UHGV virus genome: UHGV-0332375 | From: a virus | Reading direction: 5' to 3' (one strand) | Length of the DNA stretch: 22,040 nucleotides | Shown: in pieces, positions 1-22,040 of the stretch | Numbering within the stretch: the stretch's first letter is position 1 | How the letters are laid out: each line of letters begins with the position of its first letter | Made by a program: the position numbers and the translations under genes | Notes under the pieces: model-generated | The model's database searches: none | Seen by the model: the letters and a program-made list of their open reading frames with translations, nothing else | What the model was told of the DNA's origin: nothing

Positions 1-2
1 AT

Positions 3-42
3 AAAAAGCCGGAAAGAATATCAAATCTTCCCGGCTTTTTTA
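3..42 (-). terminator. Rho-independent terminator (bidirectional hairpin) downstream of the SymE-like gene
   Basis: Imperfect inverted repeat AGCCGGAAAG / CTTCCCGGCT (about 7-16 and 27-36) flanked by an A-run upstream and a T-run downstream on the plus strand; lies immediately 3' of the minus-strand ORF ending at 47. Confidence 0.6.
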
Positions 43-46
43 TTAT

Positions 47-340
47 TTAACTCTCGTTCAGCACACTAAACATCCCGTCACGCATCCCCTTAACTGACTG
101 TTTAACCTGATAAAGTTCCCTGCGCAGTTCCTGTACTTCGTTGTTATCCGCAAGCAGGATCAGGCAGCCTTCCGAGATCTTCACGGTAACGCCCGTGCCG
201 ATCTCAAATCCCGCTTCTCTCAGCCATTTGGCGCTGATTTTGATCACTGGTGTATCGCTGCGGTTGGGCAGATAACCCACGGTACAGCGACGCTGTGTTT
301 TGGAAATGGCGACTTCTGGCGTAATATCGCGTTCAGCCAT
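47..340 (-). CDS. SymE-family (type I toxin-like, AbrB/SpoVT-fold) protein
   Basis: 97-aa ORF; segment PVIKISAKWLREAGFEIGTGVTVKISEGCLILLA closely resembles the core of E. coli SymE (…[33 protein letters not shown]…) as recalled from memory; SD-like GAGG upstream of the ATG; followed by a terminator. Confidence 0.7.
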   Translation of the reverse strand: MAERDITPEVAISKTQRRCTVGYLPNRSDTPVIKISAKWLREAGFEIGTGVTVKISEGCLILLADNNEVQELRRELYQVKQSVKGMRDGMFSVLNES

Positions 341-421
341 GATTAACTACCTCTGTTAGTTGCTTATGGTGAGCGGTGGTTAAGGGTGGCAGCCCTTAAT
401 CATCGCGCTATCTCAATGTTA

Positions 422-814
422 TTACTGCGTTTTTCCTATCACATTATCTAAAATCTCAGAAACCAGCTTCTGCTTCGTTCGCGGTAACTGGCTGATGATC
501 TCGATCTGCTGTTCCAGCCGTGACGCCGGGCCGCGCTTGCTGCTTCTGCGTGGTGCTGGCAATCCGAGCAGTTCATCCAGCGACAGGTTCAGGATCTGTG
601 CCAGTTGTGGTAACAGCGCTGCCGAAACCTTGAGCTTCCCGCCTTCGTAATGCGCCATCGTCTGCTGTGCAATCCCTAACTGTTCTGCCAGTTGCGTCTG
701 TGTCAGTTGCTGTTCCTTACGTGCCTGTGCGATCCGTGCGCCAAGCTGCTTAAAAAACTGTTCGTCTTTGGTGTTCATGGCCTGCTGTAGCTGTCCTGTC
801 GTTAACACTGCCAT
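422..814 (-). CDS. XRE-family helix-turn-helix transcriptional regulator
   Basis: HTH signature LTQTQLAEQLGIAQQTMAHYEGGK. The ORF track gives 422-850 from a TTG codon; I prefer the ATG at 814-812, which has a GGGAG Shine-Dalgarno 7 nt upstream (130 aa). Divergent from the primase gene. Confidence 0.7.
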   Translation of the reverse strand: MAVLTTGQLQQAMNTKDEQFFKQLGARIAQARKEQQLTQTQLAEQLGIAQQTMAHYEGGKLKVSAALLPQLAQILNLSLDELLGLPAPRRSSKRGPASRLEQQIEIISQLPRTKQKLVSEILDNVIGKTQ

Positions 815-839
815 GATGTTACTCCCTGTTTTAAATAAC

Positions 840-928
840 TTGGTTGACAATACCCTAATATAGAGTACTCTGCAACAGAGTTATTTTTACCCTAAGTCTA
901 TTGACAGGTTTTTACAGGAGTTCCCGTT
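840..928. promoter_or_regulatory. Divergent promoter/operator region between the XRE regulator and the primase
   Basis: Two TTGACA hexamers (844-849, 901-906), two TACCCTAA direct repeats (851-858, 889-896), a perfect 10-bp palindrome AGAGTACTCT (863-872) overlapping inverted repeat ACTCTG…CAGAGT; AGGAG SD before the primase ATG at 929. Confidence 0.4.
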
Positions 929-3751
929 ATGGCCCGCATCCCGGAAGCAGAGTTGCAGCACCTGAAAGCCGCCGTCTCCTTAGTCGCCGTGGTTCAGGCG
1001 CAGGGGCGACAACTGGTTAAGAAAGGGAAGGACTTCACCACGCTGTGTCCGTTCCATGACGAGAAAACGCCGTCCTGTGTGATCTCGCCCGAGAAAAACC
1101 TGTATCACTGCTTCGGCTGTAACGCAGGCGGATCGGTGCTGAACTGGGTGATGCAGACGGAAAAACTCAGCCTGCGTAAGGCAGCGGAACGTCTGAAAGC
1201 GGAGCTGGGCGACAATCCCGCCGTGGTGCCGCTGGTCACCAGGGATGAGCCGGAAATCTTCGCGGACGATGAAGCGGGCCGCCAGAAGCTGCTGGGCCGC
1301 GTGGTGGAGTTCTACCATCACACGCTGCTGAACGCGCCGGAAGCGGTGGCGTACCTGGAAAAGCGCCGTCTTAACCATCCTGAACTGGTCGCTGCCTTCA
1401 AACTCGGCTTCGCCAACCGTACCCTGCCTTACCGCCTGCCCGCCGTTAAATCACGGGCGGGCGAGAAGATCCGCGCCCGGCTTAAGGGTGTGGGTGTGCT
1501 GCGCGAGTCCGGGCATGAACACTTCACCGGATCGCTGGTTGTGCCGGTGATGGATCTGAACGGGCAGATCCGCGAGATGTACGGGCGCAAGATCACCGAC
1601 AGGTTGCGCAGCGGTACGGCGTTACACCTGTACCTGCCCGGTGCTCACGGCGGCGTGTGGAACGAGCAGGCGCTGATCGGGTCATCCGTGGTTATCCTGT
1701 GCGAATCGCTGATCGACGCCATGTCGTTCTGGGTCGCCGGAGTCCGTAACGTCACGGCGGCTTACGGGGTGAACGGCTTCACCGGTGAGATGCGGGCCGC
1801 ACTGCTGGCACACGGCGTTAAGCAGGTGCTGATCGCCTACGACAACGATCCGGCGGGCAATGAGGCAGCGGTGAAACTGGCTTCTTCCTTAGCCGCTGAC
1901 GGGATCGCCACGTTCCGCGTACTGTTCCCGGCGGGCATGGATGCGAACGGTTATCTGTGCCAGGTGGCAGAGCCGGAACAGGCGTTCAGTGTGTTGCTGG
2001 ACGGCGCGGTGCCCATGAGTGACCTGGCTGACGTGGCGAGTATCGCGCCGCAGGCCAGCGCGGAGCCTGCACACCTCACTTCGTTAGCCGCTGATGTTGC
2101 CGCGCTTCCGGCAGTTAGTGCGCCTGCGCCGGGCGTCAGCGTGGAAACCCTGGCTGATGGCGAACTGATGGTAGCCTTACCGGGCGAACGCTGGACAATC
2201 CGGGGCGTAAGCCGCAAAACCAACGCGGCGGCGATGAAGGTTAACGCGCAGGTGCTGGACACGGAAAGCGGCGTGGTGTTCGCCGATGCGGTGGATATGA
2301 TGAGCGCCCGCAGTCGCGGCGGTTATGCGCGGGCCGCAGCGGCAGAGCTTGGCCTGGCAGAAGGCGATCTGCGTCGCTCGCTGGGTAAGGTGCTGCTGGC
2401 GCTGGAGCACTGGCAGGCCGCACCGGAGCCCGCGAATGCCGCCCCGGAGATGACGCCGGAAGATCGGGAGGCAGCGCTTGAGTTGTTGCGCTCGCCGGAT
2501 CTTGCATCACGCATCGCGGCAGACATGGCGGCGTGTGGTGTGGTGGGTGAGTCCACCAACCTGACGGCGGCGTATCTGGCGGCGGTGTCGCGTAAGCTGG
2601 ACAGGCCGCTGGCGGTGCTGATCCAGTCATCGAGCGCGGCGGGCAAATCCTCGCTGATGGATGCGGTGCTCAACCTGATCCCGCCGGAAGAACGCTTACA
2701 GTACAGCGCCATGACCGGGCAGAGCCTGTTCTACCTCGGTGAAACCAACCTGCAACACAAGATCCTCGCCATCGCGGAAGAAGAAGGTGTGCGCCAGGCG
2801 GCGTATGCGCTCAAGCTGTTGCAGTCGGACGGCGAGTTAACGATCGCGTCAACGGGTAAGGACGACGCCAGCGGTAACCTGGTCACGAAACAGTACACGG
2901 TAAAAGGCCCGGTGATGCTGATGCTGACCACCACCGCCATCGACGTTGACGAGGAGTTACTCAACCGTTGCCTGGTGCTGACGGTGAACGAGTCGCGGGA
3001 GCAGACGGAAGCGATCCATGCGGCGCAGCGTTACGCGCAGACGCTGGAAGGACTGCTGGCGGCTAACGAAAAAAGTTACATCACTCAGCTTCACCAGAAC
3101 GCGCAGCGGCTGTTACGTCCGCTCAACGTGGTGAACCCGTTCGCGTCACAGCTCACGTTCATGAGCGACAAAACCCGCACCCGGCGCGACCACATGAAAT
3201 ACCTGACGCTGATCCAGACGATCGCCCTGCTGCACCAGTATCAGCGGGAGATCAAACGTGTGGAGCATCGCGGGCAGGTGGTGGAGTACATCGAGGTGAC
3301 GCGGGAAGACATCGCGCTGGCGAACCGCCTGGCACATGAAATACTCGGGCGCACCCTGGACGAAATGCCGCCGCAGACCAGAAAGCTGTTGCTGCTGATC
3401 CAGACAATGGTCGGTGAACTGGCAGCGGCGCAGCACTGCAAACCCGGCGAGGTACGCTTCACGCGCCGGGAGATCCGCGACTTCACGCAGTGGAGCGACA
3501 ACCAGCTTAAAGTCCACTGTATGCGGCTGGCGGAAATGGAATACCTGCTGATCCACGGCGGCAGCCGGGGTCACCTGCTGCAATACGAGTTGCTGTGGGA
3601 CGGCAGCGGCGACGGCTCGCACCTGTGCGGCCTGATCGAACCGGAGGACAGCCCGGTGTATGACTCCGGCAAGTTGGGGCAGAACGCGGACAGGTTGCCC
3701 TTAAGTTGCCCACATGTTGGGGCTAAGTTGGGGCTAAGTTGGGGGCGGTAA
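929..3751 (+). CDS. DNA primase, DnaG-like (CHC2 zinc finger, TOPRIM) fused to a large C-terminal domain with a P-loop-like motif
   Basis: 940-aa ORF. N-terminus CPFHDEKTPSC…YHCFGCNAGGS matches the DnaG zinc-binding domain (E. coli DnaG CCPFHNEKTPSF…YHCFGCGAHG); TOPRIM-like ILCESLIDAMS and AYDNDPAGNEAA; Walker-A-like SSSAAGKSS in the C-terminal half. The last ~30 codons overlap an iteron-like repeat array, so the exact C-terminus is uncertain. Confidence 0.85.
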   Translation: MARIPEAELQHLKAAVSLVAVVQAQGRQLVKKGKDFTTLCPFHDEKTPSCVISPEKNLYHCFGCNAGGSVLNWVMQTEKLSLRKAAERLKAELGDNPAVVPLVTRDEPEIFADDEAGRQKLLGRVVEFYHHTLLNAPEAVAYLEKRRLNHPELVAAFKLGFANRTLPYRLPAVKSRAGEKIRARLKGVGVLRESGHEHFTGSLVVPVMDLNGQIREMYGRKITDRLRSGTALHLYLPGAHGGVWNEQALIGSSVVILCESLIDAMSFWVAGVRNVTAAYGVNGFTGEMRAALLAHGVKQVLIAYDNDPAGNEAAVKLASSLAADGIATFRVLFPAGMDANGYLCQVAEPEQAFSVLLDGAVPMSDLADVASIAPQASAEPAHLTSLAADVAALPAVSAPAPGVSVETLADGELMVALPGERWTIRGVSRKTNAAAMKVNAQVLDTESGVVFADAVDMMSARSRGGYARAAAAELGLAEGDLRRSLGKVLLALEHWQAAPEPANAAPEMTPEDREAALELLRSPDLASRIAADMAACGVVGESTNLTAAYLAAVSRKLDRPLAVLIQSSSAAGKSSLMDAVLNLIPPEERLQYSAMTGQSLFYLGETNLQHKILAIAEEEGVRQAAYALKLLQSDGELTIASTGKDDASGNLVTKQYTVKGPVMLMLTTTAIDVDEELLNRCLVLTVNESREQTEAIHAAQRYAQTLEGLLAANEKSYITQLHQNAQRLLRPLNVVNPFASQLTFMSDKTRTRRDHMKYLTLIQTIALLHQYQREIKRVEHRGQVVEYIEVTREDIALANRLAHEILGRTLDEMPPQTRKLLLLIQTMVGELAAAQHCKPGEVRFTRREIRDFTQWSDNQLKVHCMRLAEMEYLLIHGGSRGHLLQYELLWDGSGDGSHLCGLIEPEDSPVYDSGKLGQNADRLPLSCPHVGAKLGLSWGR

Positions 3752-3803
3752 AACCGCCTGTAAGCCGCGCCAGTACTGGCACTGATGCGCCGCAAGTTGG
3801 AGC
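3671..3803. repeat. Iteron-like array of AAGTTGGGGC-type repeats (putative replication origin of the primase-bearing element)
   Basis: Copies at 3671-3680, 3692-3700 (AGGTTGCCC), 3703-3711, 3714-3723, 3725-3734, 3736-3746 and 3793-3803; three are in exact 11-bp tandem register (3714-3746). Read by eye from the sequence. Confidence 0.5.
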
Positions 3804-3903
3804 AGATGAAAAAACACTGTTCCCGACAGCCAGGAAAACATCACATCGTAACAGTAATACGCCGGAAAGCCGCCCGACACCCCATGACACGGCTCCGACA
3901 GCT

Positions 3904-3985
3904 CTGTAAGCCGCTCCGTGTCTGTTGTTGCTAACCATTCGCATGTATAAACAAACAGTTCATTTTTTACAAAAAACGCGCTATA
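3904..3985. repeat. Left copy of an imperfect ~85-bp direct repeat (CTGTAAGCCGC … ATGTATAAACAAACAG … ACAAAAAACGCGCT)
   Basis: Aligns by eye with 6306-6385: identical 11-mer CTGTAAGCCGC, 15/16 match over ATGTATAA(A/G)CAAACAG, similar T-run/ACAAAA/CGCT tail. A third partial copy of the 11-mer is at 3758-3768. Marks the GC-rich to AT-rich transition. Confidence 0.6.
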
Positions 3986-4126
3986 TACATCAATAGGTTG
4001 GAAGATGGTTTCTCCCCATCGATTATGAGTGTTAAAGCATTTTTATGACAATATGGTCATATTTTTGACCTAAGCTTATTTAGATGGTAGGATACATAAC
4101 CGTGATAAAGTAAATGGGCTGTCATT

Positions 4127-5266
4127 ATGATTTTAAATTTTGGTGCGAAAAATTTCTTCAGCTTTAAGGAAGGATTTGATATTTCATTTGAGCTTGGTAA
4201 TACTTGCCCAAAAGAAATTTCAAATGGGAAAGGCGTAACGAATATCCTTTGTATCAAAGGGGCTAATGGTTCAGGTAAAACGAATATACTAAAGGCACTA
4301 AGTTTTTTAACTAGTTTTATCTCTAATTCTTTTGATCTTAAACCAAATGCATATTTGCAGTTTGATCCATATTTTAATAGTAAATCTGAATCTGATTTCT
4401 ATATAACATTTGTATTAGATAATGTTATTTACAGATATGAAGCGTCAATGACTGACGTTGAGGTTAAACGAGAAGCTCTTTATAGAAAAAGTAAACGAGA
4501 AACTAAAGTTATTGAACGTATCAACGATGCAGTTGTGTTCACAATTAAAGAGTTTGATGAATTAAAAAGTATTAAAATGCGAAAAAATGTATCCCTTTTT
4601 AGCATGGCAATGCAATATGATGTTGATTGTGTTAGAGCAATTCATGAAAGTTTTACTAGGGTTATATCAAACGTCAGATATTCAGGTTTATTGACAGAAG
4701 TGCACGAATTAGAATATTTAAACGAATTTTATCATAATAACCCAGATGTATTCGATTTTTGTAAAAAAATTATAATGAAATTCGACCCCTCTATTCATGA
4801 TATTTATATAGCTAAAAATATTAATGATGACGGGAAAGTTACTTACAGGCCTTGGTTTGAGTTTGAGTTTGATGGTGAAACTGATATTTTAAGTTTTAAC
4901 CTGCAATCAAGTGGAACAAAATCATTATATAAGCAGTTAGGAAGTTATAAAGCTGTCCTGGCATTAGGTGGAACGCTTGTACTTGATGAGTTTGACATAA
5001 ATCTTCATCCTCATATACTTCCACATTTATTAGGTATTTTTATTGATGAGGAGCAAAACCCATATAATGCTCAGTTAATATTTACAACTCATAATACTGA
5101 GATTCTGGATTTTTTAGGAAAACATCGAACATATTTAGTCAACAAAAATAAGACTGAAAGTTATTGTTATCGACTTGATGAAATCCCTAGCGATATTTTA
5201 AGGAATGATCGCCCCATAACACCAGCCTATAATCAAGGTAAGATTGGTGGAGTTCCAAATTTATGA
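4127..5266 (+). CDS. ABC/AAA_21-family ATPase (abortive-infection / defence-type ATPase)
   Basis: 379 aa; Walker A GANGSGKTNILKA near residue 45, Walker B LVLDEFDINLHP, TTHN motif near the C-terminus; N-terminal MILNFGAKNFFSFKE typical of AAA_15/AAA_21 ATPases; strongly AT-rich codon usage; candidate promoter TTGACC-N17-TAGGAT about 4065-4093. Confidence 0.8.
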   Translation: MILNFGAKNFFSFKEGFDISFELGNTCPKEISNGKGVTNILCIKGANGSGKTNILKALSFLTSFISNSFDLKPNAYLQFDPYFNSKSESDFYITFVLDNVIYRYEASMTDVEVKREALYRKSKRETKVIERINDAVVFTIKEFDELKSIKMRKNVSLFSMAMQYDVDCVRAIHESFTRVISNVRYSGLLTEVHELEYLNEFYHNNPDVFDFCKKIIMKFDPSIHDIYIAKNINDDGKVTYRPWFEFEFDGETDILSFNLQSSGTKSLYKQLGSYKAVLALGGTLVLDEFDINLHPHILPHLLGIFIDEEQNPYNAQLIFTTHNTEILDFLGKHRTYLVNKNKTESYCYRLDEIPSDILRNDRPITPAYNQGKIGGVPNL

Positions 5267-5766
5267 GCAGAAAGTTTGGAAACTCCAATGCTCAAAAATT
5301 TCTAAAGGGATTTGAGGGGTTAGCAAGTCTTGACTCTGCAGAGTGTAATTTGGCTAGGAGATGTAAATTTAATTTCTCTTATTTTATAAGTAACCAAAAA
5401 GCTTGTGGTAAATTGTCGGATTGGGATAAAGATACAATATGTGTTTTTTTTGACAAGTTAATTGATTACTCTTCGAAATCGTTAAGTGATTTACAAATGA
5501 TCGGTTTGGGAAAGAATCGAAAAAAATTACTTTCTATTTATGATTCTTTCCCCAAAAATAGTTTGTTTGAACAACCTAAAAACATTCCTCATCAGGCTCG
5601 GTGGGGACGAATTAGATTAGATCAGAATAAAAGACTGATTGGGTTTGTTATTCCTGATGATTATCATGGACAAAGACATGAAGGCACTGGAATGTATTAT
5701 GATAAAAATACATTTTATGTTGTTTTTATTGATAATAACCATGGTTTTTATCTTCTTAATAAATAG
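5263..5766 (+). CDS. Hypothetical 167-aa protein, translationally coupled partner of the AAA_21 ATPase
   Basis: Start ATG overlaps the ATPase stop (ATGA at 5263-5266); same AT-rich composition; no motif I can assign to a known effector family (no HNH, TOPRIM, TM segments). Confidence 0.65.
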   Translation: MSRKFGNSNAQKFLKGFEGLASLDSAECNLARRCKFNFSYFISNQKACGKLSDWDKDTICVFFDKLIDYSSKSLSDLQMIGLGKNRKKLLSIYDSFPKNSLFEQPKNIPHQARWGRIRLDQNKRLIGFVIPDDYHGQRHEGTGMYYDKNTFYVVFIDNNHGFYLLNK

Positions 5767-5952
5767 CATTATCACTTCGGTTATCTATATGGGATATATA
5801 GGTGACCGAATTTTTAAGAAAAATGTTTTTAGTTGTAAAAACACATTGCGATATTTATTTCAGCATGTGGAACTGTAAGTATCTCGCATAATCGAAGCAT
5901 TCACATTTAGAGATCTTCTGGCATATTCATTCTGCCAACGAAGGAGATCGTT

Positions 5953-6295
5953 ATGCGTAAAGCCCATTTTACTGAGCATCAGATCATCGCTGTGATTAAG
6001 TCGGTTGAAGCCGGACGAACTGTCAAGGATGTTTGCCGCGAGACCGGTTTCTCTGAAGCGACCTACTACAATTGGAAACCTAAATACGGTGGTATGGAAG
6101 CCTTTGATATTAAAAAGATAAAGGATTTTGAGGACGAGAACAGGCGTCTCAAACAGATGTTTGCTGACATATCAGCCTTGAGAACAGGGCATTGAGACGT
6201 TATCGGAAAAAGCTTTGAAACCAGTCTTTAAGCGTGAGCTGGTCACTCATCTGATAACGACGTTCGGGCTTAGTATCCGTCAGGCCTGCCCCGGA
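5953..6295 (+). mobile_element. Truncated IS3-family insertion sequence remnant (orfA plus start of orfB)
   Basis: ORF 5953-6195 has the HTH_Tnp_1 pattern (FTEHQIIAVIKSVEAGRTVKDVCRETGFSEATYYNWKPKYGGME, similar to IS407-group OrfA); a shifted frame after an A-rich slippery-like stretch (GGAAAAAG ~6205) reads …LKPVFKRELVTHLITTFGLSIRQAC…, typical of an OrfB N-terminus, then breaks off about 6295 where repeat copy C begins. Higher GC than the flanking cargo. Confidence 0.6.
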
Positions 6296-6305
6296 CTTTA
6301 ATTTG

Positions 6306-6385
6306 CTGTAAGCCGCGTGATTCGTGCCCTGACACCCCAAATATATGTATAAGCAAACAGATCTTTTATAACAAAACCGCTCTTT
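6306..6385. repeat. Right copy of the imperfect ~85-bp direct repeat (CTGTAAGCCGC … ATGTATAAGCAAACAG … ACAAAACCGCTC)
   Basis: See 3904-3985; abuts the truncated IS remnant. Confidence 0.6.
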
Positions 6386-6428
6386 ACGCTTCAGGACTTA
6401 TAATATCGTGATTCCCCACATGACATCA

Positions 6429-7427
6429 TCAAGGCGTCGTTGCTTGAGTTGGATTCAGTTCAGAAACATTTGCAGCTTCTGCTTGCTGGACTATAGCTGT
6501 ACGGCGTTTCCGCTTTTTCTTCGGTTTTGGGCTAGTCATCTCTTTAATCCCCAGCATTTCCATGACTTCTGGCTGAGGTGGATAGCAAATACCTATGTCA
6601 GCAGGAGGTGTTGAGTGTCGATGTTTTTCAACTAACGATTTTTCATTATTCCAACGTTTGCAGAGGAAAATAATTCCTTCGAAGTAACGTTCATCTCTTT
6701 TCTGTGCCTCGAGAAGAATGAAAAATGCTCTTCTTTCTAGCCCTTCTAAAAATCCACAAAAGCATTCTCTGAGAAGTTTCTCGTCAAGATCATTGGCCTT
6801 AATTCCTTGAGCTAAAAACTCAAAGAAATTAAGAAGGTACACCAACCCGTTAATCCCTTTCACAACTTCATCTGGGACTTTTGAGTTTTTGAATTTTGGA
6901 TGGTCCGGGTCATCTCTCCAAACACATAGCTCTTTTGGAACATGGCGATTACCTCTCCATAAGTGCGTGAAATTACGCAAATGCGTTTGGTATTCAGTAC
7001 ATGTCCTAGTGCTAAGAACAACATTTAAAGTATGTTTTCTTCGATCACTTGCAGCGGAGGTGATGAATTGGATCCACCACCCCATACCAGCGATTGAACC
7101 GGCAACAATGATTGAAAGAGCTGTTTGGTAGGCATCATTATAGCGAAGTACGTAATATGCCAGCAGGAAAAGTACCCAAACCACACCTCCGAAAAGAGGT
7201 AGTAGTGGGTTTGTATCTGGAAATTTGTTACTGATTTTGTAGACGCTATATAGTGTTGTAAATGTTGCAAATGTAATCATTAACCCAGCATCGAACACTG
7301 CGTAAAACCAAGATGCAGTCTGTACTGCGTTTAAATTAAGTAAAATTCTCGTAATTATGAGACTGATCAAGATGCCAACCAGGACACCAAGCAGTGTTTT
7401 AGTTTTACTTTTTATCCATCGGTACAT
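6429..7427 (-). CDS. Hypothetical multi-pass membrane protein with C-terminal soluble domain and basic tail
   Basis: 332 aa; about four hydrophobic segments in the first ~120 residues (LLGVLVGILISLIITRILL, LMITFATFTTLYSVY, LFGGVVWVLFLLAYYVL, IIVAGSIAGMGWWIQFI); C-terminal KPKKKRKRR tract; AT-rich; lies just outside the prophage int-proximal end. Confidence 0.65.
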   Translation of the reverse strand: MYRWIKSKTKTLLGVLVGILISLIITRILLNLNAVQTASWFYAVFDAGLMITFATFTTLYSVYKISNKFPDTNPLLPLFGGVVWVLFLLAYYVLRYNDAYQTALSIIVAGSIAGMGWWIQFITSAASDRRKHTLNVVLSTRTCTEYQTHLRNFTHLWRGNRHVPKELCVWRDDPDHPKFKNSKVPDEVVKGINGLVYLLNFFEFLAQGIKANDLDEKLLRECFCGFLEGLERRAFFILLEAQKRDERYFEGIIFLCKRWNNEKSLVEKHRHSTPPADIGICYPPQPEVMEMLGIKEMTSPKPKKKRKRRTAIVQQAEAANVSELNPTQATTP

Positions 7428-7448
7428 TCTGAAAACCTTTTTGACGAT

Positions 7449-7475
7449 GAAAAAAACTCCTCAAAATGAGGAGTT
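7449..7475 (-). terminator. Rho-independent terminator between the prophage int-proximal end and the cargo island
   Basis: Perfect 9-bp stem AACTCCTCA / TGAGGAGTT with AAA loop (7455-7475) preceded by an A-run on the plus strand (U-run for leftward transcripts); position analogous to lambda tI/sib downstream of int. Confidence 0.55.
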
Positions 7476-7808
7476 TAGTTCAATGCATGTTAAGACTTAG
7501 CCTTCCCCGTAACCGATAGCGAAGTTTTTCATATAAGCCTCTCCTTTTGTACCTACTGTGTGGGTTAGAACTTCAGTTTGTTGTGAAATCTCTTGTTGAC
7601 TGAATAGTATCAAGAGCTGTGTGCGCTTGACAATAGGTTAGTACAGATTCAGAAAAACTTAAAACAAGAGCTAATTTCTTCAAAAAATGTATATTTATCA
7701 ATATATTATTTTGAGATAAAATTTCCATATCAAAGTAATAGTTCTTTTTAGGTATGTTGACAGGGCTAATTTTTAGACTATTAACATGGCATTTATATAT
7801 CATGAGCT

Positions 7809-8993
7809 TTATCCTGTACGGATTTCTCCATGCGGTACCACTACCCAGTTTGTATGATTTTTAGTGTATATTTTAGTCGATTTTGCATCGCTATGTGCCA
7901 TTCTTCCTTGTGGATCAATACCTTGTTTATCAAATAAGTGAGCAGCCAAAGCCCTTATCTCATGAAATGTAGGCCTTTCTTCCATTGCTAAGTGATTGCA
8001 CAGTCCGAGTTTGTCACGTACAGCAGAGAATGAGCGGCTTATGTAGTCCGGGGCCACTTGAGTAGGGTGCGAAACCTCTTTGCTACGTTTTACATTCCGC
8101 TTTGGAATTCTGTGGACAACGTAAGGACTGGCTACATTATCCCGACTGTTATCAATGATGCGTTTTAGTTCATCACCGATAGGGATTGCAACATGTGACG
8201 CCTCCTTTTTCTGTACCTTTTGCCGATGAATATATAGCATTCCGTATATTCCATTTTGTTGTTGCTCGAACCAGATACATCCACATATGCCGTCTTTAGG
8301 TTCGCGAATTGAGTAACGGATCCGCGATACTTCTAACCGTGCATGTGTCGTTTGTAAGGCTAAGTCCATTGCAGTTCTTAACCATGGTGCCGCGGCGCGG
8401 CGTATAGCCATGAAATGCTCGAATGATAGGCGTTGTCTTTTCTTCTCATCAGTCCTACGTTTTTTTTTCCTCGTTGCGGGGTTATCAAGCATTAGTGATT
8501 CGTCGACCGCATATGAGAACAACTTTTTAAGGAAGCCAACTTTTCTGTTCTGCACATTTGCGGATGAATTGTCATGATATTTGTTGATATAGGCGTTAAC
8601 GTGTTCAAGTTCGATATCGCATGCCGGAATATTTAAGAAAAAATCTTTTACGCGTAGAGCGTCATTTTTCCAGTCATCTAAGGTGCTCTGGGAAGGACGT
8701 TCGTCTTCGACAATTCGGGCCATTATGTGATCAACATGTTCAGCAAATGGTTTTGCTTCTCCGGTAACCCCGCCAGATTCTCTAATAAGATTATCCACTG
8801 ATGGGTATAATTCTGGTCGCATCCTCAGGTTGTACTCTCTGGCGATTGCAACGGCTATTGTCCGATCCTTACCTATATTTTTCTTTTTTCCGGTAATAAG
8901 TGTGAATTTATAAACACCTCGATCTTTATCAAAAACCAGATAATCAGGAAGATGTCTGTATTCTTTTTTACGTGGCCTTGCCGCCATGGTCAT
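7809..8993 (-). CDS. int: Tyrosine recombinase (phage integrase, lambda Int family)
   Basis: 394 aa; C-terminal catalytic region with PTFHEIRALAAHLF … GRMAHSDAKSTKIYTKNH; N-terminal basic arm-binding-like region; overlaps the xis stop. Confidence 0.9.
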   Translation of the reverse strand: MTMAARPRKKEYRHLPDYLVFDKDRGVYKFTLITGKKKNIGKDRTIAVAIAREYNLRMRPELYPSVDNLIRESGGVTGEAKPFAEHVDHIMARIVEDERPSQSTLDDWKNDALRVKDFFLNIPACDIELEHVNAYINKYHDNSSANVQNRKVGFLKKLFSYAVDESLMLDNPATRKKKRRTDEKKRQRLSFEHFMAIRRAAAPWLRTAMDLALQTTHARLEVSRIRYSIREPKDGICGCIWFEQQQNGIYGMLYIHRQKVQKKEASHVAIPIGDELKRIIDNSRDNVASPYVVHRIPKRNVKRSKEVSHPTQVAPDYISRSFSAVRDKLGLCNHLAMEERPTFHEIRALAAHLFDKQGIDPQGRMAHSDAKSTKIYTKNHTNWVVVPHGEIRTG

Positions 8994-9199
8994 CCCTCAT
9001 TTATTAACTTGCGAACAGCTTGACTAACCATTGAGTCGACTCCCCATTTTTCTGTTTCGCAGACAAAAACAGAACCGTCCACGATACGCCCCATGAGCAG
9101 ACCGTTCTCGACCCAGCGTTTTATCGTTCGGTTGTCAGGAATTGAGCCATCAGAGAATTCACGGCGTCCCCATTGGCTCGCTTTCATTAGTTTTGCCAT
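8990..9199 (-). CDS. xis: Excisionase (lambda Xis-like)
   Basis: MKASQWGRREFSDGSIPDNRTIKRWVENGLL resembles lambda Xis (LTLQEWNARQRRPRSLETVRRWVRE…); start chosen at the ATG at 9199 with GGAGA SD (track ORF 8990-9244 has an upstream extension). Confidence 0.7.
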   Translation of the reverse strand: MAKLMKASQWGRREFSDGSIPDNRTIKRWVENGLLMGRIVDGSVFVCETEKWGVDSMVSQAVRKLINEG

Positions 9200-9260
9200 G
9201 GCTGTTTCTCCACTTAACCCGCTGCACACGGGCAGTAATATCAAATTTCAGTCCTGATAA

Positions 9261-9476
9261 TTAATTTTGTTCTCTGGTTGCTACCTGTTTAATTGGCCTG
9301 ATGCTGTCCAGGAGCAGTCGGCGGCGCGTATTTTCTGCAAAGTGGCGGCGTCCGGTTTCTTTGTGGTAAAACTCGTTTTTTCCGACGACCCACATCCGCT
9401 TTGTCAGGTGCAGTTTTTTTACCTGCGGACCGTTTCGGGTAATAACAATTCCTGTATGAGTTTTTATCACGCTCAT
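9261..9476 (-). CDS. Hypothetical small prophage protein (position of yfdT-like gene)
   Basis: 71-aa ORF in operon-like tight spacing with neighbours; no motif recognised. Confidence 0.45.
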   Translation of the reverse strand: MSVIKTHTGIVITRNGPQVKKLHLTKRMWVVGKNEFYHKETGRRHFAENTRRRLLLDSIRPIKQVATREQN

Positions 9477-9835
9477 TTCTTAGTCTCCGGTGCTTTCGGC
9501 ATTACTGCCCAGTGAGTGATATTGACGTTTTCAAGGTCCCCGACCTGAAATGTCCACTGCCATTCTCCAGTTTCTTTTTGCCCCCATGTGTACCAGAGAG
9601 AACGCCAGCCAATCAGCCAGCCTTCTCCATTAGCATCAAATAACAGAACACTTTCATTTGCTGGCGGTAGTTCAGCTGACACTGGTATTACTTTGTTTTC
9701 CAGTGCTGCACATTTAGCTTCAAGCGTATCGAATTTACGTACCAGGTATTCAGCATCCGTTTCATTCACTTTCAGATCTCGCGGTACACATTTCCCGCGA
9801 AGAAACCCTTCCATTTCGAAAAGATTCATGCGCAT
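9473..9835 (-). CDS. Hypothetical prophage protein (YfdS-like by size and position)
   Basis: 120-aa ORF overlapping neighbours by 4 and 10 bp; C-terminal ITHWAVMP motif. Confidence 0.55.
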   Translation of the reverse strand: MRMNLFEMEGFLRGKCVPRDLKVNETDAEYLVRKFDTLEAKCAALENKVIPVSAELPPANESVLLFDANGEGWLIGWRSLWYTWGQKETGEWQWTFQVGDLENVNITHWAVMPKAPETKK

Positions 9836-10362
9836 TTGCGTAACTCCGATAACTCGTTGAAGCGTTCTATAAACATCCCATAGGCATGGCCTGGCGACAG
9901 TGGAATAACTTTGAACATCTCTGTTGCCGGGATACCTTCCAGTACAGGCCAGAAAGAGCCATCATCAAGCCCGAGATCGCGGCGTTCGGTTGCCAGCATG
10001 ATGAGATCGGCATATTTCACAGGCGTGCTCATAACCGTGGGTAACCCGTATTTCTCACGGATTACGGCGTCTATTTTTTCTTCCATCCGTTTATAGTCAG
10101 GAAGAAGGCGTTTCAGCGGCGCGGGGATGTCCTGGCAATACGCTTCTGTTGCATCATGCATTAACGCTTCAAAAGCAAATTCCTGCGGCACCAGCTGGCT
10201 GCAAAGCACCGCATGTTGGGCGACACTGTAGAAGTGTGAAAGATGACCGGCAAAGCGACAGATATTTGAAAGGGAAACCGCGATATCGTTAATCACGATG
10301 TCGTCTTTATTTATCCTGTCATAATAAAAATGCTTCCCGGAAAAAGTTTTAATAAATGACAT
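9826..10362 (-). CDS. HD-domain phosphohydrolase (YfdR-like 5'-deoxynucleotidase)
   Basis: His…HD motif (SVAQHAVLCSQL … ALMHDATEAY); start set to the ATG at 10362 with GGAGAA SD, giving 178 aa, the size I recall for E. coli CPS-53 YfdR. Confidence 0.7.
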   Translation of the reverse strand: MSFIKTFSGKHFYYDRINKDDIVINDIAVSLSNICRFAGHLSHFYSVAQHAVLCSQLVPQEFAFEALMHDATEAYCQDIPAPLKRLLPDYKRMEEKIDAVIREKYGLPTVMSTPVKYADLIMLATERRDLGLDDGSFWPVLEGIPATEMFKVIPLSPGHAYGMFIERFNELSELRKCA

Positions 10363-10489
10363 TTTGTTCTCCGCGTATATGTGCTGCACCACGCTGAATT
10401 CTGGTAAAAGGAAGCCCTCACCATCCGGCGATTATTGAGTCAATTACGTTTCCATAAATGCCCCCGCAGGGGCATTTGCAGTAATGAAA

Positions 10490-11314
10490 TCAGGCGGTGA
10501 AAGTACCAATAAAGGTTTCTACTTTGCTGTCTTTGAATTTCTCAACAAGCAGATCACGAAATTCGTTAGCCATTTCTTCCTGCACCGCCTCCAGCTGAAT
10601 AATGCGCAGAACCAGTACAGGACGATCGCCAGTGATAATGCTGAGGCGTAATTTAAATGGACGTTCTTTCAGACCTTCAAACGGAACGCATTTAAATTCA
10701 AATGCCACTGGCATAATATCTTTGGTTTTCGCTTCGACAGACTCCATCAGGGAGCGTTTGCCGCTGAAGTCATTATCTTCAAAATCAGCGGTCTGGTTTG
10801 CTTCAATCGTGATTTTACGGACAGCCGCAGCCGCTTTTGTTGCCTGAATAGCGTCACCATTAGCATCAAAGCCCACAAGGTAGTCGGCCCAGTCTTCAAT
10901 CCATTCTGCCAGTGACTTCTGGGAATGACGCTCGCCATTAACAGACAACAGAGCAGAGAACGGTGCTGTCTTTTTCAGTTTGAGAGTGGCGGTGTTATCT
11001 GCGTGACCTGGTTCATCAATAGTACCCAGGTTAAGCACACTGACGGCTCGCATATTATCGGCATCGATAAAGCAGCGGGTGCCTTCATCTGCAAGATCTT
11101 TAGAATAACGGGTAAAGTCATCGATGCTGGCAGTGGAAAGCGCACCACGGAAACGGAAGCGATTTAAATTAAATTTTTCCAGATCATGAATGCGGAAATT
11201 CTCAGGCAATGCCACAGCATCGGCACCAATCTTACTGATAATTTCATTAACACCCTGAGCAGAAATAAGAGCATGGATTTGATTAATTGCGGTTGCGTCT
11301 AAGTTCTGAGACAT
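10490..11314 (-). CDS. Hypothetical prophage protein, YfdQ-like (DUF2303-type)
   Basis: 274-aa ORF, uniform coding composition; size and position upstream of the HD protein match the yfdQ-yfdR arrangement of CPS-53 as I recall it. Confidence 0.6.
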
Positions 11315-11379
11315 AATAAGTCCTCACTATATAAAGATATTCAGTGATGAGATAAATAATCAGTTAATTAAGAACGATA

Positions 11380-11742
11380 TTAATGACCTGCTGCGCGAAG
11401 TTTTCCGTCAGGTTCACCGGCAAGAGTCAGTAATTGTCCCTGGTCTTCCTGCAGAATAGTCAGGCGACCACCGCGATTGACATACATCGGCGTTTCGGTG
11501 GTGTCTTCTTCAGAAATTTTCCCGCGGTTAGTCGGGCGAACATATGAGAGTTTGTGTTTGATTTTCACACGGTTCTCATCAAACGGTTCGATTTCCAGGT
11601 TGAGCGAGACCTTACCTTTGGTTTTCGTGTTCATCACACCGGAAGCGACTTCACTGAGAACAGCGCCGATTTTGGTTTCAAATACGCCGCCGTCCAGCTC
11701 CCCGATAAATGCCTGCACATCAGTACTGCGTTCGCTAGCCAT
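11380..11742 (-). CDS. Hypothetical prophage protein (YfdP-like by size and position)
   Basis: Track ORF 11380-11973 has a 77-codon N-terminal extension running through two strong hairpins; the ATG at 11742 has an AGGAG SD 7 nt upstream, giving 120 aa (MASERSTDVQAF…). Confidence 0.55.
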   Translation of the reverse strand: MASERSTDVQAFIGELDGGVFETKIGAVLSEVASGVMNTKTKGKVSLNLEIEPFDENRVKIKHKLSYVRPTNRGKISEEDTTETPMYVNRGGRLTILQEDQGQLLTLAGEPDGKLRAAGH

Positions 11743-11790
11743 TTTGCTGCTCCTCATCATATCGACCCTGCAAGGTCGGTTGGTTTCTCC

Positions 11791-11925
11791 ACAAAACAGA
11801 GAAGAACACCTGCGGTGACTGCCGCCCGGATGGATTGGGTTATGAGCCCGTCGTCCGGTGATGCTCTTCTCTGTTTTGTAAAAAGAGCGGTACCAGCCGG
11901 AAGCAAGGGTACAAACTGGTACCGC
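11791..11925 (-). promoter_or_regulatory. Structured leader RNA: two perfect inverted repeats upstream of the early-left operon
   Basis: IR1 ACAAAACAGAGAAGA (11791-11805) / TCTTCTCTGTTTTGT (11865-11879), 15-bp perfect stem plus CACC/GGTG extension around a GC-rich 46-nt loop; IR2 GCGGTACCAG (11887-11896) / CTGGTACCGC (11916-11925). Confidence 0.4.
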
Positions 11926-12329
11926 CAAAGCAGTGGCTGTTGTGGTGGGGTTGTCACTCAGGCGTATGGTCAACCTGACAATCCGGTGTCCTCAACGGGG
12001 AAAGAGTAACCCCGCCATACTTACCGCCGCGCCATTTCGCGGATTACCACAACGCTGAGAGCACTTAGCCAGTTACGGCACCACACTTTGTCGCGGCTCC
12101 ATAAATGCCCTCATCGTTGCACCCTGGTCTCTTCCCAGGCGTCAAACCGAATCGCCACGCTGGTTAGGCGTCTTATCAGCATCATCATTGACTTGCACAT
12201 TCCGGCTACCTGGTTTGTTTGCCCGAGCAAGGAGTGGATTGTCCCCTTTAACGTCCCCAGACCGCTAACGACGCATGTGCCATACGCCGTGTTACAACCA
12301 AATTTTGTTAGTACCTTGTTTGTTTGTCT

Positions 12330-12395
12330 GGAAAGAAAGATAAAATGAAGTTGCGCATTATGCAAGTGTTTTTGTTGCGAGATATGCAATTTAAA
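12330..12395 (-). promoter_or_regulatory. Leftward early promoter/operator region (pL/OL-like)
   Basis: Two 15-bp sites TTGCGCATTATGCAA (12351-12365) and TTGCGAGATATGCAA (12375-12389), form TTGC-N7-GCAA, same family as a site in the cI-cro intergenic region; minus-strand -35 TTGCAT and -10 TATCTT candidates. Confidence 0.45.
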
Positions 12396-12397
12396 GG

Positions 12398-12424
12398 GTA
12401 ATGAAAAGCCACCTTTGGGTGGCT
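12398..12424 (-). terminator. Putative terminator downstream of the repressor gene
   Basis: Stem AGCCACC / GGTGGCT with TTTG loop (12407-12424), followed on the minus strand by TTTCATTAC. Confidence 0.45.
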
Positions 12425-12444
12425 AATTGATGAGGAGGTAAGGG

Positions 12445-13137
12445 TTAATTGTGTCGCTTAAGGGTTTGTGACTGGCTGATTAAGACCTTTCCAAAGACCA
12501 TAAACCGGTGTTCATTTTCGCTGGTAATTCCCCATTCACGGTAAATCTGGTTATCAGAAATCACCAGTAGTTTGTCAGGTATCATTTGCAGTCGTTTGAC
12601 ATAAATTTTATCATCAAAACCAAATACATAGATACCATCTCCATCAAACTGATTGATACTGACATCAACGAAGATGAGATCTCCTGGCTCAATGGTTGGA
12701 CACATACTGTCCCCACGAACGTTGATAACTTTAATGTGATTGGCTGGCCGTCCGCCAAACATCGATACAGCATTATCAGTTCTGTATTCAATGGCATGAA
12801 TCACATCAATGACATCACCGCCCTGGATAAGGCCATTTCCCGCACTGGCACTGACATCCAGCATTTCAATACGGAATACATCCTTCACCTGCGCAACATC
12901 CTCACTAATACTGTTTTTACATACAGTATTACTTTTGACGTCTGAGGTAAAGAGATCAGCAATATCAACACCTAAGCTCCTGGCAATATTACTCAGGGCT
13001 TGTTCAGTGAATTGTTTCTGCTTACCTGTTTCCAGGCGTGAGATATTCGCCGCATCCACTCCTATTGCTTCAGCGAGATCGGCGATTTTCATGTTCTTCG
13101 CCTGGCGAAGTTGTCTGACTCGGTTTCCTATGTTCAT
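12445..13137 (-). CDS. cI: Phage CI-type repressor (N-terminal HTH, C-terminal S24 LexA-like peptidase)
   Basis: 230 aa; HTH IADLAEAIGVDAANISRLETGKQ; autocleavage domain with VRGDSMCPTIEPGDLIFVD; divergent from a cro-like gene. Confidence 0.9.
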   Translation of the reverse strand: MNIGNRVRQLRQAKNMKIADLAEAIGVDAANISRLETGKQKQFTEQALSNIARSLGVDIADLFTSDVKSNTVCKNSISEDVAQVKDVFRIEMLDVSASAGNGLIQGGDVIDVIHAIEYRTDNAVSMFGGRPANHIKVINVRGDSMCPTIEPGDLIFVDVSINQFDGDGIYVFGFDDKIYVKRLQMIPDKLLVISDNQIYREWGITSENEHRFMVFGKVLISQSQTLKRHN

Positions 13138-13234
13138 GCGTTTATTACATTTCTTTATTGCGCGTTAAGCAAATCAACTTGCGCAAAATATTTGCGTGAA
13201 ATAATATGCTCATCACGCAATATGTGGAGGTCAT
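13138..13234. promoter_or_regulatory. Right operator/promoter region (OR, pRM/pR-like) between cI and cro
   Basis: TTGCGCGTTAAGCAA (13158-13172) matches the OL-type site; palindrome TTGCGCAA (13179-13186); inverted repeat ATATTTGCGTG / CACGCAATAT (13188-13229); candidate pR -35 TTGCGC and -10 ATAATA; GGAGG SD before cro. Confidence 0.55.
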
Positions 13235-13495
13235 ATGCAATCACCATTACGGAATGTGCGTAAGGCGCACGGATTTACTTTGCAGCATGTTGCTGCTGGC
13301 GTTCAGGTCAATCCAGCGACGCTGAGTCGTATTGAAAGACTGGAACAAATTCCATCTATCGATCTTGCAGAACGTCTGGCCAATTTTTTTAAGGGTGAAA
13401 TCAGCGAAATGCAGATTCTTTATCCGGCACGTTTTCAATCTAGCCAAAACCAGAATGGGTTTAAACCACAGGAACAGGAGGTAAGCCGTGGGTAA
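13235..13495 (+). CDS. cro: Cro-like HTH regulator
   Basis: 86 aa, divergent from cI; HTH LQHVAAGVQVNPATLSRIERLEQ. Confidence 0.7.
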   Translation: MQSPLRNVRKAHGFTLQHVAAGVQVNPATLSRIERLEQIPSIDLAERLANFFKGEISEMQILYPARFQSSQNQNGFKPQEQEVSRG

Positions 13496-14045
13496 TCATC
13501 ACTGGAAAGTGGAAAAACAGCCTGAGTGGTACGTGAAAGCTGTCAGAAAAACTATCGCGGCGTTGCCGGGGGGTTACGCTGAAGCTGCTGAGTGGCTGGA
13601 TGTAACAGAGAACGCATTATTTAACCGCCTTCGTGCCGATGGCGATCAGATTTTCCCGCTGGGATGGGCAATGATTTTACAACGTGCTGGTGGCACTCAC
13701 TTCATTGCCGACGCTGTGGCGCAGTCTGCAAATGGCGTCTTTGTGTCTCTTCCTGACGTCGAGGATGTGGACAATGCCGATATTAACCAGCGTTTACTGG
13801 AAGTCATTGAACAGATCGGCAGTTATTCAAAACAGATTCGTTCGGCAATCGAAGACGGTGTAGTGGAACCGCATGAGAAGACAGCAATTAACGACGAGCT
13901 GTACCTCTCAATTTCGAAGCTGCAGGAGCATGCAGCACTTGTCTACAAAATTTTTTGCGTTTCAGAAAGTAATGACGCCCGCGAGTGTGCAGCTCCGGGC
14001 GTCGTGGCGTCGATTGCTTCTGGTTGTGGAGAAACTAACGCATGA
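13488..14045 (+). CDS. cII: Phage regulatory protein CII (CP76 / phage 186 CII family)
   Basis: 185 aa; …[38 protein letters not shown]… resembles phage 186 CII as recalled (…LRNKLNPEQPHQFTPPELWLLTDLTEDSTLVDGFLAQ…); overlaps the cro stop. Confidence 0.6.
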
Positions 14046-14380
14046 ACAGTTTAACAACACACTACCGTCGCTCGCAACTGATTGCGCTTCCTGTACCGGG
14101 TGGAAAAGCGAAGGTGGAGTATTGCTATGCAGTAAATGTACCAGGTGACAGGGAAATTGTAACCCACAGCTTTGCTGAGTGGGCTGTGGGGGATTTCAAC
14201 CGGCAGAAGGAGACAGTCCTTTGCGACAAGTTAACCGCTGGTTCAAAGATCACTACGGAGTGCCCGTCAGAGTCATTCGTTGGGAGCCGGAAACACAACG
14301 GGTTATCTACCTCCGTGAAGGCTATGAGCATGAGTGCTTCAGCCCGCTCGAACAGTTTCGTCGTAAATTCAGGGAAATAG
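14042..14380 (+). CDS. Hypothetical ORF (low confidence; 3' half conflicts with the overlapping small ORF)
   Basis: 112-aa ORF whose ATG overlaps the cII stop (ATGA), but residues after ~14220 overlap a better-supported ORF in another frame. Confidence 0.25.
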
Positions 14381-14400
14381 AGGTCGGTCATGAGCACTAA
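14221..14400 (+). CDS. Small hypothetical protein, translationally coupled to the replication gene
   Basis: Track ORF 14179-14400 (GTG start); I favour the TTG at 14221 preceded 8 nt upstream by AAGGAG (59 aa); stop TAA overlaps the ATG of the replication initiator. Confidence 0.45.
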
Positions 14401-15331
14401 ATTAACCGGCTATGTATGGGATGGTTGCGCAGCGTCAGGCATGAAATTATCCAGCGTGGCAATTATGGCCCGCCTGGCTGATTTCAGTAATGACGAAGGT
14501 GTGTGCTGGCCATCAATTGAAACTATTGCCCGTCAGATTGGCGCGGGGATGAGTACCGTCAGAACGGCTATCGCACGGCTGGAAGCAGAAGGCTGGTTAA
14601 CGCGTAAGGCGCGTCGCCAGGGTAACCGCAATGCGTCGAATGTTTATCAGCTTAACGTTGCGAAGCTTCAGGCAGCGGCATTTTCTCAACTGTCAGATTC
14701 TGACCCGTCAAAATCTGACGCATCAAAATCTGACACGTCAAAATTTGATGCGTCGAAATCTGGCAAAAAAGCGGGTTTTCACCCGTCAGAATCTGGCGGG
14801 GATCCGTCAGTAAAATCAAAACATGATCCGTCAGATAAAAAACCTTCTCGTCCGGACGCTTCGCAACCGGACACGCAGACGGCTGAACAGGATTTTTTAA
14901 CTCGCCATCCTGATGCGGTTGTATTCAGCCCTAAAAAGCGCCAGTGGGGAACGCAGGATGATTTGACCTGCGCACAGTGGCTCTGGAAAAAAATCATTGC
15001 CCTGTACGAGCAGGCCGCCGAATGTGACGGCGAGGTGGTTCGTCCCAAAGAACCGAACTGGACAGCATGGGCAAACGAAATTCGCCTGATGTGTGTGCAG
15101 GATGGTCGTACTCACAAACAAATCTGCGAGATGTACAGCCGCGTCAGCCGCGATCCGTTCTGGTGCCGTAACGTGCTCAGCCCGTCGAAGTTGCGGGAAA
15201 AATGGGATGAGCTTTCCCTGCGCTTATCGCCGTCCGTCAGCACGCACACAGAAAAACGTGAAGACCCGTACTTCAAAGCCAGTTACGACAACGTGGACTA
15301 CAGCCAGATCCCGGCAGGATTCAGGGGGTGA
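14390..15331 (+). CDS. Replication initiator protein (lambda O-like replisome organiser) with iterons inside the coding region
   Basis: 313 aa; N-terminal winged-helix-like segment (IETIARQIGAGMSTVRTAIARLEAEGWL); central low-complexity SDSDPSKSDASKSDTSKFDASKSGKK encoded by tandem DNA iterons, as in lambda O. Confidence 0.8.
   Translation: MSTKLTGYVWDGCAASGMKLSSVAIMARLADFSNDEGVCWPSIETIARQIGAGMSTVRTAIARLEAEGWLTRKARRQGNRNASNVYQLNVAKLQAAAFSQLSDSDPSKSDASKSDTSKFDASKSGKKAGFHPSESGGDPSVKSKHDPSDKKPSRPDASQPDTQTAEQDFLTRHPDAVVFSPKKRQWGTQDDLTCAQWLWKKIIALYEQAAECDGEVVRPKEPNWTAWANEIRLMCVQDGRTHKQICEMYSRVSRDPFWCRNVLSPSKLREKWDELSLRLSPSVSTHTEKREDPYFKASYDNVDYSQIPAGFRG
14690..14835. repeat. Phage replication origin: tandem ~15-bp iterons (CGTCAAAATCTGAC family) plus A-rich tract
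   Basis: Copies CCGTCAAAATCTGAC (14705-14719), GCATCAAAATCTGAC (14720-14734), ACGTCAAAATTTGAT (14735-14749), GCGTCGAAATCTGGC (14750-14764), degenerate copies CTGTCAGATTCTGAC upstream and CCGTCAGAATCTGGC, CCGTCAGTAAAATCA, CCGTCAGATAAAAAA downstream; adjacent GGCAAAAAAGCGGG. Confidence 0.7.
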
Positions 15332-15333
15332 TC

Positions 15334-15822
15334 ATGAGTCTTTTGAATGACGTTCAGAAATTCATTGAAGCCCATCCGGGCTGTACTTCCGGAGACATTG
15401 CGGATGCTTTTGCAGGTTACTCACGGCAGCGCGTTCTGCAGTCAGCAAGCAAGTTACGTCAGAGTGGGCGTGTGGCTCACCGTTGTGAAGGAGATACACG
15501 CAGACATTTCCCGCGCCTGACTGAGAGAGCGCAGGAGCCGGAACCACAACCTGTTCGTGAAACCAGACCTGTGCGCAATTTCTATGTCGGCACTAACGAT
15601 CCCCGGGTGATTTTGTGCCTGACCCGCCAGGCTGAAGAGCTGGAGTCCAGGGGCTTATACCGTCGTGCTGCAACGGTGTGGATGGTGGCATTCCGTGAAA
15701 GTCACTCCCAGCCAGAACGAAACAACTTTCTGGCGCGTCGAGAGCGGTGCTTACGGAAAAGCAGCAAGCGCGCTGTATCGGGTGATGAATGGTATCTGTC
15801 AGGGAATTACGTGGGGGCTTAA
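15334..15822 (+). CDS. PerC-family transcriptional regulator-like protein
   Basis: AEELESRGLYRRAATVWMVAF resembles the PerC/Pch motif as I recall it; start set to the ATG at 15334 just after the upstream stop (track 15328, GTG). Confidence 0.5.
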   Translation: MSLLNDVQKFIEAHPGCTSGDIADAFAGYSRQRVLQSASKLRQSGRVAHRCEGDTRRHFPRLTERAQEPEPQPVRETRPVRNFYVGTNDPRVILCLTRQAEELESRGLYRRAATVWMVAFRESHSQPERNNFLARRERCLRKSSKRAVSGDEWYLSGNYVGA

Positions 15823-16148
15823 TGACGACGTTAACTCAGTGTCAGCAGCAGGTGCTGGATATGCTGATTTCTTACCAGCAAGAACGTGGCTTTCCGCCAA
15901 CCAATCAGGAGGTGGCAACCATGCTGGGATACCGTTCAGTGAATGCAGCGGTGGAGCATCTTCGCGCACTGGAGAAAAAAGGCGTCATCACGATAAAGCG
16001 TGGTGTGGCCCGGGGGATCACGCTTCATACCGCGGTGAAGGACGACGACAGCGAGGCGGTCGGGATTATCCGCTCACTGCTTGCCGGTGAGGAAAACGCA
16101 AGGCTGCGTGCAACTCACTGGTTACATGAGAGAGGCCTGAAAGTATGA
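15822..16148 (+). CDS. LexA N-terminal DNA-binding-domain protein (no peptidase domain)
   Basis: TLTQCQQQVLDMLISYQQERGFPPTNQEVATMLGYRSVNAAVEHLRALEKKGVITIKRGVARGITL parallels LexA residues 1-70 ([55 protein letters not shown]…); ATG at 15822 overlaps the upstream stop (TAATG); 108 aa. Confidence 0.7.
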   Translation: MTTLTQCQQQVLDMLISYQQERGFPPTNQEVATMLGYRSVNAAVEHLRALEKKGVITIKRGVARGITLHTAVKDDDSEAVGIIRSLLAGEENARLRATHWLHERGLKV

Positions 16149-16535
16149 AGCTGATCCTGCCTTTCCCGCCCAGCGTGAACACGTACTGGCGACACCCCAA
16201 CAAAGGGGCGTTTGCTGGTAAGAGCCTGATAAGCGCGGCGGGGCGAAAATTCCAGAGCGCGGCGTGCGCAGCAATAGTTGAGCAGTTACGTCGTCTGCCG
16301 AAACCAACGTCGGCACCTGCTTCAGTGGAGATCGTGTTGTTTCCTTCCGGATAACCGGAGCCGCGATCTGGACAACTATAACAAGGCGCTGTTTGACGCC
16401 CTGACCCACGCGGGTGTGTGGGAAGACGACAGTCAGGTGAAAAGAATGCTGGTGGAGTGGGGACCGGTTATCCCGGAAGGGAAGGTCGAGATCACTATCA
16501 GTAAGTACGAGAAAACGGCGGGTGCAGCCGCCTGA
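16145..16535 (+). pseudogene. rusA: Holliday-junction resolvase RusA, interrupted by a frameshift
   Basis: ORF 16145-16354 aligns with the RusA N-terminal half; the C-terminal half (DNRSRDLDNYNKALFDALTHAGVWEDD… vs RusA [27 protein letters not shown]…) continues in another frame to 16535; the frames meet at CCTTCC (~16340-16350), consistent with a 1-bp indel. Confidence 0.7.
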
Positions 16536-16554
16536 GCAAAAGGAGAAACGAAGT

Positions 16555-17364
16555 ATGAATAATCTGATGGTCATTGATGGTATTGAAGTTCGTCGTGATG
16601 CTTATGGGCGTTACAGCCTGAACGATCTGCATCGCGCAGCAGTAGCATCTGGTGCAAATGCCAGAACCAAGGAGCCAGGAAAGTTTCTTTCCAGCCAACA
16701 AACTGTTGAACTTGTTCATGAATTGACCAACACCCAGAATTTGGGTGTTGACCCGGTGAGTGTGATTCATGGGGGAAATGAACGGGGAACTTATGTCTGC
16801 AAGGAACTGGTGTATGCCTATGCAATGTGGATCAGCCCGTCATTCCATCTGAAGGTGATCCGTACTTTCGATATGGTAACCAGCGCACCGGAAAAATTAT
16901 CCGGGCAGGCTGCTGACAAGATGCAGGCTGGAGTGATTCTGCTGGACTTTATGCGCAGGGAGTTAAACCTGTCTAACTCTTCAGTGCTTGGGGCCTGTCA
17001 GAAACTCCAGGAGGCTGTTGGCTTACCGAATCTGGCACCGCGCTATGCCATTGATGCTCCTGCTGACGCGCCTGATGGCTCAAGCCGCCCCACGCTGTCA
17101 CTGAGTGCATTGCTGAAGCAGTATGGTATCCGCCTGACAGCTAATCAGGCATATCACCAGATGGTGAAGCTGGGGATCGTCGAGCAGCGCGAACGATACA
17201 GCCGTACCGCGATTAACAACATCAAAAAATTCTGGTCACTGACAGCGAAAGGCTGCATGTTCGGCAAGAACATCACCAGTCCCGCAAATCCGCGCGAGAC
17301 GCAGCCGCATTTCTTCGAATCCCGATTCCCTGAGCTGTTAAAGCTGCTCGATACCGTACATTGA
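16555..17364 (+). CDS. KilA-N domain protein (antirepressor-like)
   Basis: N-terminus MNNLMVIDGIEVRRDAYGRYSLNDLHRAA typical of KilA-N; AAGGAGAA SD upstream of the ATG at 16555 (track ORF starts at 16522). Confidence 0.65.
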   Translation: MNNLMVIDGIEVRRDAYGRYSLNDLHRAAVASGANARTKEPGKFLSSQQTVELVHELTNTQNLGVDPVSVIHGGNERGTYVCKELVYAYAMWISPSFHLKVIRTFDMVTSAPEKLSGQAADKMQAGVILLDFMRRELNLSNSSVLGACQKLQEAVGLPNLAPRYAIDAPADAPDGSSRPTLSLSALLKQYGIRLTANQAYHQMVKLGIVEQRERYSRTAINNIKKFWSLTAKGCMFGKNITSPANPRETQPHFFESRFPELLKLLDTVH

Positions 17365-17365
17365 G

Positions 17366-18361
17366 GTGACCGTGAGAGCACTACTGACCCCTGAAATTGC
17401 CCCGCGTATGGGGATCGTATTGTTCAGACCAGGTTCAGAGCTGATGCCCCTGTTTATGCAGGGGCGTGTCCTGCTGGAGCCTGAGCCGGAACGTTATTCA
17501 TCTTTCGCCAGTGGTGCCGTTCCGGCGGCATCACAACCGCTGGCGGATGATCCTGCCGTTCGGGCCGTGTTCCGCAATGAGGCAGTGATCCGTCGTGCTG
17601 GTGGCGTGGAATGTCTTGAAAGCTGGTTACTTCGTGAAAAAGGCTGCCAGTGGCCTCATTCCGACTGGCACAGCGAGAACATGACAACAATGCGACACGC
17701 GCCGGGCGCAATCCGTCTGTGCTGGCACTGCGATAACCAGCTGCGTGATCAGTTCACGGAACGGCTGGAATCAATGGCAACGGATAACTGTGCCCGCTGG
17801 GTGTTGTCTGTTGTGCGTCGGGATCTCGGTTTTGATGATAGTCACGTTGTGACAATGCCGGAACTGTGCTGGTGGCTGATTCGTAATGACCTGGCGGATG
17901 CCTTACCGGAAAGTGCAGCCCGTAAGGCACTGAGATTACCGAAGCCTGTTGTGCCGTCTGTCACCCGGGAAAGTGACCTTGTGCCTTCGGTTCCTGCCAC
18001 CAGCATCATCCAGGATAAGGCGAAAAAGGTGCTGGCGCTGAAAGTGGATCCGGAGTCGCCGGAGTCTTTTATGTTACGCCCAAAACGTCGCCGCTGGGTT
18101 AATGAAAAGTACACACGCTGGGTTAAGACACAGCCGTGTGCATGTTGTGGAAAGCCTGCTGATGATCCCCACCACCTGATAGGCCACGGTCAGGGTGGAA
18201 TGGCTACAAAAGCGCATGACCTCTTTGTGTTGCCTTTGTGCAGAAAGCATCACGACGAGCTGCATGCGGATACCGTGGCATTTGAAGAGAAGTATGGTTC
18301 CCAGCTGGAGCTGATATTTCGTTTTATCGATCGTGCGCTGGCAATAGGCGTACTGGCGTAA
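17366..18361 (+). CDS. DUF968-family prophage protein (Cys/His-rich C-terminus)
   Basis: 331-aa ORF; C-terminal QPCACCGKPADDPHHL…CRKHHDELH cluster; start may be the GTG at 17366 or 17372. Confidence 0.6.
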   Translation: MTVRALLTPEIAPRMGIVLFRPGSELMPLFMQGRVLLEPEPERYSSFASGAVPAASQPLADDPAVRAVFRNEAVIRRAGGVECLESWLLREKGCQWPHSDWHSENMTTMRHAPGAIRLCWHCDNQLRDQFTERLESMATDNCARWVLSVVRRDLGFDDSHVVTMPELCWWLIRNDLADALPESAARKALRLPKPVVPSVTRESDLVPSVPATSIIQDKAKKVLALKVDPESPESFMLRPKRRRWVNEKYTRWVKTQPCACCGKPADDPHHLIGHGQGGMATKAHDLFVLPLCRKHHDELHADTVAFEEKYGSQLELIFRFIDRALAIGVLA

Positions 18362-18374
18362 GTGGAGAACGAGC

Positions 18375-19127
18375 ATGAACCTTGAAGCCTTACCGAAATA
18401 TTACTCCCCGAAATCTCCAAAATTGAGCGATGACGCACCGGCGACAGGCTCTGGTGGTTTAACAATTACGGATGTAATGGCTGCGCAGGGGATGGTGCAG
18501 TCTAAAGCACCGCTTGGGTTTGCCTTATTCCTGGCAAAAGTTGGTGTTCAGGATCCTCAGTTTGCGATTGAAGGTCTGCTCAATTACGCGATGGCACTGG
18601 ATAACCCGACATTGAACAAATTGAGTGAAGAAACCCGGTTACAGATCATCCCTTACCTTGTGAATTTTGCCTTTGCTGATTATTCCAGGTCTGCGGCAAG
18701 TAAGGCTCGCTGTGAGCATTGTGCTGGTACTGGATTTCATAATGTATTGCGCGAAGTGGTGAAACACTCCAGAAGCGGGGAATCTGTTATCAAGGAAGAG
18801 TGGGTGAAGGAACTGTGTCAGCATTGTCATGGTAAGGGAGAAGTCAGCACAGCGTGCAGAGGGTGTAAGGGTAAAGGTATTGTCCTGGATGAAAAAAGAA
18901 CCCGGCTTCATGGCACGCCTGTTTATAAGGTTTGTGGGCGTTGCAATGGAAACCGGTTTAGCCGTTTACCAACCACACTGGCGCGGCTTCATGTCCAGAA
19001 GCTGGTACCAGACCTGACGGATTATCAGTGGTACAAAGGATATGCAGATGTCATTGATAAACTGGTTACAAAGTGCTGGCAGGAGGAATCTTACGCTGAA
19101 GCACAATTGAGAAAGGTGACAAGATAA
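18375..19127 (+). CDS. Q: Late-gene antiterminator Q
   Basis: 250 aa; multiple CxxC/HxxH zinc motifs (CEHCAGTG, CQHCHGKG, CRGCKGKG, CGRCNG); position after the rusA/KilA/DUF968 region and before the lysis cassette; GGAGAA SD. Confidence 0.7.
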   Translation: MNLEALPKYYSPKSPKLSDDAPATGSGGLTITDVMAAQGMVQSKAPLGFALFLAKVGVQDPQFAIEGLLNYAMALDNPTLNKLSEETRLQIIPYLVNFAFADYSRSAASKARCEHCAGTGFHNVLREVVKHSRSGESVIKEEWVKELCQHCHGKGEVSTACRGCKGKGIVLDEKRTRLHGTPVYKVCGRCNGNRFSRLPTTLARLHVQKLVPDLTDYQWYKGYADVIDKLVTKCWQEESYAEAQLRKVTR

Positions 19128-19329
19128 GTGATCTTCGCCGAAAATGGTGACATGATGCTTGCAATTTTCAAAAAACATGGATAAGATTTTCTCAACGATG
19201 GGCTTTATGTATCTGCTGTTGATAACCTTCAAGAACTCGCCATTGAGCGGGTTTTTTATTGTGTAAAAACAGAATGACGGTATTAATTAGTAATATAATT
19301 ATTCGACCATACAACTAGGGGTCGAAAAA

Positions 19330-20115
19330 ATGTATGTTTTTGAGTTAATCAAGCCAGGCAGTAATCTTAAGTTTGAAAACAGAGAGTTAGAATGGACGTT
19401 TAATAACTTATTATCCCATTTAGAAACTGCATTTTATGATGCTAATGTAGCATTAAATTTATTCGAACAGGAAAGAACTAAGAATAACAGTAAATTCGAT
19501 AATATTTCTCAGACATGGCAAGCTGATGTACAGAAACGACAAGCACTGGAAATGCTGGTTCGTAAAGAGTTTGGTTATCAACCTTATGAATATTCAGAAC
19601 AGGTTTTTTCAGAGGTCGAGCTACGTCTAAAAAGAGAAAAATGGAATAACGGTGAATATCCGTTGGCTCATCAACACAGATTGATCTTCTTACATGCAAA
19701 ATCATTTCTCTACGCTTTGGATGCTATTGATAAATTTTTAAAGGTAATTTCAAAAGAAAATGGCGCGCCAGAGAACATTAAAAAATTGCATGAACAGCTT
19801 TCTAAAGACTTTCCGGATTTAAGAAAGGTAAGGAATTCAGCTCAACACATGGAAGACAGAGTTCGTGGGCTTGGTGCAGAGAAAGAACCAAAGCCAATAA
19901 AACTCAAACCTGTAAATAATATTCATGTTGTTGCACCTCAGGGGGCATTGATGTTAAATAACTTATTCGGAACTAAATTTGGGTGCACTATGGCTGATGG
20001 CTATTATGGTGAAGTAGATATTTCGACAGAGTCTTTGGCAAAGTTGCAAAATTTAATCCAAAAAGTTTTTAATTCCTTCAGTTGGGAAGGACCAAAGCAA
20101 CACCTTCCCCGATAA
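19330..20115 (+). CDS. Hypothetical AT-rich moron protein with R-x4-H (HEPN-like) motif
   Basis: 261-aa ORF with markedly lower GC than flanking phage genes; motif RNSAQH in DLRKVRNSAQHMEDR; occupies the Q-to-S position where lambdoid phages carry morons; followed by a strong terminator. Confidence 0.7.
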   Translation: MYVFELIKPGSNLKFENRELEWTFNNLLSHLETAFYDANVALNLFEQERTKNNSKFDNISQTWQADVQKRQALEMLVRKEFGYQPYEYSEQVFSEVELRLKREKWNNGEYPLAHQHRLIFLHAKSFLYALDAIDKFLKVISKENGAPENIKKLHEQLSKDFPDLRKVRNSAQHMEDRVRGLGAEKEPKPIKLKPVNNIHVVAPQGALMLNNLFGTKFGCTMADGYYGEVDISTESLAKLQNLIQKVFNSFSWEGPKQHLPR

Positions 20116-20132
20116 CATTTTCTTTTTTATTG

Positions 20133-20163
20133 AAAGCCGCCAAATAATTGGCGGCTTTTTTAT
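20133..20163 (+). terminator. Rho-independent terminator after the moron gene
   Basis: Perfect 10-bp stem AAGCCGCCAA / TTGGCGGCTT with a 4-nt loop, followed by TTTTTTTATTT. Confidence 0.8.
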
Positions 20164-20204
20164 TTCACAGTACCCGCAAATATCGCGAGGTGAGAGATGA
20201 CGAA

Positions 20205-20531
20205 ATGCCTCATAACCCAAATACCTGGCTGGAGTTGGTCCAGAGCTGGTGGCGTGGAGACACACCGCTGGGCGCAGTGATTATGTCGATTGTTATGGCT
20301 GGTTTACGTATCGCCTATTTTGGCGGTGGTGGCGGCTGGAAGCGAAAAACACTCGAAATTCTACTCTGTGGCGCTCTGACGCTGACTTTTGCATCCGCTC
20401 TTGAGTATGTCGGATGGCCTAAATCACTATCTGTTGCCATTGGTGGTGGGGTGGGGCTGATCGGTGTCGATGCTATTCGTGGGGCTGCAATGCGAGTAAT
20501 CGGTAACAAATTTGGTGGCTCTAAGGAGTAA
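20205..20531 (+). CDS. Holin (three-TM class, S-like)
   Basis: 108 aa from the ATG at 20205 (GAGGTGAGAG SD upstream; the track start at 20148 lies inside the terminator); hydrophobic segments AVIMSIVMAGLRIAYF, LEILLCGALTLTFASAL, SVAIGGGVGLIGV; immediately upstream of the endolysin. Confidence 0.7.
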   Translation: MPHNPNTWLELVQSWWRGDTPLGAVIMSIVMAGLRIAYFGGGGGWKRKTLEILLCGALTLTFASALEYVGWPKSLSVAIGGGVGLIGVDAIRGAAMRVIGNKFGGSKE

Positions 20532-20534
20532 TTT

Positions 20535-21011
20535 ATGCAGGTACTAAATTCCCAGCGTAAAGCTTTCCTTGATATGGTGGCTTGGTCAGAAGGAACGGAT
20601 AACGGACGACAACCGACACGTAACCACGGTTATGACGTTATTGTCGGTGGTGAACTCTTCACTGATTACTCCGATCACCCTCGCAAACTTGTCACGCTAA
20701 ACCCGAAACTCAAGTCAACAGCCGCCGGACGTTATCAGCTTCTTTCACGCTGGTGGGATGCTTACCGTAAACAGCTTGGTTTGAAAGACTTCTCCCCCAA
20801 AAGCCAGGACGCAGTGGCATTGCAGCAGATTAAAGAGCGTGGCGCTTTACCGATGATTGATCGCGGTGATATTCGTCAGGCAATTGACCGTTGCAGCAAT
20901 ATCTGGGCTTCACTGCCGGGCGCTGGTTATGGTCAGTTCGAGCATAAGGCTGACAGCCTGATTGCAAAATTCAAGGAAGCAGGCGGAACTGTCAGAGAGA
21001 TTGAGGTATGA
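20535..21011 (+). CDS. R: Endolysin, lytic transglycosylase (lambda R)
   Basis: 158 aa, near-identical over long stretches to lambda R as recalled ([55 protein letters not shown]…); AAGGAG SD. Confidence 0.95.
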
Positions 21012-21469
21012 GCAGAGTAACCGCGATTATCTCCGCTCTGGTTATCTGCGTCATCGTCTGCCTGTCATGGGCTGTTAATCATTACCGCGATAACGCGATT
21101 ACCTACAAAGCCCAGCGCGACAAAAATGCCAGAGAACTGAAGCTGGCGAACTCGACAATTACTGACATGCAGGTGCGCCAGCGTGATGTTGCTGCGCTCG
21201 ATGCAAAATACACGAAGGAGTTAGCTGATGCGAAAGCTGAAAATGATGCTCTGCGTGATGATGTTGCCGCTGGTCGTCGTCGGTTGCACATCAAAGCAGT
21301 CTGTCAGTCAGTGCGTGAAGCCACCACCGCCTCCGGCATGGATAATGCAGCCTCCCCCCGACTGGCTGACACCGCTGAACGGGATTATTTCACTCTCAGA
21401 GAGAGGCTGATCACTATGCAAAAACAACTGGAAGGAACCCAGAAGTATATTAATGAGCAGTGCAGATAG
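21008..21469 (+). CDS. Rz: Spanin inner-membrane subunit Rz
   Basis: 153 aa; N-terminal TM segment ([18 protein letters not shown]), coiled-coil-like remainder; ATG overlaps the R stop; contains the embedded Rz1 frame. Confidence 0.9.
21228..21410 (+). CDS. Rz1: Spanin outer-membrane lipoprotein subunit Rz1 (embedded in Rz, +1 frame)
   Basis: 60 aa; lipobox LVVVGC, proline-rich [15 protein letters not shown]; essentially the lambda Rz1 sequence as recalled. Confidence 0.9.
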
Positions 21470-21472
21470 AGC

Positions 21473-21490
21473 TGCCCATATCGATGGGCA
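21473..21490. other. Palindromic stem-loop between convergent Rz and bor genes
   Basis: TGCCCAT-ATCG-ATGGGCA; no adjacent U-run, so terminator function is uncertain. Confidence 0.3.
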
Positions 21491-21500
21491 ACTCATGCAA

Positions 21501-21794
21501 TTATTGTGAGCAATACACCCGCGCTTCCAGCGGAGTATAAATGCCTAAAGTAATAAAACCGAGCAATCCATTTACGAATGTTTGCTGGGTTTCTGTTTTA
21601 ACAACATTTTCTGCGCCGCCACAAATTTTGGCTGCATCAACAGTTTTCTTCTGTCCAATTCCCGAAACGAAGAAATGATGGGTGATGGTTTCCTTTGGTG
21701 TTACTGCTGTCGGTTTGTTTCCAACAGTAAACGTCTGTTGAGCACATCCTGTAATAAGCATAGCCAGAGCGGCAGAAAACAACATTTTTTTCAT
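21501..21794 (-). CDS. bor: Bor lipoprotein (serum-resistance, lysogenic conversion)
   Basis: 97 aa from MKKMLFSAALAMLITGCAQQTFTV…; essentially the lambda Bor sequence as recalled; lipobox ITGC (track ORF has a 16-codon upstream extension). Confidence 0.9.
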   Translation of the reverse strand: MKKMLFSAALAMLITGCAQQTFTVGNKPTAVTPKETITHHFFVSGIGQKKTVDAAKICGGAENVVKTETQQTFVNGLLGFITLGIYTPLEARVYCSQ

Positions 21795-22040
21795 CTTATT
21801 ATCCTGCATTGTTAAAAACGGCAGAATCCTATGTGACAACAATTAAACGATAGTTAAATGGATTGATGAAAATTAAAACTATATAGGTGTACGATCAGAC
21901 TATTGGAGGTAGTCAGGATTTGAATGTCAGTCTGTTGTCGGCATTCTGGCAATGCAATTTGGATAAAGCGGGGATTAAAAAGATAGAGGCGAGCCGGTCA
22001 GGTAGAAATGAATCAGGCTCAAAGTGAAGCGGAAAAGGTC

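Follow-up and report, generated by a model that had tools for sequence, protein, structure and literature searches.

A SymE-family gene of an Rhs-linked mobile element with a predicted SymR-like antisense RNA gene and an upstream RstR-like repressor gene

When a gene for a SymE-family protein lies directly downstream of a gene for an XRE-type helix-turn-helix (HTH) regulator, do the two form a type II toxin–antitoxin or regulator–effector pair, or does the locus belong with the canonical symE/symR module of Escherichia coli K-12? Such an arrangement is found at the left end of the window, i.e., the whole 22,040-nt stretch of DNA analyzed here. The SymE-like ORF (positions 47–340) and the XRE gene (422–814) are both located on the minus strand, and the 81-bp gap between them (341–421) is exactly as described in the initial annotation of this DNA. 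The RefSeq limits of both ORFs in E. coli are the same as in the window, and the products are named there "SymE family type I addiction module toxin" and "helix-turn-helix domain-containing protein", respectively. The initial annotation also placed a hairpin in the gap, and considered the locus to be closer to a type II or regulator–effector pair than to canonical symER.

The SymE-like ORF starts with ATG, is preceded by a Shine-Dalgarno sequence (AGAGG, 354–350) located 9 nt before the start codon, and encodes a protein of 97 aa (RefSeq WP_001401851.1). A Pfam search revealed that this protein matches PF08845 (SymE_toxin) with 54 bits against a gathering score of 29 (E-value, 1.8 × 10−14), and it shares 44% identity with K-12 SymE over 68 aa, so that its initial assignment to the SymE family was borne out. 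The score against the NCBIfam SymE equivalog NF010128 (46.7 bits) is below the cut-off of 132 bits. Since the PF08845 threshold is passed and that of NF010128 is not, the profile scores identify the 97-aa protein as a member of the SymE family and not as an orthologue of K-12 SymE. In total, 246 homologues were found, nearly all of them with PF08845. A profile search of PDB sequences returned nothing relevant, none of the PADLOC models matches the protein, and no match was found in the phage collection searched. The AlphaFold2 monomer obtained with a 13-sequence alignment is poor (pLDDT 47); its order of secondary structure elements (strand-strand-helix-strand-strand, then two helices) is compatible with an AbrB/MazE-like swapped-hairpin fold followed by C-terminal helices.

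The gap upstream of this gene was found to resemble the gene for SymR, the antisense RNA of K-12 symE. The Rfam model RF01809 (symR) matches positions 335–409 of the plus strand over its entire length (model positions 1–77 of 77; E-value, 3.3 × 10−8), with a score of 46 bits that is below the gathering score of 61; a scan of positions 1–1200 missed this match through filtering, and it was obtained from a 131-nt scan with laxer filters. Matches of the same kind, likewise sub-threshold (38–50 bits), are present at the same position in six sister loci, each antisense across the XRE–SymE gap, and a sub-threshold match was also obtained in Salmonella. In addition, alignment of the K-12 symE leader with the gap revealed clear homology from the hairpin through the start codon, and the hairpin can be aligned with the 3′ stem-loop of K-12 SymR at each base position.

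The secondary structure was examined in an alignment of 13 sequences, including K-12 SymR. In the consensus structure, which consists of stem-loop 1 (about 336–370) and stem-loop 2 (373–406) on the plus strand, 90% of the cells are paired, and stem-loop 2 has 15 pairs, 10 of which change on both sides. The observed covariation was not reached in any of 500 column shuffles, and shifted registers collapse. Folding of positions 335–412 gave −35.8 kcal/mol for the plus strand (z-score, −5.1; none of 200 shuffles as good), compared with −19.5 kcal/mol (z-score, −1.7) for the minus strand, and G-U predominates in several pairs, only on the plus strand. Because of these G-U pairs and the much better fold of the plus strand, the structure is a property of the antisense RNA and not of the mRNA or of a DNA palindrome. 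The hairpin noticed initially (TTAAGGG-N6-CCCTTAA) is thus real and beyond chance, as indicated by the fold, the shuffles and the covariation, with its position being 380–399 instead of 381–400; it constitutes the upper part of stem-loop 2 and the core of a 14 + 14 nt inverted repeat with arms at 373–386 and 393–406.

A covariance model of our own, R1, was built from the 13-sequence alignment. It scores positions 335–409 of the window at 91 bits; wherever the 5′ end of a SymE-like gene is conserved, it detects one such element, which always extends 6 nt into the coding sequence. Outside the training set, R1 matches were obtained in the Salmonella locus L050, in both units of the Lonsdalea plasmid, and in the loci L013, L006 and L010. 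Altogether, the sequence evidence that the gap encodes a full-length SymR homologue is strong, and the antisense RNA suggested in the initial annotation for about positions 300–420 of the plus strand is thereby well supported. The SymR-like RNA, as predicted (335–409), overlaps the first 6 nt of the SymE coding sequence, covers the start codon and the Shine-Dalgarno sequence, and would be perfectly complementary to this start codon, Shine-Dalgarno sequence and leader.

A putative promoter of the SymR-like RNA can be read from the plus strand at 300–327, embedded in SymE codons 5–14. It comprises a −35 element (TTGGAA, 300–305), a 16-nt spacer and a −10 element (TAATAT, 322–327), with a predicted start at position 335. 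The TAATAT lies 7 nt before position 335; K-12 has the hexamer TAGAAT at the corresponding position, likewise 7 nt upstream of the annotated SymR 5′ end. This promoter agrees with the consensus at 8 of 12 positions only, was not called by the scanner and is argued from homology; a sigma-70 consensus scan of positions 1–1100 detected no promoter either for the antisense RNA or for an XRE–SymE transcript. Comparison of 15 distinct SymE-like genes revealed that, at sites with the same residue, the codon is identical in 95% of cases in codons 1–15 and in 61–69% elsewhere, the latter range including a block of equal amino acid conservation. Such an excess of synonymous conservation fits an overlapping promoter; the nucleotide conservation of codons 1–15 could instead reflect recombination between cassette flanks.

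As for the transcription of the SymE-like gene itself, no LexA-like site (CTGT-N8-ACAG with at most one mismatch) is present in positions 1–1000, and in the window the 3′ end of the XRE gene occupies the site, immediately 5′ of the leader, at which K-12 has its LexA box. Since no recognizable promoter or terminator lies between the XRE gene and the SymE-like gene, read-through from the former would be the simplest source of SymE mRNA. Directly 3′ of the SymE stop codon, a bidirectional intrinsic terminator (3–40; 15-nt arms, 93% complementary, with flanking A and T runs) is found, which is shared with a converging Rhs immunity gene just left of the window.

The XRE gene encodes a repressor of the Cro/cI type (130 aa) with HTH_3, HTH_19 and HTH_31 matches. 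Its best NCBIfam match is the RstR family (NF041951), which spans residues 24–129 of the protein and positions 3–103 of 108 of the model, with a score (68.2 bits) below the cut-off of 80; XRE alleles occupying the same position in sister elements match the RstR model over their full length and above the cut-off (81–147 bits). A primase-helicase gene with CHC2 zinc finger, Toprim and P-loop motifs (929–3751, plus strand), which belongs to the backbone of the element, is divergent from the XRE gene. The control region between the two (815–928) contains the palindrome ACTCTG-N3-CAGAGT (867–881) and two TTAGGGTA repeats, and each XRE allele has a distinct palindrome of its own in this gap. Given the RstR matches, the allele-specific palindromes and the existence of element backbones that carry the XRE gene without SymE, the XRE protein is best read as the repressor of the element, with SymE/SymR being an accessory at the end of its operon.

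Two further features of this region were observed. XRE alleles have been swapped between otherwise near-identical elements: the window and the locus L004 share 96% identity in SymE and 89% in the primase, and 38% in XRE. In addition, the divergent regions of the window, L004, L016, L050 and L053, with their allele-specific palindromes, resemble the immunity regions of temperate phages.

From the features that were computed, namely membership in the SymE family, the order of the genes and their distribution, the homology to SymR, and the strand-specific structure with its covariation, we infer transcription, read-through, toxicity and biological role as follows. We consider it reasonably probable that a SymE/SymR-type module is carried on the repressor operon of a mobile element, and that antisense silencing of a harmful DNA-binding protein takes place there. 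The XRE protein would be an RstR-like repressor of a primase-helicase/XerC-type recombinase element residing in arrays of Rhs toxin cassettes, and would most likely act at the divergent region 815–928. Its transcript would probably continue through the 81-bp gap into the SymE-like gene, and this read-through would take the place of the LexA-controlled symE promoter of K-12. On the opposite strand, a SymR-like RNA of about 75 nt would be made from the promoter within SymE codons 5–14 and, by analogy with K-12 SymR, may block translation and destabilize the mRNA. The SymE-like protein would be a DNA-binding protein of the AbrB/MazE type that is presumably harmful when over-made. If kept silent as long as the element is present, it would suit a stabilizing (addiction-like) or stress-released role, and the addiction or defense role for the mobile element put forward initially is plausible.

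The element to which the module belongs was recognized in several genera. In E. coli, E. ruysiae, Salmonella, Erwinia and Lonsdalea, a four-gene module is repeatedly found, with a recombinase gene and the primase gene on one strand and, divergent from them, XRE and SymE on the other. Sister copies have a gene for a XerC-type recombinase after the primase gene; in the window copy, this gene has been lost. Among 5,426 complete E. coli genomes, the full XRE–SymE module was found in 45, and fragments of it in 218; the E. coli strains S10 and 23AR1183 carry the locus with 100% identity. The order of the unit is the same everywhere it was examined (about 15 loci from several genera): a short fragment of an Rhs core end, a variable C-terminal toxin and its immunity gene converge on SymE, upstream of which lies XRE; the primase and XerC genes are divergent from XRE, and the next Rhs fragment comes after them. 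Such units form tandem arrays (L002, L017 and L042–L050), and two circular records, one from Shigella (L001; NZ_CP055112; 8,758 bp) and the other from Lonsdalea populi (L053; NZ_CP072857; 11,289 bp), consist only of such units. The Lonsdalea circle carries endonuclease and HNH toxins with immunity genes, as well as a RelE/DinJ pair. On Enterobacter plasmid pJBIWA003_2 (L054), where DinJ/RelE is present too, and on a Providencia plasmid (L055), XRE–primase–XerC genes are interleaved with C-terminal/immunity cassettes of CdiA (haemagglutinin-repeat) proteins, with no SymE gene.

Arrays in an Enterobacteriaceae metagenome-assembled genome (UBA5654; L027 and L031) and in Yokenella (L017) contain up to six SymE-like copies, many of them 5′-truncated, each with an Rhs core fragment. 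Every Yokenella copy keeps the same 35-codon XRE remnant, the breakpoint of which corresponds to window position 529. A search of the XRE-fragment junction in the Yokenella arrays for an att-like site revealed only this single inherited breakpoint.

A tentative reading, which we regard as possible, extends to the element as a whole. According to it, the XRE–SymR–SymE arm would be the regulatory and maintenance module of an undescribed plasmid-like integrative element with a DnaG-type primase-helicase and a XerC-type tyrosine recombinase, which would carry promoterless Rhs/CdiA toxin–immunity cassettes and build "orphan" arrays by repeated integration. Each cassette would be preceded by a short conserved core stretch, and CdiA cassettes would be found in relatives of the element. 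If so, the element would be a physical vehicle for the displacement of Rhs C-termini. This reading is based on the constant unit order in the about 15 loci, on the two circular records and on the CdiA-linked versions found on plasmids. A full-text literature search found no paper describing a primase/recombinase element with Rhs cassettes, and the repeated occurrence of such an element beside Rhs and CdiA cassettes may be worth more than the toxin question.

Another interpretation is the one toward which the initial annotation leaned, namely that the locus is a true type II or hybrid type I/II toxin–antitoxin system, in which the C-terminal region of the XRE protein binds and neutralizes the SymE-like protein and the operon is autoregulated. 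It has been proposed from gene neighborhoods (PMC1891008) and for Serratia loci (PMC7725324), and is in line with the co-oriented, antitoxin-first layout, with the N-terminal HTH, to which the HipB, MqsA and PezA antitoxin models give weak matches, and with a C-terminal segment (KRGP...I..LP...Q) that is conserved across divergent XRE alleles. This C-terminal region, however, belongs to the RstR-family profile itself, as the full-length matches demonstrate, and the antisense RNA gene fills the whole 81-bp gap. Furthermore, a complete XRE gene is absent beside 8 of the 15 distinct intact SymE-like genes (six have none, and two have a 35-codon remnant), XRE–primase–XerC backbones without SymE occur in the CdiA arrays of the Enterobacter and Providencia plasmids, and 96% identical SymE proteins are paired with 38% identical XRE proteins in the window and L004. 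The co-occurrence and co-variation of toxin and antitoxin as a pair, characteristic of type II systems, is not seen at these loci. By these three distributional features, the sequences argue against an obligate type II pair, and we regard the type II or hybrid interpretation as unlikely. Since a SymR-like antisense gene, including the hairpin, has been kept, the locus is no departure from symER: the SymR homologue at 335–409 of the plus strand, with the promoter geometry of K-12, does not support the contrary claim. Of the initial interpretation, the SymE family, the XRE neighbor and the mobile-element context stand, and the shift toward type II falls away.

A different question is whether the SymE-like protein is a toxin at all. 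It might be a DNA-binding accessory of a nucleoid-associated or regulatory kind, the level of which is simply tuned by the antisense RNA; for example, it may silence or organize neighboring Rhs cassettes or the replication and recombination genes of the element. K-12 SymE, named "nucleoid-associated protein SymE" in RefSeq, is now regarded, according to a review that cites Thompson et al. 2022 (PMC11894785), as a protein that binds DNA non-specifically and condenses the nucleoid, and not as an RNase; the SymE family derives from AbrB/MazE transcription factors (PMC1891008), and nearly all Rhs C-terminal/immunity cassettes have a SymE-like gene at their boundary. Against this, the tight multi-layer repression typical of toxins appears to be retained, with a SymR homologue over the Shine-Dalgarno sequence and AUG, and many of the SymE-like copies are decayed or truncated, as would be expected if the gene were dispensable or harmful; nor is any sequence-specific target evident. 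A purely accessory, harmless protein is thus quite unlikely in our opinion.

That the hairpin is an XRE operator, i.e., a protein-binding DNA palindrome, or a terminator or attenuator, instead of part of an RNA gene, is highly improbable and was rejected: it is a near-perfect inverted repeat within an intergenic gap, and TTAGGG-like motifs also occur in the XRE–primase region, but its compensatory substitutions keep the pairing and not the sequence, its G-U pairs are confined to one strand, no T-run is present 3′ of it on either strand, it aligns with the K-12 SymR stem-loop throughout, and the TTAAGGG stem is common to two loci whose XRE alleles are only 38% identical and whose own palindromes differ.

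In the rest of the window, the primase gene precedes an AbiL-like ATPase pair, an IS fragment and a DUF4760 gene, after which a prophage begins. The first of these (4127–5766, plus strand) comprises an AAA_21 ATPase, which shows strong similarity to the PADLOC AbiLi model (216 bits), and an overlapping 167-aa ORF without family match; the pair is likely an AbiL-type anti-phage system that occupies the place of XerC in the sister elements. The IS3-type transposase fragment (HTH_Tnp_1) is located at 5953–6195, and the gene for the DUF4760 protein (332 aa) at 6429–7427 on the minus strand. The remaining part (7809–22040) is a lambdoid or CPS-53-like prophage; its first gene encodes an integrase (7809–8993, minus strand), and DUF551 and YfdR-like genes come next. 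Inside one prophage ORF (12445–13137), a CTGT-N8-ACAG site without mismatch is located at 12911–12926.

The locus can be compared with several known systems. With the hok/sok-type modules it would share the principle that a harmful gene of a mobile element is silenced by a short cis-antisense RNA over the translation start; the protein families are unrelated, a membrane peptide in those modules as opposed to a DNA-binding protein with a probable AbrB fold here. RstR of the CTX phage (NF041951) is similar to the XRE protein in being a small HTH repressor of the same full-length architecture, encoded divergently from the replication gene of the element, but it has no SymE-like gene downstream, and the allele in the window (68 bits) is below the family cut-off of 80.

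An experimental precedent is IsrA (RF01385), a cis-antisense RNA that was detected in Salmonella and whose expression is inverse to that of its target STM0294.1n (PMC2330248). It resembles the predicted SymR-like RNA in being cis-antisense, and in its location in an Rhs/T6SS island; it differs in being longer (423 nt) and in starting inside the coding sequence. In Salmonella, the isrA model matches wholly inside and antisense to a SymE-family coding sequence (122 bits), and it is also antisense inside SymE-family coding sequences in other genera; STM0294.1n was taken to be a SymE-like gene on the evidence of the Rfam isrA model and of another Salmonella genome, not of the LT2 sequence. In the window, the isrA match at 177–295 of the plus strand reaches 33 bits, below the gathering score of 51, compared with 51–122 bits in sister loci. 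The reverse complement of the isrA consensus encodes a W..EAGF.TG..VTVKI core, and isrA matches mark SymE-like genes in the window (177–295, plus strand), in L050 (7072–7200) and in L016, L017, L027 and L042.

A second Rfam family, RF02627 (Ssr1; 654 nt), matches positions 1–310 of the plus strand and sequence to the left of the window (E-value, 5 × 10−86). Its model corresponds to the sequence predicted to be intergenic between an Rhs gene and SF0269 in S. flexneri 301, and the 3′ half of the model runs antisense to a SymE-like gene that had not been annotated. The real Ssr1 RNA of about 150 nt has its mapped 5′ end (model position 131) to the left of the window, in sequence that is an Rhs immunity gene in E. 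coli. The isrA and Ssr1 families are thus largely the antisense strand of SymE-family coding sequences, which affects how matches to them are to be read.

The closest counterpart is the K-12 symE/symR locus itself, in which the protein family, a homologous 5′ leader, the two stem-loops of the antisense RNA (RF01809), its overlap with the Shine-Dalgarno sequence and 6 nt of the coding sequence, and the position of the −10 element are the same as in the window. The two loci differ in that the window protein is only 44% identical to K-12 SymE and below the equivalog cut-off (46.7 vs. 132 bits), that the window has no LexA box, with an XRE gene replacing the SOS promoter, and that the locus lies in an Rhs-linked mobile element, whereas the K-12 locus is found beside hsd/mcr.

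The HTH–SymE arrangement has been known in silico since 2007. Kawano, Aravind and Storz (2007; PMC1891008) noted that SymE-family genes often occur in predicted operons with Cro/cI-type HTH genes, displayed neighborhoods that include a DnaG-primase/MCM-like helicase gene as well as RHS and haemagglutinin genes (their Fig. 7A), and took control by a transcription factor and control by an sRNA to be alternatives. Hampton et al. (2020; PMC7725324) described duplicated Serratia "SymE/XRE-HTH" loci, in which both genes are expressed, as a possible hybrid type I/II system. These loci, which are known from predictions and expression, have in common with the present one a Cro/cI-type HTH gene followed by SymE, beside a DnaG-type primase-helicase, with toxin islands and duplicated copies. 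There, HTH and sRNA control were set out as alternatives, or no antisense partner was identified, whereas here a predicted SymR homologue lies inside the HTH–SymE gap. The addition made by this locus is therefore modest, a repressor gene and an antisense RNA gene combined in one locus. It suggests that "SymE family type I addiction module toxin" genes located next to an HTH gene, for which a type II or hybrid nature has been under discussion, keep a recognizable SymR gene, and both layers of control can therefore be tested with defined coordinates.

What the first reader, a model, noticed from the sequence alone, without database searches (positions are those of the whole stretch)
3671..3803. 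Iteron-like AAGTTGGGGC repeats overlapping the 3' end of the primase gene
Seven copies of an (A)AGTTG(G/C)(G/C)(G/C)C motif within ~130 bp, three in exact 11-bp tandem register, at the very end of the primase ORF and followed by a GGCGGT-AAA-ACCGCC hairpin. Replication origins of phage satellites and integrative elements are often iteron arrays next to or within the initiator/primase gene. The same repeats encode the odd C-terminal tail of the ORF (…GAKLGLSWGR).
Basis: seen in the sequence. Interest (0 to 1): 0.5.

Follow-up and report, generated by a model that had tools for sequence, protein, structure and literature searches.

The report
Replication-origin repeats of primase-helicase element
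The short repeats at the end of this "primase" gene are real, and they are almost certainly the docking sites (probably the replication origin) for the gene's own product, a primase fused to an MCM-like helicase, in a small mobile element that lives in toxin-gene (Rhs) loci.

Summary
There are seven NNGTTGSSS units at 3671, 3692, 3703, 3714, 3725, 3736 and 3794, with spacing 21, 11, 11, 11, 11 and 58. No shuffle of the window reaches the same register score.

The same architecture begins about 57 nt after the conserved end of the protein in most of about 80 homologous loci from several phyla. The repeated core differs by lineage.

The core co-varies with three residues at the start of the recognition helix of a C-terminal winged-helix domain (S856-D857-N858 here). 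AAGTTGG goes with SDN, AAGTCTG with SDS, AAGTCAG with SDG, CGGTCGG with GDT and AAGTCGG with GNT.

In Photorhabdus and Xenorhabdus pairs, the winged-helix coding part and all iterons are swapped as one cassette. The rest of the primase (94-96% identity), the downstream XerC-like recombinase (93-97%) and, in the pair checked, the upstream HTH (97%) stay the same. The primase therefore binds the array; the recombinase and the HTH do not.

The protein is a DnaG-type primase fused to an MCM-like AAA+ helicase and a winged helix. One-unit and two-unit circular plasmids carry no other replication gene.

Best reading: an iteron-type origin, as in SaPI, PICI, P4 and SCCmec Cch2. Replication itself is inferred, not shown. 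The hairpin is not conserved.

The parts
929..3751 (+). Initiator gene, 940 aa. It encodes a CHC2 zinc ribbon (aa 6-92), a Toprim/DnaG core (aa ~125-346), an MCM-like AAA+ ATPase (aa ~525-800, Walker A at aa 570-575), a winged helix (aa ~815-888) and a repeat-encoded tail.
3371..3592 (+). Coding region of the C-terminal winged-helix DNA-binding domain (aa ~815-888).
3491..3535 (+). Recognition helix region: W855-S-D-N-Q-L-K-V-H863 and onward to aa 869. The specificity residues are S856, D857 and N858.
   Evidence: These three residues co-vary with the iteron core in 71 loci: purity 0.915, with 0 of 10000 permutations reaching it.
3671..3680 (+). Iteron 1 (proximal), AAGTTGGGGC. It lies 21 bp before the tandem block.
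   Evidence: The same +21 offset is seen in most relatives.
3692..3745 (+). Tandem block of five iterons at exact 11-bp spacing (3692, 3703, 3714, 3725, 3736). One 11-bp unit is extra relative to the 988-aa allele and to the Shigella plasmid copy.
3744..3758 (+). Hairpin GGCGGT-AAA-ACCGCC, spanning the stop codon (3749-3751). Only the A-tract (3750-3753) is conserved in relatives.
3794..3803 (+). Iteron 7 (distal), AAGTTGGAGC. It starts 58 bp after the start of the last tandem unit.
   Evidence: A distal unit at +53 to +58 is seen in many relatives. It lies inside the swapped specificity cassette.
3803..3860 (+). The most A+T-rich stretch of the module (about 60-65% A+T peaks in an element that is 37% A+T). 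It is the candidate unwinding or priming region. This is inference only.
   Evidence: It lies outside the specificity cassette.
3873..3887 (.). Left junction (attL core) of a ~42-kb prophage. The prophage cuts this element copy between its first repeat module and the second module plus xerC.
   Evidence: Homology to other E. coli copies ends at 3888. The second module and xerC reappear 42 kb downstream in strain GTEN_24. The reconstructed attP matches the 3' part of the tRNA-Pro gene at 100% in genomes across the collection.
425..814 (-). Divergent HTH (Xre/RstR-like) regulator of the element. It is not the iteron binder.
   Evidence: The L012 and L019 HTH proteins are 97% identical although their iteron classes differ.

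Best explanation
The array is the cognate binding site of the protein encoded by ORF 929-3751, and most likely the replication origin. That protein is a self-contained initiator: a DnaG-type primase fused to an MCM-like AAA+ helicase, with a C-terminal winged helix.

The winged helix reads the 7-9 bp core AAGTTGG(S) through residues at the N-terminus of its recognition helix (S856-D857-N858). There are six or seven sites on one face of the DNA: one proximal, four or five at 11-bp phasing, and one distal. These would gather the subunits of a ring helicase. The helicase would open the adjacent, less G+C-rich DNA, and its own primase domain would start synthesis. This would let the excised 8-11 kb circular form of the element replicate.

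Shown here:
- The array is conserved as DNA with fixed geometry.
- It co-varies with, and is swapped together with, the winged helix of the primase.
- The fold assignments hold.
- Circular one-unit and two-unit replicons exist with no other replication gene.

Inferred:
- Physical binding.
- Hexamer loading and melting at 3803-3860.
- Origin firing.
For: 1. Geometry. The spacing 21, 11, 11, 11, (11), ~56 begins 55-59 nt after the codon-895 equivalent in most of ~80 loci from Enterobacterales, Burkholderiales, Xanthomonadales, Cellvibrionales, myxobacteria, Acidobacteria and Verrucomicrobia, and in a looser form in Leptospira.

2. The core sequence changes by lineage and matches the helix motif. 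AAGTTGG goes with SDN in 13/13 loci, AAGTCTG with SDS in 7/7 intact, CGGTCGG with GDT in 20/20, AAGTCGG with GNT in 12/13 and AAGTCAG with SDG in 4/4. Purity is 0.915, against a maximum of 0.535 in 10000 permutations.

3. Independence from phylogeny. All 12 pairs with at least 85% identical primase bodies but different iteron classes differ in the motif. Of 228 same-class pairs with at most 65% body identity, 205 share it.

4. Cassette swap. L012 versus L019: body 96%, recombinase 97%, HTH 97%, winged helix 53%. DNA identity resumes immediately after the distal iteron. L020 versus L040/L056 and L008 versus L009 behave likewise for body, recombinase and winged helix.

6. DNA-level constraint. 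The array is intact in 11 loci where it is not translated, and in the non-coding second module of E. coli. The units fall in three reading frames.

7. Replicons. Shigella plasmid NZ_CP055112.1 (8758 bp, one unit, primase C-terminal half 100% identical) and Lonsdalea plasmid NZ_CP072857.1 (11289 bp) list no other replication protein. In the Shigella circle the iterons occur only in this one region. A MAG contig has a 91-nt terminal overlap.

8. Precedent. SaPI Rep, PICI Pri-Rep, P4 alpha and SCCmec Cch2 all bind iterons placed just downstream of their own genes (PMC7581432; PMC6092414; PMC4234260).
Against: - No experiment or read-depth data here shows replication or binding.
- The iterons are G+C-rich, and the spacer between the tandem block and the distal unit is not A+T-rich. 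A classical unwinding element is therefore only weakly indicated.
- The small 'plasmids' could in principle be assembly products of tandem chromosomal units.
- In 76% of relatives the primase frame stays open through the array, against 9-13% for the other frames. Some protein-level or translational-coupling constraint therefore acts on the same DNA.
- This window's copy is severed from its second module and recombinase by a prophage. It also carries an extra 11-bp unit, so it may no longer be functional.
Confidence: 0.8

Rival explanations
1. The repeats are binding sites (arm-type or accessory sites, or the att site) for the XerC-like tyrosine recombinase. Its gene normally follows the array directly.
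For: A recombinase gene lies immediately downstream of the array in practically every intact locus. The array region is also where a prophage inserted in this window.
Against: - Five locus pairs have 93-97% identical recombinases but different iteron classes. Identity between L012 and L019 resumes right after the distal iteron and runs into the recombinase gene.
- The recombinases are Xer-like, with an N-terminal SAM-like domain plus the catalytic domain (locus L045). Five to seven direct repeats at 11-bp phasing do not look like a Xer core site.
- The units' sharp common boundary lies elsewhere, at the Rhs core-end coding sequence about 1 kb beyond xerC.
- The prophage used its own tRNA-Pro-like target, not the iterons.
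Confidence: 0.04
2. The primase winged helix does bind the array, but the purpose is not origin firing. It could instead be autoregulation or a roadblock at the 3' end of its own operon (controlling recombinase expression), copy-number handcuffing, or a partition-like site.
For: - Binding-site evidence alone does not distinguish origin from operator.
- The array sits between two co-oriented genes, and the primase frame usually ends next to the recombinase start.
- There is no strong A+T-rich unwinding element.
Against: - The binder is fused to a primase and an MCM-like helicase. These are the two activities needed at an origin.
- The 8.8-kb circle has no other iteron cluster and no other replication gene, so an origin must be somewhere and this is the only marked site.
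- All characterised analogues use such arrays as origins.
- Iterons in plasmids commonly serve origin and control functions at once, so this rival is partly compatible rather than exclusive.
Confidence: 0.1
3. The repeat is selected at the protein level. It would be a low-complexity Lys/Ser/Gly-rich C-terminal tail, for example an autoinhibitory or interaction peptide, and the DNA periodicity would be a by-product.
For: The primase frame is open past the whole array in 76% of 68 loci, against 9-13% for the other frames. The tails resemble each other, for example ..YDxKKSGxxxxKSGSSRPQVGxxSG...
Against: - The 11-bp period puts successive identical DNA units in three frames, giving different peptides (KLG, SCP and VGA here).
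- Eleven loci and the E. coli second module keep intact, matched arrays outside any ORF.
- Near-identical alleles differ by one 11-bp unit. This frameshifts the tail, giving 940 versus 988 aa, and protein lengths range from 918 to 1013 aa.
- Spacing is conserved to the base pair while tail length is not.
Confidence: 0.04
4. The element is structured RNA or a transcription terminator, built on the hairpin at 3744-3758.
For: A 6-bp G+C stem with an AAA loop lies exactly at the stop codon. The E. coli second module has a different stem at the same place.
Against: - There is no Rfam match and no T-run or terminator call on the + strand.
- The stem energy is not unusual (z = -1.6).
- RNAalifold finds no consensus pair in 25 aligned relatives.
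Confidence: 0.02

Closest known systems
SaPI / PICI replication modules (Pri, Rep helicase and ori)
   Different: Here primase and helicase are one polypeptide, with a DnaG-type (not archaeo-eukaryotic-type) primase and an MCM-like ATPase. The iterons are G+C-rich, all in one orientation and phased at 11 bp, rather than two sets flanking an A+T-rich segment. They usually lie inside the ORF. No phage-satellite genes (packaging, capsid-size redirection) are present.
SCCmec replication genes (Cch / Cch2 helicases and the cch2-ccrC intergenic repeats)
   Different: The recombinase there is a serine type (Ccr), not a tyrosine type. The primase is separate (CCPol-MP or LP1413 partners). Only three 5-nt iterons are described. 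The hosts are Gram-positive.
Bacteriophage P4 alpha protein with ori/crr
   Same: A single polypeptide carries a Toprim-type primase, a helicase and a C-terminal winged-helix origin-binding domain that binds short direct repeats (PMC4234260 citing Ziegelin and Lanka 1995 and Yeo 2002). From my own knowledge, not checked here: the P4 cis-replication region is two direct ~120-bp repeats, reminiscent of the two ~240-bp modules in E. coli.
   Different: From my own knowledge, not checked here: the P4 helicase is of superfamily 3 and the P4 iteron is TGTTCACC. Here the helicase is MCM-like. No sequence match to phage families was found for the C-terminal half. This element is not a satellite.
Iteron plasmids (RepA/pi/TrfA type)
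   Different: From general knowledge: classical iterons are 17-22 bp at ~22-bp spacing next to DnaA boxes and an A+T-rich region, and the initiator recruits the host DnaB and DnaG. Here the initiator carries its own helicase and primase, and the units are 11 bp.

Membership tests
Iteron-type origin bound by its own initiator (functional class) | Multiple direct repeats of one short sequence with helical phasing | tested here: met
   There are seven units, five of them at exactly 11 bp. The register score exceeds all 40 shuffles.
Iteron-type origin bound by its own initiator (functional class) | Repeats lie next to or within the initiator gene, and this placement is conserved across the family | tested here: met
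   The array starts 55-59 nt after the codon-895 equivalent in most of ~80 loci.
Iteron-type origin bound by its own initiator (functional class) | Specific recognition of the repeats by the initiator's DNA-binding domain | tested here: met
   The support is indirect but strong: recognition-helix and iteron co-variation, and cassette swaps. Physical binding is not testable here.
Iteron-type origin bound by its own initiator (functional class) | The region supports initiator-dependent autonomous replication | not testable with these tools
   Support is circumstantial only. Circular records of 8.8 kb and 11.3 kb list no other replication gene.
Iteron-type origin bound by its own initiator (functional class) | Adjacent A+T-rich unwinding element | tested here: inconclusive
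   Only a modest A+T rise (60-65%) at 3803-3860, after the distal iteron. The inter-iteron spacer is G+C-rich.
MCM-like AAA+ replicative helicases | AAA+ fold of the MCM clade with a Walker A motif, followed by a C-terminal winged helix | tested here: met
DnaG-type (Toprim) primases | CHC2 zinc ribbon plus DnaG catalytic core/Toprim domain | tested here: met
   PF01807 at 2e-25 and Toprim_2 at 3e-18. TIGR01391 scores 174 bits, below the equivalog cut-off, so this is not the host DnaG. PDB DnaG hits.
   The unit content is HTH, SymE, toxin tip, immunity, primase, XerC and an IS. The C-terminal half has no significant PHROG family of known function.
Intrinsic terminator / structured RNA | Conserved stem-loop (with a U-run for terminators) or a match to a known RNA family | tested here: not met

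The most novel reading that the evidence does not exclude
The array is the origin of a previously undescribed, widespread family of 7.5-11 kb self-replicating integrative elements. Their backbone is an HTH regulator, a DnaG-MCM-winged-helix initiator, an embedded iteron origin and a Xer-like recombinase.

The cargo is a polymorphic-toxin tip plus an immunity gene. The elements insert site-specifically at the 3' end of rhs (and cdiA) core sequences. This would make them the long-sought vehicle that delivers new toxin tips and leaves behind tandem 'orphan' arrays.

Origin specificity is set by a simple, readable three-residue code in the recognition helix. It is exchanged between elements as a winged-helix-plus-iteron cassette, perhaps to escape incompatibility between co-resident units.
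Probability: 0.45. Interest if true: 0.8.

Novelty: new variant of a known kind. Interest (0 to 1): 0.6.

Why it matters
If the array is the origin, the "DNA primase" genes scattered through E. coli, Shigella, Photorhabdus, Xenorhabdus, Ralstonia and Leptospira toxin loci mark replicating mobile elements, not stray genes.

The data also give an unusually clean natural protein-DNA recognition code: three helix residues against a 2-3 base change in the site. It is replicated across distant lineages and directly testable by point mutation.

The array pinpoints the cis-acting site needed to build minimal replicons from this family.

Because the units carry Rhs and CDI toxin tips with their immunity genes, knowing how they replicate bears on how bacteria acquire and shuffle interbacterial weapons. 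Reviews have left that question open, noting only "intervening integrase genes" between orphan modules (PMC4927057).

Tried and rejected
- The exact motif AGTTGSSSC gives only two hits in the window, which is not significant on its own. The signal lies in the clustering and phasing.
- Rfam (E-value mode) found nothing on 3500-4150.
- The promoter/terminator scan found no + strand terminator at the hairpin.
- The RNAalifold consensus of 25 post-array segments had zero pairs.
- The recombinase as binder was rejected by the cassette-swap pairs. The HTH as binder was rejected.
- A protein-level repeat was rejected as the main constraint, although the open frame is real.
- ARAGORN found no tRNA gene in the window or at the prophage junction. 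The tRNA-Pro similarity is a partial copy only.
- The top 120 hits of the search for homologous proteins were all near-identical E. coli entries and useless for diversity. The 50%-representative search supplied that diversity.
It accepted full-length representatives aligned to a sub-sequence of the window protein.
- Six literature searches for a description of the element found none.
- A 13-kb Leptospira plasmid with the primase-recombinase pair is too poorly annotated to use as evidence.
Full report
**1. What is in the window**

ORF 929-3751 (+) encodes a 940-aa protein. It has an N-terminal CHC2 zinc ribbon, a DnaG core and a Toprim domain.

Its last ~80 nt and the following ~50 nt carry seven copies of NNGTTGSSS. 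They start at 3671, 3692, 3703, 3714, 3725, 3736 and 3794, with spacing 21, 11, 11, 11, 11 and 58.

- Six GTTGSSS cores fall within 72 bp, while only 18 lie on this strand in 22 kb (Poisson P about 6e-9).
- A score for five 9-mers in 11-bp register peaks here (37/45). The maxima of 40 dinucleotide shuffles were 29-33.
- The hairpin GGCGGT-AAA-ACCGCC (3744-3758) spans the stop codon but is not unusually stable. It has no T-run.
- No Rfam family matches the region.

**2. Context**

The window is E. coli chromosome, in a T6SS/Rhs locus next to ydcC-pptA-nhoA.

The primase belongs to a repeated unit with this order:
1. Rhs core-end plus toxin tip
2. immunity gene
3. SymE (-)
4. Xre-type HTH (-)
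5. primase (+)
6. XerC-like recombinase (+)

In most E. coli the ~240-bp repeat module occurs twice in tandem. Module A overlaps the end of the primase gene. Module B is non-coding and lies just before xerC. Both have the same internal spacing.

In this window, homology stops at 3888 because a ~42-kb prophage has inserted there.
- Its integrase is at 7809-8993.
- The shared core is at 3873-3887.
- The reconstructed attP matches the 3' part of the tRNA-Pro gene at 100% in genomes across the E. coli collection.
- Module B and xerC reappear 42 kb downstream in strain GTEN_24.

**3. Conservation as DNA**

A search of protein representatives shows a large family, with 2596 clusters at E < 1e-30.

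I examined 79 loci fetched from genomes of many phyla, plus plasmid loci from Lonsdalea, Ralstonia and Leptospira.
- Most of them have an array with the spacing 21, 11, 11, 11, (11), ~53-58.
- In most, the array starts 55-59 nt after the position equivalent to codon 895.
- The repeated core differs between lineages: AAGTTGG, AAGTCTG, AAGTCAG, AAGTCGG, CGGTCGG, AAGTAGC, AAAACGG, AAATCGG and others.
- In 11 of 68 loci the ORF stops before the array, and in Leptospira about 140 nt before it, yet the array is intact.
- Near-identical E. coli and Shigella alleles differ by one 11-bp unit. This frameshifts the tail, giving 940 versus 988 aa.
- Successive units are read in three frames.

The opposite holds.

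One nuance: the primase frame remains open through the array in 76% of loci, against 9-13% for the other two frames. The array is usually inside a translated tail that ends beside the recombinase start.

**4. Who binds it**

The last ~80 residues form a canonical winged helix (pLDDT 91.6). It resembles the winged helices of Cdc6, ORC2, a plasmid RepA and MarR/ArsR repressors.

Aligning this domain from 80 loci and labelling each by iteron class gives a near-perfect correspondence. The class matches the three residues that begin the recognition helix (W-S856-D857-N858-Q-L-K-V-H in the window):

| Iteron core | Helix motif | Loci matching |
|---|---|---|
| AAGTTGG | SDN | 13/13 |
| AAGTCTG | SDS | 7/7 intact |
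| AAGTCAG | SDG | 4/4 |
| CGGTCGG | GDT | 20/20 |
| AAGTCGG | GNT | 12/13 |
| AAGTAGC | (T/S)DF | 4/5 |

- Purity is 0.915, against at most 0.535 in 10000 label permutations.
- The association is not simple shared ancestry. All 12 pairs with at least 85% identical primase bodies but different iterons differ in the motif.
- Of 228 same-class pairs with at most 65% body identity, 205 share the motif.

The clearest case is Photorhabdus caribbeanensis (L012, CGGTCGG) against P. cinerea (L019, AAGTTGG).
- Primase body is 96% identical, recombinase 97%, HTH 97%, and winged helix only 53%.
- DNA identity resumes immediately after the distal iteron.

The exchangeable specificity cassette is therefore the winged-helix coding part together with all the iterons: proximal, tandem and distal. 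This excludes the recombinase and the HTH regulator as the cognate binders.

**5. What it is for**

The binder is fused to the two enzymes needed at an origin.

The same unit exists as circular records:
- Shigella flexneri NZ_CP055112.1 is 8758 bp and is exactly one unit. Its primase C-terminal half is 100% identical to the window's, and its HTH and SymE proteins are identical.
- Lonsdalea populi NZ_CP072857.1 is 11289 bp.
- A metagenomic contig has a 91-nt terminal overlap.

None of these lists another replication gene. In the Shigella circle the iterons occur only in this one region.

Characterised analogues behave the same way:
- SaPI Rep recognises iterons directly downstream of rep through its C-terminal domain.
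- SCCmec Cch2 binds direct repeats between cch2 and the recombinase gene.
- PICI origins adjoin pri-rep.
- P4 alpha binds origin repeats with a C-terminal winged helix.

I therefore read the array as an iteron-type origin at which six or seven winged helices gather a ring helicase. The less G+C-rich 3803-3860 is a possible opening or priming zone.

Binding, loading and firing are inferences. An operator or copy-control role of the same sites cannot be excluded and may coexist with the origin role.

**6. The hairpin**

The hairpin is real in the window, and a different stem sits at the same place in the E. coli module B. Across 25 aligned relatives, however, RNAalifold finds no conserved pair. 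What is conserved is an A-tract about 8 nt after the last tandem unit, then short blocks (CAGGCC, AAGGGTT) and the distal unit.

**7. Novelty**

The kind (an initiator helicase with cognate iterons downstream of its gene in an integrative element) is known. The following were not found in six literature searches:
- this protein architecture (DnaG-type primase, MCM-like helicase, winged helix);
- the fixed 21/11/56 geometry;
- the embedding of the array in the ORF;
- the readable helix-iteron code with cassette swapping.

The element itself may be the more important lead. Its units carry toxin tips that begin abruptly at the Rhs core-end motif DPxGL...DPxGL. Upstream genes in diverse loci are Rhs/YD or CdiA proteins. 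The literature notes only unexplained integrase genes between orphan toxin modules.

**8. Verdict**

It is a new variant of a known kind, of moderate to high interest.

Noticed in passing
window 47-3888, with L001, L002, L003, L086, L012, L045: The primase belongs to a ~7.5-11 kb unit: Rhs core-end plus toxin tip, immunity, SymE, HTH, primase-helicase, iterons and a XerC-like recombinase. The unit is tandemly repeated downstream of rhs in E. coli. It also occurs as circular plasmids (Shigella 8758 bp, Lonsdalea 11289 bp) and as a terminally overlapping MAG contig. Each toxin ORF starts abruptly at the Rhs core-end motif DPxGL...DPxGL. Upstream genes in 44 diverse loci are often Rhs/YD or CdiA proteins. 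This looks like a replicative integrative vehicle for toxin-tip exchange, and I found no paper describing it.
   Followed up: partly
window 3873-3887 (junction); prophage from 3888 to beyond 22040; L087 21880-21960: A ~42-kb prophage (integrase 7809-8993) is inserted between the element's two repeat modules. Its reconstructed attP matches the 3' part of the tRNA-Pro gene at 100% in E. coli genomes. The element carries a 23-nt copy of the tRNA-Pro(GGG) anticodon arm on the minus strand, which served as a secondary attachment site. Why the element carries this tRNA-like piece is unexplained.
   Followed up: yes
window 4127-7427: A set of genes lies between the prophage junction and the phage integrase: an AAA ATPase with weak similarity to retron/Septu-type PtuA effectors (4127-5266), an overlapping 167-aa ORF (5263-5766), a transposase remnant, and a DUF4760 protein (6429-7427, minus strand). 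This looks like a defence-type cargo hotspot at the prophage end.
   Followed up: no
window 3725-3735 versus L086 7064-7105 and L001 11557-11600: The number of 11-bp units is polymorphic among near-identical alleles: five tandem units here (940-aa product), four in the common 988-aa allele and in the Shigella plasmid. Annotated protein lengths in E. coli range from 918 to 1013 aa, consistent with slippage in the array.
   Followed up: partly
L001 11527-11960, L002 9372-9810, L086 6720-7130; also L008/L016 and L025/L027/L064: The whole ~240-bp iteron module is duplicated in tandem in E. coli/Shigella, giving 6 + 6 iterons. In the Photorhabdus loci the best-scoring array lies ~290 nt after the protein anchor, which suggests a second module there too. 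This is reminiscent of two helicase-loading sites. Most other relatives have a single module.
   Followed up: partly
68 related loci, window 3614-3751: The primase reading frame stays open through the iteron array in 76% of loci, against 9-13% for the other two frames. It usually ends within a few to ~40 nt of the recombinase start codon. This suggests translational coupling or a functional disordered tail overlapping the binding sites.
   Followed up: partly
window 47-340 (-) and 425-814 (-): A SymE-family toxin gene and an RstR/Xre-like HTH gene are constant companions of the primase in Enterobacterales units. SymE is SOS-induced in E. coli K-12 according to PMC1891008. This hints that the element may respond to DNA damage, which was not examined.
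   Followed up: no

What the first reader, a model, noticed from the sequence alone, without database searches (positions are those of the whole stretch)
3904..6385. Defence-like cassette bracketed by ~85-bp imperfect direct repeats sharing the 11-mer CTGTAAGCCGC
The stretches 3904-3985 and 6306-6385 align by eye (identical CTGTAAGCCGC, near-identical ATGTATAA(A/G)CAAACAG, similar A/T-rich tail), and a third copy of the 11-mer sits at 3758-3768 beside the primase iterons. The repeats bound exactly the AT-rich ATPase pair plus the truncated IS remnant. This looks like a recombination or cassette-exchange hotspot (att-like or recombination scar) through which the cargo was acquired.
Basis: seen in the sequence. 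Interest (0 to 1): 0.6.

Follow-up and report, generated by a model that had tools for sequence, protein, structure and literature searches.

The report
Duplicated prophage attachment arm brackets cargo
The two "repeats" are diverged copies of the integrase-side arm of a prophage attachment site in tRNA-Pro: the outer copy is the working prophage end and the inner copy is a dead remnant, which indicates that this phage absorbed a neighbouring element's defence-like cassette by integrating next to it and then losing the DNA in between.

Summary
About 135 nt at 3889-4022 and 6289-6420 are homologous. A profile built only from other genomes hits them at E=9e-25 and 4e-9.

Both are copies of the int-proximal (P'-type) arm of attP in lambdoid phages that integrate into the anticodon loop of tRNA-Pro(GGG), proL. 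The outer copy abuts the 16-nt att core (3873-3888) and is the prophage's working attL arm. The inner copy has no core. It starts exactly where a truncated IS3-family remnant (5874-6288) ends.

Relatives show the other states of the slot:
- arm + ATPase pair + int (Klebsiella variicola)
- arm + DUF4760 + int (a MAG)
- arm directly next to int (phages Flotzy and Eeyore)
- at least 11 other cargo types

The best model is tandem integration of two proL elements, followed by a deletion that fused them. The fused phage later moved as one unit: it sits at proL in some strains and at a proL-like secondary site in a primase gene in this window.

The third 11-mer (3758) belongs to the primase element's origin repeats and is not part of the family.

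The cargo is an AbiLi-like ATPase plus a RelE/HigB-fold protein.

This is a new member of a known kind (att-site accretion scar, int-adjacent defence hotspot). Interest is moderate.

The parts
1..3872 (+). Left flank: symE, HTH gene and CHC2 primase (929-3751) of a primase-xerC element with AAGTTGGGG iterons. This is the target of a secondary-site integration and is not part of the prophage.
   Evidence: Homology to an uninterrupted copy of the element (L002 copy 1) ends at window 3888. The rest of the element, including xerC, follows the prophage's right end in strain 23AR1183.
3873..3888 (.). att core CCCGACACCCCATGAC, the reverse complement of the anticodon loop and 3' stem of tRNA-Pro(GGG) proL. 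It marks the left junction (attL) of the prophage.
   Evidence: In strain MJ-T the same 16 nt are the end of a 48-nt 3' half of tRNA-Pro next to yejO. The intact tRNA-Pro(ggg) lies at the other prophage end. The primase element has a 22/24 look-alike of this stretch.
3889..4022 (+). Outer arm: the working int-proximal (P'-type) arm of attL/attP. It contains CTGTAAGCCGC (3904-3914), block B ATGTATAAACAAACAG (3943-3958), an IHF-like ATCAATAGGTTG (3989-4000) and TTTCTCCCCA (4008-4017).
   Evidence: nhmmer E=8.6e-25 with a profile from other genomes. The arm sits at a fixed distance from the core in all relatives. It is present in the attP of isolated phage Flotzy.
4065..4093 (+). Promoter-like site upstream of the ATPase operon.
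   Evidence: TTGACC-17-TAGGAT with an upstream TG. This is a consensus match only.
4127..5266 (+). AAA_21 / AbiLi-like ATPase (379 aa); first gene of cargo 1.
   Evidence: Pfam AAA_21 7.5e-37. PADLOC AbiLi 1.6e-64.
5263..5766 (+). 167-aa partner protein; second gene of cargo 1. No family match. The predicted fold resembles RelE/HigB/ParE toxins.
5776..5810 (+). Terminator-like hairpin (16-bp stem followed by a T run) that closes the ATPase operon.
5874..6288 (+). Truncated IS3-family element: left end plus orfA (5953-6195), about 415 bp, cut off internally at 6288.
   Evidence: 94% identical to positions 1225-1640 of an IS3-family copy in L006, which continues with different sequence beyond that point. 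Pfam HTH_Tnp_1.
6289..6420 (+). Inner arm: a core-less fossil copy of the P'-type arm. It contains CTGTAAGCCGC (6306-6316), block B ATGTATAAGCAAACAG (6345-6360), a degraded IHF-like site and ATTCCCCA (6412-6419).
   Evidence: nhmmer E=3.7e-9, envelope 6291-6420. 51-61% identical to every other arm. It ends 9 nt from the DUF4760 stop codon, as the functional arm does in L023.
6429..7427 (-). DUF4760 protein (332 aa); cargo 2, the slot occupant linked to the inner arm.
   Evidence: Pfam DUF4760 2.7e-14. An 83% homologue lies next to a single arm and int in L023.
7573..7803 (-). 76-aa ORF between DUF4760 and int; function unknown.
   Evidence: ORF list. No family hits.
7809..8993 (-). Tyrosine integrase with an N-terminal arm-binding domain.
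   Evidence: Pfam Arm-DNA-bind_1, 23.5 bits against a cut-off of 22. PHROG_1 integrase 2.5e-29. RefSeq annotation.

Best explanation
Both repeats are copies of the integrase-proximal (P' by lambda convention) arm of the attachment site of lambdoid phages that integrate into the anticodon loop of tRNA-Pro(GGG), proL. The outer copy (3889-4022) follows the 16-nt crossover core and is the prophage's working attL arm. The inner copy (6289-6420) is a fossil arm that has lost its core.

Inferred history:
1. An element carrying [core - arm - AbiLi-like ATPase pair - ...] and a phage carrying [core - arm - DUF4760 - orf76 - int] integrated in tandem at proL.
2. A deletion removed the DNA between them. 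It ran from inside an IS3-family copy (breakpoint 6288) to the core/arm boundary of the middle att site. This took out the rest of the first element and the middle core.
3. The surviving integrase now uses the outer core and outer arm. The ATPase cassette, the IS stump and the fossil arm therefore became part of the phage genome and travel with it.

Shown here: the homology and its position relative to the core; the existence of empty, single-cargo and alternative-cargo states; the movement of the composite as one unit.

Inferred: the tandem intermediate, the order of events and how the deletion arose.
For: 1. Left junction. In MJ-T the sequence left of window 3873 is the 3' half of tRNA-Pro beside yejO, and the intact tRNA-Pro(ggg) lies 41 kb away at the other prophage end.
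2. Arm family. Seven independent prophage or attP loci show a conserved ~135-nt arm directly after the core. The attP of isolated phage Flotzy has P arm + tRNA 3' half + core + this arm, ending 3 nt before the int stop codon.
3. Inner copy. It is significant against a profile that excludes the window (E=3.7e-9) and in pairwise alignment (z about 13). It is 51-61% identical to all arms and 56% to the outer arm, so the two are old homologues and not a recent duplication.
4. Both single-cargo states exist in relatives. K. variicola L060 has tRNA half + core + arm + ATPase pair + int; window 3873-5765 matches it at 77.7% and 7822-9231 at 72.7%, with nothing corresponding to 5766-7821. MAG L023 has tRNA half + arm (E=2e-11) ending about 10 nt from the stop of an 83%-identical DUF4760, followed by int.
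5. Slot variability. There are empty slots (13 and 26 nt between arm and int in L040 and L041) and 11 cargo types with sharp boundaries at the arm end and the int stop codon.
6. IS boundary. The IS remnant ends at 6288 and arm homology starts at 6289, which corresponds to the last 2 nt of the core.
7. Mobility of the composite. The same composite sits at proL in 11 complete genomes. In 4 (and in this window) it sits inside a primase-xerC element, with precise core junctions at both ends.
8. Other traces of stacking and decay at this slot. L004 has an int remnant between two cargos. Arm + SMODS/SLATT + int-remnant modules are embedded in other prophages.
Against: No tandem intermediate was found, that is, one with an intact IS, a middle att core, or remains of the first element's integrase. 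All 20 contexts returned for the exact ATPase and DUF4760 proteins are the finished composite. All 15 complete E. coli genomes that carry it are the same.

The inner arm is not specifically close to the arm of the DUF4760 relative L023, nor to any other arm, so its donor lineage is unidentified.

None of the 16 IMG/VR loci with an arm has a second arm. Double arms are therefore rare, and a single illegitimate recombination event cannot be excluded.

That the integrase functions with the outer arm is inferred only from the composite's two insertion sites. No induced phage carrying this int or cargo is in the phage collection.

The protein-binding sites within the arm are not mapped.
Confidence: 0.75

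Rival explanations
1. The composite arose without tandem integration. A single illegitimate or short-homology recombination took place between two related, co-resident or co-infecting proL phages, or between a phage and a decayed remnant at proL. It joined an IS copy in one to the att region of the other. The arm and int serve only as flanking homology for ordinary cassette swapping.
For: Cargo boundaries are sharp at the arm end and at the int stop codon in all loci, as expected for exchange through flanking homology. Int is 88-92% identical across phages with unrelated cargo. No tandem intermediate was found. Double arms are rare.
Against: Flanking-homology exchange replaces cargo; it does not stack two arms. 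The breakpoint falls at the core/arm boundary, which is what a tandem array with a middle att site would offer. Both parental single-cargo configurations sit at the same tRNA site, so tandem occupancy is the simplest way to bring them together in this order and orientation.
Confidence: 0.15
2. The inner copy is kept because it still works, for example as a decoy or extra binding platform for Int, Xis or IHF that tunes excision, or as a terminator for the converging DUF4760 gene. On this view it is not a neutral fossil.
For: The blocks most conserved in the family survive in the inner copy: CTGTAAGCCGC, CAAACAG and TTCCCCA. The 11-mer is identical in both copies although other arms differ there. 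The inner copy is invariant among the 15 complete genomes.
Against: The composite spread recently (98-100% identity overall), so invariance says nothing about selection. The IHF-like ATCAAnnnnTTR is degraded in the inner copy only. The core is absent. Single-arm relatives manage without a second arm.
Confidence: 0.06
3. The repeats are the terminal repeats or target duplication of a small mobile cassette (transposon, MITE or integron-like cassette) that carried the ATPase pair into this position.
For: The repeats are direct and bracket the AT-rich cargo (about 31% GC against 41-62% in the flanks). An IS fragment lies inside.
Against: The repeats are 56% identical over 135 nt, unlike a target duplication. 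The IS ends are defined at 5874 and, internally truncated, at 6288, and they do not coincide with the repeats. The left repeat is present in the same place in phages with no cargo at all. The ATPase pair occurs with a single arm in K. variicola, and with no arm of this family in icd-integrating phages.
Confidence: 0.02
4. The similarity is chance resemblance between two A/T-rich intergenic stretches.
Against: Independent profile E=3.7e-9. The pairwise score exceeds all 2000 shuffles and all other window segments. The position matches that of the functional arm in L023.
Confidence: 0.01

Closest known systems
Lambda-type attP/attL arms (P' arm next to int) of tyrosine-integrase phages that target tRNA genes
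   Same: A core identical to the host tRNA segment, flanked by a long conserved arm next to an integrase that has an N-terminal arm-binding domain. There is an IHF-like consensus in the arm. The phage carries its own copy of the tRNA 3' half, so the gene is restored on integration.
   Different: The binding sites are not mapped. Here a cargo slot separates the arm from int. This prophage carries a second, core-less copy of the arm.
Site-specific accretion of integrative elements (ICE/IME/CIME tandems; phage-ICE tandems)
   Same: Elements that share one att site integrate side by side. They can then be moved as one unit by a single integrase, and internal att sites and recombinase genes decay (reviews and papers PMC5704250 and PMC13651849, seen).
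   Different: Here both partners are prophage-type att-cargo modules. The internal att site has lost its core, so the fusion is irreversible. The tandem stage is inferred, not observed.
[quoted passage not shown]
   Same: A fixed slot between conserved phage genes holds many alternative, often anti-phage, cassettes. In this slot: an AbiLi-like pair, SMODS+SLATT, HEC-08, PDC-S31/DUF2971 and a CapH/CapP-like pair. The concept is from PMC9122126 and PMC13586616.
   Different: A different phage family and a different slot (between the attP arm and the int stop codon). The P2/P4 study leaves the exchange mechanism open, whereas this locus keeps a physical trace of one acquisition.
Lysogenic-conversion cassettes between attP and int in P22- and Sf-type phages (gtrABC); specialised transduction of DNA next to attL
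   Same: The same genomic position for non-essential cargo, and the same principle that DNA lying just outside a prophage end can be picked up (own knowledge, not tested here).
   Different: The capture here appears to use a legitimate outer att site, not aberrant excision. The cargo is defence-like, not O-antigen modification.
AbiL (AbiLi ATPase + AbiLii)
   Same: The ATPase matches the PADLOC AbiLi model at 1.6e-64, and it is the first gene of an overlapping two-gene operon.

Membership tests
attP/attL arm of a lambda-type tyrosine integrase system | Lies directly next to a core that is identical between the phage and the bacterial target | tested here: met
   The outer arm follows the 16-nt core shared with tRNA-Pro(ggg) in MJ-T, LD91-1, N2250, GE3, LP50-1, K. 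variicola and phage Flotzy. The inner arm does not meet this: the core is replaced by IS sequence.
attP/attL arm of a lambda-type tyrosine integrase system | The cognate integrase has an arm-type DNA-binding domain | tested here: met
   Pfam Arm-DNA-bind_1 at 23.5 bits, cut-off 22. PHROG_1 integrase 2.5e-29.
attP/attL arm of a lambda-type tyrosine integrase system | Recombination at the core gives precise junctions at both prophage ends, including at secondary sites | tested here: met
   attL and attR at proL. attL and attR in the primase-xerC element, at a site 22/24 identical to the tRNA segment.
attP/attL arm of a lambda-type tyrosine integrase system | Repeated arm-type Int sites and IHF/Xis sites that are actually bound by the proteins | not testable with these tools
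   Candidates only: AAACAGT (twice in the P arm, once in P' block B), TTCCCC-like repeats (three in the P arm, one at the end of P'), and ATCAAnnnnTTR. The IHF-like match is lost in the inner copy.
Tandem accretion / CIME-like module | Two att-type sites in direct orientation flank a module that lacks its own recombinase | tested here: inconclusive
   Two arms in direct orientation flank the ATPase pair and the IS stump, with no recombinase between them. However, the inner site lacks a core and so is not a recombination-competent att site.
Tandem accretion / CIME-like module | Each partner exists on its own at the same att site | tested here: met
   L060: arm + ATPase pair + int. L023: arm + DUF4760 + int. 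Both are next to tRNA-Pro halves.
Tandem accretion / CIME-like module | An intact tandem array is observed in some genome | tested here: not met
   Not found among 15 complete E. coli genomes, 20 contexts of the exact proteins, or 16 IMG/VR arm loci. The search was not exhaustive.
AbiL anti-phage system | AbiLi-type ATPase | tested here: met
   PADLOC PDLC02335, E=1.6e-64.
AbiL anti-phage system | AbiLii-type partner | tested here: not met
   No PADLOC hit for the 167-aa protein even at E<=0.1.
Transposon or IS-bounded cassette | Terminal inverted repeats or a target-site duplication at the cassette ends, with a transposase | tested here: not met
   The only transposase is a 415-bp IS3 stump whose ends (5874 and 6288) do not coincide with the repeats. 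The repeats are direct, 135 nt long and 56% identical.

The most novel reading that the evidence does not exclude
The attP-arm/int interval of tRNA-targeting lambdoid phages may work as an integron-like stacking platform. On this reading, [core + arm + cargo] modules are themselves the units of exchange. They are added one outside the other by integrase-mediated attP x attL recombination. They are then trimmed by integrase-mediated recombination with pseudo-cores.

Observations that point this way:
- The IS/arm breakpoint falls on the core boundary.
- The inner arm carries a core-like CCTGACACCCCA at 6328-6339.
- The phage demonstrably uses a pseudo-core in a primase gene.

Fossil arms would then be a general, readable record of defence-gene flow between phages, and they might still bind Int.
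Probability: 0.12. Interest if true: 0.6.

Novelty: new member of a known kind. Interest (0 to 1): 0.4.

Why it matters
How temperate phages swap and gain defence cassettes at their hotspots is still open; the recent P2/P4 survey lists transposition and homologous recombination as unproven options (PMC13586616). This locus keeps the physical trace of one acquisition. A second, core-less attachment arm shows that a whole att-cargo module from a neighbour at the same tRNA site was fused onto the phage and then spread with it: the two cargo proteins are indexed in about 900 and 1200 collection blocks.

The locus also defines a cargo slot in proL-integrating lambdoid phages that does not appear in the papers searched. 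The slot has empty, single and stacked states and several uncharacterised occupants, which makes it a cheap source of candidate defence genes. The arm profile can be used as a marker to find these slots.

Tried and rejected
- P4-like satellite hotspot. This was my first guess, from the primase and iterons. Rejected: the primase belongs to a separate primase-xerC element into which the prophage is inserted.
- Third 11-mer as part of the repeat family or of the P arm. Rejected: the attR P arm lacks the motif, the profile hit is E=0.15 and not collinear, and the sister repeat unit in the primase element differs.
- Arm as promoter for the cargo. Rejected: cargo orientation varies (+ in L003, L004 and L009; - in L007, L008 and L023).
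- Single-arm ancestor of the DUF4760 phage, or the donor of the ATPase cassette, among exact-protein contexts and complete E. coli genomes. Only the finished composite was found. Relatives in other species supplied the single states instead.
- Other double-arm loci. None among 16 IMG/VR arm loci or the fetched E. coli loci; L004 has an int remnant but no second arm.
- Integrase-mediated origin of the IS/arm junction. The IS sequence at the breakpoint resembles the core only weakly (about 9/14 by eye on the sequences), so this remains speculation.
- Literature on a proL prophage hotspot. Nothing relevant turned up.
- Foldseek against the PDB for the 167-aa protein gave no significant match. The afdb50 library was unavailable.
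Full report
CHECK OF THE OBSERVATION

CTGTAAGCCGC occurs exactly at 3758, 3904 and 6306. ATGTATAA(A/G)CAAACAG lies at 3943 and 6345. Both blocks sit on one ungapped diagonal at offset 2402.

That is the best diagonal in the window, but only marginally (46 and 45 follow). The real homology is longer. A local alignment of 3889-4030 with 6289-6430 scores 26, against 8.6 +/- 1.4 for dinucleotide shuffles (maximum 14 of 2000) and at most 18 for any other segment of the window.

WHERE THE WINDOW COMES FROM

The window is E. coli chromosome, 99.7% identical over its whole length to strain 23AR1183. From 9.3 kb onwards it is a lambdoid prophage of the mEp460/SfII type.

Eleven complete genomes match only from window position 3873 onwards. 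In one of them, MJ-T, the DNA to the left of that point is the 3' half of a tRNA-Pro gene beside yejO. The intact tRNA-Pro(ggg) next to yejM lies 41 kb away at the other prophage end, preceded by a phage-borne copy of the same 3' half.

So 3873-3888 (CCCGACACCCCATGAC, anticodon loop and 3' stem) is the att core. The prophage integrates in the anticodon loop of this tRNA; proL is its K-12 name (own knowledge).

THE LEFT REPEAT BELONGS TO A FAMILY OF ATTACHMENT-SITE ARMS

In six further independent loci the core is followed by a conserved stretch of about 135 nt: LD91-1, N2250, GE3, LP50-1, and two attP-like copies in AR435 and 2013C-4991. It has blocks GCTGrrrrCCGC, TGTATAAACAAACAGT, CAAAA, CTATATACATCAATnnnTTA (an IHF-like ATCAAnnnnTTR) and TTTCTCCCCA. 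After that the sequences diverge abruptly.

The genome of the isolated phage Flotzy carries the complete attP. It consists of a P arm, the tRNA 3' half, the core and this arm, and the arm ends 3 nt before the stop codon of the integrase gene. The integrase in the window (7809-8993, minus strand) has an arm-binding N-terminal domain. The repeat is therefore the int-proximal arm, P' by lambda convention.

THE RIGHT REPEAT IS A CORE-LESS MEMBER OF THE SAME FAMILY

A profile built from five arms of other genomes, without the core and without any window sequence, finds 3892-4020 at E=8.6e-25 and 6299-6400 (envelope 6291-6420) at E=3.7e-9. Nothing else in the window is significant.

The inner copy is 51-61% identical to every arm and 56% to the outer one. 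The two are old homologues from different lineages, not a recent duplication. The inner copy keeps CTGTAAGCCGC, CAAACAG and TTCCCCA but has lost the IHF-like consensus.

To its left there is no core. An IS3-family element (left end at 5874, orfA 5953-6195) is cut off internally at 6288, and arm homology begins at 6289. That position corresponds to the last two bases of the core.

THE SLOT BETWEEN ARM AND INT: EMPTY, SINGLE AND STACKED STATES

Across 22 loci with an arm and an integrase hit to its right, the distance from the arm end to the int stop codon is:
- 13 and 26 nt in two IMG/VR phages
- 1.0-2.3 kb in the others
- 3.8 kb in the window, the longest

Eleven unrelated cargo types occupy the slot. 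They include SMODS+SLATT, HEC-08 (7e-166), PDC-S31/DUF2971, a CapH/CapP-like HTH plus M78 peptidase pair, and several proteins with no family.

Both halves of the window's cargo occur alone in relatives:
- K. variicola has tRNA half, core, arm (E=2e-35), an 82%-identical ATPase pair and then int. Window 3873-5765 and 7822-9231 align to it, with nothing in between.
- A MAG contig has tRNA half, a single arm (E=2e-11) ending about 10 nt from the stop of an 83%-identical DUF4760 gene, then int.

The inner arm of the window ends 9 nt from the DUF4760 stop codon. That is exactly where a working arm sits in the relative that lacks the ATPase cassette.

THE COMPOSITE MOVES AS ONE UNIT

In the window and in 23AR1183 the prophage is not at proL. 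It is inside a primase-xerC element. Homology to an uninterrupted copy of that element stops at window 3888. The uninterrupted copy reads cccgaccccccatgacggtacgcc there, 22/24 identical to the tRNA segment. The rest of the element, with xerC, follows the phage-borne tRNA half at the right prophage end.

This is a secondary-site integration of the whole 41-kb prophage, with the outer arm at the junction. The ATPase cassette, the IS stump and the fossil arm are therefore now inside the mobile phage genome.

All 20 contexts returned for the exact ATPase and DUF4760 proteins are this same composite. So are all 15 complete genomes that carry it.

MOST LIKELY HISTORY

Two elements that use the same tRNA site came to lie in tandem: the ATPase-pair element outside, the DUF4760 phage inside. 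A deletion from within an IS copy to the middle att core fused them. The surviving integrase then used the outer core and arm.

Shown: the homology, the positions, the alternative states and the joint mobility. Inferred: the tandem intermediate and the way the deletion arose. No intermediate was found, and none of 16 IMG/VR arm loci has a second arm. A single illegitimate recombination between two related phages remains a live alternative.

Other traces of stacking and decay at this slot exist. N2250 has a remnant of a different integrase between two cargos. Arm + SMODS/SLATT + int-remnant modules are embedded in unrelated prophages. A complete proL-type attP with the ATPase pair lies in a phage whose integrase sits next to a dus gene.

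THE CARGO

The ATPase operon looks self-contained: a promoter-like site at 4065-4093, two overlapping genes, and a 16-bp hairpin terminator at 5776-5810.

The cassette is therefore AbiL-like in its ATPase but is not a member of AbiL. A sensor ATPase with a RelE-fold effector is a reasonable but untested reading.

The same pair is also the sole cargo between icd and an e14-type integrase in Enterobacter.

THE THIRD 11-MER

The copy at 3758 lies in the origin-type repeat region of the primase element, overlapping a hairpin ggcggtaaaaccgcc. The sister repeat unit has gcagaccgcgcc at that place. It scores E=0.15 against the arm profile, lies 115 nt to the left of the pseudo-core, and is not collinear with the arm. 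The phage P arm has no such motif. I treat it as unrelated.

COMPARISON WITH WHAT IS KNOWN

- Arms of lambda-type att sites and tRNA anticodon-loop integration are textbook.
- Side-by-side accretion of elements that share an att site, with decay of internal sites, is established for ICEs, IMEs and CIMEs, and recently for phage-ICE tandems.
- Hotspots of alternative defence cassettes are established for P2 and P4, where the exchange mechanism is still open.

What this locus adds is a clear example in a lambdoid phage of a defence-like cassette captured together with its own att arm. It also adds a cargo slot with many occupants that I could not find described.

Verdict: a new member of a known kind, of moderate interest.

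Noticed in passing
window 3850-3896; L002 7000-7060; L024 (reverse complement of 7900-8460): The primase-xerC element carries, inside the 3' end of its primase ORF, a 24-nt stretch that is 22/24 identical to the anticodon arm of tRNA-Pro(GGG). The prophage used it as a secondary attachment site. I did not examine whether this mimic is the element's own att site (a xerC-type recombinase gene follows 200 nt downstream) or a chance match.
   Followed up: partly
window 3660-3810 and 929-3751; L002 4093-7059: The primase ORF is 940 aa here and 988 aa in the second copy in the same genome. The cause is an 11-nt indel, one extra GTTGGGGCTAA iteron near 3713-3723, which shifts the frame. The prophage insertion is not the cause. 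The element is duplicated within an Rhs/ISEc1 region, with a symE toxin and an HTH gene upstream.
   Followed up: partly
window 6328-6339: The inner arm contains CCTGACACCCCA, 11/12 identical to the left part of the att core (3873-3884). It lies in the stretch that is most variable in the arm family. A rough estimate puts chance at 1e-2 to 1e-3. Its meaning is unknown.
   Followed up: partly
window 3904-3914 and 6306-6316: The two arms share an identical 11-mer, although they are otherwise 56% identical. Other arms read CTGAGAGCCGC, CTGAGAACCGC, CTGGAGACCGC, CTGAAAGGCCC or TTCTTAGCCGC at this position. This could be chance within a conserved motif, short-patch conversion, or constraint by a shared binding protein.
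   Followed up: partly
[not shown]
   Followed up: partly
L059 7700-10952: A phage integrated beside a dus gene, with a 360-aa integrase, still carries a complete but diverged proL-type attP (tRNA 3' half, core CCCGACACCCCATAAT, arm at E=1.6e-22) followed by an 87%-identical ATPase pair. The arm and cargo stayed together while the integrase was exchanged.
   Followed up: partly
L009 5900-8230; L010 5900-8227; six IMG/VR loci (L035, L039, L046, L049, L054, L057): The cargo SMODS nucleotidyltransferase + SLATT recurs behind an attP-like tRNA half, core and arm. In seven of these eight loci the integrase is reduced to a C-terminal remnant; L046 has a full-length match. In two E. coli genomes the module is embedded in unrelated prophages.
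   Followed up: partly
L004 5818-10166: In strain N2250 the slot holds two cargos (a TPR protein plus a small ORF, and a DUF2971 protein) separated by a remnant of a different integrase (42% identical). This is another sign of stacking, but no second arm is detectable.
   Followed up: partly
L062-L065 7785-10835: A 75%-identical ATPase pair is the only cargo between icd and an e14-type integrase with excisionase in Enterobacter asburiae. The cassette therefore occupies att-int slots in phages with unrelated integrases.
   Followed up: no
window 19330-20115: An AT-rich (32-38% GC) 261-aa ORF with no family match lies between the Q antiterminator gene (18375-19127) and the holin gene. This is the position where related prophages carry a DNA methyltransferase. 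It is probably a second cargo slot.
   Followed up: no
L011 14879-17371 (outside the window): At the other (P-arm) end of the same prophage, a DUF262 (GmrSD-like) gene and a DinI-like pseudogene lie between the tail-fibre genes and attR. This is a further cargo position.
   Followed up: no
window 21501-21842 (minus strand): A Bor/Iss-family lipoprotein gene lies downstream of the lysis genes, as is usual for lambdoid prophages.
   Followed up: no

Follow-up and report, generated by a model that had tools for sequence, protein, structure and literature searches.

A prophage-borne ABC ATPase and predicted RelE-fold toxin of Escherichia coli probably belong to the AarT-type kind

Two coupled genes in a viral genome (UHGV-0332375), analysed here as a stretch of 22,040 nucleotides that we call the window, are most likely an E. 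coli, prophage-borne member of the already described AarT-type kind and not a new system. The sequence-only reading of this DNA had proposed an undescribed pair, but the two genes match, in every respect that can be tested, the AarT(D3):AAA(D29) pair of NetFlax (Ernits et al., PNAS 2023, PMC10440598), in which the toxin node D3, "AarT", was paired with the AAA ATPase node D29. This apparent identity is based on the shared properties set out below together with about 18 terminal residues. An AarT-type toxin-antitoxin or abortive-infection module is the best explanation for the pair, and we consider it likely. The features of the region are listed in Table 1.

Table 1. Features of the gene pair and its surroundings (window positions)
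Feature	Position	Strand	Basis
Left end of the mobile unit carrying the pair (junction at 3873)	3873..3940	.	GC falls at about 3940
Promoter-like site TTGACC-17 nt-TAGGAT, TG before -10	4065..4093	+	Consensus scan, pattern match only
Gene 1, ABC-type (AAA_21, AbiLi-like) ATPase, 379 aa, predicted antitoxin and sensor	4127..5266	+	
ATGA start/stop overlap	5263..5266	+	Read from sequence
Gene 2, predicted RelE/ParE-fold toxin, AarT (NetFlax D3) family, long form, 167 aa	5263..5766	+	
Intrinsic-terminator-like hairpin, 16-bp stem, T-run	5776..5820	+	
IS3-family transposase remnant (HTH_Tnp_1 only)	5953..6195	+	Pfam 7e-25
DUF4760 protein, cargo between pair and integrase	6429..7427	-	Pfam DUF4760 2.7e-14
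Lambda-type tyrosine integrase of the carrying prophage	7809..8993	-	Pfam Arm-DNA-bind_1; RefSeq 'phage integrase'

The pair is a real, co-expressed, conserved and self-contained two-gene module. Both open reading frames and their ATGA overlap, as originally read, were recovered: at the junction, ...AAT TTA TGA GC, the ATG of gene 2 shares 4 nt with the TGA of gene 1, and an SD-like GGTGGAG (5246-5252) lies within the gene 1 codons for the conserved GKIGGVP. The module is flanked by a promoter-like site about 34 nt 5' of the gene 1 ATG and by a terminator-like hairpin that begins 10 nt past the gene 2 stop. It was also correctly described as more AT-rich than its surroundings, since GC across 4001-6000 is 0.31-0.33 (about 31% for the pair block) as compared to 0.55-0.67 upstream and 0.35-0.47 downstream.

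Gene 1 carries the Walker A (GANGSGKT, residue 45), Walker B (LVLDEFD, residue 284) and TTHN (H-loop, residue 320) motifs noted earlier, as well as an ABC-signature-like SSGTKS at residue 261. A Pfam search returned AAA_21 (7.5e-37), and the best match in PADLOC was the AbiLi model PDLC02335 (1.6e-64), next to AriA (3.9e-33) and weak PtuA matches (1.5e-09). On these model matches the ATPase is assigned to the AbiLi/AriA/PtuA kind, as had been anticipated. A sharp clade boundary separates ATPases that carry the toxin from relatives that carry RloB: every ATPase that shares 38% identity or more with gene 1 has a gene 2-type toxin as its partner, and among ATPases of viral contigs with scores of 455 bits or higher this holds for 16 of 16, whereas relatives of 25-37% identity have RloB/AbiLii (TOPRIM) partners and others have HEPN or PtuB-HNH partners.

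The protein encoded by gene 2 is labelled 'hypothetical protein' in RefSeq and matched nothing in Pfam, NCBIfam or PADLOC at E values up to 1, which agrees with the earlier observation that the partner lacks HNH and TOPRIM/DUF4435 features; it has no RloB features either. None of its listed homologues has a Pfam domain, a PDB sequence search with a 60-sequence family profile gave nothing significant, and the Pfam RelE, ParE, HigB, YoeB and YafQ models specifically did not match at E values up to 1. In the structural model, on the other hand, a two-helix plus antiparallel-sheet fold of the RelE/ParE type is seen, and the top three Foldseek hits in the PDB were RelE/YoeB/ParE toxins, the best E value of 0.37 being not significant. 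The suggestion that the effector might be new is thus not borne out, as gene 2 is, judging from its modelled fold, a divergent toxin of the RelE/ParE superfamily. Compared to the mRNA interferases RelE, HigB, YoeB and YafQ, it has no detectable sequence similarity, is about 60-80 residues longer, has an N-terminal extension that adds an extra strand (KFNFSY) and is partnered by an ATPase rather than by a small DNA-binding antitoxin. A long and a short form of the toxin are related at 99.86% in hhalign; in the long form, 17 residues are inserted ahead of the last strand and the N-terminus carries the motif MSKKF.NS. Y93, R116, D157 and H160 reach at least 85% conservation in each of the two forms and are candidate catalytic residues; these are guesses, because no RelE/ParE/HigB/YoeB sequence model matches gene 2, and RNase chemistry is what we infer.

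Genomic co-occurrence, proposed at the outset as a check, proved strict. A specific partner gene lies immediately 5' of the toxin in 107 of the 107 loci with a readable upstream gene, most of them with a 4-nt overlap, so that chance can hardly account for the pairing. In 78 of these loci the partner is an ATPase of the gene 1 type (phmmer 1e-25 to 1e-147, the weakest values stemming from truncated ORFs), and 48 of the 78 show the 4-nt ATG-in-stop overlap. The short toxin form is preceded in 27 loci, mostly of Bacteroidota and their phages, by a non-ATPase protein of about 165 aa, and all 16 such proteins that were scanned proved to be the Panacea antitoxin domain PF13274. The toxin family therefore swaps partners, being combined with either an ABC ATPase or a Panacea antitoxin. 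The PanA-PanT (Panacea) type II pairs accordingly contain a toxin domain of the same family as gene 2, but the antitoxin position is held in the window by an ABC ATPase instead of Panacea. In four distant metagenomic contexts the pair stands alone amid unrelated housekeeping genes; it was also found on a conjugative plasmid of Shewanella, with a retron in the neighbourhood, and in many viral contigs. In E. coli the module is rare, with 15 carriers among 5,426 complete genomes.

Several features link the pair to AarT(D3):AAA(D29). Both have a tightly coupled arrangement with the ATPase gene first and the small toxin gene second, for which the part of the NetFlax dataset compared gives the order 'AT' (antitoxin first) for D29 : D3. 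The D3 toxin had no HHpred match but an mRNA-interferase fold, just as gene 2 has a RelE-like fold and matches no domain model, and D29 is, like gene 1, an ATPase of the AriA/AbiLi/PtuA kind. A Panacea : D3 pairing is also given in that part of the dataset, which parallels the double partnership of the gene 2 family. The type pair consists of the toxin WP_152878172.1 and the ATPase WP_152878174.1 of Acinetobacter guerrae (PMC10440598). According to termini derived from the primers, this ATPase starts with MLVNFS, in keeping with the pattern M[LI][LVI]x[FY][GS] of the clade, and the toxin, whose start is 1 nt after the ATPase stop, begins with MAAKRQS and ends with PKKHT. Within the toxin family, 26 members share the C-terminal pattern K[KR][HN]T, PKKHT being the ending of two of these, and the member P0244 starts with MSVAKRQN. 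The type proteins of A. guerrae and A. maritimus were absent from the 120 matches listed in two homologue searches with subfamily profiles, and none of the organisms among the family matches occurs in the portion of the NetFlax dataset compared. The E. coli pair differs from the type member in being prophage cargo and in the long, 167-aa form of its toxin, the termini of the AarT type toxin resembling the short subtype. The A. guerrae pair may belong to a separate subclade with a short toxin and a more distant ATPase, like the loci L080, L086 and L183, and its experimental results may therefore not transfer exactly.

A lambdoid prophage unit starting at window position 3873 carries the pair as cargo at its integrase-proximal end. 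Identity of the window with strains MJ-T and 8178 begins exactly at 3873, the left flanks being unrelated, and runs to the right through the pair, the IS remnant, the DUF4760 gene, the integrase and prophage genes. Homology of a duplicated primase module stops at about position 3888, and other strains have narP-yejO in place of the primase element left of the pair. The earlier description of the context as mobile-element cargo with an IS remnant nearby was accurate, the IS3 remnant being part of the same cargo block and frameshifted and incomplete according to RefSeq, but what had been taken for a slot between two elements is the end of a lambdoid prophage. In each of the three strains examined the DUF4760 gene is found next to the pair, and its product had no match in PADLOC. 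ARAGORN detected no tRNA that could serve as attachment site on the left side of the MJ-T junction, and when the region was compared with plasmids by megablast, nothing other than the IS3 remnant matched.

By analogy with characterized systems, the following mechanism is proposed. Gene 2 would be a toxin of the RelE/ParE superfamily, most probably an RNase acting to halt translation, and the gene 1 ATPase, translationally coupled on the same transcript, would keep it inactive, probably within a multimeric complex. Either a cue from the phage or loss of the ATPase may, as suggested by PARIS and AbiL, alter the state of the ATPase, which would free or activate the toxin and arrest protein synthesis in the infected cell. 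Toxicity, neutralisation and inhibition of translation are taken here from the literature on the A. guerrae type member, whose AarT toxin inhibited incorporation of 35S-Met, increased that of uridine and was neutralised by its ATPase in co-expression assays (PMC10440598). Sensing by the gene 1 ATPase and any anti-phage role are assumed from analogy. What stands of the anti-phage module originally envisaged is a conserved, coupled module; its role in defence is hypothetical because no protection from BASEL phages was seen with the type system.

The most serious alternative, although an unlikely one, is that of a plain addiction or stabilisation module that helps a prophage or plasmid to persist, with the ATPase as a stable proteinaceous antitoxin. 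The A. guerrae system protected against neither BASEL nor common laboratory phages (PMC10440598), the prophage, the conjugative plasmid and the viral contigs that carry the module are places where addiction modules are also common, and the same toxin serves in ordinary Panacea-type toxin-antitoxin pairs. However, the negative phage screen used a heterologous host and coliphages only, and the closest relatives of the ATPase belong to the validated abortive-infection systems AbiL, PARIS and Septu (PMC13064643). Furthermore, an ATP-hydrolysing, SMC-like sensor would be a costly antitoxin for simple addiction, and both the integrase-adjacent position and the retron neighbourhood on the Shewanella plasmid fit defence cargo.

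It is rather improbable that the ATPase is a required co-activator of the effector instead of a neutralising antitoxin. The precedent for this is WonAB of the Vibrio cholerae WASA-1 prophage, which resembles the present pair, as does PD-T4-4, in being a prophage-borne combination of an ABC ATPase with an effector of about 16-19 kDa. The WonAB effector, of about 16 kDa, arrests translation, WonB is toxic only with WonA and its ATPase activity, and simple sequestration was ruled out; in addition, AF2 gave no convincing 1:1 interface for AAA-toxin pairs in NetFlax (PMC10440598). Against this stands the neutralisation of AarT by the A. guerrae ATPase, whereas WonA is required for toxicity. The toxin family is also neutralised by Panacea, which implies that it is toxic on its own. 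Finally, WonA is unrelated to gene 1 beyond generic ABC motifs (best BLASTP E value of 1.0 with E. coli WonA), and WonB, a PD-(D/E)xK variant, is unrelated to gene 2, the hhalign probability between the gene 2 family and E. coli WonB being 0.08%; the D...(D/E)xK motif was sought in the gene 2 family and was absent. By this comparison with E. coli WonA and WonB from the paper's supplement, assignment to WonAB/PD-T4-4/'OLD-ABC ATPase + novel REase' was rejected.

That gene 2 poisons gyrase in the manner of ParE instead of acting as an RNase is very improbable. The RNase members HigB, RelE, YoeB and YafQ consistently scored above ParE in both searches, the Arg, Asp, His and Tyr conserved across the two toxin forms are typical of the RNase branch, and the A. 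guerrae member blocked translation with increased uridine incorporation.

Comparison with the catalogued ATPase-nuclease systems concerns mainly the effector. AbiL of Lactococcus (AbiLi plus AbiLii RloB/TOPRIM) and RloAB share with the pair the bicistronic layout with overlapping genes and an AbiLi-type ATPase, but have a TOPRIM/OLD nuclease in the place of the predicted RelE-fold protein; canonical AbiL was rejected on these grounds, gene 2 having no RloB/AbiLii match. In PARIS, the ABC ATPase AriA restrains the RNA-targeting TOPRIM tRNA nuclease AriB, the activation of which stops translation; the system shows toxin-antitoxin-like behaviour and is frequent on prophages or satellites (PMC13064643). 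Gene 1 matches the AriA model, but the PARIS effector is of the TOPRIM/DUF4435 type and gene 2 has no AriB match, so that PARIS was rejected, as was Septu, given the weakness of the PtuA matches and the lack of a PtuB/HNH match for gene 2. That the module is a canonical system of this kind (AbiL, PARIS, Septu, Gabija, WonAB or PD-T4-4) whose second gene was missed by the models, as the AbiLi, AriA and PtuA matches of gene 1 might suggest, is hardly credible, since gene 2 matched neither AbiLii, AriB, PtuB nor any other PADLOC model at E values up to 1 while the partners of more distant ATPase relatives readily match AbiLii/RloB or PtuB, its modelled fold is RelE-like and not TOPRIM, HNH or PD-(D/E)xK, and WonA and WonB are unrelated.

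Within the preferred AarT-type reading, we put slightly below even the chance that the pair is a true abortive-infection system like PARIS and AbiL, with a RelE-fold RNase standing in for the usual TOPRIM nuclease. If so, the ABC ATPase would sense a phage protein and release or activate a ribosome- or tRNA-targeting toxin, a single sensor ATPase scaffold would drive structurally unrelated RNases, one toxin would be controllable by Panacea or by an ATPase, and the family would have, in the native E. coli prophage copy, its first member for which a phage target can be demonstrated. Given that Pfam, NCBIfam and PADLOC hold no model for the toxin and that PADLOC would see only an orphan AbiLi, censuses of defence systems probably miss this module. 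The link to AarT:AAA(D29) supplies it with a name, a predicted mechanism and an experimental precedent, and with the E. coli prophage copy the phage-defence question can be addressed in a native host, the sole published test having been heterologous and with coliphages. Moreover, the boundary between toxin- and RloB-carrying ATPases shows cleanly how effectors are swapped while the sensor ATPase is conserved, and a single toxin fold under the control of either Panacea or an ATPase gives useful access to how these antitoxins work.

Gene 1, encoding a 379-aa ABC-type ATPase, and gene 2, encoding its 167-aa partner, were found to be conserved together. Relatives of gene 2 were collected from one genome per species across 100,044 species (128 found, 80 loci kept) and from viral contigs (37 found). 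The toxin-family gene stood alone in none of the 107 loci with a readable upstream gene, and a specific partner gene preceded it in all 107. This partner was a gene-1-type ATPase in 78 loci (phmmer 1e-25 to 1e-147; ATPase ORFs interrupted by a frameshift or a contig end gave the weakest), and in 48 of these 78 the toxin ATG lay within the ATPase stop codon. A more distant ATPase was present in 2 loci, and a short form of the toxin (133-150 aa) followed a ~165-aa protein in 27, identified as the SocA/Panacea antitoxin domain PF13274 in 16 of 16 non-redundant representatives (best E 1.2e-23). Since many unrelated toxins have Panacea as their antitoxin (PMC8832971, PMC10440598), the PanT position marks the gene 2-family domain as a toxin. 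Four distant metagenomic contexts contain the ATPase-toxin pair alone amid unrelated housekeeping genes, and on a Shewanella conjugative plasmid it lies between integrases and a retron. Gut Bacteroidota and their phages carry the Panacea-paired short form in abundance (L003 5421-6351 and loci L110-L128): it makes up 1,488 clusters, and one Phocaeicola cluster occurs on ≥1,000 contigs. Its annotation is hypothetical only, as for gp23/gp24 of Bacteroides phage BI-TP1.

The decisive match for the pair is the NetFlax study (Ernits et al., PNAS 2023; PMC10440598), whose toxin node D3 is AarT. Its hub node D29, an 'AAA ATPase antitoxin' of the AriA/GajA/PtuA kind, is linked to RloB (D44), TOPRIM_OLD, HNH (D51), HEPN (M61) and D3, and the rows of its dataset include 'D29 : D3' and 'Panacea : D3' (PMC10440598), which is the same dual architecture as seen independently here. 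The tested Acinetobacter guerrae pair (WP_152878174.1/WP_152878172.1, antitoxin first) was compared by its termini only, read from the published re-amplification primers: the ATPase starts with MLVNFS and ends with IKGTD, the toxin ATG follows one base past the ATPase stop (TAAAATG), and the toxin starts with MAAKRQS and ends with PKKHT (PMC10440598). ATPase N-termini of the gene 1 clade follow M[LI][LVI]x[FY][GS] (e.g., MLVSFG, MIVNFG and MLLEFS), and K[KR][HN]T closes 26 gene 2-family sequences, long and short alike, with the exact PKKHT in L078 and P0203; P0244 starts with MSVAKRQN and ends with EKKHT. From these termini and five matching properties, the pair very likely belongs to the same family as AarT/D29, and the sequence-only reading of a candidate undescribed module gives way to a probable NetFlax D3/D29 identity. 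In a third architecture (L080 2569-4297, L086 2569-4297, L183 2848-4603), a short toxin accompanies a distant 437-447-aa ATPase (phmmer ~1e-21 against gene 1 for L080 and L086). This subtype probably comes nearest to the A. guerrae pair, which may itself belong to it.

Gene 1 matched AAA_21 in Pfam (7.5e-37), and the anticipated Walker A (GANGSGKT), Walker B (LVLDEFD) and TTHN motif, the H-loop, are all present at residues 45, 284 and 320; SSGTKS at residue 261 resembles the ABC signature. In PADLOC, AbiLi was the top model (1.6e-64) and AriA of PARIS the second (3.9e-33), in agreement with the suggested likeness to AbiL and PARIS ATPases, whereas that to Septu was weaker, the PtuA, HEC-01A and PDC-M models scoring far lower. 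Gene 1 encodes an ABC/SMC-type ATPase of the kind paired with nucleases in abortive-infection systems. A reverse survey covered 75 gene 1 relatives on viral contigs, with a profile score cut-off of 455 bits. At or above it (at least 38% identity to gene 1), the toxin was directly downstream in 16 of 16; below it, 22 loci had a ~185-245-aa and 20 a ~170-aa partner, representatives of both matching RloB (PF13707) and PADLOC AbiLii, while one locus had a HEPN_RiboL-PSP partner and four a PtuB-type HNH (Septu). This change of partner places gene 1 in a distinct AbiLi-like ATPase clade, in which the effector was swapped from TOPRIM to a RelE-fold toxin, and the NetFlax partner list of D29 agrees with the survey. 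Canonical AbiL and PARIS combine an ABC ATPase with a TOPRIM/OLD nuclease (PMC13064643); both were rejected as identities for the pair, gene 2 not being such an effector. In one viral contig (L145 3001-4966), an ATPase with 39% identity to gene 1 is followed, instead of the toxin, by a 260-aa protein of coiled-coil or membrane-like sequence that matched neither Pfam nor PADLOC and may be one more effector swap.

Gene 2 had no match in Pfam, NCBIfam or PADLOC (E up to 1), and a sequence-profile search of the PDB gave no significant match either. Its top three Foldseek matches were RelE/YoeB/ParE toxins, not significant on their own (best E 0.37). A first search returned 169 homologue clusters of ~160-170 aa, none of them named or assigned a Pfam domain, and an exhaustive profile search of 1.84 billion proteins only 372 family representatives, all stand-alone, with no fusion to a larger protein. 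According to hhalign (99.86% probability, E 3e-31), the long and short forms are one family, the long one having a 17-residue insertion ahead of the last strand. Among 543 non-redundant members, the polar residues Y93, R116, D157 and H160 (window numbering) are at least 85% conserved in both subfamilies, as are W114 and the hydrophobic core. The RNase site of the YoeB/HigB superfamily comprises a central-strand Arg and a C-terminal Asp/His/aromatic cluster, and the four polar residues form a candidate RNase-type active site. The partner was rightly called unrecognised, but as a RelE-fold toxin, very likely of an already named family, it is not a new kind of effector.

It is likely that ATPase and toxin are co-translated into a complex that would keep the toxin inactive, and that loss of control would free the RelE-fold RNase and stop translation. 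In the A. guerrae pair, the ATPase neutralised toxicity and the toxin gave a metabolic-labelling pattern typical for translation inhibition, while AF2 gave no convincing interface (PMC10440598). A mechanism in which the ATPase is required for toxicity would resemble WonAB of V. cholerae, which arrests translation and whose WonB is a PD-(D/E)xK variant (PMC12137116). The layout is very similar, but gene 2 has no relationship to WonB (hhalign 0.08%), nor gene 1 to WonA apart from generic ABC motifs; identity with WonAB is ruled out, and such a mechanism is unlikely next to the inactive complex. Gyrase poisoning in the manner of ParE, a name among the Foldseek matches, is highly improbable beside that complex and the labelling pattern. 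The trigger releasing the toxin from the inactive complex could be either phage infection (abortive infection, as in PARIS/AbiL) or mere element loss (addiction). A role in phage defence has slightly less than an even chance; the A. guerrae pair gave no protection against BASEL and laboratory phages (PMC10440598).

Features of the pair and its neighbourhood in the window
Feature	Position	Strand	Basis or location
SymE toxin, HTH regulator and 940-aa DnaG-type primase with P-loop domain	47-3751		
Promoter-like site, extended -10 TG	4065-4093		pattern match; 5' of the pair
Gene 1, ATPase, 379 aa	4127..5266	+	ORF call
Gene 2, 167 aa	5263..5766	+	ORF call
16-bp hairpin and T-run	5776-5820		3' of the pair
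isrN Hfq-binding sRNA	6217-6343	-	Rfam RF01396, 61.7 bits vs gathering score 44
DUF4760 protein, 332 aa, N-terminal hydrophobic segments	6429-7427	-	

Both predicted ORFs were recovered, as was their ATGA overlap: the junction reads AAT TTA TGA GC, the gene 2 ATG and gene 1 TGA sharing four bases, with an SD-like GGTGGAG 13 nt 5' of the ATG. The pair is indeed AT-rich, with a GC content of 0.31-0.33 over 4001-6000 vs 0.55-0.67 upstream. Given the overlap, the low GC and the flanking promoter-like site and hairpin, the unit looks like a self-contained bicistronic operon. GGTAAGATTGGTGGAGTTCCA (window 5236-5262) encodes GKIGGVP, a C-terminal motif nearly invariant across the ATPase clade, and includes the SD-like element, so constraints on protein and ribosome-binding site may coincide there.

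The window is E. coli chromosome, and the pair occurs at ≥99.9% identity in 15 of 5,426 complete genomes, chromosomal in all; RefSeq names the products 'AAA family ATPase' and 'hypothetical protein'. Between-strain identity begins exactly at window 3873 and extends rightwards through the pair into a shared IS3 remnant, DUF4760 gene, lambda-type integrase and lambdoid prophage genes, whereas the sequence to the left is a primase/HTH/SymE element in the window and strain GTEN_24 and narP-yejO in MJ-T and 8178. This makes the module cargo at the prophage end nearest the integrase; of the proposed cargo slot between two mobile elements, the cargo nature and adjoining IS remnant stand, but not an independent insert. 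Left of the junction in MJ-T (L204 about 8820-8873), GGTCGGCACGAGAGGATTTGAACCTCCGACC resembles a tRNA gene 3' end, as expected for an attachment site; ARAGORN found no tRNA there. Within the cargo block, the IS3 remnant and the DUF4760 gene flank the isrN sRNA. The DUF4760 gene separates pair and integrase in all three strains examined, and its product, without a PADLOC match, may be further cargo or a defence candidate. The SymE/HTH/primase module, whose primase matches PADLOC models of DRT-associated DnaG-like proteins, resembles a small integrative or satellite-like element within an Rhs region. It is duplicated in GTEN_24 (L001 4304-9042 and 13140-17889; 95.4% identity, 4.7 kb), the first copy preceding XerC and the second the prophage end.

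The pair is real and well conserved, but its family is already named and partly characterised. What is added here is that the toxin goes unrecognised by every annotation and defence-finder library, that its long and short forms can be told apart, that it has candidate active-site residues, that the ATPase clade has a boundary toward RloB-paired ATPases, and that the family has a member borne by an E. coli prophage.

What the first reader, a model, noticed from the sequence alone, without database searches (positions are those of the whole stretch)
6429..7427. Orphan 332-aa multi-pass membrane protein adjacent to the prophage int-proximal end
Four predicted TM helices followed by a ~200-aa soluble domain and a highly basic C-terminal tail (KPKKKRKRR), AT-rich, encoded just outside the prophage next to the defence-like cassette. 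The architecture is compatible with a membrane-anchored abortive-infection or superinfection-exclusion factor. I recognise no catalytic motif, so this is an inference from context and topology.
Basis: inference. Interest (0 to 1): 0.55.

Follow-up and report, generated by a model that had tools for sequence, protein, structure and literature searches.

The report
Prophage micro-peptide plus DUF4760 membrane-protein cassette
The "orphan" membrane protein belongs to the uncharacterised DUF4760 family carried by prophages, and it always comes with an unannotated 8-17-codon gene and a terminator just upstream, a so far undescribed two-part cassette that probably acts in phage exclusion or defence.

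Summary
The ORF (6429-7427, minus strand, 332 aa) is real. It has four N-terminal TM helices, a confidently folded all-helical cytoplasmic domain and a disordered basic tail. It is not an orphan: Pfam DUF4760 (E 2.7e-14), annotated as such in RefSeq, 362 clusters at 50% identity. It is not outside the prophage: xis-int-DUF4760 recurs at three or more chromosomal sites, and homology stops about 85 bp past its stop codon.

The main new result is a translated micro-ORF (7497-7532, MKNFAIGYGEG) with a strong RBS, followed by an intrinsic terminator (7450-7476) 22 nt before the DUF4760 start. This trio is conserved across the family, from Enterobacterales to Pseudomonas, Acinetobacter phages and P1-like plasmids. 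The last five codons show 36 synonymous and 0 nonsynonymous differences. All 64 such micro-ORFs in 1.7 Mb precede DUF4760 genes.

The gene sits at prophage ends or in moron slots. In P1-like plasmids it replaces the sim superinfection-exclusion operon. There are no PADLOC hits, no informative fold match and no literature.

Best reading (inferred): a self-contained prophage exclusion/defence cassette in which the terminator yields abundant peptide and little membrane protein, the peptide acting as partner or regulator. Function is untested.

The parts
7604..7633 (-). Promoter-like element (TTGTCA, 16/18-nt spacer, GATACT/TACTAT) upstream of the micro-ORF, overlapping an imperfect inverted repeat TTGTCAAG...CTTGATAC
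   Evidence: Consensus scan. The TTGTCA box and the TAnTAT box keep the same position, 68-76 nt before the micro-ORF ATG, in enterobacterial loci. Overall promoter scores are not better than shuffles. Unverified.
7497..7532 (-). Unannotated micro-ORF, 11 codons plus TAA: MKNFAIGYGEG. Its Shine-Dalgarno AAGGAGAGG lies at 7538-7546.
   Evidence: Sequence. Conserved with synonymous changes in E. coli, Cronobacter and Pantoea, and as G-[Y/F/V]-G-[E/A]-G-stop in Pseudomonas, Shewanella, Halomonas and phage loci. Codon counts: 36 synonymous and 0 nonsynonymous in the last five codons. Background control. Reverse motif search.
7450..7476 (-). Intrinsic terminator: AAACUCCUCA-UUU-UGAGGAGUUU followed by a run of U, ending 22 nt before the DUF4760 ATG
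   Evidence: Scan. Folding gives -12.1 kcal/mol, z -5.4. An equivalent hairpin plus U-tract with unrelated stem sequences is present in all clades.
6429..7427 (-). DUF4760 family gene, 332 aa (stop codon included)
   Evidence: ORF list; Pfam PF15956; RefSeq WP_077873354.1; homologues.
7059..7397 (-). Four predicted transmembrane helices (residues about 11-123)
6540..7058 (-). Cytoplasmic all-helical DUF4760 domain (residues 124-296) carrying the family-wide invariant residues (H132-T133, R141, N200, E203, D213-L-D215, W259)
   Evidence: Alignments; AF2 pLDDT 88.8. Weak fold matches only.
6432..6539 (-). Disordered C-terminal tail (residues 297-332) with the basic cluster KPKKKRKRR (6501-6527)
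   Evidence: pLDDT below 50; composition. The basic cluster is conserved in composition in enterobacterial homologues only.
6344..6428 (.). Int-proximal end of the prophage (presumed att arm). Homology with the same prophage type at other chromosomal sites stops at about 6344.
   Evidence: blastn breakpoints. No att direct repeat could be found in the complete genome, so the core is not defined.
7809..8993 (-). Lambda-type tyrosine integrase, immediately upstream on the same strand
   Evidence: Pfam Arm-DNA-bind_1 and Phage_integrase; RefSeq annotation. The same int then DUF4760 order occurs in L011-L013, L021-L024 and L124.

Best explanation
The gene is the last cargo gene of a lambdoid prophage, lying between int and the attachment end. 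It is the large component of a self-contained accessory cassette with the order promoter, translated micro-ORF (MKNFAIGYGEG), intrinsic terminator, inner-membrane DUF4760 protein. Shown here: the architecture, its conservation across the family, amino-acid-level selection on the micro-peptide, the confinement of the family to phages, prophages and phage-plasmids at accessory positions, and the replacement of the P1 sim operon by the cassette in P1-like plasmids. Inferred: most transcripts stop at the terminator, so the peptide is made in large excess over the membrane protein, which is made only by read-through (as in mccA-mccB). The short and presumably labile peptide acts in trans on the cytoplasmic DUF4760 domain as a partner or inhibitor. 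In the lysogen the membrane protein excludes or aborts superinfecting phages, either by acting at the inner membrane during DNA entry or by becoming active when peptide supply fails.
For: Architecture in the window and in about 50 of 55 loci with enough upstream sequence, including distant subfamilies and P1-like plasmids where the peptide ending diverges with the protein subfamily. Selection at amino-acid level: 36 synonymous and 0 nonsynonymous differences in the last five codons of the enterobacterial class, and Gly codons vary GGT/GGC/GGA/GGG. Specificity: all 64 G[YFV]G[EA]G-stop micro-ORFs in 1.7 Mb precede DUF4760 genes; 22 of 28 motif hits in IMG/VR precede DUF4760, and 5 of the other 6 look like chance. 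Peptide ORF and DUF4760 gene have decayed together in L033. Terminators are stable with unrelated stems, and no promoter-like site lies between terminator and ATG. No conserved antiterminator pairing was found, which fits a ratio-setting terminator better than a classical attenuator. Precedent for a tiny ORF, terminator and downstream genes giving about 20:1 transcripts: PMC4231749. Mobile-element and accessory location. Neighbours include CBASS, a SocA/Panacea module, DinI, UmuDC and gtrABC. Replacement of the P1 sim slot. Predicted cytoplasmic location of the DUF4760 domain, the same compartment as a leaderless peptide.
Against: There is no functional evidence at all. No PADLOC, NCBIfam or PDB sequence match. 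Fold matches are weak and uninformative. No paper treats the family. An 8-17-residue cytoplasmic peptide would normally be degraded quickly, and binding to the DUF4760 domain was not modelled. A few distant members lack the micro-ORF (L076, L081/L084). Promoter evidence is weak. Conservation focused on the residues next to the stop codon is also what a ribosome-stalling leader peptide would show. Location in an accessory slot is only circumstantial evidence for exclusion or defence.
Confidence: 0.4

Rival explanations
1. The micro-ORF is a cis-acting leader peptide. Ribosome stalling or occupancy on its last codons or stop codon (G-Phi-G-E-G-stop), in response to translation stress or phage takeover, hinders terminator formation and switches on the DUF4760 gene. 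The free peptide itself has no function. The downstream protein could still be an exclusion or abortive-infection effector.
For: Conservation is strongest at the C-terminal residues and the stop codon, while the length and sequence of the N-terminal part vary. In most clades the stop codon lies only 9-22 nt from the terminator stem, within or near a ribosome footprint. The near-invariant GAA and TAA codons hint at a nucleotide- or decoding-level constraint. In enterobacterial and phi467-type leaders the terminator 5' arm (CUCC) can pair with the micro-ORF RBS. uORF-controlled toxin operons and stop-codon stalling peptides (tnaC, toiL-topAI) are established precedents (own knowledge).
Against: No conserved alternative (antiterminator) pairing: mean z -0.07 over 36 leaders, and the leader fold is not distinguishable from shuffles. 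Spacing is 41-45 nt in the large phi467-type clade. The peptide ending drifts in step with the DUF4760 subfamily (GYGEG, DGYGIS, NEGTGIV, SGCFE) although the ribosome is the same, which fits a protein partner better. One orphan peptide-plus-terminator cassette exists without a DUF4760 gene.
Confidence: 0.3
2. The micro-peptide is a substrate or cargo and not a regulator. The DUF4760 membrane protein modifies or exports it, giving a small RiPP-like product or a phage communication signal, with the terminator providing substrate excess as in microcin C.
For: The architecture is the same as mccA-terminator-mccB. The DUF4760 domain has an unusually large set of invariant polar residues (H, R, N, E, D-x-D, W), compatible with a catalytic or tight ligand site. 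A multi-pass membrane anchor is present.
Against: No recognisable enzymatic or transporter fold. No ATP-binding or peptidase motif is recognised, and no accessory biosynthetic, immunity or receptor genes are conserved nearby. Short family members have only one or two TM helices, too few for a transporter. The domain is predicted cytoplasmic.
Confidence: 0.1
3. The cassette serves the prophage's own life cycle or host physiology and not anti-phage exclusion. It could be a lysis or membrane-timing factor, a stress or SOS-linked membrane protein, or a surface-conversion function.
For: A multi-pass membrane protein with a charged C-terminal tail superficially recalls holins. Neighbours are often DinI or UmuDC (SOS-related) or gtrABC. 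In phage Riah it lies next to the lysis genes.
Against: This prophage has its own lambda-family holin, endolysin and Rz far away. The protein is much larger than holins and has a folded 170-aa domain. Positions vary (int end, tail-fibre end, within tail genes, P1 sim slot), which is typical of dispensable morons and not of core functions. Only 32 of 5426 complete E. coli genomes carry a homologue.
Confidence: 0.12
4. It is an ordinary housekeeping membrane transporter or enzyme that merely lies beside the prophage.
For: None beyond the multi-pass topology. There is one insignificant NCBIfam hit (E 0.07, 12 bits against a cut-off of 296) to a sugar transferase membrane region.
Against: No transporter or enzyme family match. 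It is rare and patchy in E. coli. It always occurs in phage, prophage or phage-plasmid contexts and travels with the integrase.
Confidence: 0.02

Closest known systems
Pfam DUF4760 (PF15956), uncharacterised family of bacteria and phages
   Same: Significant full-domain match (residues 114-259, 53.9 bits). Shares the family-wide motifs (Q/K)HT, R-L-S/R-T, LNY/FxEF and GDLD and the C-terminal W. RefSeq uses this name.
   Different: This subfamily is about twice the typical length, with three extra N-terminal TM helices and, in Enterobacterales, a basic disordered tail. The family has no assigned function, and the upstream micro-ORF is not annotated in the RefSeq or GenBank records examined here.
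Phage P1 simABC (superimmunity / superinfection exclusion)
   Same: In P1-like IncY phage-plasmids the cassette occupies exactly the slot between pmgC and the c4-icd-ant immunity region that holds simC-simB-simA in P1. Both are lysogen-expressed envelope-associated accessory genes (the expression part is inference).
   Different: No sequence similarity to SimA, SimB or SimC. The Sim proteins start with a hydrophobic, signal-peptide-like N-terminus (sequences), whereas DUF4760 is a multi-pass membrane protein with a cytoplasmic domain. Sim has no micro-ORF and terminator leader.
Membrane superinfection-exclusion morons (HK97 gp15, P22 SieA, T4 Imm); own knowledge, not tested here
   Same: Small autonomous gene units inserted at variable positions in temperate phage genomes and encoding inner-membrane proteins. 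The Acinetobacter phage TRS1 copy lies between the tail chaperone and tape-measure genes with its own terminator, a position comparable to the HK97 gp15 moron as I recall it.
   Different: No detectable homology: tblastn of the phage collection finds only four DUF4760 records. Those proteins lack a large cytoplasmic domain and a conserved upstream micro-ORF.
mccA - intrinsic terminator - mccB (microcin C operon; PMC4231749)
   Same: A very short translated ORF with a strong RBS, an intrinsic terminator in the intergenic region and downstream genes expressed by read-through, which sets a large excess of peptide over downstream proteins.
   Different: MccB is an adenylating enzyme and the operon includes export and immunity genes. 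Here the only conserved partner is a DUF4760 membrane protein with no recognisable enzymatic fold. Ribosome-dependent unmasking of the terminator was not testable, and no conserved masking structure was found.
Toxin-antitoxin / abortive-infection logic with a labile inhibitor made in excess, and P22/lambda SieB with its small self-inhibitor Esc (own knowledge)
   Same: The upstream, more highly expressed small product and the downstream, weakly expressed potentially harmful membrane protein follow the gene order and stoichiometry of TA modules. The location is in prophage accessory regions.
   Different: No toxicity, inhibition or phage phenotype has been shown. The putative inhibitor is far smaller (8-17 aa) than known protein antitoxins. 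No PADLOC model matches.
Plant EDS1/PAD4/SAG101 EP domain and GST C-terminal domain (fold level only)
   Different: Scores are in the grey zone for helical domains, with 5-8% identity. No shared motifs were examined. This should not be read as homology.

Membership tests
Pfam DUF4760 (PF15956) | Score above the curated gathering threshold over the full model | tested here: met
   53.9 bits against a cut-off of 25, model positions 5-141 of 141, E 2.7e-14. All 45 close homologues carry PF15956.
Pfam DUF4760 (PF15956) | Family-wide conserved residues (H-T after the last TM helix, R of RLS/RT, N and E of LNYxEF, D-L-D, C-terminal W) | tested here: met
   H132, T133, R141, N200, E203, D213, L214, D215 and W259 are invariant in the long subfamily. 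The same columns are invariant or nearly so in short distant members.
Known anti-phage defence systems (PADLOC-DB v2) | Match to any of 5027 defence-protein models | tested here: not met
   0 families at E up to 0.1 for this protein, while the neighbouring ATPase hits AbiLi at 1.6e-64.
Abortive-infection or superinfection-exclusion factor | Reduces productive infection by other phages when expressed in the host | not testable with these tools
   Needs a phage challenge experiment. Only circumstantial location evidence is available.
Phage P1 Sim proteins | Sequence similarity to SimA, SimB or SimC | tested here: not met
   blastp of the P1-like plasmid DUF4760 protein against SimA/B/C gives no hit better than E 0.6.
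Moron (autonomous accessory unit in a phage genome) | Variable presence and position between conserved phage genes, with its own promoter and terminator | tested here: inconclusive
   Variable positions and presence are shown. TRS1 has an annotated terminator after the gene. The promoter-like box is conserved in position, but its score is not better than shuffles. No terminator-like site was found after the gene in the window.
mccA-type peptide-terminator-enzyme operon | Tiny translated ORF followed by an intrinsic terminator before the downstream gene | tested here: met
   Micro-ORF 7497-7532 with RBS; terminator 7450-7476 at -12.1 kcal/mol; conserved across clades.
mccA-type peptide-terminator-enzyme operon | Downstream MccB-like (ThiF/E1) adenylating enzyme plus export and immunity genes | tested here: not met
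   The only Pfam hit of the downstream protein is DUF4760. Neighbourhoods show no conserved E1-like or exporter gene.
Classical leader-peptide transcription attenuator | Alternative antiterminator structure competing with the terminator | tested here: not met
   Duplex energies between upstream leader and terminator 5' arm are not better than shuffles (mean z -0.07, n=36). Leader folds have z -1.5 and +0.9.
Classical leader-peptide transcription attenuator | Short translated ORF ending close to the terminator, with regulatory codons | tested here: inconclusive
   Three Gly codons in the last five positions, and stop-to-stem spacing of 9-22 nt in most clades but 41-45 nt in one large clade. Stalling is not testable here.
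HEPN ribonuclease domains (common in Abi/TA systems) | R-x(4-6)-H motif in an all-helical domain | tested here: not met
Holins | Small (under about 150 aa) membrane protein encoded next to an endolysin | tested here: not met
   332 aa with a folded 170-aa domain. The prophage's holin, endolysin and Rz genes lie about 13 kb away.
Rfam RNA families (leader region) | Match of the leader or terminator region to a curated RNA family | tested here: not met
   The only hit in 6200-7900 at E up to 1 is isrN at 6217-6343, outside the cassette.

The most novel reading that the evidence does not exclude
The micro-ORF and the DUF4760 protein form a new kind of phage-borne two-component system in which a ribosomally made 8-17-residue peptide, kept in excess by an intergenic terminator, is the specific ligand of a membrane effector. 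It could act as a labile antitoxin, so that the cassette senses loss of host gene expression, or as a self-immunity or signalling peptide. Peptide and receptor domain co-diversify into specificity classes (GYGEG, GFGEG, GVGEG, DGYGIS, NEGTGIV, SGCFE). Phages may carry orphan peptide cassettes as counter-measures, as in the single case L142.
Probability: 0.3. Interest if true: 0.85.

Novelty: new variant of a known kind. Interest (0 to 1): 0.64.

Why it matters
If the inference holds, DUF4760 cassettes are an unrecognised, widespread class of prophage-encoded exclusion or defence modules, found in Enterobacterales, Pseudomonas, Acinetobacter, Shewanella and P1-like phage-plasmids. Their control logic is unusual: one of the shortest conserved bacterial genes (8-17 codons), missed by the genome annotations examined here, coupled through a terminator to a membrane protein. 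It would give a function to a DUF family and add a new example of functional micro-peptides. It would also give a simple, testable system for peptide-gated membrane effectors, because the whole cassette is about 1.2 kb. Even if the peptide proves to be only a cis-acting leader, it would be a new conserved nascent-peptide or terminator switch controlling a phage accessory gene.

Tried and rejected
1. An att direct repeat between the two prophage ends in the complete genome NZ_CP116480.1: only 11-12-nt chance matches. The boundary was mapped by homology breakpoints instead.
2. An empty-site comparison: every E. coli genome with the left flank also has the prophage.
3. tRNA integration targets: none in the window or in seven related loci.
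4. A PDB sequence profile search: nothing.
7. The BFVD viral structure library: nothing informative. afdb50 was unavailable.
8. A profile search with diverse short family members for names or domain fusions: only 4 hits, no new information.
9. A literature search for DUF4760 and for the peptide motifs: one incidental table entry and no relevant paper.
10. A conserved antiterminator or RBS-masking structure: not supported.
11. Promoter strength against shuffles: not significant.
12. The isrN-like RNA as part of the cassette: rejected, because it is absent from other integration sites.
13. Resemblances recalled from memory between the peptide ending and the K+ channel filter signature, arbitrium peptides or glycyl-radical motifs were considered and set aside as untestable coincidences.
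Full report
THE OBSERVATION

The ORF at 6429..7427 (minus strand) exists, starts with ATG and encodes 332 aa. Kyte-Doolittle hydropathy gives hydrophobic segments at about residues 11-31, 74-94 and 101-123, and a weaker one at 39-61. Four K/R lie in the first ten residues and an RRK cluster follows the fourth segment, which predicts an N-in/C-in topology with the C-terminal part in the cytoplasm.

AlphaFold2 on a 43-sequence alignment (pLDDT 78.6) gives four long helices (2-32, 39-68, 76-96, 98-142). These are followed by an all-helical domain and a disordered tail at 297-332. The soluble domain modelled alone (residues 120-296) is confident, with pLDDT 88.8 and pTM 0.83. The basic run KPKKKRKRR is at residues 301-309 and is followed by 23 more residues. 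A K/R cluster at this place is conserved in composition in enterobacterial homologues and is missing in Pseudomonas ones, so it is native and not an artefact of the nearby IS fragment. The gene has 40.5% GC against 48% for the prophage.

NOT AN ORPHAN

The protein matches Pfam DUF4760 (PF15956) over the whole model (53.9 bits, cut-off 25, E 2.7e-14). It also matches PHROGs 8946, 21275 and 2284, all of unknown function. It matches nothing in PADLOC, nothing meaningful in NCBIfam and nothing in PDB sequences. RefSeq already annotates it as 'DUF4760 domain-containing protein' (WP_077873354.1) in 15 of 5426 complete E. coli genomes, and 17 more carry a roughly 71%-identical allele.

A word-indexed search found 45 homologues at 41-100% identity in Escherichia, Cronobacter, Pantoea, Serratia, Citrobacter, Atlantibacter, Klebsiella, Dryocola and Pseudomonas. 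An exhaustive phmmer search of 1.84 billion cluster representatives found 362 at E up to 1e-3. Alignments show a dense set of invariant polar residues in the soluble domain (GMGWWIQ, RRxHTLN, RTxxEYQ, WR, LNxFEFLAQGxK, DLD, ECF, FEG, WN). A core of these (H-T, R, N..E.F, D-L-D, W) is also invariant in short 150-250-aa family members with one to three TM helices.

INSIDE THE PROPHAGE, NOT OUTSIDE

In the complete genome NZ_CP116480.1 the gene lies directly downstream of, and on the same strand as, a lambda-type integrase. That integrase starts a roughly 40-kb prophage with yfdP/Q/R-like early genes, a P27-type terminase and a myovirus tail. The same order, xis then int then DUF4760, occurs with a 91%-identical protein next to narP/ccm in other E. 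coli. There it is found with or without a gtrABC cluster beyond it. It also occurs with a 73%-identical protein in Cronobacter, in front of two different sets of host genes.

DNA homology between the window and the narP-site prophages runs from xis through int and DUF4760 and stops at window 6344, 85 bp past the stop codon. The two Cronobacter loci diverge about 200 bp past their stop codon. The gene is therefore the last gene of the prophage, between int and the attachment end. I could not find the att core itself: there is no convincing direct repeat, no empty site and no tRNA. Beyond 6344 lie an isrN-like sequence and an IS3 fragment (5874-6288), and then the AbiL-like cassette. These belong to a different island.

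WHERE THE FAMILY LIVES

Every context examined is a phage, prophage or phage-plasmid, at an accessory position:
- After an integrase or recombinase: the window, L011-13, L016, L020-24, phage phi467 and the Klebsiella 41-kb circular element.
- At the tail-fibre end of a lambdoid prophage, between two DinI genes and next to a SocA/Panacea module (L005-10).
- Next to UmuDC at prophage ends (L014, L017-19).
- At the genome end of Pseudomonas phage Riah.
- Between the tail chaperone and tape-measure genes of Acinetobacter phage TRS1, with an annotated terminator of its own.

In IMG/VR contigs of 20 kb or more, 16 of 24 copies lie within 3 kb of a contig end, against 3.9 expected for random placement.

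Twenty-nine E. coli plasmids of 87-98 kb carry a 27%-identical copy. The one inspected, pBJ114-96, has an IncY replicon and is P1-like. Its synteny with P1 (sit-pmgB-tub-pmgC) breaks 174 bp after pmgC and resumes at icd/ant. The cassette and two small genes replace simC-simB-simA, the P1 superimmunity (superinfection-exclusion) operon, and no Sim homologue is left.

THE NEW FINDING: A CONSERVED MICRO-ORF AND TERMINATOR

Upstream of the DUF4760 ATG (7427) the window has three elements:
- A promoter-like TTGTCA / GATACT-TACTAT pair (7633-7604).
- An 11-codon ORF with a strong Shine-Dalgarno (AAGGAGAGG, then ATG at 7532 and TAA ending at 7497), encoding MKNFAIGYGEG.
- A 10-bp hairpin followed by a U run (7476-7450; -12.1 kcal/mol, z -5.4) that ends 22 nt before the ATG.

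No promoter-like site lies in between. None of this is annotated.

The same arrangement is present in Cronobacter (MQNFEIGYGEG), Pantoea (MRNLEIGYGEG) and other E. coli (MRNFEIGYGEG). It is also present in phage phi467 and relatives (MKKTLTVGFGEG), Dryocola (MKNTFTVGFGEG), Pseudomonas (MKNASIGVGEG, MLNVGVGEG, MKLETGVGAG), Shewanella and Halomonas. Of about 55 loci with enough upstream sequence, about 50 have a micro-ORF ending G-[Y/F/V]-G-[E/A]-G-stop, followed by a hairpin and T run.

Distant subfamilies have the same layout with different endings:
- ...DGYGIS or ...DGYGIG (Acinetobacter phages).
- ...NEGTGIV or ...NEGTGIA.
- ...DGIGLG.
- MKQEGIGGA.
- ...HGSGCG.
- ...ESGCNE.
- MVITQSGCFESGCFE (P1-like plasmids).

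A few distant members lack the micro-ORF (L076, L081/84). In L033 the peptide ORF is frameshifted and the DUF4760 gene is truncated, so both have decayed together.

STATISTICS

In 1.7 Mb of fetched loci (both strands) there are 10,106 ATG micro-ORF ends. Of these, 64 end G[YFV]G[EA]G-stop, and all 64 lie just upstream of DUF4760 genes. Only about 4-6 other micro-ORFs end in any G.G.G-stop.

Among nine distinct enterobacterial micro-ORF sequences, the last five codons show 36 synonymous and 0 nonsynonymous pairwise differences. Over 29 distinct ORFs the three Gly positions use GGT, GGC, GGA and GGG, while Glu is GAA in 28 of 29 and the stop is TAA in 25 of 29.

In the reverse direction, the 18-nt motif GGTTWYGGTGAAGGYTAA occurs 28 times in the whole IMG/VR collection:
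- 22 are followed by a DUF4760 gene.
- 5 have no RBS, ATG or terminator and look like chance.
- 1 (L142) is a well-formed MVGFGEG micro-ORF plus terminator with no DUF4760 gene downstream.

Ten terminators from unrelated clades fold at -11.8 to -19.2 kcal/mol with unrelated stems. The micro-ORF is thus translated and under amino-acid-level selection. The micro-ORF-terminator-DUF4760 trio is a conserved unit.

HOW IT MAY WORK

Because there is no room for a promoter after the terminator, DUF4760 can only be expressed by read-through. The arrangement is the one documented for microcin C. There, a terminator between the 7-codon mccA and mccB yields about 20:1 short to long transcripts and so a large excess of peptide (PMC4231749).

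I tested for a classical attenuator. The nascent leader can pair the terminator's 5' arm (CUCCU) with the micro-ORF RBS in the window. Over 36 distinct leaders, however, complementarity of the 5' arm to upstream sequence is no better than shuffles (mean z -0.07). The stop-to-stem spacing is 9-22 nt in most clades but 41-45 nt in the phi467-type clade.

Three further points favour a trans-acting peptide made in excess over a purely cis-acting leader. The peptide ending drifts in step with the protein subfamily. The DUF4760 domain is predicted to be cytoplasmic, the same compartment as a leaderless peptide. One orphan peptide cassette exists without a DUF4760 gene. None of this excludes a stalling leader, because conservation next to the stop codon and the near-invariant GAA/TAA codons fit that rival. 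The promoter is only suggested: its position is conserved within clades, but scores are not above shuffles.

WHAT THE PROTEIN DOES

This is not shown by anything here:
- The viral structure library adds nothing.
- No paper deals with the family.

The inference that it excludes or aborts other phages rests on four things. The family is confined to temperate mobile elements. It sits in moron or prophage-end positions among defence and lysogenic-conversion genes. It replaces the P1 sim operon. Its TA-like gene order and stoichiometry also fit. I put this at about 0.4. A cis-leader version comes in at about 0.3 (compatible with the same end function), a substrate or signal version at about 0.1, and other phage or host functions at about 0.12.

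COMPARISON WITH KNOWN SYSTEMS, AND VERDICT

It is a member of DUF4760 (tested and met). It is not a member of any PADLOC system, of the Sim proteins, of HEPN domains or of the holins (tested and not met). It shares its architecture, but not its enzymology, with mccA-mccB. It resembles membrane superinfection-exclusion morons in location and predicted localisation only.

The interesting part is the conserved, unannotated micro-peptide gene and terminator. As far as the searched literature, Pfam, PADLOC and Rfam show, this has not been described.

Noticed in passing
window 6217-6343 (minus strand): Rfam isrN (RF01396, Hfq-binding sRNA of Salmonella islands) matches at 61.7 bits (gathering score 44, E 2e-12). 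It starts exactly where prophage homology ends (6344) and overlaps the IS3 fragment (5874-6288). It is absent from the flanks of the same prophage type at other sites, so it belongs to the integration target or IS remnant.
   Followed up: partly
window 4127-5766 (plus strand): A two-gene cassette at 31% GC: a 379-aa AAA_21 ATPase matching PADLOC AbiLi (E 1.6e-64) and PHROG 5836, plus an overlapping 167-aa partner with no family match (not recognisably AbiLii). It is separated from the prophage by an IS3 fragment.
   Followed up: partly
window 47-3751: A SymE-family toxin gene (47-340, minus), an HTH gene (422-850, minus) and a 940-aa 'DNA primase' gene at 61-67% GC (929-3751, plus), according to RefSeq annotation of the identical genome. 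The whole region lies within an Rhs/ISEc1 region near pptA-nhoA-narZ. It looks like a separate integrative element or satellite remnant.
   Followed up: no
L142 1780-1803 (IMGVR_UViG_2974644047_000001): A well-formed micro-ORF MVGFGEG with a strong RBS and a clean terminator, among small phage early genes, with no DUF4760 gene downstream (HMM search negative). It is either a remnant or a stand-alone peptide gene, possibly a counter-measure. Single case.
   Followed up: partly
L123 5824-8159 (plasmid pBJ114-96, NZ_MF679145.1) versus P1 NC_005856.1 46750-48500: In P1-like IncY phage-plasmids the simCBA operon is replaced by the micro-ORF-terminator-DUF4760 cassette. With it come two small divergently oriented genes: a 156-aa protein with a signal-peptide-like N-terminus and a 116-aa membrane protein.
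   Followed up: partly
L005 7806-8912 and the other P0025 loci: The common E. coli allele (303 aa as annotated; index lists it in 661 blocks of the collection) is probably annotated too short. An in-frame upstream ATG (MYRLIKRN...) restores the first TM helix and puts the micro-ORF at the usual distance of about 105 nt.
   Followed up: partly
L033 5700-6132 (Enterobacter sp. EA-1): Both the micro-ORF (frameshifted MKKTLTVGFGEG) and the DUF4760 gene (truncated to 100 aa) are decayed in the same locus.
   Followed up: no
window 7604-7633 (minus strand) and the equivalent in L011/L012/L021: The promoter-like boxes form an imperfect inverted repeat (TTGTCAAG-N9/10-CTTGATAC/A), conserved between E. 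coli and Cronobacter although the surrounding sequence is not. It could be an operator.
   Followed up: no
window 9826-10392 versus L001 12527-13839: The window has an intact yfdR-like 5'-deoxynucleotidase gene, whereas the otherwise identical prophage of strain GTEN_24 has an IS1 inserted in it. The window therefore comes from a close relative and not from that strain.
   Followed up: no
window 21501-21842 (minus strand): An iss/bor-type serum-survival lipoprotein gene follows the lysis genes of the prophage (RefSeq annotation of the identical region), another lysogenic-conversion moron in the same prophage.
   Followed up: no
L021 9227-12216: A gtrA-gtrB-gtr(type) O-antigen glucosylation cluster lies between the DUF4760 gene and narP in one E. 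coli assembly and is absent from an otherwise identical locus (L022).
   Followed up: no

What the first reader, a model, noticed from the sequence alone, without database searches (positions are those of the whole stretch)
11743..12340. About 600-bp non-coding leader with two perfect inverted repeats between the OL-like operators and the first early-left gene
No convincing ORF occupies 11743-12340 (candidate ORFs overlap operators or run through hairpins), and no N-like basic protein gene is evident. Leftward transcripts would contain a 15-bp perfect stem (11791-11805 / 11865-11879, extended by CACC/GGTG) around a GC-rich loop, and a 10-bp perfect stem (11887-11896 / 11916-11925). These could be a cis-acting antitermination RNA (as HK022 put elements are), a processing site, or a small structured RNA.
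Basis: seen in the sequence. Interest (0 to 1): 0.5.

Follow-up and report, generated by a model that had tools for sequence, protein, structure and literature searches.

The report
Processed non-coding RNA array behind PL
The 600-base "empty" stretch after the prophage's early-left promoter is a string of conserved folded RNAs: an unannotated pseudoknotted RNA found in a third of complete E. coli genomes, followed by a relative of the DicF small-RNA precursor with its terminator and processing stems. It is not an HK022-type antiterminator.

Summary
Window 11743-12340 is non-coding, and both inverted repeats are at the stated coordinates. The put-like reading is not supported. On the minus strand, which is the RNA sense, the leader is a mosaic of RNA modules.

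1. 12293-12117 is a ~177-nt structured RNA ("module C") with four helices and two pseudoknots. It covaries strongly in two independently collected sets. It is absent from Rfam 15 and never annotated. It occurs in 1833 of 5426 complete E. coli genomes, in lambdoid PL leaders, in P1 between trnI and ban, and in epsilon15-like phages upstream of tRNA-Arg.
2. A long stem (H1) aligns with the RNase III site that makes the 190-nt DicF species in Qin.
3. 12053-11939 is about 89-93% identical to the 5' domain of the Qin DicF precursor.
4. It lacks DicF's 5' seed.

The likely mechanism is a PL transcript that is partly terminated and cut into discrete RNAs. The function of module C is unknown, and it is the interesting part.

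The parts
12407..12424 (-). Intrinsic terminator ending the cI-like repressor gene (12445-13137), upstream of PL
   Evidence: Terminator scan, (AGCCACCCAAAGGTGGCT + TTTT). The cI gene was identified by Pfam HTH + Peptidase_S24.
12350..12389 (.). Two operator-like 16-mers (GTTGCGCATTATGCAA / GTTGCGAGATATGCAA)
   Evidence: Direct repeat family D2. The same TTGCG..CGCAA operators lie just upstream of module C in other loci.
12337..12365 (-). Predicted PL promoter: -35 TTGCAT (12365-12360), 17-nt spacer, -10 TATCTT (12342-12337). Transcription start is inferred near 12330.
   Evidence: Read from the sequence. The same -10 TATCTT with a 17-nt spacer is present in L015. The consensus scanner did not call it, so this is inferred.
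12117..12293 (-). Module C, a ~177-nt pseudoknotted structured RNA. P1 is 12289-12285/12273-12269. PK1 is GCACAU 12280-12275 with AUGUGC 12200-12195. P2 has a variable extension. P4 is 12171-12168/12160-12157 with the loop CUAACCA. PK2 is AACC 12165-12162 with GGUU 12148-12145. P5 is 12139-12135/12127-12123 with the loop GAAGAGA.
   Evidence: Covariance model R1 scores 142 bits here, and this is the only copy in the window. Covariation: 98% and 99% of cells paired and 12 and 10 pairs changed on both sides in two independent alignments, with 0 of 500 shuffles reaching these values. No Rfam family matches.
12050..12119 (-). H1, a long stem (5' arm CAACGAUGAGGGCAUUU 12119-12103; 3' arm AAGUGCUCUCAGCGUUG 12066-12050) around a ~36-nt payload. 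Predicted RNase III site.
   Evidence: 64 of 70 distinct 3' flanks of module C begin a stem of at least 12 bp within 15 nt of P5. The 3' arm aligns with the Qin segment that holds the inferred 5' end of the 190-nt DicF species (PMC10448788).
11939..12053 (-). Module B, a homologue of the 5' domain of the 190-nt DicF precursor. The closing helix is GUUGUGG/CCACAAC, with three internal helices.
   Evidence: 89% identity over 123 nt to Qin directly upstream of dicF, and 75% to the P1 ban-operon leader ('dicF-like region'). The RNAalifold structure shows compensatory changes.
11880..11929 (-). An intrinsic terminator and the likely 3' end of a DicF-family small RNA.
   Evidence: UUUGGCGGUAYCAGUUU and CCGCYCUUUUUA are shared with DicF. 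ST64B, LLS and P1 carry unrelated hairpin sequences with the same U-run at the same place.
11791..11879 (-). Predicted RNase III site that sets the 5' end of the yfdP mRNA.
   Evidence: RNAalifold on 10 diverged leaders gives 38 pairs, 9 of them with compensatory changes. It is the positional analogue of the stem after DicF where RNase III makes the 72-nt DicF (PMC5069750).
11832..11852 (-). Hairpin inside H2 that looks like the initiator tRNA-fMet anticodon stem-loop (GACGGGCUCAUAACCCAAUCC)
   Evidence: Invariant stem and 7-nt loop in 10 leaders. The same piece follows tRNA genes in Klebsiella phages. The resemblance to tRNA-fMet rests on my own knowledge of that sequence and was not tested with a tool.
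11740..11780 (-). yfdP translation start region: small hairpin 11761-11780, Shine-Dalgarno GAGGAG 11755-11750, AUG 11742-11740
   Evidence: yfdP was identified by PGAP and PHROG 204.

Best explanation
The stretch is the untranslated 5' part of the early-left (PL) transcript of an N-less lambdoid prophage. It is a chain of separately conserved RNA modules, not one regulatory element. RNA sense is the window's minus strand.

Proposed course of events:
1. Transcription starts near 12330.
2. Module C, a compact double-pseudoknot RNA, is made first.
3. The long stem H1 is probably cut by RNase III, as the homologous stem is in the Qin dicBF transcript. The cut would release module C at its 3' side and create the 5' end of a ~180-nt DicF-precursor-like RNA (module B plus hairpin).
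4. Some transcripts end at that hairpin's U-run. This yields the small RNA and attenuates the operon.
5. The remaining transcripts read through. They are cut again in the long stem H2, giving the yfdP-yfdQ-yfdR mRNA its 5' end.

What is shown here: the anatomy, the conservation, the covariation and the homology to the DicF locus. What is inferred: the RNase III/E cleavages, the partial termination and the promoter. Module C itself most likely acts as a discrete, stable RNA that binds a conserved host component. Its function is not known.
For: - Mosaic make-up: different parts of the leader match different phages.
- Module C: covariation in two independently collected sets, including a compensatory C-G to A-U change in pseudoknot 2 in two lineages.
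- Module C conservation: its 3' core stays nearly invariant even when sequences are selected by a 5' pattern only.
- Strand: all tRNA genes found in 46 neighbouring loci are on the same strand as module C.
- Context: 58 of 128 loci have a cI-like gene directly upstream, 29 are epsilon15-like cassettes, and 11 or more are P1-like with ban downstream.
- Long stems: one follows module C in 64 of 70 distinct flanks.
- Module B is 89% identical to the Qin sequence just upstream of dicF.
- Published experiments on Qin: a 190-nt DicF species with an RNase III 5' end, a 53-nt species with an RNase E 5' end, a 3' end from termination or from RNase III (72 nt), and both terminated and read-through transcripts (PMC10448788, PMC5069750).
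- Across 119 loci, module B is always followed by a variable seed, a GC hairpin, a U-run and then the 5' arm of a long stem.
- H2 covaries.
- No coding signal.
Against: - No expression or cleavage data exist for this prophage. The RNase III sites are placed by alignment and by the reported 190-nt size, not mapped.
- Rfam's DicF model does not match the window's hairpin even at E <= 10, and DicF's 5' seed is deleted. A DicF-like regulatory role is therefore unproven.
- H1 and the closing helix of module B compete for the same GUUG, so the in vivo fold may differ.
- The promoter is weak by consensus and the scanner did not call it.
- Closely related yfdP-type leaders (ST64B, LLS, phiNP, SfII) lack module C, so it is not essential to this kind of operon.
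Confidence: 0.6

Rival explanations
1. Module C is a cis-acting, processive antiterminator RNA. It would work like HK022 put without being a member of that family: the nascent RNA binds the elongating RNA polymerase and carries it through the DicF-type terminator and later terminators. This would replace the missing N protein.
For: - It lies 6-40 nt after the predicted PL start in lambdoid copies.
- The prophage has no N-like gene and no put element.
- A conserved terminator lies between it and the first gene.
- Its nearly invariant loops suggest binding to a conserved host machine.
- Authors of the phage LLS paper note that the early antitermination mechanism of such phages is unknown (PMC12315714).
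- The base of helix P1 (ACGGCG...CAUGCGUCG) resembles the base of put stem I. This was seen by eye only.
Against: - There is only one copy and none on the PR side.
- It is absent from ST64B, LLS, phiNP and SfII, which have the same terminator-yfdP cassette.
- In P1 it sits about 2.3 kb into an operon, right after a tRNA. In epsilon15-like phages it heads a tiny tRNA cassette that needs no antitermination.
- A probable RNase III stem directly downstream would cut it off the polymerase.
- In Qin the homologous terminator is read through without it (PMC10448788).
- In some loci a near-consensus boxA follows it.
Confidence: 0.17
2. Module C is a ligand-sensing riboswitch or a self-cleaving ribozyme that controls or processes the downstream RNA.
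For: It has a compact multi-helix fold with two pseudoknots and many invariant unpaired nucleotides, which is typical of such RNAs. It lies in a 5' leader and next to tRNA processing sites.
Against: No Rfam ribozyme or riboswitch family matches at E <= 10. There is no consistent expression platform. What follows varies: a long stem, a tRNA, a terminator or the ban 5'UTR. The downstream genes are unrelated to each other, which argues against a metabolite sensor.
Confidence: 0.1
3. The leader is inert debris: decayed tRNA-array and DicF-locus fragments left by recombination between phages, with hairpins that persist without function.
For: The composition is strongly mosaic. tRNA-like fragments occur in the payloads (T-arm-like and anticodon-arm-like pieces). 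DicF's seed is deleted.
Against: Compensatory changes keep helices in module C, module B and H2 intact across phages that differ by 20-25%. Module C keeps a ~60-nt near-invariant core across lambdoid, P1-like and epsilon15-like phages from about ten enterobacterial genera. Debris would not be maintained this way.
Confidence: 0.08
4. A small protein is encoded here, for example the 66-aa ORF 11757-11957(-) that matches phrog_33599, or the plus-strand ORFs annotated in mEp460.
For: phrog_33599 matches at E = 6e-18. 'Hypothetical protein' calls exist in several phage records.
Against: The PHROG match covers only residues 24-60, which is the H2 stem. tblastn needs frame changes in phiNP and Kp4866-6, and coverage breaks at different points in each phage. 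There is no Pfam match. PGAP calls nothing. Length variation in the terminator and in the H2 payload is irregular. The substitutions are compensatory for RNA helices.
Confidence: 0.03

Closest known systems
dicBF operon intergenic region of the Qin prophage: the 190-nt and 53-nt DicF RNAs (Rfam RF00039), made by RNase III, RNase E and an intrinsic terminator
   Same: The order of parts is the same: long stem, ~120-nt structured 5' domain (89% identical), hairpin plus U-run, then another long stem before the next gene. Both lie in the repressor-controlled early operon of a lambdoid prophage.
   Different: DicF nucleotides 1-12 (the xylR-pairing seed) and 7 upstream bases are deleted. The hairpin loop and 3' arm (the ftsZ/pykA-pairing part) differ, and Rfam's DicF model does not match. 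In Qin the region sits after three small genes. Here it sits in the leader directly behind PL and behind an extra RNA, module C.
HK022 putL/putR and HK639 putL-like antiterminator RNAs
   Same: A structured RNA lies at the 5' end of the PL transcript of a lambdoid phage without N, and terminators lie downstream.
   Different: There is no sequence or profile similarity. Module C is ~165-185 nt with two pseudoknots, against ~73 nt and two stems for put (PMC9378689). It has a single copy, and it also occurs in non-lambdoid phages beside tRNA genes.
Phage tRNA gene clusters with co-transcribed stable RNAs (P1 ban operon tRNAs; T4 tRNA region with species 1 and 2 RNAs, the latter from my own knowledge)
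   Same: Module C and the H2 payload are co-oriented with tRNA genes and directly abut them in P1, epsilon15-like phages and Klebsiella lambdoid phages. Long flanking stems suggest excision by host RNases.
   Different: This window has no tRNA gene at all. Module C is not tRNA-like according to ARAGORN or Rfam.
lambda nutL / rrn-type boxA-boxB sites
   Same: The position behind PL is the same. In a few relatives (L088, L032) module C is followed by a hairpin plus UGCUCUUUAACAA.
   Different: The window has no N gene. Its only GCUCUU near-match overlaps the terminator's 3' arm and U-run. The equivalent position in ST64B and LLS has no boxA-like sequence.

Membership tests
HK022 put antiterminator RNA | Sequence and structure consensus of put (about 70 nt, two stems; GAACGGC...CCAUGCGUCGG...UCAGGA) | tested here: not met
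   nhmmer profile of HK022 putL, putR and HK639 putL: controls at E = 3.8e-21 and 1.8e-19, and no hit in window 11743-12444 at E <= 100. The module C model finds nothing in HK022 or HK639.
HK022 put antiterminator RNA | Sites downstream of both early promoters (putL and putR) | tested here: not met
   There is only one module C copy in the 22-kb window, on the PL side. HK639 also has only a putL-like site annotated, so this feature is weak.
HK022 put antiterminator RNA | Factor-independent read-through of terminators that depends on the RNA polymerase beta' zinc-binding domain | not testable with these tools
   Needs reporter or in vitro transcription assays.
DicF small RNA (RF00039) | Match to the Rfam covariance model | tested here: not met
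   No DicF hit in 11300-12500 at E <= 10 or at the gathering score.
DicF small RNA (RF00039) | Located directly after the conserved ~120-nt 5' domain of the 190-nt precursor | tested here: met
   Module B is 89% identical to Qin L140 2752-2874, which ends 8 nt before dicF.
DicF small RNA (RF00039) | GC-rich hairpin followed by a U-run (intrinsic terminator forming the 3' end) | tested here: met
   10-bp stem plus UCUUUUU. The flanks UUUGGCGGUAYCAGUUU and CCGCYCUUUUUA are shared with DicF.
DicF small RNA (RF00039) | 5' seed UUUCUGGUGACG and the ftsZ-pairing 3' region | tested here: not met
   The seed is deleted and the loop and 3' arm differ. The duplex energy with the ftsZ start region is no better than shuffles, but the same test did not separate genuine DicF either.
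DicF small RNA (RF00039) | [quoted passage not shown] | not testable with these tools
   Only the flanking long stems H1 and H2 can be shown. The cleavage evidence is for Qin (PMC10448788, PMC5069750).
lambda N / nut antitermination | N-like arginine-rich protein encoded as the first PL gene | tested here: not met
   No N-like PHROG or Pfam family among the leader ORFs or the early-left ORFs. PGAP annotates only a Q-type antiterminator.
lambda N / nut antitermination | boxA (YGCUCUUUA) followed by a boxB hairpin | tested here: not met
   The only GCUCUUU in the leader is the 3' arm plus U-run of the terminator hairpin, and the homologous sites in ST64B and LLS lack it.
Any Rfam 15 family (module C) | Covariance-model match | tested here: not met
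   4227 families searched, at the gathering threshold over the whole window and at E <= 10 over 11300-12500. Only chance-level hits to unrelated families.
tRNA / tmRNA | Cloverleaf detectable by ARAGORN | tested here: not met
   0 genes in the window, while ARAGORN finds the flanking tRNAs in P1 and phiV10.
Intrinsic (Rho-independent) terminator | Stable GC-rich hairpin immediately followed by a U-run, conserved in position | tested here: met
   11887-11925 plus UCUUUUU. Unrelated stems with the same U-run occur at the same place in ST64B, LLS, P1 and at least 8 DicF variants. The simple scanner missed it because the loop exceeds 8 nt.

The most novel reading that the evidence does not exclude
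Module C (12117-12293, minus strand) is a new class of phage-borne structured RNA. It is shared by lambdoid, P1-like and epsilon15-like enterobacterial phages and acts by binding a conserved host machine. One version: it reprograms RNA polymerase as an antiterminator that needs neither N nor put. Another version: it is released by RNase III/P/E as a stable decoy or inhibitor of a host RNase, a translation factor or a defence protein.
Probability: 0.3. Interest if true: 0.85.

Novelty: new variant of a known kind. Interest (0 to 1): 0.62.

Why it matters
First, the work explains a "600-bp gap" that annotation pipelines leave empty in thousands of E. coli genomes.

Second, it shows that the DicF locus is one member of a larger, shuffled family. 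The family has a conserved precursor domain with interchangeable seed and hairpin parts, spread over lambdoid phages and P1. That widens the set of prophage small RNAs that may act on host genes.

Third, it exposes an unannotated ~170-nt double-pseudoknot RNA with strong covariation. This RNA is present in about a third of complete E. coli genomes and in the classic phage P1, and no function is known for it. Whatever it binds is likely a conserved host component.

Finally, N-less and put-less lambdoid phages are an acknowledged gap (PMC12315714). Module C gives one concrete, testable candidate for early-operon control in the subset of those phages that carry it.

Tried and rejected
- Rfam at the gathering threshold and at E <= 10: nothing in the region.
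- ARAGORN: no tRNA or tmRNA in the window.
- put membership: rejected by a profile HMM with positive controls and by the reciprocal covariance-model search.
- A second, PR-side copy of module C: none.
- Module C in ST64B, LLS, phiNP, SfII and K-12 CPS-53: absent.
- Reading the 10-bp stem plus CGCUCUUUUUACAA as a boxB-boxA nut site: rejected, because the homologous hairpins in ST64B and LLS have no GCUCUU.
- Protein-coding readings: rejected.
- Pairing of the DicF-like hairpin with the ftsZ start region by duplexfold: uninformative, because genuine DicF was not significant in the same test either.
- Literature search for the invariant 19-mer and related strings: no paper.
- Searches for a described RNA motif of this kind: nothing relevant.
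- Papers that could not be read: King 2011 (put-like RNAs), Faubladier & Bouche 1994 (dicF-like prophage sequences) and Lobocka 2004 (P1 genome). An earlier description of module C in those papers cannot be excluded.

Full report
SETTING. The window is an E. coli lambdoid prophage and is 100% identical to several complete genomes. PGAP annotation of an identical locus, with Pfam and PHROG scans, gives the following layout:
- integrase at 7809-8993(-)
- early-left genes yfdR, yfdQ (10490-11314) and yfdP (11380-11742), all on the minus strand
- an unannotated gap
- a cI-like repressor at 12445-13137(-)
- cro-like and cII-like genes on the plus strand
- a Q-type antiterminator at 18375-19127
- lysis genes
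No N-like protein family is present among the early-left ORFs.

THE OBSERVATION. Both inverted repeats are real and at the stated coordinates. In 300 dinucleotide-preserving shuffles the longest perfect inverted repeat never exceeded 10 bp and reached 10 in 2% of shuffles. The observed values are 15, 10 and 9. The leader RNA folds better than shuffles (z = -3.45).

The region is non-coding. PGAP calls nothing and the ORFs have no Pfam match. The single PHROG hit (phrog_33599) covers only the part of a 66-aa ORF that overlies the long stem, and its frame is broken in phiNP and Kp4866-6. mEp460 annotators placed ORFs on the opposite strand. These have no family support.

THE LEADER IS A MOSAIC. 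blastn against phage genomes shows that different segments match different phages:
- Window 11743-11927 matches SfV, SfII, ST64B and phiNP.
- Window 11931-12053 matches PPompW-type phages and P1.
- Window 12047-12303 matches epsilon15-like phages (phiV10, SPN1S), P1/P7/D6, a Klebsiella phage and mEp390.
I treat the minus strand as the RNA strand. It is the PL direction, and every one of the tRNA genes found within 3 kb of the third segment in 46 loci is on that strand.

MODULE C (12293-12117). An alignment of seven distant copies showed a near-invariant core with obvious compensatory changes.

A scan of viral contigs with the invariant 19-mer gave 120 loci and 107 distinct sequences. On 31 representatives I tested a structure with helices P1, P2, P4 and P5 and two pseudoknots. 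PK1 pairs the P1 loop GCACAU with AUGUGC. PK2 pairs the P4 loop CACC with GGUG. The result was 98% of cells paired and 12 pairs changed on both sides. None of 500 shuffles reached these values, and slid controls gave 26-45% paired.

A second, independent set was collected from bacterial genomes with a pattern in the 5' half only. It gave 22 true hits, all in Enterobacteriaceae or Erwinia prophage regions except one in a MAG labelled Bacillota, which is probably misbinned. On this set 99.2% of cells were paired and 10 pairs covaried. The 3' core GGGUAGCCGGAAUGUGCAAGCCA was still invariant in 21 of 22 sequences. The window itself carries the compensatory AACC/GGUU version of PK2, and the same change occurs in a second lineage.

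A covariance model built from the first alignment finds one copy in the window (142 bits). It finds none in HK022, HK639, K-12 CPS-53, ST64B, LLS, phiNP or SfII.

Module C is in no Rfam 15 family. It is present in 1833 of 5426 complete E. coli genomes, at 2467 places of which 554 are on plasmids, and carries no annotation in any of the records listed.

It occurs in three contexts:
- Directly after a cI-like gene and PL-type operators (58 of 128 loci).
- In epsilon15-like phages, heading a small cassette (module C, long stem, tRNA-Arg(UCU), small ORF) antisense to the structural genes.
- In P1-like phages, between trnI and ban.

THE LONG STEMS. In 64 of 70 distinct flanks a stem of at least 12 bp starts within 15 nt of P5. 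In the window this is H1 (12119-12050). In phiV10 the tRNA begins right after the stem's 3' arm.

MODULES B AND A ARE A DICF-TYPE LOCUS. Window 12053-11931 is 89% identical to the sequence immediately upstream of dicF in the Qin prophage of K-12. It is 75% identical to the start of the P1 ban-operon leader, which the P1 record labels 'dicF-like region'. Its consensus fold shows compensatory changes.

Published experiments on Qin show the following (PMC10448788, PMC5069750):
- A 190-nt DicF species whose 5' end is made by RNase III.
- A 53-nt species whose 5' end is made by RNase E.
- A 3' end made by Rho-independent termination, or by RNase III on read-through RNA (72 nt).
- Both terminated and read-through transcripts.

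Counting 190 nt back from the DicF 3' end places the RNase III cut in the 3' arm of a long stem that aligns with the window's H1 3' arm.

After module B the window keeps UUUGGCGGUAYCAGUUU and CCGCYCUUUUUA. It lacks DicF nucleotides 1-12, and the loop and 3' arm differ.

A scan with a module B 19-mer gave 119 loci with 46 different tails: canonical DicF and at least eight other variants. Every tail is a variable seed, a GC hairpin and a U-run, followed by the 5' arm of a long stem. In ST64B, LLS and P1 the hairpin sequence is unrelated, but the hairpin plus U-run is kept at the same place. This is what a conserved intrinsic terminator looks like.

It closes a three-way junction. It is the positional analogue of the stem after DicF, where RNase III makes the 72-nt form.

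MECHANISM. Shown here: anatomy, conservation, covariation and homology. Inferred by homology to Qin: RNase III cuts in H1 and H2, RNase E trimming, partial termination at 11880, and read-through into yfdPQR. Inferred from sequence: the PL promoter, with -35 at 12365-12360 and -10 at 12342-12337.

PUT-LIKE ANTITERMINATION. The HK639 record annotates a putL-like RNA. A profile of the three known put sequences recovers them strongly but finds nothing in this leader or in the ST64B, LLS, phiNP, SfII or Kp4866-6 leaders. Membership is therefore rejected.

A put-like function for module C remains possible. Its 5' position, the missing N and the terminator downstream speak for it. Four observations weaken the case:
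- It is absent from sister leaders.
- Its contexts in P1 and in epsilon15-like phages do not call for antitermination.
- A cleavable stem lies behind it.
- The DicF terminator is leaky in Qin.

LIMITS. There are no expression data. E-values from the short-calibrated model are rough. Both viral scans were truncated at 120 rows. Three key older papers could not be read, so an earlier description of module C cannot be excluded. No paper in the searchable library contains its core sequence.

VERDICT. The two hairpins are ordinary in kind: a DicF-family terminator and a processing stem. They sit in a new arrangement directly behind PL. The unexpected item is module C, a widespread, strongly supported, unannotated structured RNA of unknown function.

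Noticed in passing
window 11832-11852 (-); also L132 1501-1551 and L133 1501-1551: The hairpin GACGGGCUCAUAACCC inside H2 copies the hallmark of the initiator tRNA-fMet anticodon arm: three G-C pairs plus the loop CUCAUAA. It is invariant in 10 diverged leaders. In Klebsiella phages GZ7 and Chronis it directly follows tRNA-Arg or tRNA-Asn genes downstream of Q. It could be a tRNA remnant, or a decoy or binding site for something that reads the initiator anticodon arm.
   Followed up: partly
window 6217-6343 (-): An Rfam isrN (RF01396) match at 61.7 bits, E = 2.9e-11. It lies in the island left of the prophage integrase, next to a transposase remnant and a DUF4760 gene.
   Followed up: no
L002 (phage P1), between module C and the ban start codon: The ban 5'UTR reads AUUUUCUGGUGAUGAC. 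It shares 10 consecutive bases with the DicF 5' seed UUUCUGGUGACG.
   Followed up: no
L006, L012, L103 (payloads of the long stem after module C): Some payloads contain tRNA T-arm-like sequences (GGTTCAATTCC, GGTTCGATTCC). This suggests that the long stems frame tRNA-derived inserts.
   Followed up: no
L088, L032, L045 (about 120-130 nt after the module C 19-mer): In these lambdoid loci module C is followed by a hairpin and a boxA-like sequence. L088 carries the consensus UGCUCUUUAACAA, and L032 and L045 carry close variants. The hairpin-then-boxA order is the one found in rRNA operon leaders. The 3' arms of the long stems elsewhere (UGCUCUUUCCGUUGUGGUGA) also resemble boxA plus boxC. This was not tested.
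   Followed up: no
window 12280-12288 with 11961-11969; 12236-12243 with 11977-11984: There are 9-nt and 8-nt perfect complementarities between module C and module B (I4 and I8). Both modules share GUAUGGC. Whether this long-range pairing is conserved was not tested.
   Followed up: no
L135 (ST64B), L136 (phiNP), L138 (LLS), L139 (SfII) leaders: These N-less yfdP-type phages have 630-1200-nt non-coding leaders with the same terminator-H2-yfdP cassette. They have neither module C nor a put element. Their 5' modules differ and were not analysed. LLS has an additional terminator-like hairpin early in its leader.
   Followed up: partly
L273 (mEp460) 3616-4169; cdtI, Ayreon and PhiR phage records: Several GenBank phage records annotate 'hypothetical proteins' across this leader, some on the strand opposite to PL. 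PHROG 33599 appears to be built from such calls. These are probably mis-annotations over structured RNA.
   Followed up: partly

What the first reader, a model, noticed from the sequence alone, without database searches (positions are those of the whole stretch)
14390..15822. Iteron-type origin inside the O-like gene but no recognisable helicase-loader (P or DnaC-like) gene
At least five tandem ~15-bp iterons plus an A-rich tract lie within the replication initiator ORF, a lambda-like ori. The next gene is a PerC-like regulator rather than a P, DnaC-like or DnaB-like gene, and none is seen between here and rusA. Either the initiator's C-terminal domain recruits host helicase directly, the loader is elsewhere, or the replication module is incomplete (defective prophage).
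Basis: partly seen in the sequence, partly recalled or inferred. Interest (0 to 1): 0.4.

Follow-up and report, generated by a model that had tools for sequence, protein, structure and literature searches.

The report
Loader-less lambda-type origin with DnaT-like tail
This prophage's replication module has an initiator with its origin repeats inside its own gene and no helicase-loader gene, and the initiator ends in the same short peptide as the host restart protein DnaT, which suggests it recruits the host's own DnaB-DnaC helicase complex directly.

Summary
Six copies of a 13-bp palindromic iteron (GTCA-N5-TGAC; five at a 15-bp period) sit in the linker-coding part of a 313-aa initiator gene. 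The next gene is PerC-like, and no lambda-P, DnaC or DnaB-like gene is present.

The module is not defective. It is about 97% identical to that of plaque-forming phages SfII and SfIV, whose complete genomes also lack a loader. A 2025 paper already lists this "O-only" module type as not understood.

New here:
- The C-terminal domain is a true homologue of the lambda O C-terminal (P-binding) domain.
- The last residues (SQIPAGFRG) match the C-terminus of E. coli DnaT (SQIPPGFRG).

Across 145 related loci the tail predicts the neighbouring gene:
- Tryptophan-acidic, lambda-like tails: lambda-P homologue next door in 34/34.
- DnaT-like tails: never lambda P (0/88); either a phage dnaC 3 nt downstream (63) or nothing (25, this window's class).

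Host dnaT-dnaC and Rac ydaU-ydaV show the same tail-then-dnaC layout.

Most likely mechanism (inferred, not shown): the tail docks host DnaB-DnaC onto the initiator-origin complex, so host DnaC acts as the loader.

The parts
14221..14400 (+). DUF4222 small gene overlapping the initiator start. This, not the 112-aa ORF 14042-14380, is the likely real gene here.
   Evidence: Pfam DUF4222 E 3.2e-19 on frame 14179-14397. PGAP annotates it in the same prophage of two strains. A DUF4222 gene overlaps the initiator start in several relatives.
14390..15331 (+). Replication initiator gene, 313 aa. Layout: winged-helix N-domain, iteron-encoded disordered linker, lambda-O-type C-terminal domain, DnaT-like tail.
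   Evidence: PHROG 391 'replication initiation O-like' E 5.5e-135. AF2 model shows two folded domains and a disordered linker. 97-99% identical to the SfII and SfIV replication proteins.
14390..14683 (+). N-terminal winged-helix domain (aa 1-98), the presumed iteron-binding domain.
   Evidence: Pfam HTH_36 aa 23-70, E 4.3e-11; weak DnaD_N and RP-C hits. Foldseek hits to MarR/ArsR-type winged helices. It is not the Pfam Phage_rep_O domain of lambda O.
14692..14797 (.). Iteron array: six 13-bp palindromic sites GTCA-N5-TGAC at 14692, 14707, 14722, 14737, 14752 and 14785.
   Evidence: 9 strand-matches vs 0.96 expected; 0/100 shuffles. The same 15-bp array, 4-8 copies, sits at the same gene offset in Klebsiella, Pantoea and Rahnella relatives.
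14801..14842 (.). Two GATCCGTCAG half-site repeats and the A-rich stretch (14813-14842, 73% A+T). Candidate unwinding element on the right of the iterons, as in lambda.
   Evidence: Composition alone is not significant; the role is inferred from position by analogy with ori-lambda.
14906..15220 (+). Lambda-O-type C-terminal domain core (aa 173-277).
   Evidence: BLASTP against lambda O aa 176-270, E 6e-26. The family HMM hits lambda O aa 172-294 at 158 bits. AF2 helical domain with pLDDT about 90. 2685 cluster representatives at E<=1e-3.
15214..15331 (+). Exchangeable 3' cassette: the last ~38 codons, including the tail.
   Evidence: DNA similarity (77%) to the Pantoea relative L086, which has a lambda-type tail plus a P gene, stops at gene nt 824 = window 15213.
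15302..15328 (+). DnaT-like C-terminal tail SQIPAGFRG (aa 305-313).
   Evidence: 8/9 identical to the E. coli DnaT C-terminus SQIPPGFRG. G310 is invariant and P308, F311, R312 are >=90% conserved in 46 homologues. Low-confidence, unstructured in AF2.
15328..15822 (+). PerC-family regulator (yfdN-like). Winged-helix N-part plus PerC C-part. Not a loader.
   Evidence: Pfam PerC E 2.2e-9; PHROG 1324 'transcriptional activator'. Present downstream in only 6 of 23 loader-less relatives.
15822..16148 (+). LexA-DNA-binding-domain protein, 108 aa.
   Evidence: Pfam LexA_DNA_bind E 2.6e-19.
16145..16535 (+). rusA pseudogene, with one extra T at 16345.
   Evidence: Alignment to the intact SfII rusA. PGAP marks it 'frameshifted' in the same prophage of two strains.

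Best explanation
This is a complete, working lambdoid replication module of the 'initiator-only' type.

Proposed steps:
1. The 313-aa initiator binds, through its N-terminal winged helix and probably as dimers, to six palindromic iterons inside its own gene.
2. This assembles a nucleoprotein complex that destabilises the adjacent A-rich DNA.
3. Lambda O hands the job to a phage P protein that has captured host DnaB. This initiator instead carries, on a lambda-O-type C-terminal domain, the C-terminal peptide of the host restart protein DnaT (IPxGFRG).
4. That tail most likely docks the host DnaB6-DnaC6 complex onto the origin complex. DnaC is the favoured contact and DnaB is possible. Host DnaC would then be the loader and no phage loader gene is needed.

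Shown: the iterons; the domain homologies; the tail identity; the absence of a loader in viable relatives; the tail-versus-neighbour rule.

Inferred: iteron binding by the N-domain; unwinding at the A-rich tract; the physical tail-DnaC/DnaB contact.
For: Completeness. The region is ~97% identical to SfII, SfIV, mEp460 and other isolated phages. The full SfII and SfIV genomes have no loader or helicase by annotation or by iterated lambda-P, DnaC and gp12 profiles. SfIV forms plaques and lysogenises. PMC12315714 reports 34 of 314 lambdoid phages with only an O homologue.

Lambda-O C-domain. BLASTP E 6e-26; HMM 158 bits.

DnaT tail.
- 8/9 identity to the DnaT C-terminus.
- Relatives end in VNHISEPDTEIPPGFRG, against DnaT VNTVSEPDSQIPPGFRG.
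- IP.GFRG is conserved in 107 DnaT sequences.

Tail predicts neighbour. Pooled over 145 loci in 75 clusters at 90% identity:
- W-acidic (lambda-like) tails: lambda-P homologue overlapping the stop codon in 34/34 loci (29 clusters).
- GFRG tails: lambda P in 0/88; a dnaC homologue at +3 nt in 63 (7 clusters); nothing in 25 (17 clusters).

Natural swaps. P0042, P0066, P0104 and P0120 share the N-domain and core (59-75% identity to the window protein). They have W-acidic tails, and each is followed by Pfam Phage_lambda_P. GFRG-tailed Klebsiella and Pantoea relatives have no loader. The swap breakpoint is at aa 275.

Link to DnaC.
- The phage dnaC next to GFRG tails is 48% identical to E. coli DnaC over its full length.
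- The tail-stop-dnaC junction is 81% identical over 48 nt to the host dnaT-dnaC junction.
- Host dnaT is directly upstream of dnaC.
- Rac YdaU ends in VNTVSLPDSAIPPGFRG and is followed 6 nt later by YdaV, which is 50% identical to DnaC.

No hidden loader. No ORF family is shared downstream by most loader-less loci; the best is DUF968 in 10 of 23.
Against: - No physical interaction was tested. The literature read here says no DnaT-DnaC interaction has been documented (PMC5778457), and a 2026 cryo-EM study suggests the DnaT N-terminal domain might be the DnaB/DnaC recruiter (PMC13377028).
- The similarity to DnaT is confined to a short tail. Pairwise E is 0.009; hhalign aligns 19 columns at E 0.014 with low probability.
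- The tail of this window (DYSQIPAGFRG) is less DnaT-like than those of the dnaC-linked clade.
- 'No loader' rests on known families plus a clustering test. An unrecognised, non-adjacent loader cannot be fully excluded.
- The A-rich tract is not statistically distinctive.
Confidence: 0.55

Rival explanations
1. The DnaT-like tail does not contact DnaB-DnaC. Instead it plugs the initiator into the PriA-PriB restart primosome, for example by binding PriA or PriB as DnaT does. Helicase loading at the phage origin would then go through PriA, PriB and host DnaT, as at a primosome assembly site.
For: DnaT's C-terminal domain docks on PriA and filaments on ssDNA in the preprimosome (PMC13377028). The function of the extreme DnaT tail is not described in the papers read. 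Hosts that carry GFRG-tailed initiators (Enterobacterales) have PriA, PriB and DnaT as well as DnaC.
Against: - This reading does not explain why the tail travels as one cassette with a dnaC gene in 63 phage loci, in Rac (ydaU-ydaV) and in the host operon.
Confidence: 0.15
2. The tail is irrelevant to helicase loading. The lambda-O-type C-terminal domain core itself, or the N-domain as in DnaA, binds host DnaB or DnaB-DnaC. Alternatively, replication relies mainly on transcription- or recombination-dependent loading.
Against: - The same core (59-75% identical over the whole protein) is used with a P protein when the tail is W-acidic. The core therefore does not by itself make P dispensable.
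- The strict tail/neighbour partition (0/88 against 34/34) is hard to explain if the tail were neutral.
- The tail is conserved: P308, G310, F311 and R312 at >=90%.
Confidence: 0.15
3. The replication module, or the whole prophage, is defective because the loader gene was lost.
For: The neighbouring rusA is a frameshifted pseudogene, so some decay exists. E. coli K-12 carries degraded relatives of this module, yfdN/yfdO in CPS-53 (own knowledge).
Against: - The initiator ORF is intact and 97-99% identical to those of plaque-forming phages with the same gene order.
- 17 independent clusters of loader-less GFRG-tailed loci exist.
- The strain 23AR1183 copy of this prophage continues into lysis, terminase and portal genes.
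Confidence: 0.05
4. An unrecognised loader is encoded nearby: the PerC-like 164-aa protein, the DUF4222 protein, or the 940-aa primase at 929-3751.
For: The PerC-like and DUF4222 genes overlap the initiator gene on either side. The 940-aa protein has a CHC2 zinc finger, Toprim and a weak P-loop hit.
Against: - PerC-like is present in only 6 of 23 loader-less relatives. It is absent in Klebsiella, Pantoea and K. aerogenes relatives.
- DUF4222 also occurs upstream of initiators that do have a P gene.
- The primase lies outside the prophage, whose left end is at about 3873. In other strains yejO is there. It is absent from SfII and SfIV.
Confidence: 0.05

Closest known systems
Bacteriophage lambda O/P replication module (ori-lambda)
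   Same: The origin iterons lie inside the initiator gene, in the linker-coding part, with an A/T-richer stretch on their right. The initiator has two domains. The C-terminal domain is homologous to lambda O aa 172-270 (about 50% identity in the core). The module sits after cro/cII in the early-right operon.
   Different: - The N-terminal DNA-binding domain is Pfam HTH_36, not Phage_rep_O.
- There are six 13-bp sites at a 15-bp period, against four ~18-bp iterons in lambda.
- There is no P gene.
- The C-terminal tail is IPxGFRG, not lambda's DLTNTDWIYGVDL.
'O-only' lambdoid replication modules (phage LLS and 34 of 314 lambdoid phages; Genome Res 2025, PMC12315714)
   Same: Same situation: only an O homologue, with no helicase or loader. 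A close relative of this window's module (mEp460_4F5) is named in that paper for its repressor. The authors state that replication of this type is not understood and has not been studied.
   Different: The passages retrieved from that paper give no mechanism, and a term search of it finds no mention of DnaT. The DnaT-type tail and the tail/neighbour rule are derived here.
E. coli DnaT (primosomal protein i) and the dnaT-dnaC operon
   Same: The extreme C-terminus is shared: IPxGFRG, 8/9 here and up to 13/17 in relatives. In 63 related phage loci the tail is followed by dnaC, exactly as dnaT is.
   Different: No DnaT N-terminal domain, acidic PriB-binding linker or detectable DnaT three-helix DNA-binding domain. 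This protein is a sequence-specific origin binder, not a restart factor.
Rac prophage YdaU-YdaV (E. coli K-12)
   Same: An initiator-like protein ending in VNTVSLPDSAIPPGFRG, followed 6 nt later by a DnaC paralogue. It belongs to the same tail class.
   Different: YdaU has a DUF1376 N-domain and a DnaT-like C-domain (40% identity to DnaT aa 111-179), not the lambda-O core. It keeps its own dnaC-type loader.
P22 gene 18 / gene 12 (initiator plus DnaB-type helicase)
   Same: A lambdoid early-right replication module with the origin inside the initiator gene.
   Different: The P22 gp18 C-terminus is unrelated to the family profile, and P22 brings its own helicase. Nothing comparable is present here.

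Membership tests
Lambda-O-type replication initiator | C-terminal domain homologous to the lambda O C-terminal (P-interacting) domain | tested here: met
   BLASTP E 6e-26 against lambda O. The family HMM hits lambda O aa 172-294 at 158 bits.
Lambda-O-type replication initiator | N-terminal Phage_rep_O (PF04492) origin-binding domain | tested here: not met
   Pfam finds HTH_36 and no PF04492. Other family members do carry PF04492, DUF1376 or DnaD_N in front of the same C-domain.
Lambda-O-type replication initiator | Iterons inside its own coding sequence | tested here: met
   Six sites at 14692-14797. Conserved in relatives.
Lambda-O-type replication initiator | Cognate lambda-P-type loader gene immediately downstream | tested here: not met
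   No PF06992 hit and no hit with the iterated lambda-P profile in the window, SfII or SfIV.
Lambda-O-type replication initiator | Binding of the protein to the iterons and origin unwinding | not testable with these tools
   Needs EMSA or footprinting and a KMnO4 or P1 unwinding assay.
DnaT (primosomal protein i) | DnaT DNA-binding three-helix domain (PF17948) | tested here: not met
DnaT (primosomal protein i) | Conserved C-terminal IPxGFRG tail | tested here: met
   SQIPAGFRG against SQIPPGFRG. The tail is conserved in 107 DnaT sequences and in 46 initiator homologues.
DnaT (primosomal protein i) | N-terminal oligomerisation domain and acidic PriB-binding linker | tested here: not met
   BLASTP shows no similarity outside the tail. 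The N-terminal half is a winged helix.
Helicase loader or helicase encoded in the module (lambda P, DnaC/IstB AAA+, DnaB-like) | Any ORF in the module or phage matching these families | tested here: not met
   Pfam, NCBIfam and PHROGs on the module ORFs. Iterated profiles against all ORFs of the window, SfII, SfIV and 40 kb of strain 23AR1183 gave no hits.
Initiator-only ('O-only') lambdoid replication module (PMC12315714) | O homologue present and no helicase or loader anywhere in the phage genome | tested here: met
   Met for the complete genomes of SfII and SfIV, which carry the same module. For this prophage itself, only the window plus the matching 40 kb of a sister strain could be checked.
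PerC family regulator (the next gene) | PerC domain (PF06069) above the gathering score | tested here: met
   37.9 bits against a cut-off of 22.6, aa 100-153.

The most novel reading that the evidence does not exclude
The IPxGFRG peptide is a portable recruitment tag for the DnaC-type loader system. It is shared by host DnaT, Rac YdaU and a large family of phage initiators. More generally, the last ~15 residues of lambda-O-type initiators would form a partner code:
- tryptophan-acidic tail: lambda P;
- IPxGFRG: DnaC, phage-encoded or host;
- QDYRAGVxxDGSF: another DnaC-like loader.

If so, the window shows how loader-less lambdoid phages replicate. It also predicts that DnaT recruits DnaB-DnaC to restart forks through its extreme C-terminal tail, a step the restart literature read here still lists as unknown.
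Probability: 0.45. Interest if true: 0.75.

Novelty: new variant of a known kind. Interest (0 to 1): 0.6.

Why it matters
Two open questions become directly testable with a nine-residue peptide.

1. How do the roughly one in ten lambdoid phages that encode only an O protein load a helicase? This group includes serotype-converting Shigella phages and some Stx phages. PMC12315714 states this is "not yet understood".
2. How does DnaT bring DnaB-DnaC to an abandoned fork? Reviews and the 2026 preprimosome structure both say this is unknown, and no DnaT-DnaC contact has been documented.

The tail/neighbour rule also gives annotators a simple way to predict which loader a phage initiator uses. It shows that initiators evolve by swapping a small 3' cassette together with the loader gene.

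The gene arrangement itself is not new. It is on record in SfII, SfIV and the 2025 survey.

Tried and rejected
- **Family scans.** Pfam, NCBIfam and PHROGs scans of the 313-aa and 164-aa proteins for a loader domain found none.
- **PDB sequence search.** The initiator gave only MarR-type winged-helix hits.
- **Foldseek, full-length model.** Dominated by the winged helix and uninformative for the C-domain.
- **hhalign, C-domain family against DnaT family.** Only the tail aligns, so 'DnaT-like domain' is rejected in favour of 'DnaT-like tail'. The DnaT alignment was shallow (>=71% identity), which limits sensitivity.
- **Viral-contig scan with the diverse alignment A4.** It returned only 97-100% identical loci, useless for covariation.
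- **Genome scan with A4.** It failed for lack of a conserved stretch. It was repeated with a narrower alignment, A5.
- **P0117 look-up.** The contig was too short to show the neighbours.
- **The 940-aa CHC2-Toprim primase at 929-3751 as 'loader elsewhere'.** Rejected because it lies outside the prophage.
- **PerC-like and DUF4222 proteins as hidden loaders.** Rejected on lack of co-conservation.
- **Literature searches.** 'DnaT-like', 'PPGFRG' and 'initiator-solo' found nothing relevant in the held library. Weigel & Seitz 2006 (FEMS Microbiol Rev), which classifies phage replication modules, is not in the library. It could not be checked for prior mention of this tail.
Full report
**1. What is in the window**

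The stretch 12.4-19.1 kb is the early-right region of a lambdoid prophage. Gene order:

| Gene | Coordinates |
|---|---|
| cI-type repressor | 12445-13137, minus strand |
| cro | 13235-13495 |
| cII/YmfL | 13488-14045 |
| small DUF4222 gene | 14221-14400 |
| 313-aa initiator | 14390-15331 |
| PerC-family protein | 15328-15822 |
| LexA-DNA-binding-domain protein | 15822-16148 |
| rusA | 16145-16535 |
| KilA-N | to 17364 |
| DUF968 | to 18361 |
| Q | 18375-19127 |

PGAP annotation of the same prophage in two complete E. coli genomes agrees, and it marks rusA as frameshifted. The frameshift is one extra T at 16345 relative to the intact SfII gene.

**2.

- Tandem Repeats Finder reports a 15-bp unit x4.3 at 14699-14762.
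- Read in register, the repeat core is a 13-bp imperfect palindrome, GTCA-N5-TGAC. It occurs at 14692, 14707, 14722, 14737 and 14752, with a sixth copy at 14785.
- With two mismatches allowed, the motif occurs nowhere else in 22 kb. There are 9 strand-matches against 0.96 expected, and 0 of 100 shuffles reach 9.
- Two GATCCGTCAG half-site repeats follow. So does the most A+T-rich 30-mer of the gene (14813-14842, 73%). That composition is reached by 11% of all 30-mers in the window, so the tract counts only by its position.
- The iterons encode an SDxSK peptide repeat in a linker that AlphaFold models as disordered (pLDDT <50 for aa 102-160). Lambda's iterons likewise lie in the O linker.
- The same 15-bp array, in 4 to 8 copies, sits at the same gene offset in Klebsiella, Pantoea and Rahnella relatives. 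A Salmonella relative has a different repeat there. Some E. coli alleles differ only by loss of repeat units.

**3. No loader, and not because of decay**

- None of the ORFs from cro to Q matches lambda P, DnaC/IstB or DnaB families in Pfam, NCBIfam or PHROGs.
- The region 13200-16600 is ~97% identical to isolated phages: SfII, SfIV, vB_EcoS-569R4, Kati, mEp460, and Stx2a/Stx2c phages. There are 64 matching records, and 12 of them cover at least 80% of the query.
- The complete annotated genomes of SfII (41.5 kb) and SfIV (39.8 kb) contain no helicase, loader or primase.
- Iterated profiles started from lambda P, E. coli DnaC and P22 gp12 find nothing in either phage, in the window, or in 40 kb of a sister strain. 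The same profiles recover 39 P and 72 DnaC homologues in related loci.
- SfIV was UV-induced, plaque-purified, propagated and shown to lysogenise (PMC3851460). The arrangement is therefore functional.
- This is already in the literature. [quoted passage not shown] **4. A possible 'loader elsewhere' that is not one**

The window holds a 940-aa protein with a CHC2 zinc finger, Toprim and a weak P-loop match at 929-3751. Megablast against complete E. coli genomes shows that many strains carry the prophage at ~100% identity only from window position 3873 rightwards. In those strains the host gene yejO lies on the left. In the strain that matches the whole window, the primase belongs to a duplicated primase/XerC/RHS/ISEc1 region. 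It is a neighbour, not part of the prophage, and SfII and SfIV lack it.

**5. Anatomy of the initiator**

- **N-terminal domain (aa 1-98).** A winged helix: Pfam HTH_36 at E 4e-11, with weak DnaD_N and RP-C hits, and Foldseek matches to MarR/ArsR folds.
- **C-terminal region (aa ~165-313).** It has no Pfam family. A search of 1.8 billion cluster representatives finds 2685 relatives at E<=1e-3.
- **Variable N-domains.** Among 104 representatives the same C-terminal domain follows different N-domains: HTH_36 (18), Phage_rep_O (13), DUF1376 (13) and DnaD_N (6).
- **Lambda O homology.** A profile of this domain hits lambda O aa 172-294 at 158 bits. Direct BLASTP of the window protein against lambda O gives E 6e-26, with about half the core residues identical. 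The domain is therefore the lambda O C-terminal domain, classically the part that deals with P (established knowledge). P22 gp18 does not match.

**6. The tail**

- The last nine residues, SQIPAGFRG, match the C-terminus of E. coli DnaT, SQIPPGFRG, at 8 of 9 positions.
- Close relatives of the initiator end in VNHISEPDTEIPPGFRG, against DnaT VNTVSEPDSQIPPGFRG.
- The motif is conserved in the initiator family: G310 is invariant and P308, F311 and R312 are at >=90% in 46 sequences. It is also conserved in 107 DnaT sequences.
- Profile-profile comparison aligns only these last 19 residues. The helical cores are not detectably related, so this is a shared tail and not a shared domain. That explains why some pipelines label these proteins 'primosomal protein I'.

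**7. The tail predicts the neighbouring gene**

*Natural swaps.* Among full-length homologues with the same N-domain and core, a minority carry other tails. These are lambda-like ...DFDNTDWIYG......HWNSPEAWENTL and ...WNTPEGWRDVL.
- Four such proteins were looked up on their contigs: Pantoea P0042 and P0066, Rahnella P0104 and Salmonella P0120. Each is followed, overlapping its stop codon, by a Pfam Phage_lambda_P gene. A fifth, P0090, likewise.
- GFRG-tailed proteins from Klebsiella, Pantoea and K. aerogenes are followed by a methylase, a ParB-like gene or small ORFs. None is followed by a loader.

*Census.* I scanned one genome per species (71 loci) and viral contigs (69 loci). Tails and downstream ORFs were classified with iterated profiles. 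The pooled table covers 145 loci with room to see a neighbour, in 75 clusters at 90% identity:

| Tail class | Downstream gene | Loci | Clusters |
|---|---|---|---|
| W-acidic | lambda P | 34 | 29 |
| W-acidic | anything else | 0 | - |
| GFRG | lambda P | 0 | - |
| GFRG | dnaC homologue 3 nt after the stop | 63 | 7 |
| GFRG | nothing recognisable | 25 | 17 |
| QDYRAGVxxDGSF (Oxalobacteraceae) | DnaC-like gene | 6 | 5 |

Two Geobacteraceae members are followed by a DnaB-like gene.

*Breakpoint.* DNA similarity between the window gene and the P-linked Pantoea relative ends at codon 275. The last ~38 codons and the downstream gene are therefore exchanged as one cassette.

**8. The link to DnaC**

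- The gene after GFRG tails is a full-length DnaC homologue: 48% identity to E. coli DnaC, E 7e-92, and Pfam IstB_IS21.
- The tail-stop-start junction is 81% identical over 48 nt to the host dnaT-dnaC junction.
- In E. coli, dnaT sits directly upstream of dnaC.
- In the K-12 Rac prophage, YdaU (DUF1376) ends in VNTVSLPDSAIPPGFRG. It is followed 6 nt later by YdaV, which is 50% identical to DnaC. YdaU also resembles DnaT over aa 111-179.
- So three different protein bodies carry this tail, and each sits next to a dnaC gene. The exception is the loader-less phages, whose hosts supply DnaC.
- In 23 loader-less loci, no downstream ORF family is shared by a majority: DUF968 in 10, RusA in 7, PerC-like in 6. 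This argues against a hidden adjacent loader.

**9. Mechanism proposed**

- The initiator binds its iterons through the winged helix and opens the adjacent A-rich DNA (by analogy with lambda; inferred).
- Its tail recruits host DnaB-DnaC directly, so host DnaC is the loader (inferred from sections 6-8).
- I favour DnaC as the contact because the tail and dnaC are co-inherited. A contact with DnaB inside the complex would give the same outcome.
- The main rival is that the tail addresses PriA or PriB, since DnaT works in that complex. However, the PriA and PriB contacts seen by cryo-EM use DnaT's C-terminal domain and its acidic linker (PMC13377028), which this protein lacks. That model also leaves the dnaC linkage unexplained.
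- Against my reading: reviews note that no DnaT-DnaC interaction has been documented (PMC5778457). The cryo-EM authors speculate that the DnaT N-domain is the recruiter. Nothing physical was tested here.

**10. Novelty and verdict**

The sequence itself is a new member of a known phage lineage (SfII/SfIV/mEp460-like), and the O-only arrangement has been reported. Two things appear to be new, within the limits of the library searched. One is the identification of a DnaT-type tail on a lambda-O-type C-terminal domain. The other is the strict tail/loader rule. Together they turn two open questions into simple experiments. I rate this a new variant of a known kind, with interest 0.6 and confidence 0.55 in the specific mechanism. 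Confidence that the module is complete and of the initiator-only type is about 0.9.

Noticed in passing
window 929-3751 (+), with 47-340 (-) and 422-850 (-): A 940-aa protein with a CHC2 zinc finger, DnaG-type Toprim and a weak P-loop match. It also hits PADLOC 'RTasDnaG-like' DRT models. A SymE-type toxin and an HTH gene lie next to it. It sits in a duplicated primase/XerC/RHS/ISEc1 region outside the prophage.
   Followed up: partly
window 4127-5266 and 5263-5766 (+): An AbiLi-like AAA ATPase (PADLOC AbiLi E 1.6e-64; Pfam AAA_21) followed by an overlapping 167-aa ORF with no family. This is a candidate two-gene abortive-infection pair between the prophage end (~3873) and the integrase. A DUF4760 gene (6429-7427, minus strand) and a transposase remnant lie between them and int.
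   Followed up: partly
window 16145-16535: rusA is a pseudogene, caused by a single extra T at 16345 relative to SfII. The same frameshift is annotated in the same prophage of strains MJ-T and 23AR1183.
   Followed up: yes
window 14042-14400: The 112-aa ORF (14042-14380), annotated as hypothetical in SfII and SfIV, overlaps in another frame a DUF4222 gene (14221-14400; Pfam E 3e-19). PGAP calls the DUF4222 gene, and it recurs just upstream of the initiator in many relatives. The DUF4222 reading looks like the real gene.
   Followed up: partly
window 3873 (approx.): Left boundary of the prophage. Many E. coli genomes match at ~100% only from 3873 rightwards, with yejO/narP on the left. The integrase (7809-8993, minus strand) and everything left of ~9000 have no near match in the phage collection, unlike the early-right region. 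The prophage is therefore a mosaic with a different integration module from SfII/SfIV.
   Followed up: partly
L146, L148, L150, L152, L154, L157, L158 (Duganella / Janthinobacterium genomes): Lambda-O-type C-domains ending in ...QDYRAGVxxDGSF are always followed by a DnaC-like gene (31-40% identical to E. coli DnaC). This is a third tail class with its own partner.
   Followed up: partly
L241 1620-3230 (E. coli K-12 Rac prophage ydaU-ydaV): YdaU ends in VNTVSLPDSAIPPGFRG, almost the DnaT tail. It resembles DnaT aa 111-179 (40% identity) and is followed by the DnaC paralogue YdaV (50% identity to DnaC). It is a ready-made K-12 model for testing the tail-DnaC idea.
   Followed up: partly
L129, L130 (Acerihabitans, Sodalis); L143, L149, L151 and others: Some family members have yet other tails (e.g. 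...STWNKIWAECSQR...) and no recognisable P, DnaC or DnaB gene downstream. Their partner, if any, is unknown.
   Followed up: no
window 19330-20115 (+) and 21501-21842 (-): A 261-aa ORF between Q and the holin has no Pfam or PADLOC match (a moron position). An Iss/Bor-type lipoprotein gene lies after the Rz gene and is annotated iss in strain 23AR1183.
   Followed up: no
window 14699-14797; homologues P0007, P0016, P0029, P0063: Alleles of the initiator differ by whole 5-codon (15-bp) units in the linker. Iteron copy number therefore varies between otherwise near-identical prophages (about 1 to 8 units).
   Followed up: partly

What the first reader, a model, noticed from the sequence alone, without database searches (positions are those of the whole stretch)
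19330..20163. AT-rich moron between Q and the holin encodes a protein with an R-x4-H (HEPN-like) motif: candidate single-gene abortive-infection nuclease
The Q-to-S interval is the classic moron slot of lambdoid phages (Stx toxins sit here). This 261-aa ORF has much lower GC than flanking genes, its own strong terminator (20133-20163), and the motif RNSAQH, which has the form of the HEPN RNase catalytic motif found in Abi-type proteins (AbiD/AbiF-like and others). It lies between Q and the lysis genes, so it is probably transcribed late with them; any expression in the lysogen would need its own promoter.
Basis: partly seen in the sequence, partly recalled or inferred. Interest (0 to 1): 0.7.

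Follow-up and report, generated by a model that had tools for sequence, protein, structure and literature searches.

The report
Solo HEPN-like gene in Q–holin slot
An imported gene sitting between a prophage's late-gene switch and its lysis genes encodes a widespread, unnamed protein whose most conserved residues form the signature of HEPN-type RNA-cutting enzymes, which makes it a good but unproven candidate for a new one-gene anti-phage defence.

Summary
ORF 19330-20115 (261 aa) lies between Q and the holin, has 36% GC against 50% in the flanks, and is followed by a strong hairpin terminator. Comparison with SfV, Ayreon and Tritos shows it is a swapped cassette (19258-20152) joined at the T-tracts of two terminators.

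A bare R-x4-H is weak evidence (31% of shuffles have one). Across 144 diverse relatives, however, R168 and H173 are the two most conserved polar residues, position 169 is N or D in 143/144, and an upstream D131-x3-[K/R]135 is conserved. These are the published HEPN sequence signatures.

The gene always travels alone: on small plasmids, as single-ORF integron cassettes, on islands beside Abi genes, and directly after Q in enterobacterial prophages with several Q and lysis types.

Best reading: a new HEPN-like solo nuclease, probably defensive. Its function is untested.

The parts
18375..19127 (+). Q antiterminator gene (left anchor of the slot)
   Evidence: PF03589 Antiterm E 4.8e-53 and phrog_127. 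95% identical DNA in SfV, Ayreon and mEp460.
19231..19256 (+). tR'-type intrinsic terminator of the conserved Q-pR'-tR' module. Left recombination joint at 19257.
   Evidence: Terminator scan. Homology to SfV, Ayreon and Tritos ends at 19256/19257. Annotated as a terminator in SfV and Ayreon.
19258..20152 (+). The swapped cassette: 72-nt leader, ORF and cassette-specific terminator stem
   Evidence: blastn breakpoints against SfV are 19257 and 20153. SfV carries orf47 plus a DNA methyltransferase, with a different hairpin stem, in the same place. GC 0.36 against 0.50 in the flanks.
19294..19299 (+). Perfect -10-like hexamer TATAAT in the cassette leader, ending 30 nt before the ATG. Candidate own promoter with a weak -35.
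   Evidence: Read directly from the sequence. A TATAAT ends the same 30 nt before the ATG in Citrobacter (L063, 65% aa identity) and a second E. coli lineage (L061, 51%). Not detected by the stricter consensus scan. Function not shown.
19330..20115 (+). 261-aa ORF, member of phrog_5322 (unknown function). Cytoplasmic helical bundle plus a beta-rich domain.
   Evidence: AF2 model pLDDT 89.5, pTM 0.82. No hydrophobic segment, maximum KD19 0.94. 980 clusters at 50% identity in the representative search.
19720..19734 (+). Codons for D131-A-I-D-K135, a conserved D-x3-[K/R] in helix 112-142. Candidate counterpart of the HEPN upstream E-x3-[K/R] motif.
   Evidence: D131 133/144; position 135 K95 + R32 of 144. 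HEPN criterion from PMC3710099.
19831..19863 (+). Codons for R168-N-S-A-Q-H173-M-E175-D176-R177-V, the putative catalytic motif R-[ND]-x3-H followed by a conserved [ED]-[DE]-R
   Evidence: R168 142/144, position 169 N111/D32, H173 142/144, E175 E128/D15, D176 D124/E14, R177 139/144. The motif lies at a helix break: H164-167, break, H171-178.
20132..20159 (+). Intrinsic terminator closing the cassette. The stem is cassette-specific and the T-tract is shared with SfV. Right joint at 20153.
   Evidence: Every enterobacterial homologue is followed by a comparable hairpin.
20205..20531 (+). Holin S (right anchor of the slot), followed by endolysin 20535-21011 and Rz 21008-21469
   Evidence: PF05106 E 4.3e-25. 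RefSeq annotation in NZ_CP116480.

Best explanation
The ORF encodes a cytoplasmic, self-sufficient, HEPN-like (metal-independent) ribonuclease of a previously unnamed family. It is carried as a one-gene mobile cassette and most likely serves as a single-protein abortive-infection or defence module.

Proposed working (inferred):
- A helical core (about residues 87-180) presents R168/N169/H173, backed by D131/K135 and the E175-D176-R177 triad, at the distorted end of a helix.
- As in other HEPN enzymes, two such motifs would meet at a dimer interface to form the active site.
- The conserved beta-rich module, built from the N-terminal hairpin (1-17) and residues about 181-261, would keep the enzyme inactive until a phage-derived trigger is sensed.
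- RNA (tRNA or mRNA) cleavage would then arrest the cell.

Expression in this prophage (inferred): the gene is the first gene downstream of tR'. It should therefore be made at low level in the lysogen, from the leader's TATAAT promoter-like element or from tR' read-through, and at high level after Q antitermination.

Shown: the cassette anatomy, the motif conservation, the solo and mobile distribution, and the confident two-module model. Inferred: the HEPN fold, RNase chemistry, sensing, defence and the promoter.
For: Sequence signatures:
- R168 and H173 are the two most conserved polar residues of 144 diverse members. Position 169 is N or D in 143/144. D131-x3-[K/R]135 is conserved. These are the HEPN signatures as defined in PMC3710099.
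- The motif sits at a helix break after helices 112-142 and 149-167, as described for HEPN helix 3.
- The validated prophage HEPN nuclease Tha-1 has the near-identical motif R265NSIMH270 (PMC11087260).
- A divergent 204-aa Marinitoga virus member keeps only the core plus FPxLRxVRNSxxHxEDR (hhalign 97.4%).

Solo and mobile distribution:
- No conserved neighbour: 113 Pfam families among 118 neighbouring proteins.
- A single-ORF cassette in a Vibrio superintegron with 12 attC repeats. About a third of reference-genome loci have attC-like flanks.
- Cargo of 4-12 kb plasmids.

Defence company in several loci: Abi_2 plus RelE, HEPN_AbiU2 and AAA_21+RloB, a SIR2-like gene, and a HEPN_AbiV cassette in the same array.

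Precedent: solo HEPN proteins on prophages are proven abortive-infection systems (HepS, PMC13043305; Tha).
Against: - No sequence or profile link to any known HEPN family. Pfam hmmscan of 36 members at E<=10 found none. PADLOC and NCBIfam found none. PDB sequence profiles found none. hhalign against an Abi_2 profile gave probability 0.4%, and against single AbiU2 and AbiV sequences it was negative.
- Foldseek against PDB and BFVD gave nothing at E<=1e-3.
- The helix after the motif is short (171-178) and is followed by a beta-rich domain, which is not the canonical long helix 4.
- The extended invariant H-x-[ED]-[DE]-R and the strongly conserved C-terminal module are unusual for HEPN Abi proteins and could indicate a different chemistry.
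- Many reference-genome neighbours are housekeeping genes, so defence-island association is not general.
- No experiment exists, and no paper mentions the family.
Confidence: 0.45

Rival explanations
1. It is a late-phase phage factor. As the first gene of the Q-dependent late operon, it would work for the induced prophage itself, for example in host or competitor RNA shut-off, or in counter-defence against co-resident prophages, satellites or host systems. It would not protect the lysogen.
For: In every enterobacterial case examined the gene sits directly after Q and before the lysis cassette, even at 50% protein identity. The Q genes hit several Pfam Q models (PF03589, PF06323, PF06530, DUF1133-type) and there are three kinds of lysis cassette. 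This position guarantees strong late expression, as for stx genes. The Marinitoga virus homologue lies inside the tail module.
Against: The same family is common where there is no phage at all: integron cassettes, 4-12 kb plasmids, and solitary chromosomal insertions. No isolated phage genome in the 50,697-record collection carries a full-length copy. The Q-S slot is a general moron hotspot that also holds methyltransferases and Csp genes, so position alone need not imply a late function. The conserved leader TATAAT suggests Q-independent expression.
Confidence: 0.15
2. It is a selfish or stress-response toxin rather than an anti-phage system. It would be a HEPN-like RNase that stabilises the plasmid, integron array or prophage carrying it, or induces dormancy under stress, as Anantharaman et al. 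proposed for integron-cassette HEPN proteins.
For: It is frequent cargo of very small plasmids and integron arrays, next to RelE/HTH and HicB-type toxin-antitoxin modules. The dormancy hypothesis for integron HEPN cassettes is stated in PMC3710099.
Against: There is no conserved antitoxin-like neighbour. A constitutively toxic single-ORF cassette would be hard to maintain, and addiction by a lone protein has no obvious mechanism.
Confidence: 0.12
3. It is not a HEPN nuclease. It would be a two-module enzyme or binding protein of a new type, whose conserved R168/H173/E175/D176/R177, together with T220 and the G224 region, form a different active or ligand-binding site. The R-x4-H resemblance would be convergent or coincidental.
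Against: The full set of HEPN sequence signatures is present, not just R and H: R, then N or D, x3, H at a helix end, plus the upstream acidic-x3-basic motif. HEPN families are notoriously undetectable by sequence between families.
Confidence: 0.2

Closest known systems
HepS (Gifsy-1 prophage, Salmonella; PMC13043305)
   Same: A single protein on a lambdoid prophage with a canonical R-x4-H motif and no partner gene. It is a proven abortive-infection anticodon nuclease, and its homologues are often prophage-borne.
   Different: There is no detectable sequence similarity: no PDB chain at all matches my profiles. HepS is shorter (motif at R100-H105; the authors excluded proteins over 250 aa). [quoted passage not shown] It has no beta-rich C-terminal module described.
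Tha-1/Tha-2 (S. aureus prophages; PMC11087260)
   Same: A prophage-encoded protein about 300 aa long, with a HEPN module and a nearly identical catalytic hexamer (RNSIMH against RNSAQH). It has a second module of unknown fold that probably senses a phage protein, and it faces the problem of self-activation on induction.
Integron-cassette HEPN family (PDB 3jrt, Vpc_cass2; PMC3710099 Table 1)
   Different: There is no sequence or profile similarity (3jrt was not retrieved at E<=10). 3jrt is 166 aa and lacks both the long N-terminal helix and the beta-rich domain.
Abi_2 / AbiD-AbiF (PF07751)
   Same: Single-gene abortive-infection proteins with an h-R-N-x3-H motif (for example IRNVCAH in the Acinetobacter neighbour). 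One is encoded right next to my family's gene on Acinetobacter plasmids.
   Different: Membership was tested and not met. There was no Pfam hit in 36 members, and hhalign of the 144-sequence profile against a 47-sequence Abi_2 profile gave probability 0.4%.
Q-S slot morons of lambdoid phages (stx in Stx phages; orf47 plus DNA methyltransferase in SfV; cspB in Tritos)
   Same: Same slot, bounded by tR' and a terminator just before S. Foreign base composition, and absent from sister phages.
   Different: The cargo is unrelated. In this case the same cargo family recurs in the slot across several Q and lysis-cassette types.

Membership tests
HEPN superfamily (criteria of Anantharaman et al. 2013, PMC3710099) | Conserved R-x4-6-H motif | tested here: met
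   R168 142/144 and H173 142/144 in diverse representatives. These are the two most conserved polar columns.
HEPN superfamily (criteria of Anantharaman et al. 2013, PMC3710099) | Polar residue (N, D or H) immediately after the R | tested here: met
   Position 169 is N in 111 and D in 32 of 144.
HEPN superfamily (criteria of Anantharaman et al. 2013, PMC3710099) | Second conserved acidic residue upstream, typically E-x3-[K/R], in the helix before the motif helix and close to the motif in space | tested here: inconclusive
   D131 (133/144) and [K/R]135 (127/144) lie in helix 112-142.
HEPN superfamily (criteria of Anantharaman et al. 2013, PMC3710099) | Motif at the often distorted C-terminal end of a core helix, leading into the loop to the last helix | tested here: met
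   DSSP on the AF2 model gives H149-160, H164-167, a break at 168-170, then H171-178.
HEPN superfamily (criteria of Anantharaman et al. 2013, PMC3710099) | Four-helix up-down bundle specifically resembling solved HEPN domains | tested here: inconclusive
HEPN superfamily (criteria of Anantharaman et al. 2013, PMC3710099) | Profile-level homology to at least one recognised HEPN family | tested here: not met
   Negative results from Pfam (36 members, E<=10), PADLOC, NCBIfam, PDB sequence profiles, hhalign against an Abi_2 profile, and hhalign against AbiU2 and AbiV single sequences. Only one HEPN family could be tested profile-to-profile, and no HHpred database was available.
HEPN superfamily (criteria of Anantharaman et al. 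2013, PMC3710099) | Metal-independent RNase activity dependent on R and H, with a composite site at a dimer interface | not testable with these tools
   Needs biochemistry or multimer modelling.
Abi_2 (AbiD/AbiF, PF07751) | Match to the family model or profile | tested here: not met
   No PF07751 hit in 36 members. hhalign A2 against A4 gave probability 0.4%, E 0.15.
HepS family (PMC13043305) | Sequence homology to HepS; standalone HEPN of 250 aa or less | tested here: not met
   No solved chain matches the family profile at E<=10. This covers HepS only if its structures are in the PDB copy searched. The protein is 261 aa with an extra domain, and its prophage location differs.
Lambdoid-phage moron | Extra gene absent from related phages that share both flanks | tested here: met
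   SfV shares 18375-19257 (95%) and 20153-20947 (91%) but carries different cargo. Ayreon and Tritos share the left flank.
Lambdoid-phage moron | Deviant base composition and its own terminator | tested here: met
   GC 0.36 against 0.50. The hairpin stem at 20132-20152 is cassette-specific.
Lambdoid-phage moron | Own promoter active in the lysogen | tested here: inconclusive
   A perfect TATAAT at 19294-19299 ends 30 nt before the ATG, the same distance as in two divergent cassettes, but the -35 is poor. The consensus scan found no site here. There are no transcript data.
Integron gene cassette (for homologues, not the window copy) | Single ORF bounded by attC sites within an array | tested here: met
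   In L016, 12 attC-type repeats are present and the homologue at 7001-7786 is bounded by copies at 6861-6982 and 7790-7911. By a heuristic, 13 of 35 loci have attC-like flanks.
Type II toxin-antitoxin toxin | Conserved adjacent antitoxin gene | tested here: not met
   113 Pfam families occur among the 118 nearest neighbours, none in more than 2 loci. The AbiU2 adjacency is not recurrent.

The most novel reading that the evidence does not exclude
The protein is not a conventional HEPN defence nuclease. It would be the founding member of a new two-module enzyme family whose recurrent placement as the first gene behind Q, across several unrelated Q and lysis-cassette types and down to 50% protein identity, reflects a function coupled to late transcription. 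One possibility is an RNA-cleaving factor switched on at induction to silence competing prophages, satellites or host responses. The integron and plasmid copies would then be the reservoir from which phages recruit it.
Probability: 0.15. Interest if true: 0.75.

Novelty: new variant of a known kind. Interest (0 to 1): 0.55.

Why it matters
If confirmed, this adds a large family to the short list of proteins that are a complete phage-defence system on their own (HepS, Tha, AbiD/F). The family has 980 clusters at 50% identity and spans Gamma-, Beta-, Alpha-, Delta- and Epsilonproteobacteria, and it is completely unannotated.

It would also show that the Q-holin junction of enterobacterial lambdoid prophages, best known for Shiga toxin genes, is a recurrent docking site for such systems. 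It would link that slot to integron cassettes and small plasmids as a shared gene pool.

The conserved second module offers a tractable case for asking how a solo nuclease senses infection, and how a prophage tolerates strong late expression of its own suicide enzyme.

The family is invisible to Pfam, NCBIfam, PADLOC and PHROG annotation, so a model for it would improve defence-system annotation.

Tried and rejected
- **Family libraries:** Pfam, NCBIfam and PADLOC scans of the protein found nothing relevant. A Pfam scan of 36 family members at E<=10 gave only scattered sub-threshold noise.
- **PDB sequences:** Searches with two family profiles and with the isolated core found no HEPN chain. 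The weak choline-kinase hit (4r77, E 0.05-0.47) aligns to the kinase catalytic loop, whose H-x-D residues are not present in my family, so I rejected it.
- **Fold searches:** Foldseek against PDB and BFVD found nothing significant. The AFDB libraries were not installed.
- **Profile comparisons:** hhalign against single AbiU2, Abi_2 and AbiV sequences, and against a purpose-built Abi_2 profile, were all negative.
- **Bxe_C0808:** I considered that the family might be the 'Bxe_C0808' HEPN family of PMC3710099 ('in operon with AbiU2'), because one Pseudomonas locus has AbiU2 immediately upstream. The supplement with the alignments is not held, the AbiU2 adjacency did not recur in 39 other loci, and no source name or locus tag points to it. 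This remains unresolved.
- **Bridging search:** Searching outward from the divergent Marinitoga member found only 3 proteins and no annotated bridge.
- **Partner gene:** I looked for a conserved partner or antitoxin and found none.
- **Literature:** Searches by accession and PHROG id returned zero papers.
- **Technical failures:** My first attC pattern was too strict, missed the positive control and was replaced.

Full report
**1. What is in the sequence**

It has a Shine-Dalgarno-like AGGGG 8 nt upstream of the ATG. It follows a Q antiterminator (18375-19127, PF03589, E 4.8e-53). It precedes a lambda-type holin (PF05106), an endolysin and Rz. Its GC is 0.36 against 0.50 in the flanks.

Two intrinsic-terminator-like hairpins flank it, at 19231-19256 and 20132-20159. 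The region is a prophage in E. coli. Identical DNA occurs in 22 of 5,426 complete E. coli genomes, always annotated 'hypothetical protein'. The exact protein is on 915 contigs of the large collection.

**2. It is a swapped cassette with precise joints**

Phages SfV, Ayreon, mEp460, Tritos and Stx2c phages share the Q gene and the 130 nt after it. That homology ends at 19256/19257, which is the end of the T-tract of the upstream hairpin. SfV and Ayreon annotate this hairpin as a terminator. It is therefore the tR' of the conserved Q-pR'-tR' module and not part of the insert.

Homology to SfV resumes at 20153, inside the T-tract of the downstream terminator. SfV carries orf47 plus a DNA methyltransferase there, closed by a different hairpin stem fused to the same T-tract. 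The exchangeable unit is thus 19258-20152: a 72-nt leader, the ORF and its own terminator stem.

Because the unit lies between tR' and S, Q-modified polymerase must transcribe it first among the late genes. This follows from the established lambda late-transcription model.

The leader has a perfect TATAAT (19294-19299) ending 30 nt before the ATG, with only a poor -35. A TATAAT ends the same 30 nt before the ATG in the Citrobacter (65% identity) and second E. coli (51% identity) cassettes. This suggests an autonomous promoter but does not show one.

**3. The protein family**

There is no Pfam, NCBIfam or PADLOC match. The only hit is phrog_5322, 'unknown function', over its full length (E 4.7e-140).

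Homologues are numerous and uniform in length (about 250-280 aa). One search found 375 clusters at 90% identity. The exhaustive representative search found 980 clusters at 50% identity, 444 of them at E<=1e-30. Hosts span Gamma-, Beta-, Alpha-, Delta- and Epsilonproteobacteria, with a remote plasmid copy in Deinococcus. Every source name is 'hypothetical' or 'uncharacterized', and no paper mentions the accession or the PHROG id.

**4. The motif**

RNSAQH is residues 168-173. In a single sequence this proves little. 31% of shuffles of this protein contain R-x4-H, 4.7% contain R[NDH]x3H, and there is a second, unconserved R-x4-H at residue 117.

Conservation is what counts. In 144 representatives that are 29-60% identical to the query:
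- R168 is present in 142/144.
- H173 is present in 142/144.
- Position 169 is N (111) or D (32).
- Position 175 is E or D in 143/144.
- Position 176 is D or E in 138/144.
- R177 is present in 139/144.

R168 and H173 rank 4th and 5th of all 261 columns and are the top two polar columns. Upstream, D131 (133/144) and [K/R]135 (127/144) form a D-x3-[K/R] motif.

Anantharaman et al. define the HEPN signature in these terms (PMC3710099):
- A conserved R-x4-6-H.
- A polar N, D or H after the R.
- An upstream acidic residue, typically in E-x3-[K/R], in the preceding core helix.
- The motif at the often distorted end of helix 3.

The validated prophage HEPN nuclease Tha-1 has the motif RNSIMH (PMC11087260).

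**5. Structure**

AlphaFold2 with the 36-sequence alignment gives a confident model (pLDDT 89.5, pTM 0.82). Its elements in order are:
- An N-terminal beta-hairpin.
- A long helix 18-81, less confident around residues 51-60.
- Helices 89-106, 112-142 and 149-160/164-167.
- A break at exactly R168-S170, then a short helix 171-178.
- A beta-rich segment 181-230, helix 233-248 and a final strand.

This is compatible with HEPN but does not single it out. Foldseek finds nothing significant in PDB or BFVD. The AFDB libraries were unavailable, and model coordinates cannot be read. I could therefore not check motif superposition or the spatial position of D131.

A 204-aa protein of two Marinitoga viruses matches residues 87-182 only, sharing FPxLRxVRNSxxHxEDR (hhalign 97.4%). 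Its alignment begins at the equivalent of about residue 57 of my protein. This shows that the three helices ending in the motif are the conserved unit. The first ~56 residues, including most of the long N-terminal helix, are dispensable. The C-terminal part of the Marinitoga protein shows no detectable similarity to mine.

**6. Homology tests that failed**

- None of 36 family members reaches any Pfam HEPN or Abi model even at E<=10.
- Profiles of 36 and 144 sequences, and the isolated core, hit no PDB sequence.
- hhalign against real AbiU2, Abi_2 and AbiV proteins taken from neighbouring genes is negative.
- A true profile-profile comparison with a 47-sequence Abi_2 alignment gives probability 0.4%.

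Abi_2 membership is therefore rejected. Membership of the HEPN superfamily is neither shown nor excluded, because inter-family HEPN similarity is typically only visible to HHpred-type searches against many families. I could not run such searches.

**7. Genomic company**

No neighbour is conserved. The 118 nearest ORFs in 33 reference-genome loci fall into 113 Pfam families, none present in more than two loci, and many are housekeeping genes. The gene is a solo unit and is found on four kinds of vehicle:

a) Enterobacterial lambdoid prophages. It always lies directly after Q and before the lysis genes, in E. coli (two lineages, 100% and 51% identity), Citrobacter (65%), Klebsiella (61%) and Enterobacter (50%). 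The Q proteins hit PF03589, PF06323, PF06530 and a DUF1133-type model. The lysis cassettes are built on holin_3_1, holin_2_3, or holin_8 plus holin_3_7 with GH19.

b) Integron cassettes. In V. parahaemolyticus the gene is one ORF between two of 12 attC repeats. An Aeromonas island copy has the same attC-like flanks. A heuristic finds attC-like palindromes starting 2 nt after the stop codon in roughly a third of reference loci.

c) Small plasmids of 4-12 kb in Acinetobacter, Psychrobacter, Proteus and Klebsiella.

d) Islands and solitary insertions.

Where neighbours are informative they are often defence or toxin genes:
- Abi_2 and RelE/HTH.
- HEPN_AbiU2 upstream and AAA_21+RloB downstream.
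- A SIR2-like gene.
- A HEPN_AbiV cassette in the same array.
- Sel1, SUKH and RelE.
- A HicB-type gene inserted in the same Q-S slot.

The ORF's GC equals the host's in Acinetobacter, Pseudomonas, Vibrio and Aeromonas. It is about 14 points too low in E. coli and Klebsiella, consistent with import from low-GC donors. No sequenced, isolated phage carries a full-length copy.

**8. Interpretation**

The best-supported reading (confidence about 0.45) is a new, HEPN-like, single-protein nuclease that acts as an abortive-infection or defence module. R168/N169/H173, with D131/K135 and E175-D176-R177, would be catalytic. The beta-rich module would be regulatory or sensing.

There is direct precedent for solo HEPN proteins on prophages being complete abortive-infection systems triggered by phage structural proteins: HepS (PMC13043305) and Tha (PMC11087260). 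My protein is not homologous to either by any test available. Its architecture and its prophage position also differ.

The rivals are a late-phase phage factor (0.15), a selfish or stress toxin (0.12), and a non-HEPN enzyme of a new type (0.20). The last is favoured by the complete absence of profile hits and by the unusually conserved acidic pair and C-terminal module.

**9. Verdict**

I class the novelty as a new variant of a known kind. The family is unannotated, has a distinct two-module architecture, and has a striking recurrent position at the head of the late operon. Interest is 0.55. It is a well-defined, cheaply testable candidate, not a surprise in principle.

Noticed in passing
window 3351-4990 (+) (L001 4222-5861): A 379-aa AAA ATPase matches the PADLOC models AbiLi (E 1.6e-64) and AriA (E 3.9e-33). 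A 167-aa ORF with no match follows it and overlaps it by 4 nt. This is probably a two-gene AbiL/PARIS-like defence system. It lies beside a 940-aa primase and a SymE toxin, on what looks like a satellite-like element next to the prophage integrase.
   Followed up: partly
window 6217-6343 (-): An Rfam hit to isrN, an Hfq-binding sRNA (61.7 bits against a gathering score of 44). It lies on the same strand as, and inside, the annotated DUF4760 gene at window 5653-6651.
   Followed up: no
window 19257 and 20153: Cargo exchange in the Q-S slot is joined exactly at the T-tracts of two intrinsic terminators. SfV's unrelated cargo ends in a different hairpin stem fused to the same T-tract. This suggests terminators act as the recombination joints of this hotspot.
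   Followed up: partly
window 21501-21794 (-): An Iss/Bor-type serum-survival lipoprotein gene lies on the opposite strand just after Rz, the classic lambda bor position.
   Followed up: no
window about 9519-10216 and about 16145-16535: Signs of prophage decay. An IS1 element interrupts yfdR, and the RusA gene is frameshifted in the identical RefSeq record.
   Followed up: no
L059:3411-4025 (Marinitoga phage MPV1): A truncated relative (204 aa) that keeps only the conserved core and motif sits between the tape-measure and tail genes of a Thermotogae virus. This is a very different host and a different genomic slot.
   Followed up: partly
L060:2733-3802 (A. baumannii plasmid pD1279779): On this 7.4-kb plasmid the homologue is preceded by a Sel1-repeat protein and a SUKH-1/SMI1 protein, a family of immunity proteins in polymorphic-toxin systems, plus a RelE toxin-antitoxin pair. 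PMC3710099 notes that AbiU2 also pairs with Sel1-repeat genes.
   Followed up: no
L063:6020-6653: In one Citrobacter prophage a HicB-like gene and a 60-aa ORF, on the opposite strand, are inserted between the homologue and the holin. The slot can therefore stack several accessory modules.
   Followed up: no
L007 and L016 flanks of the homologue: The Aeromonas island copy and the Vibrio superintegron copy share near-identical attC-like flanking sequences (GCGTTGCTCACACCTTAA... upstream, T(T/C)ATAACAA... downstream). This implies cassette transfer between an integron and an integrase/VapE island.
   Followed up: partly
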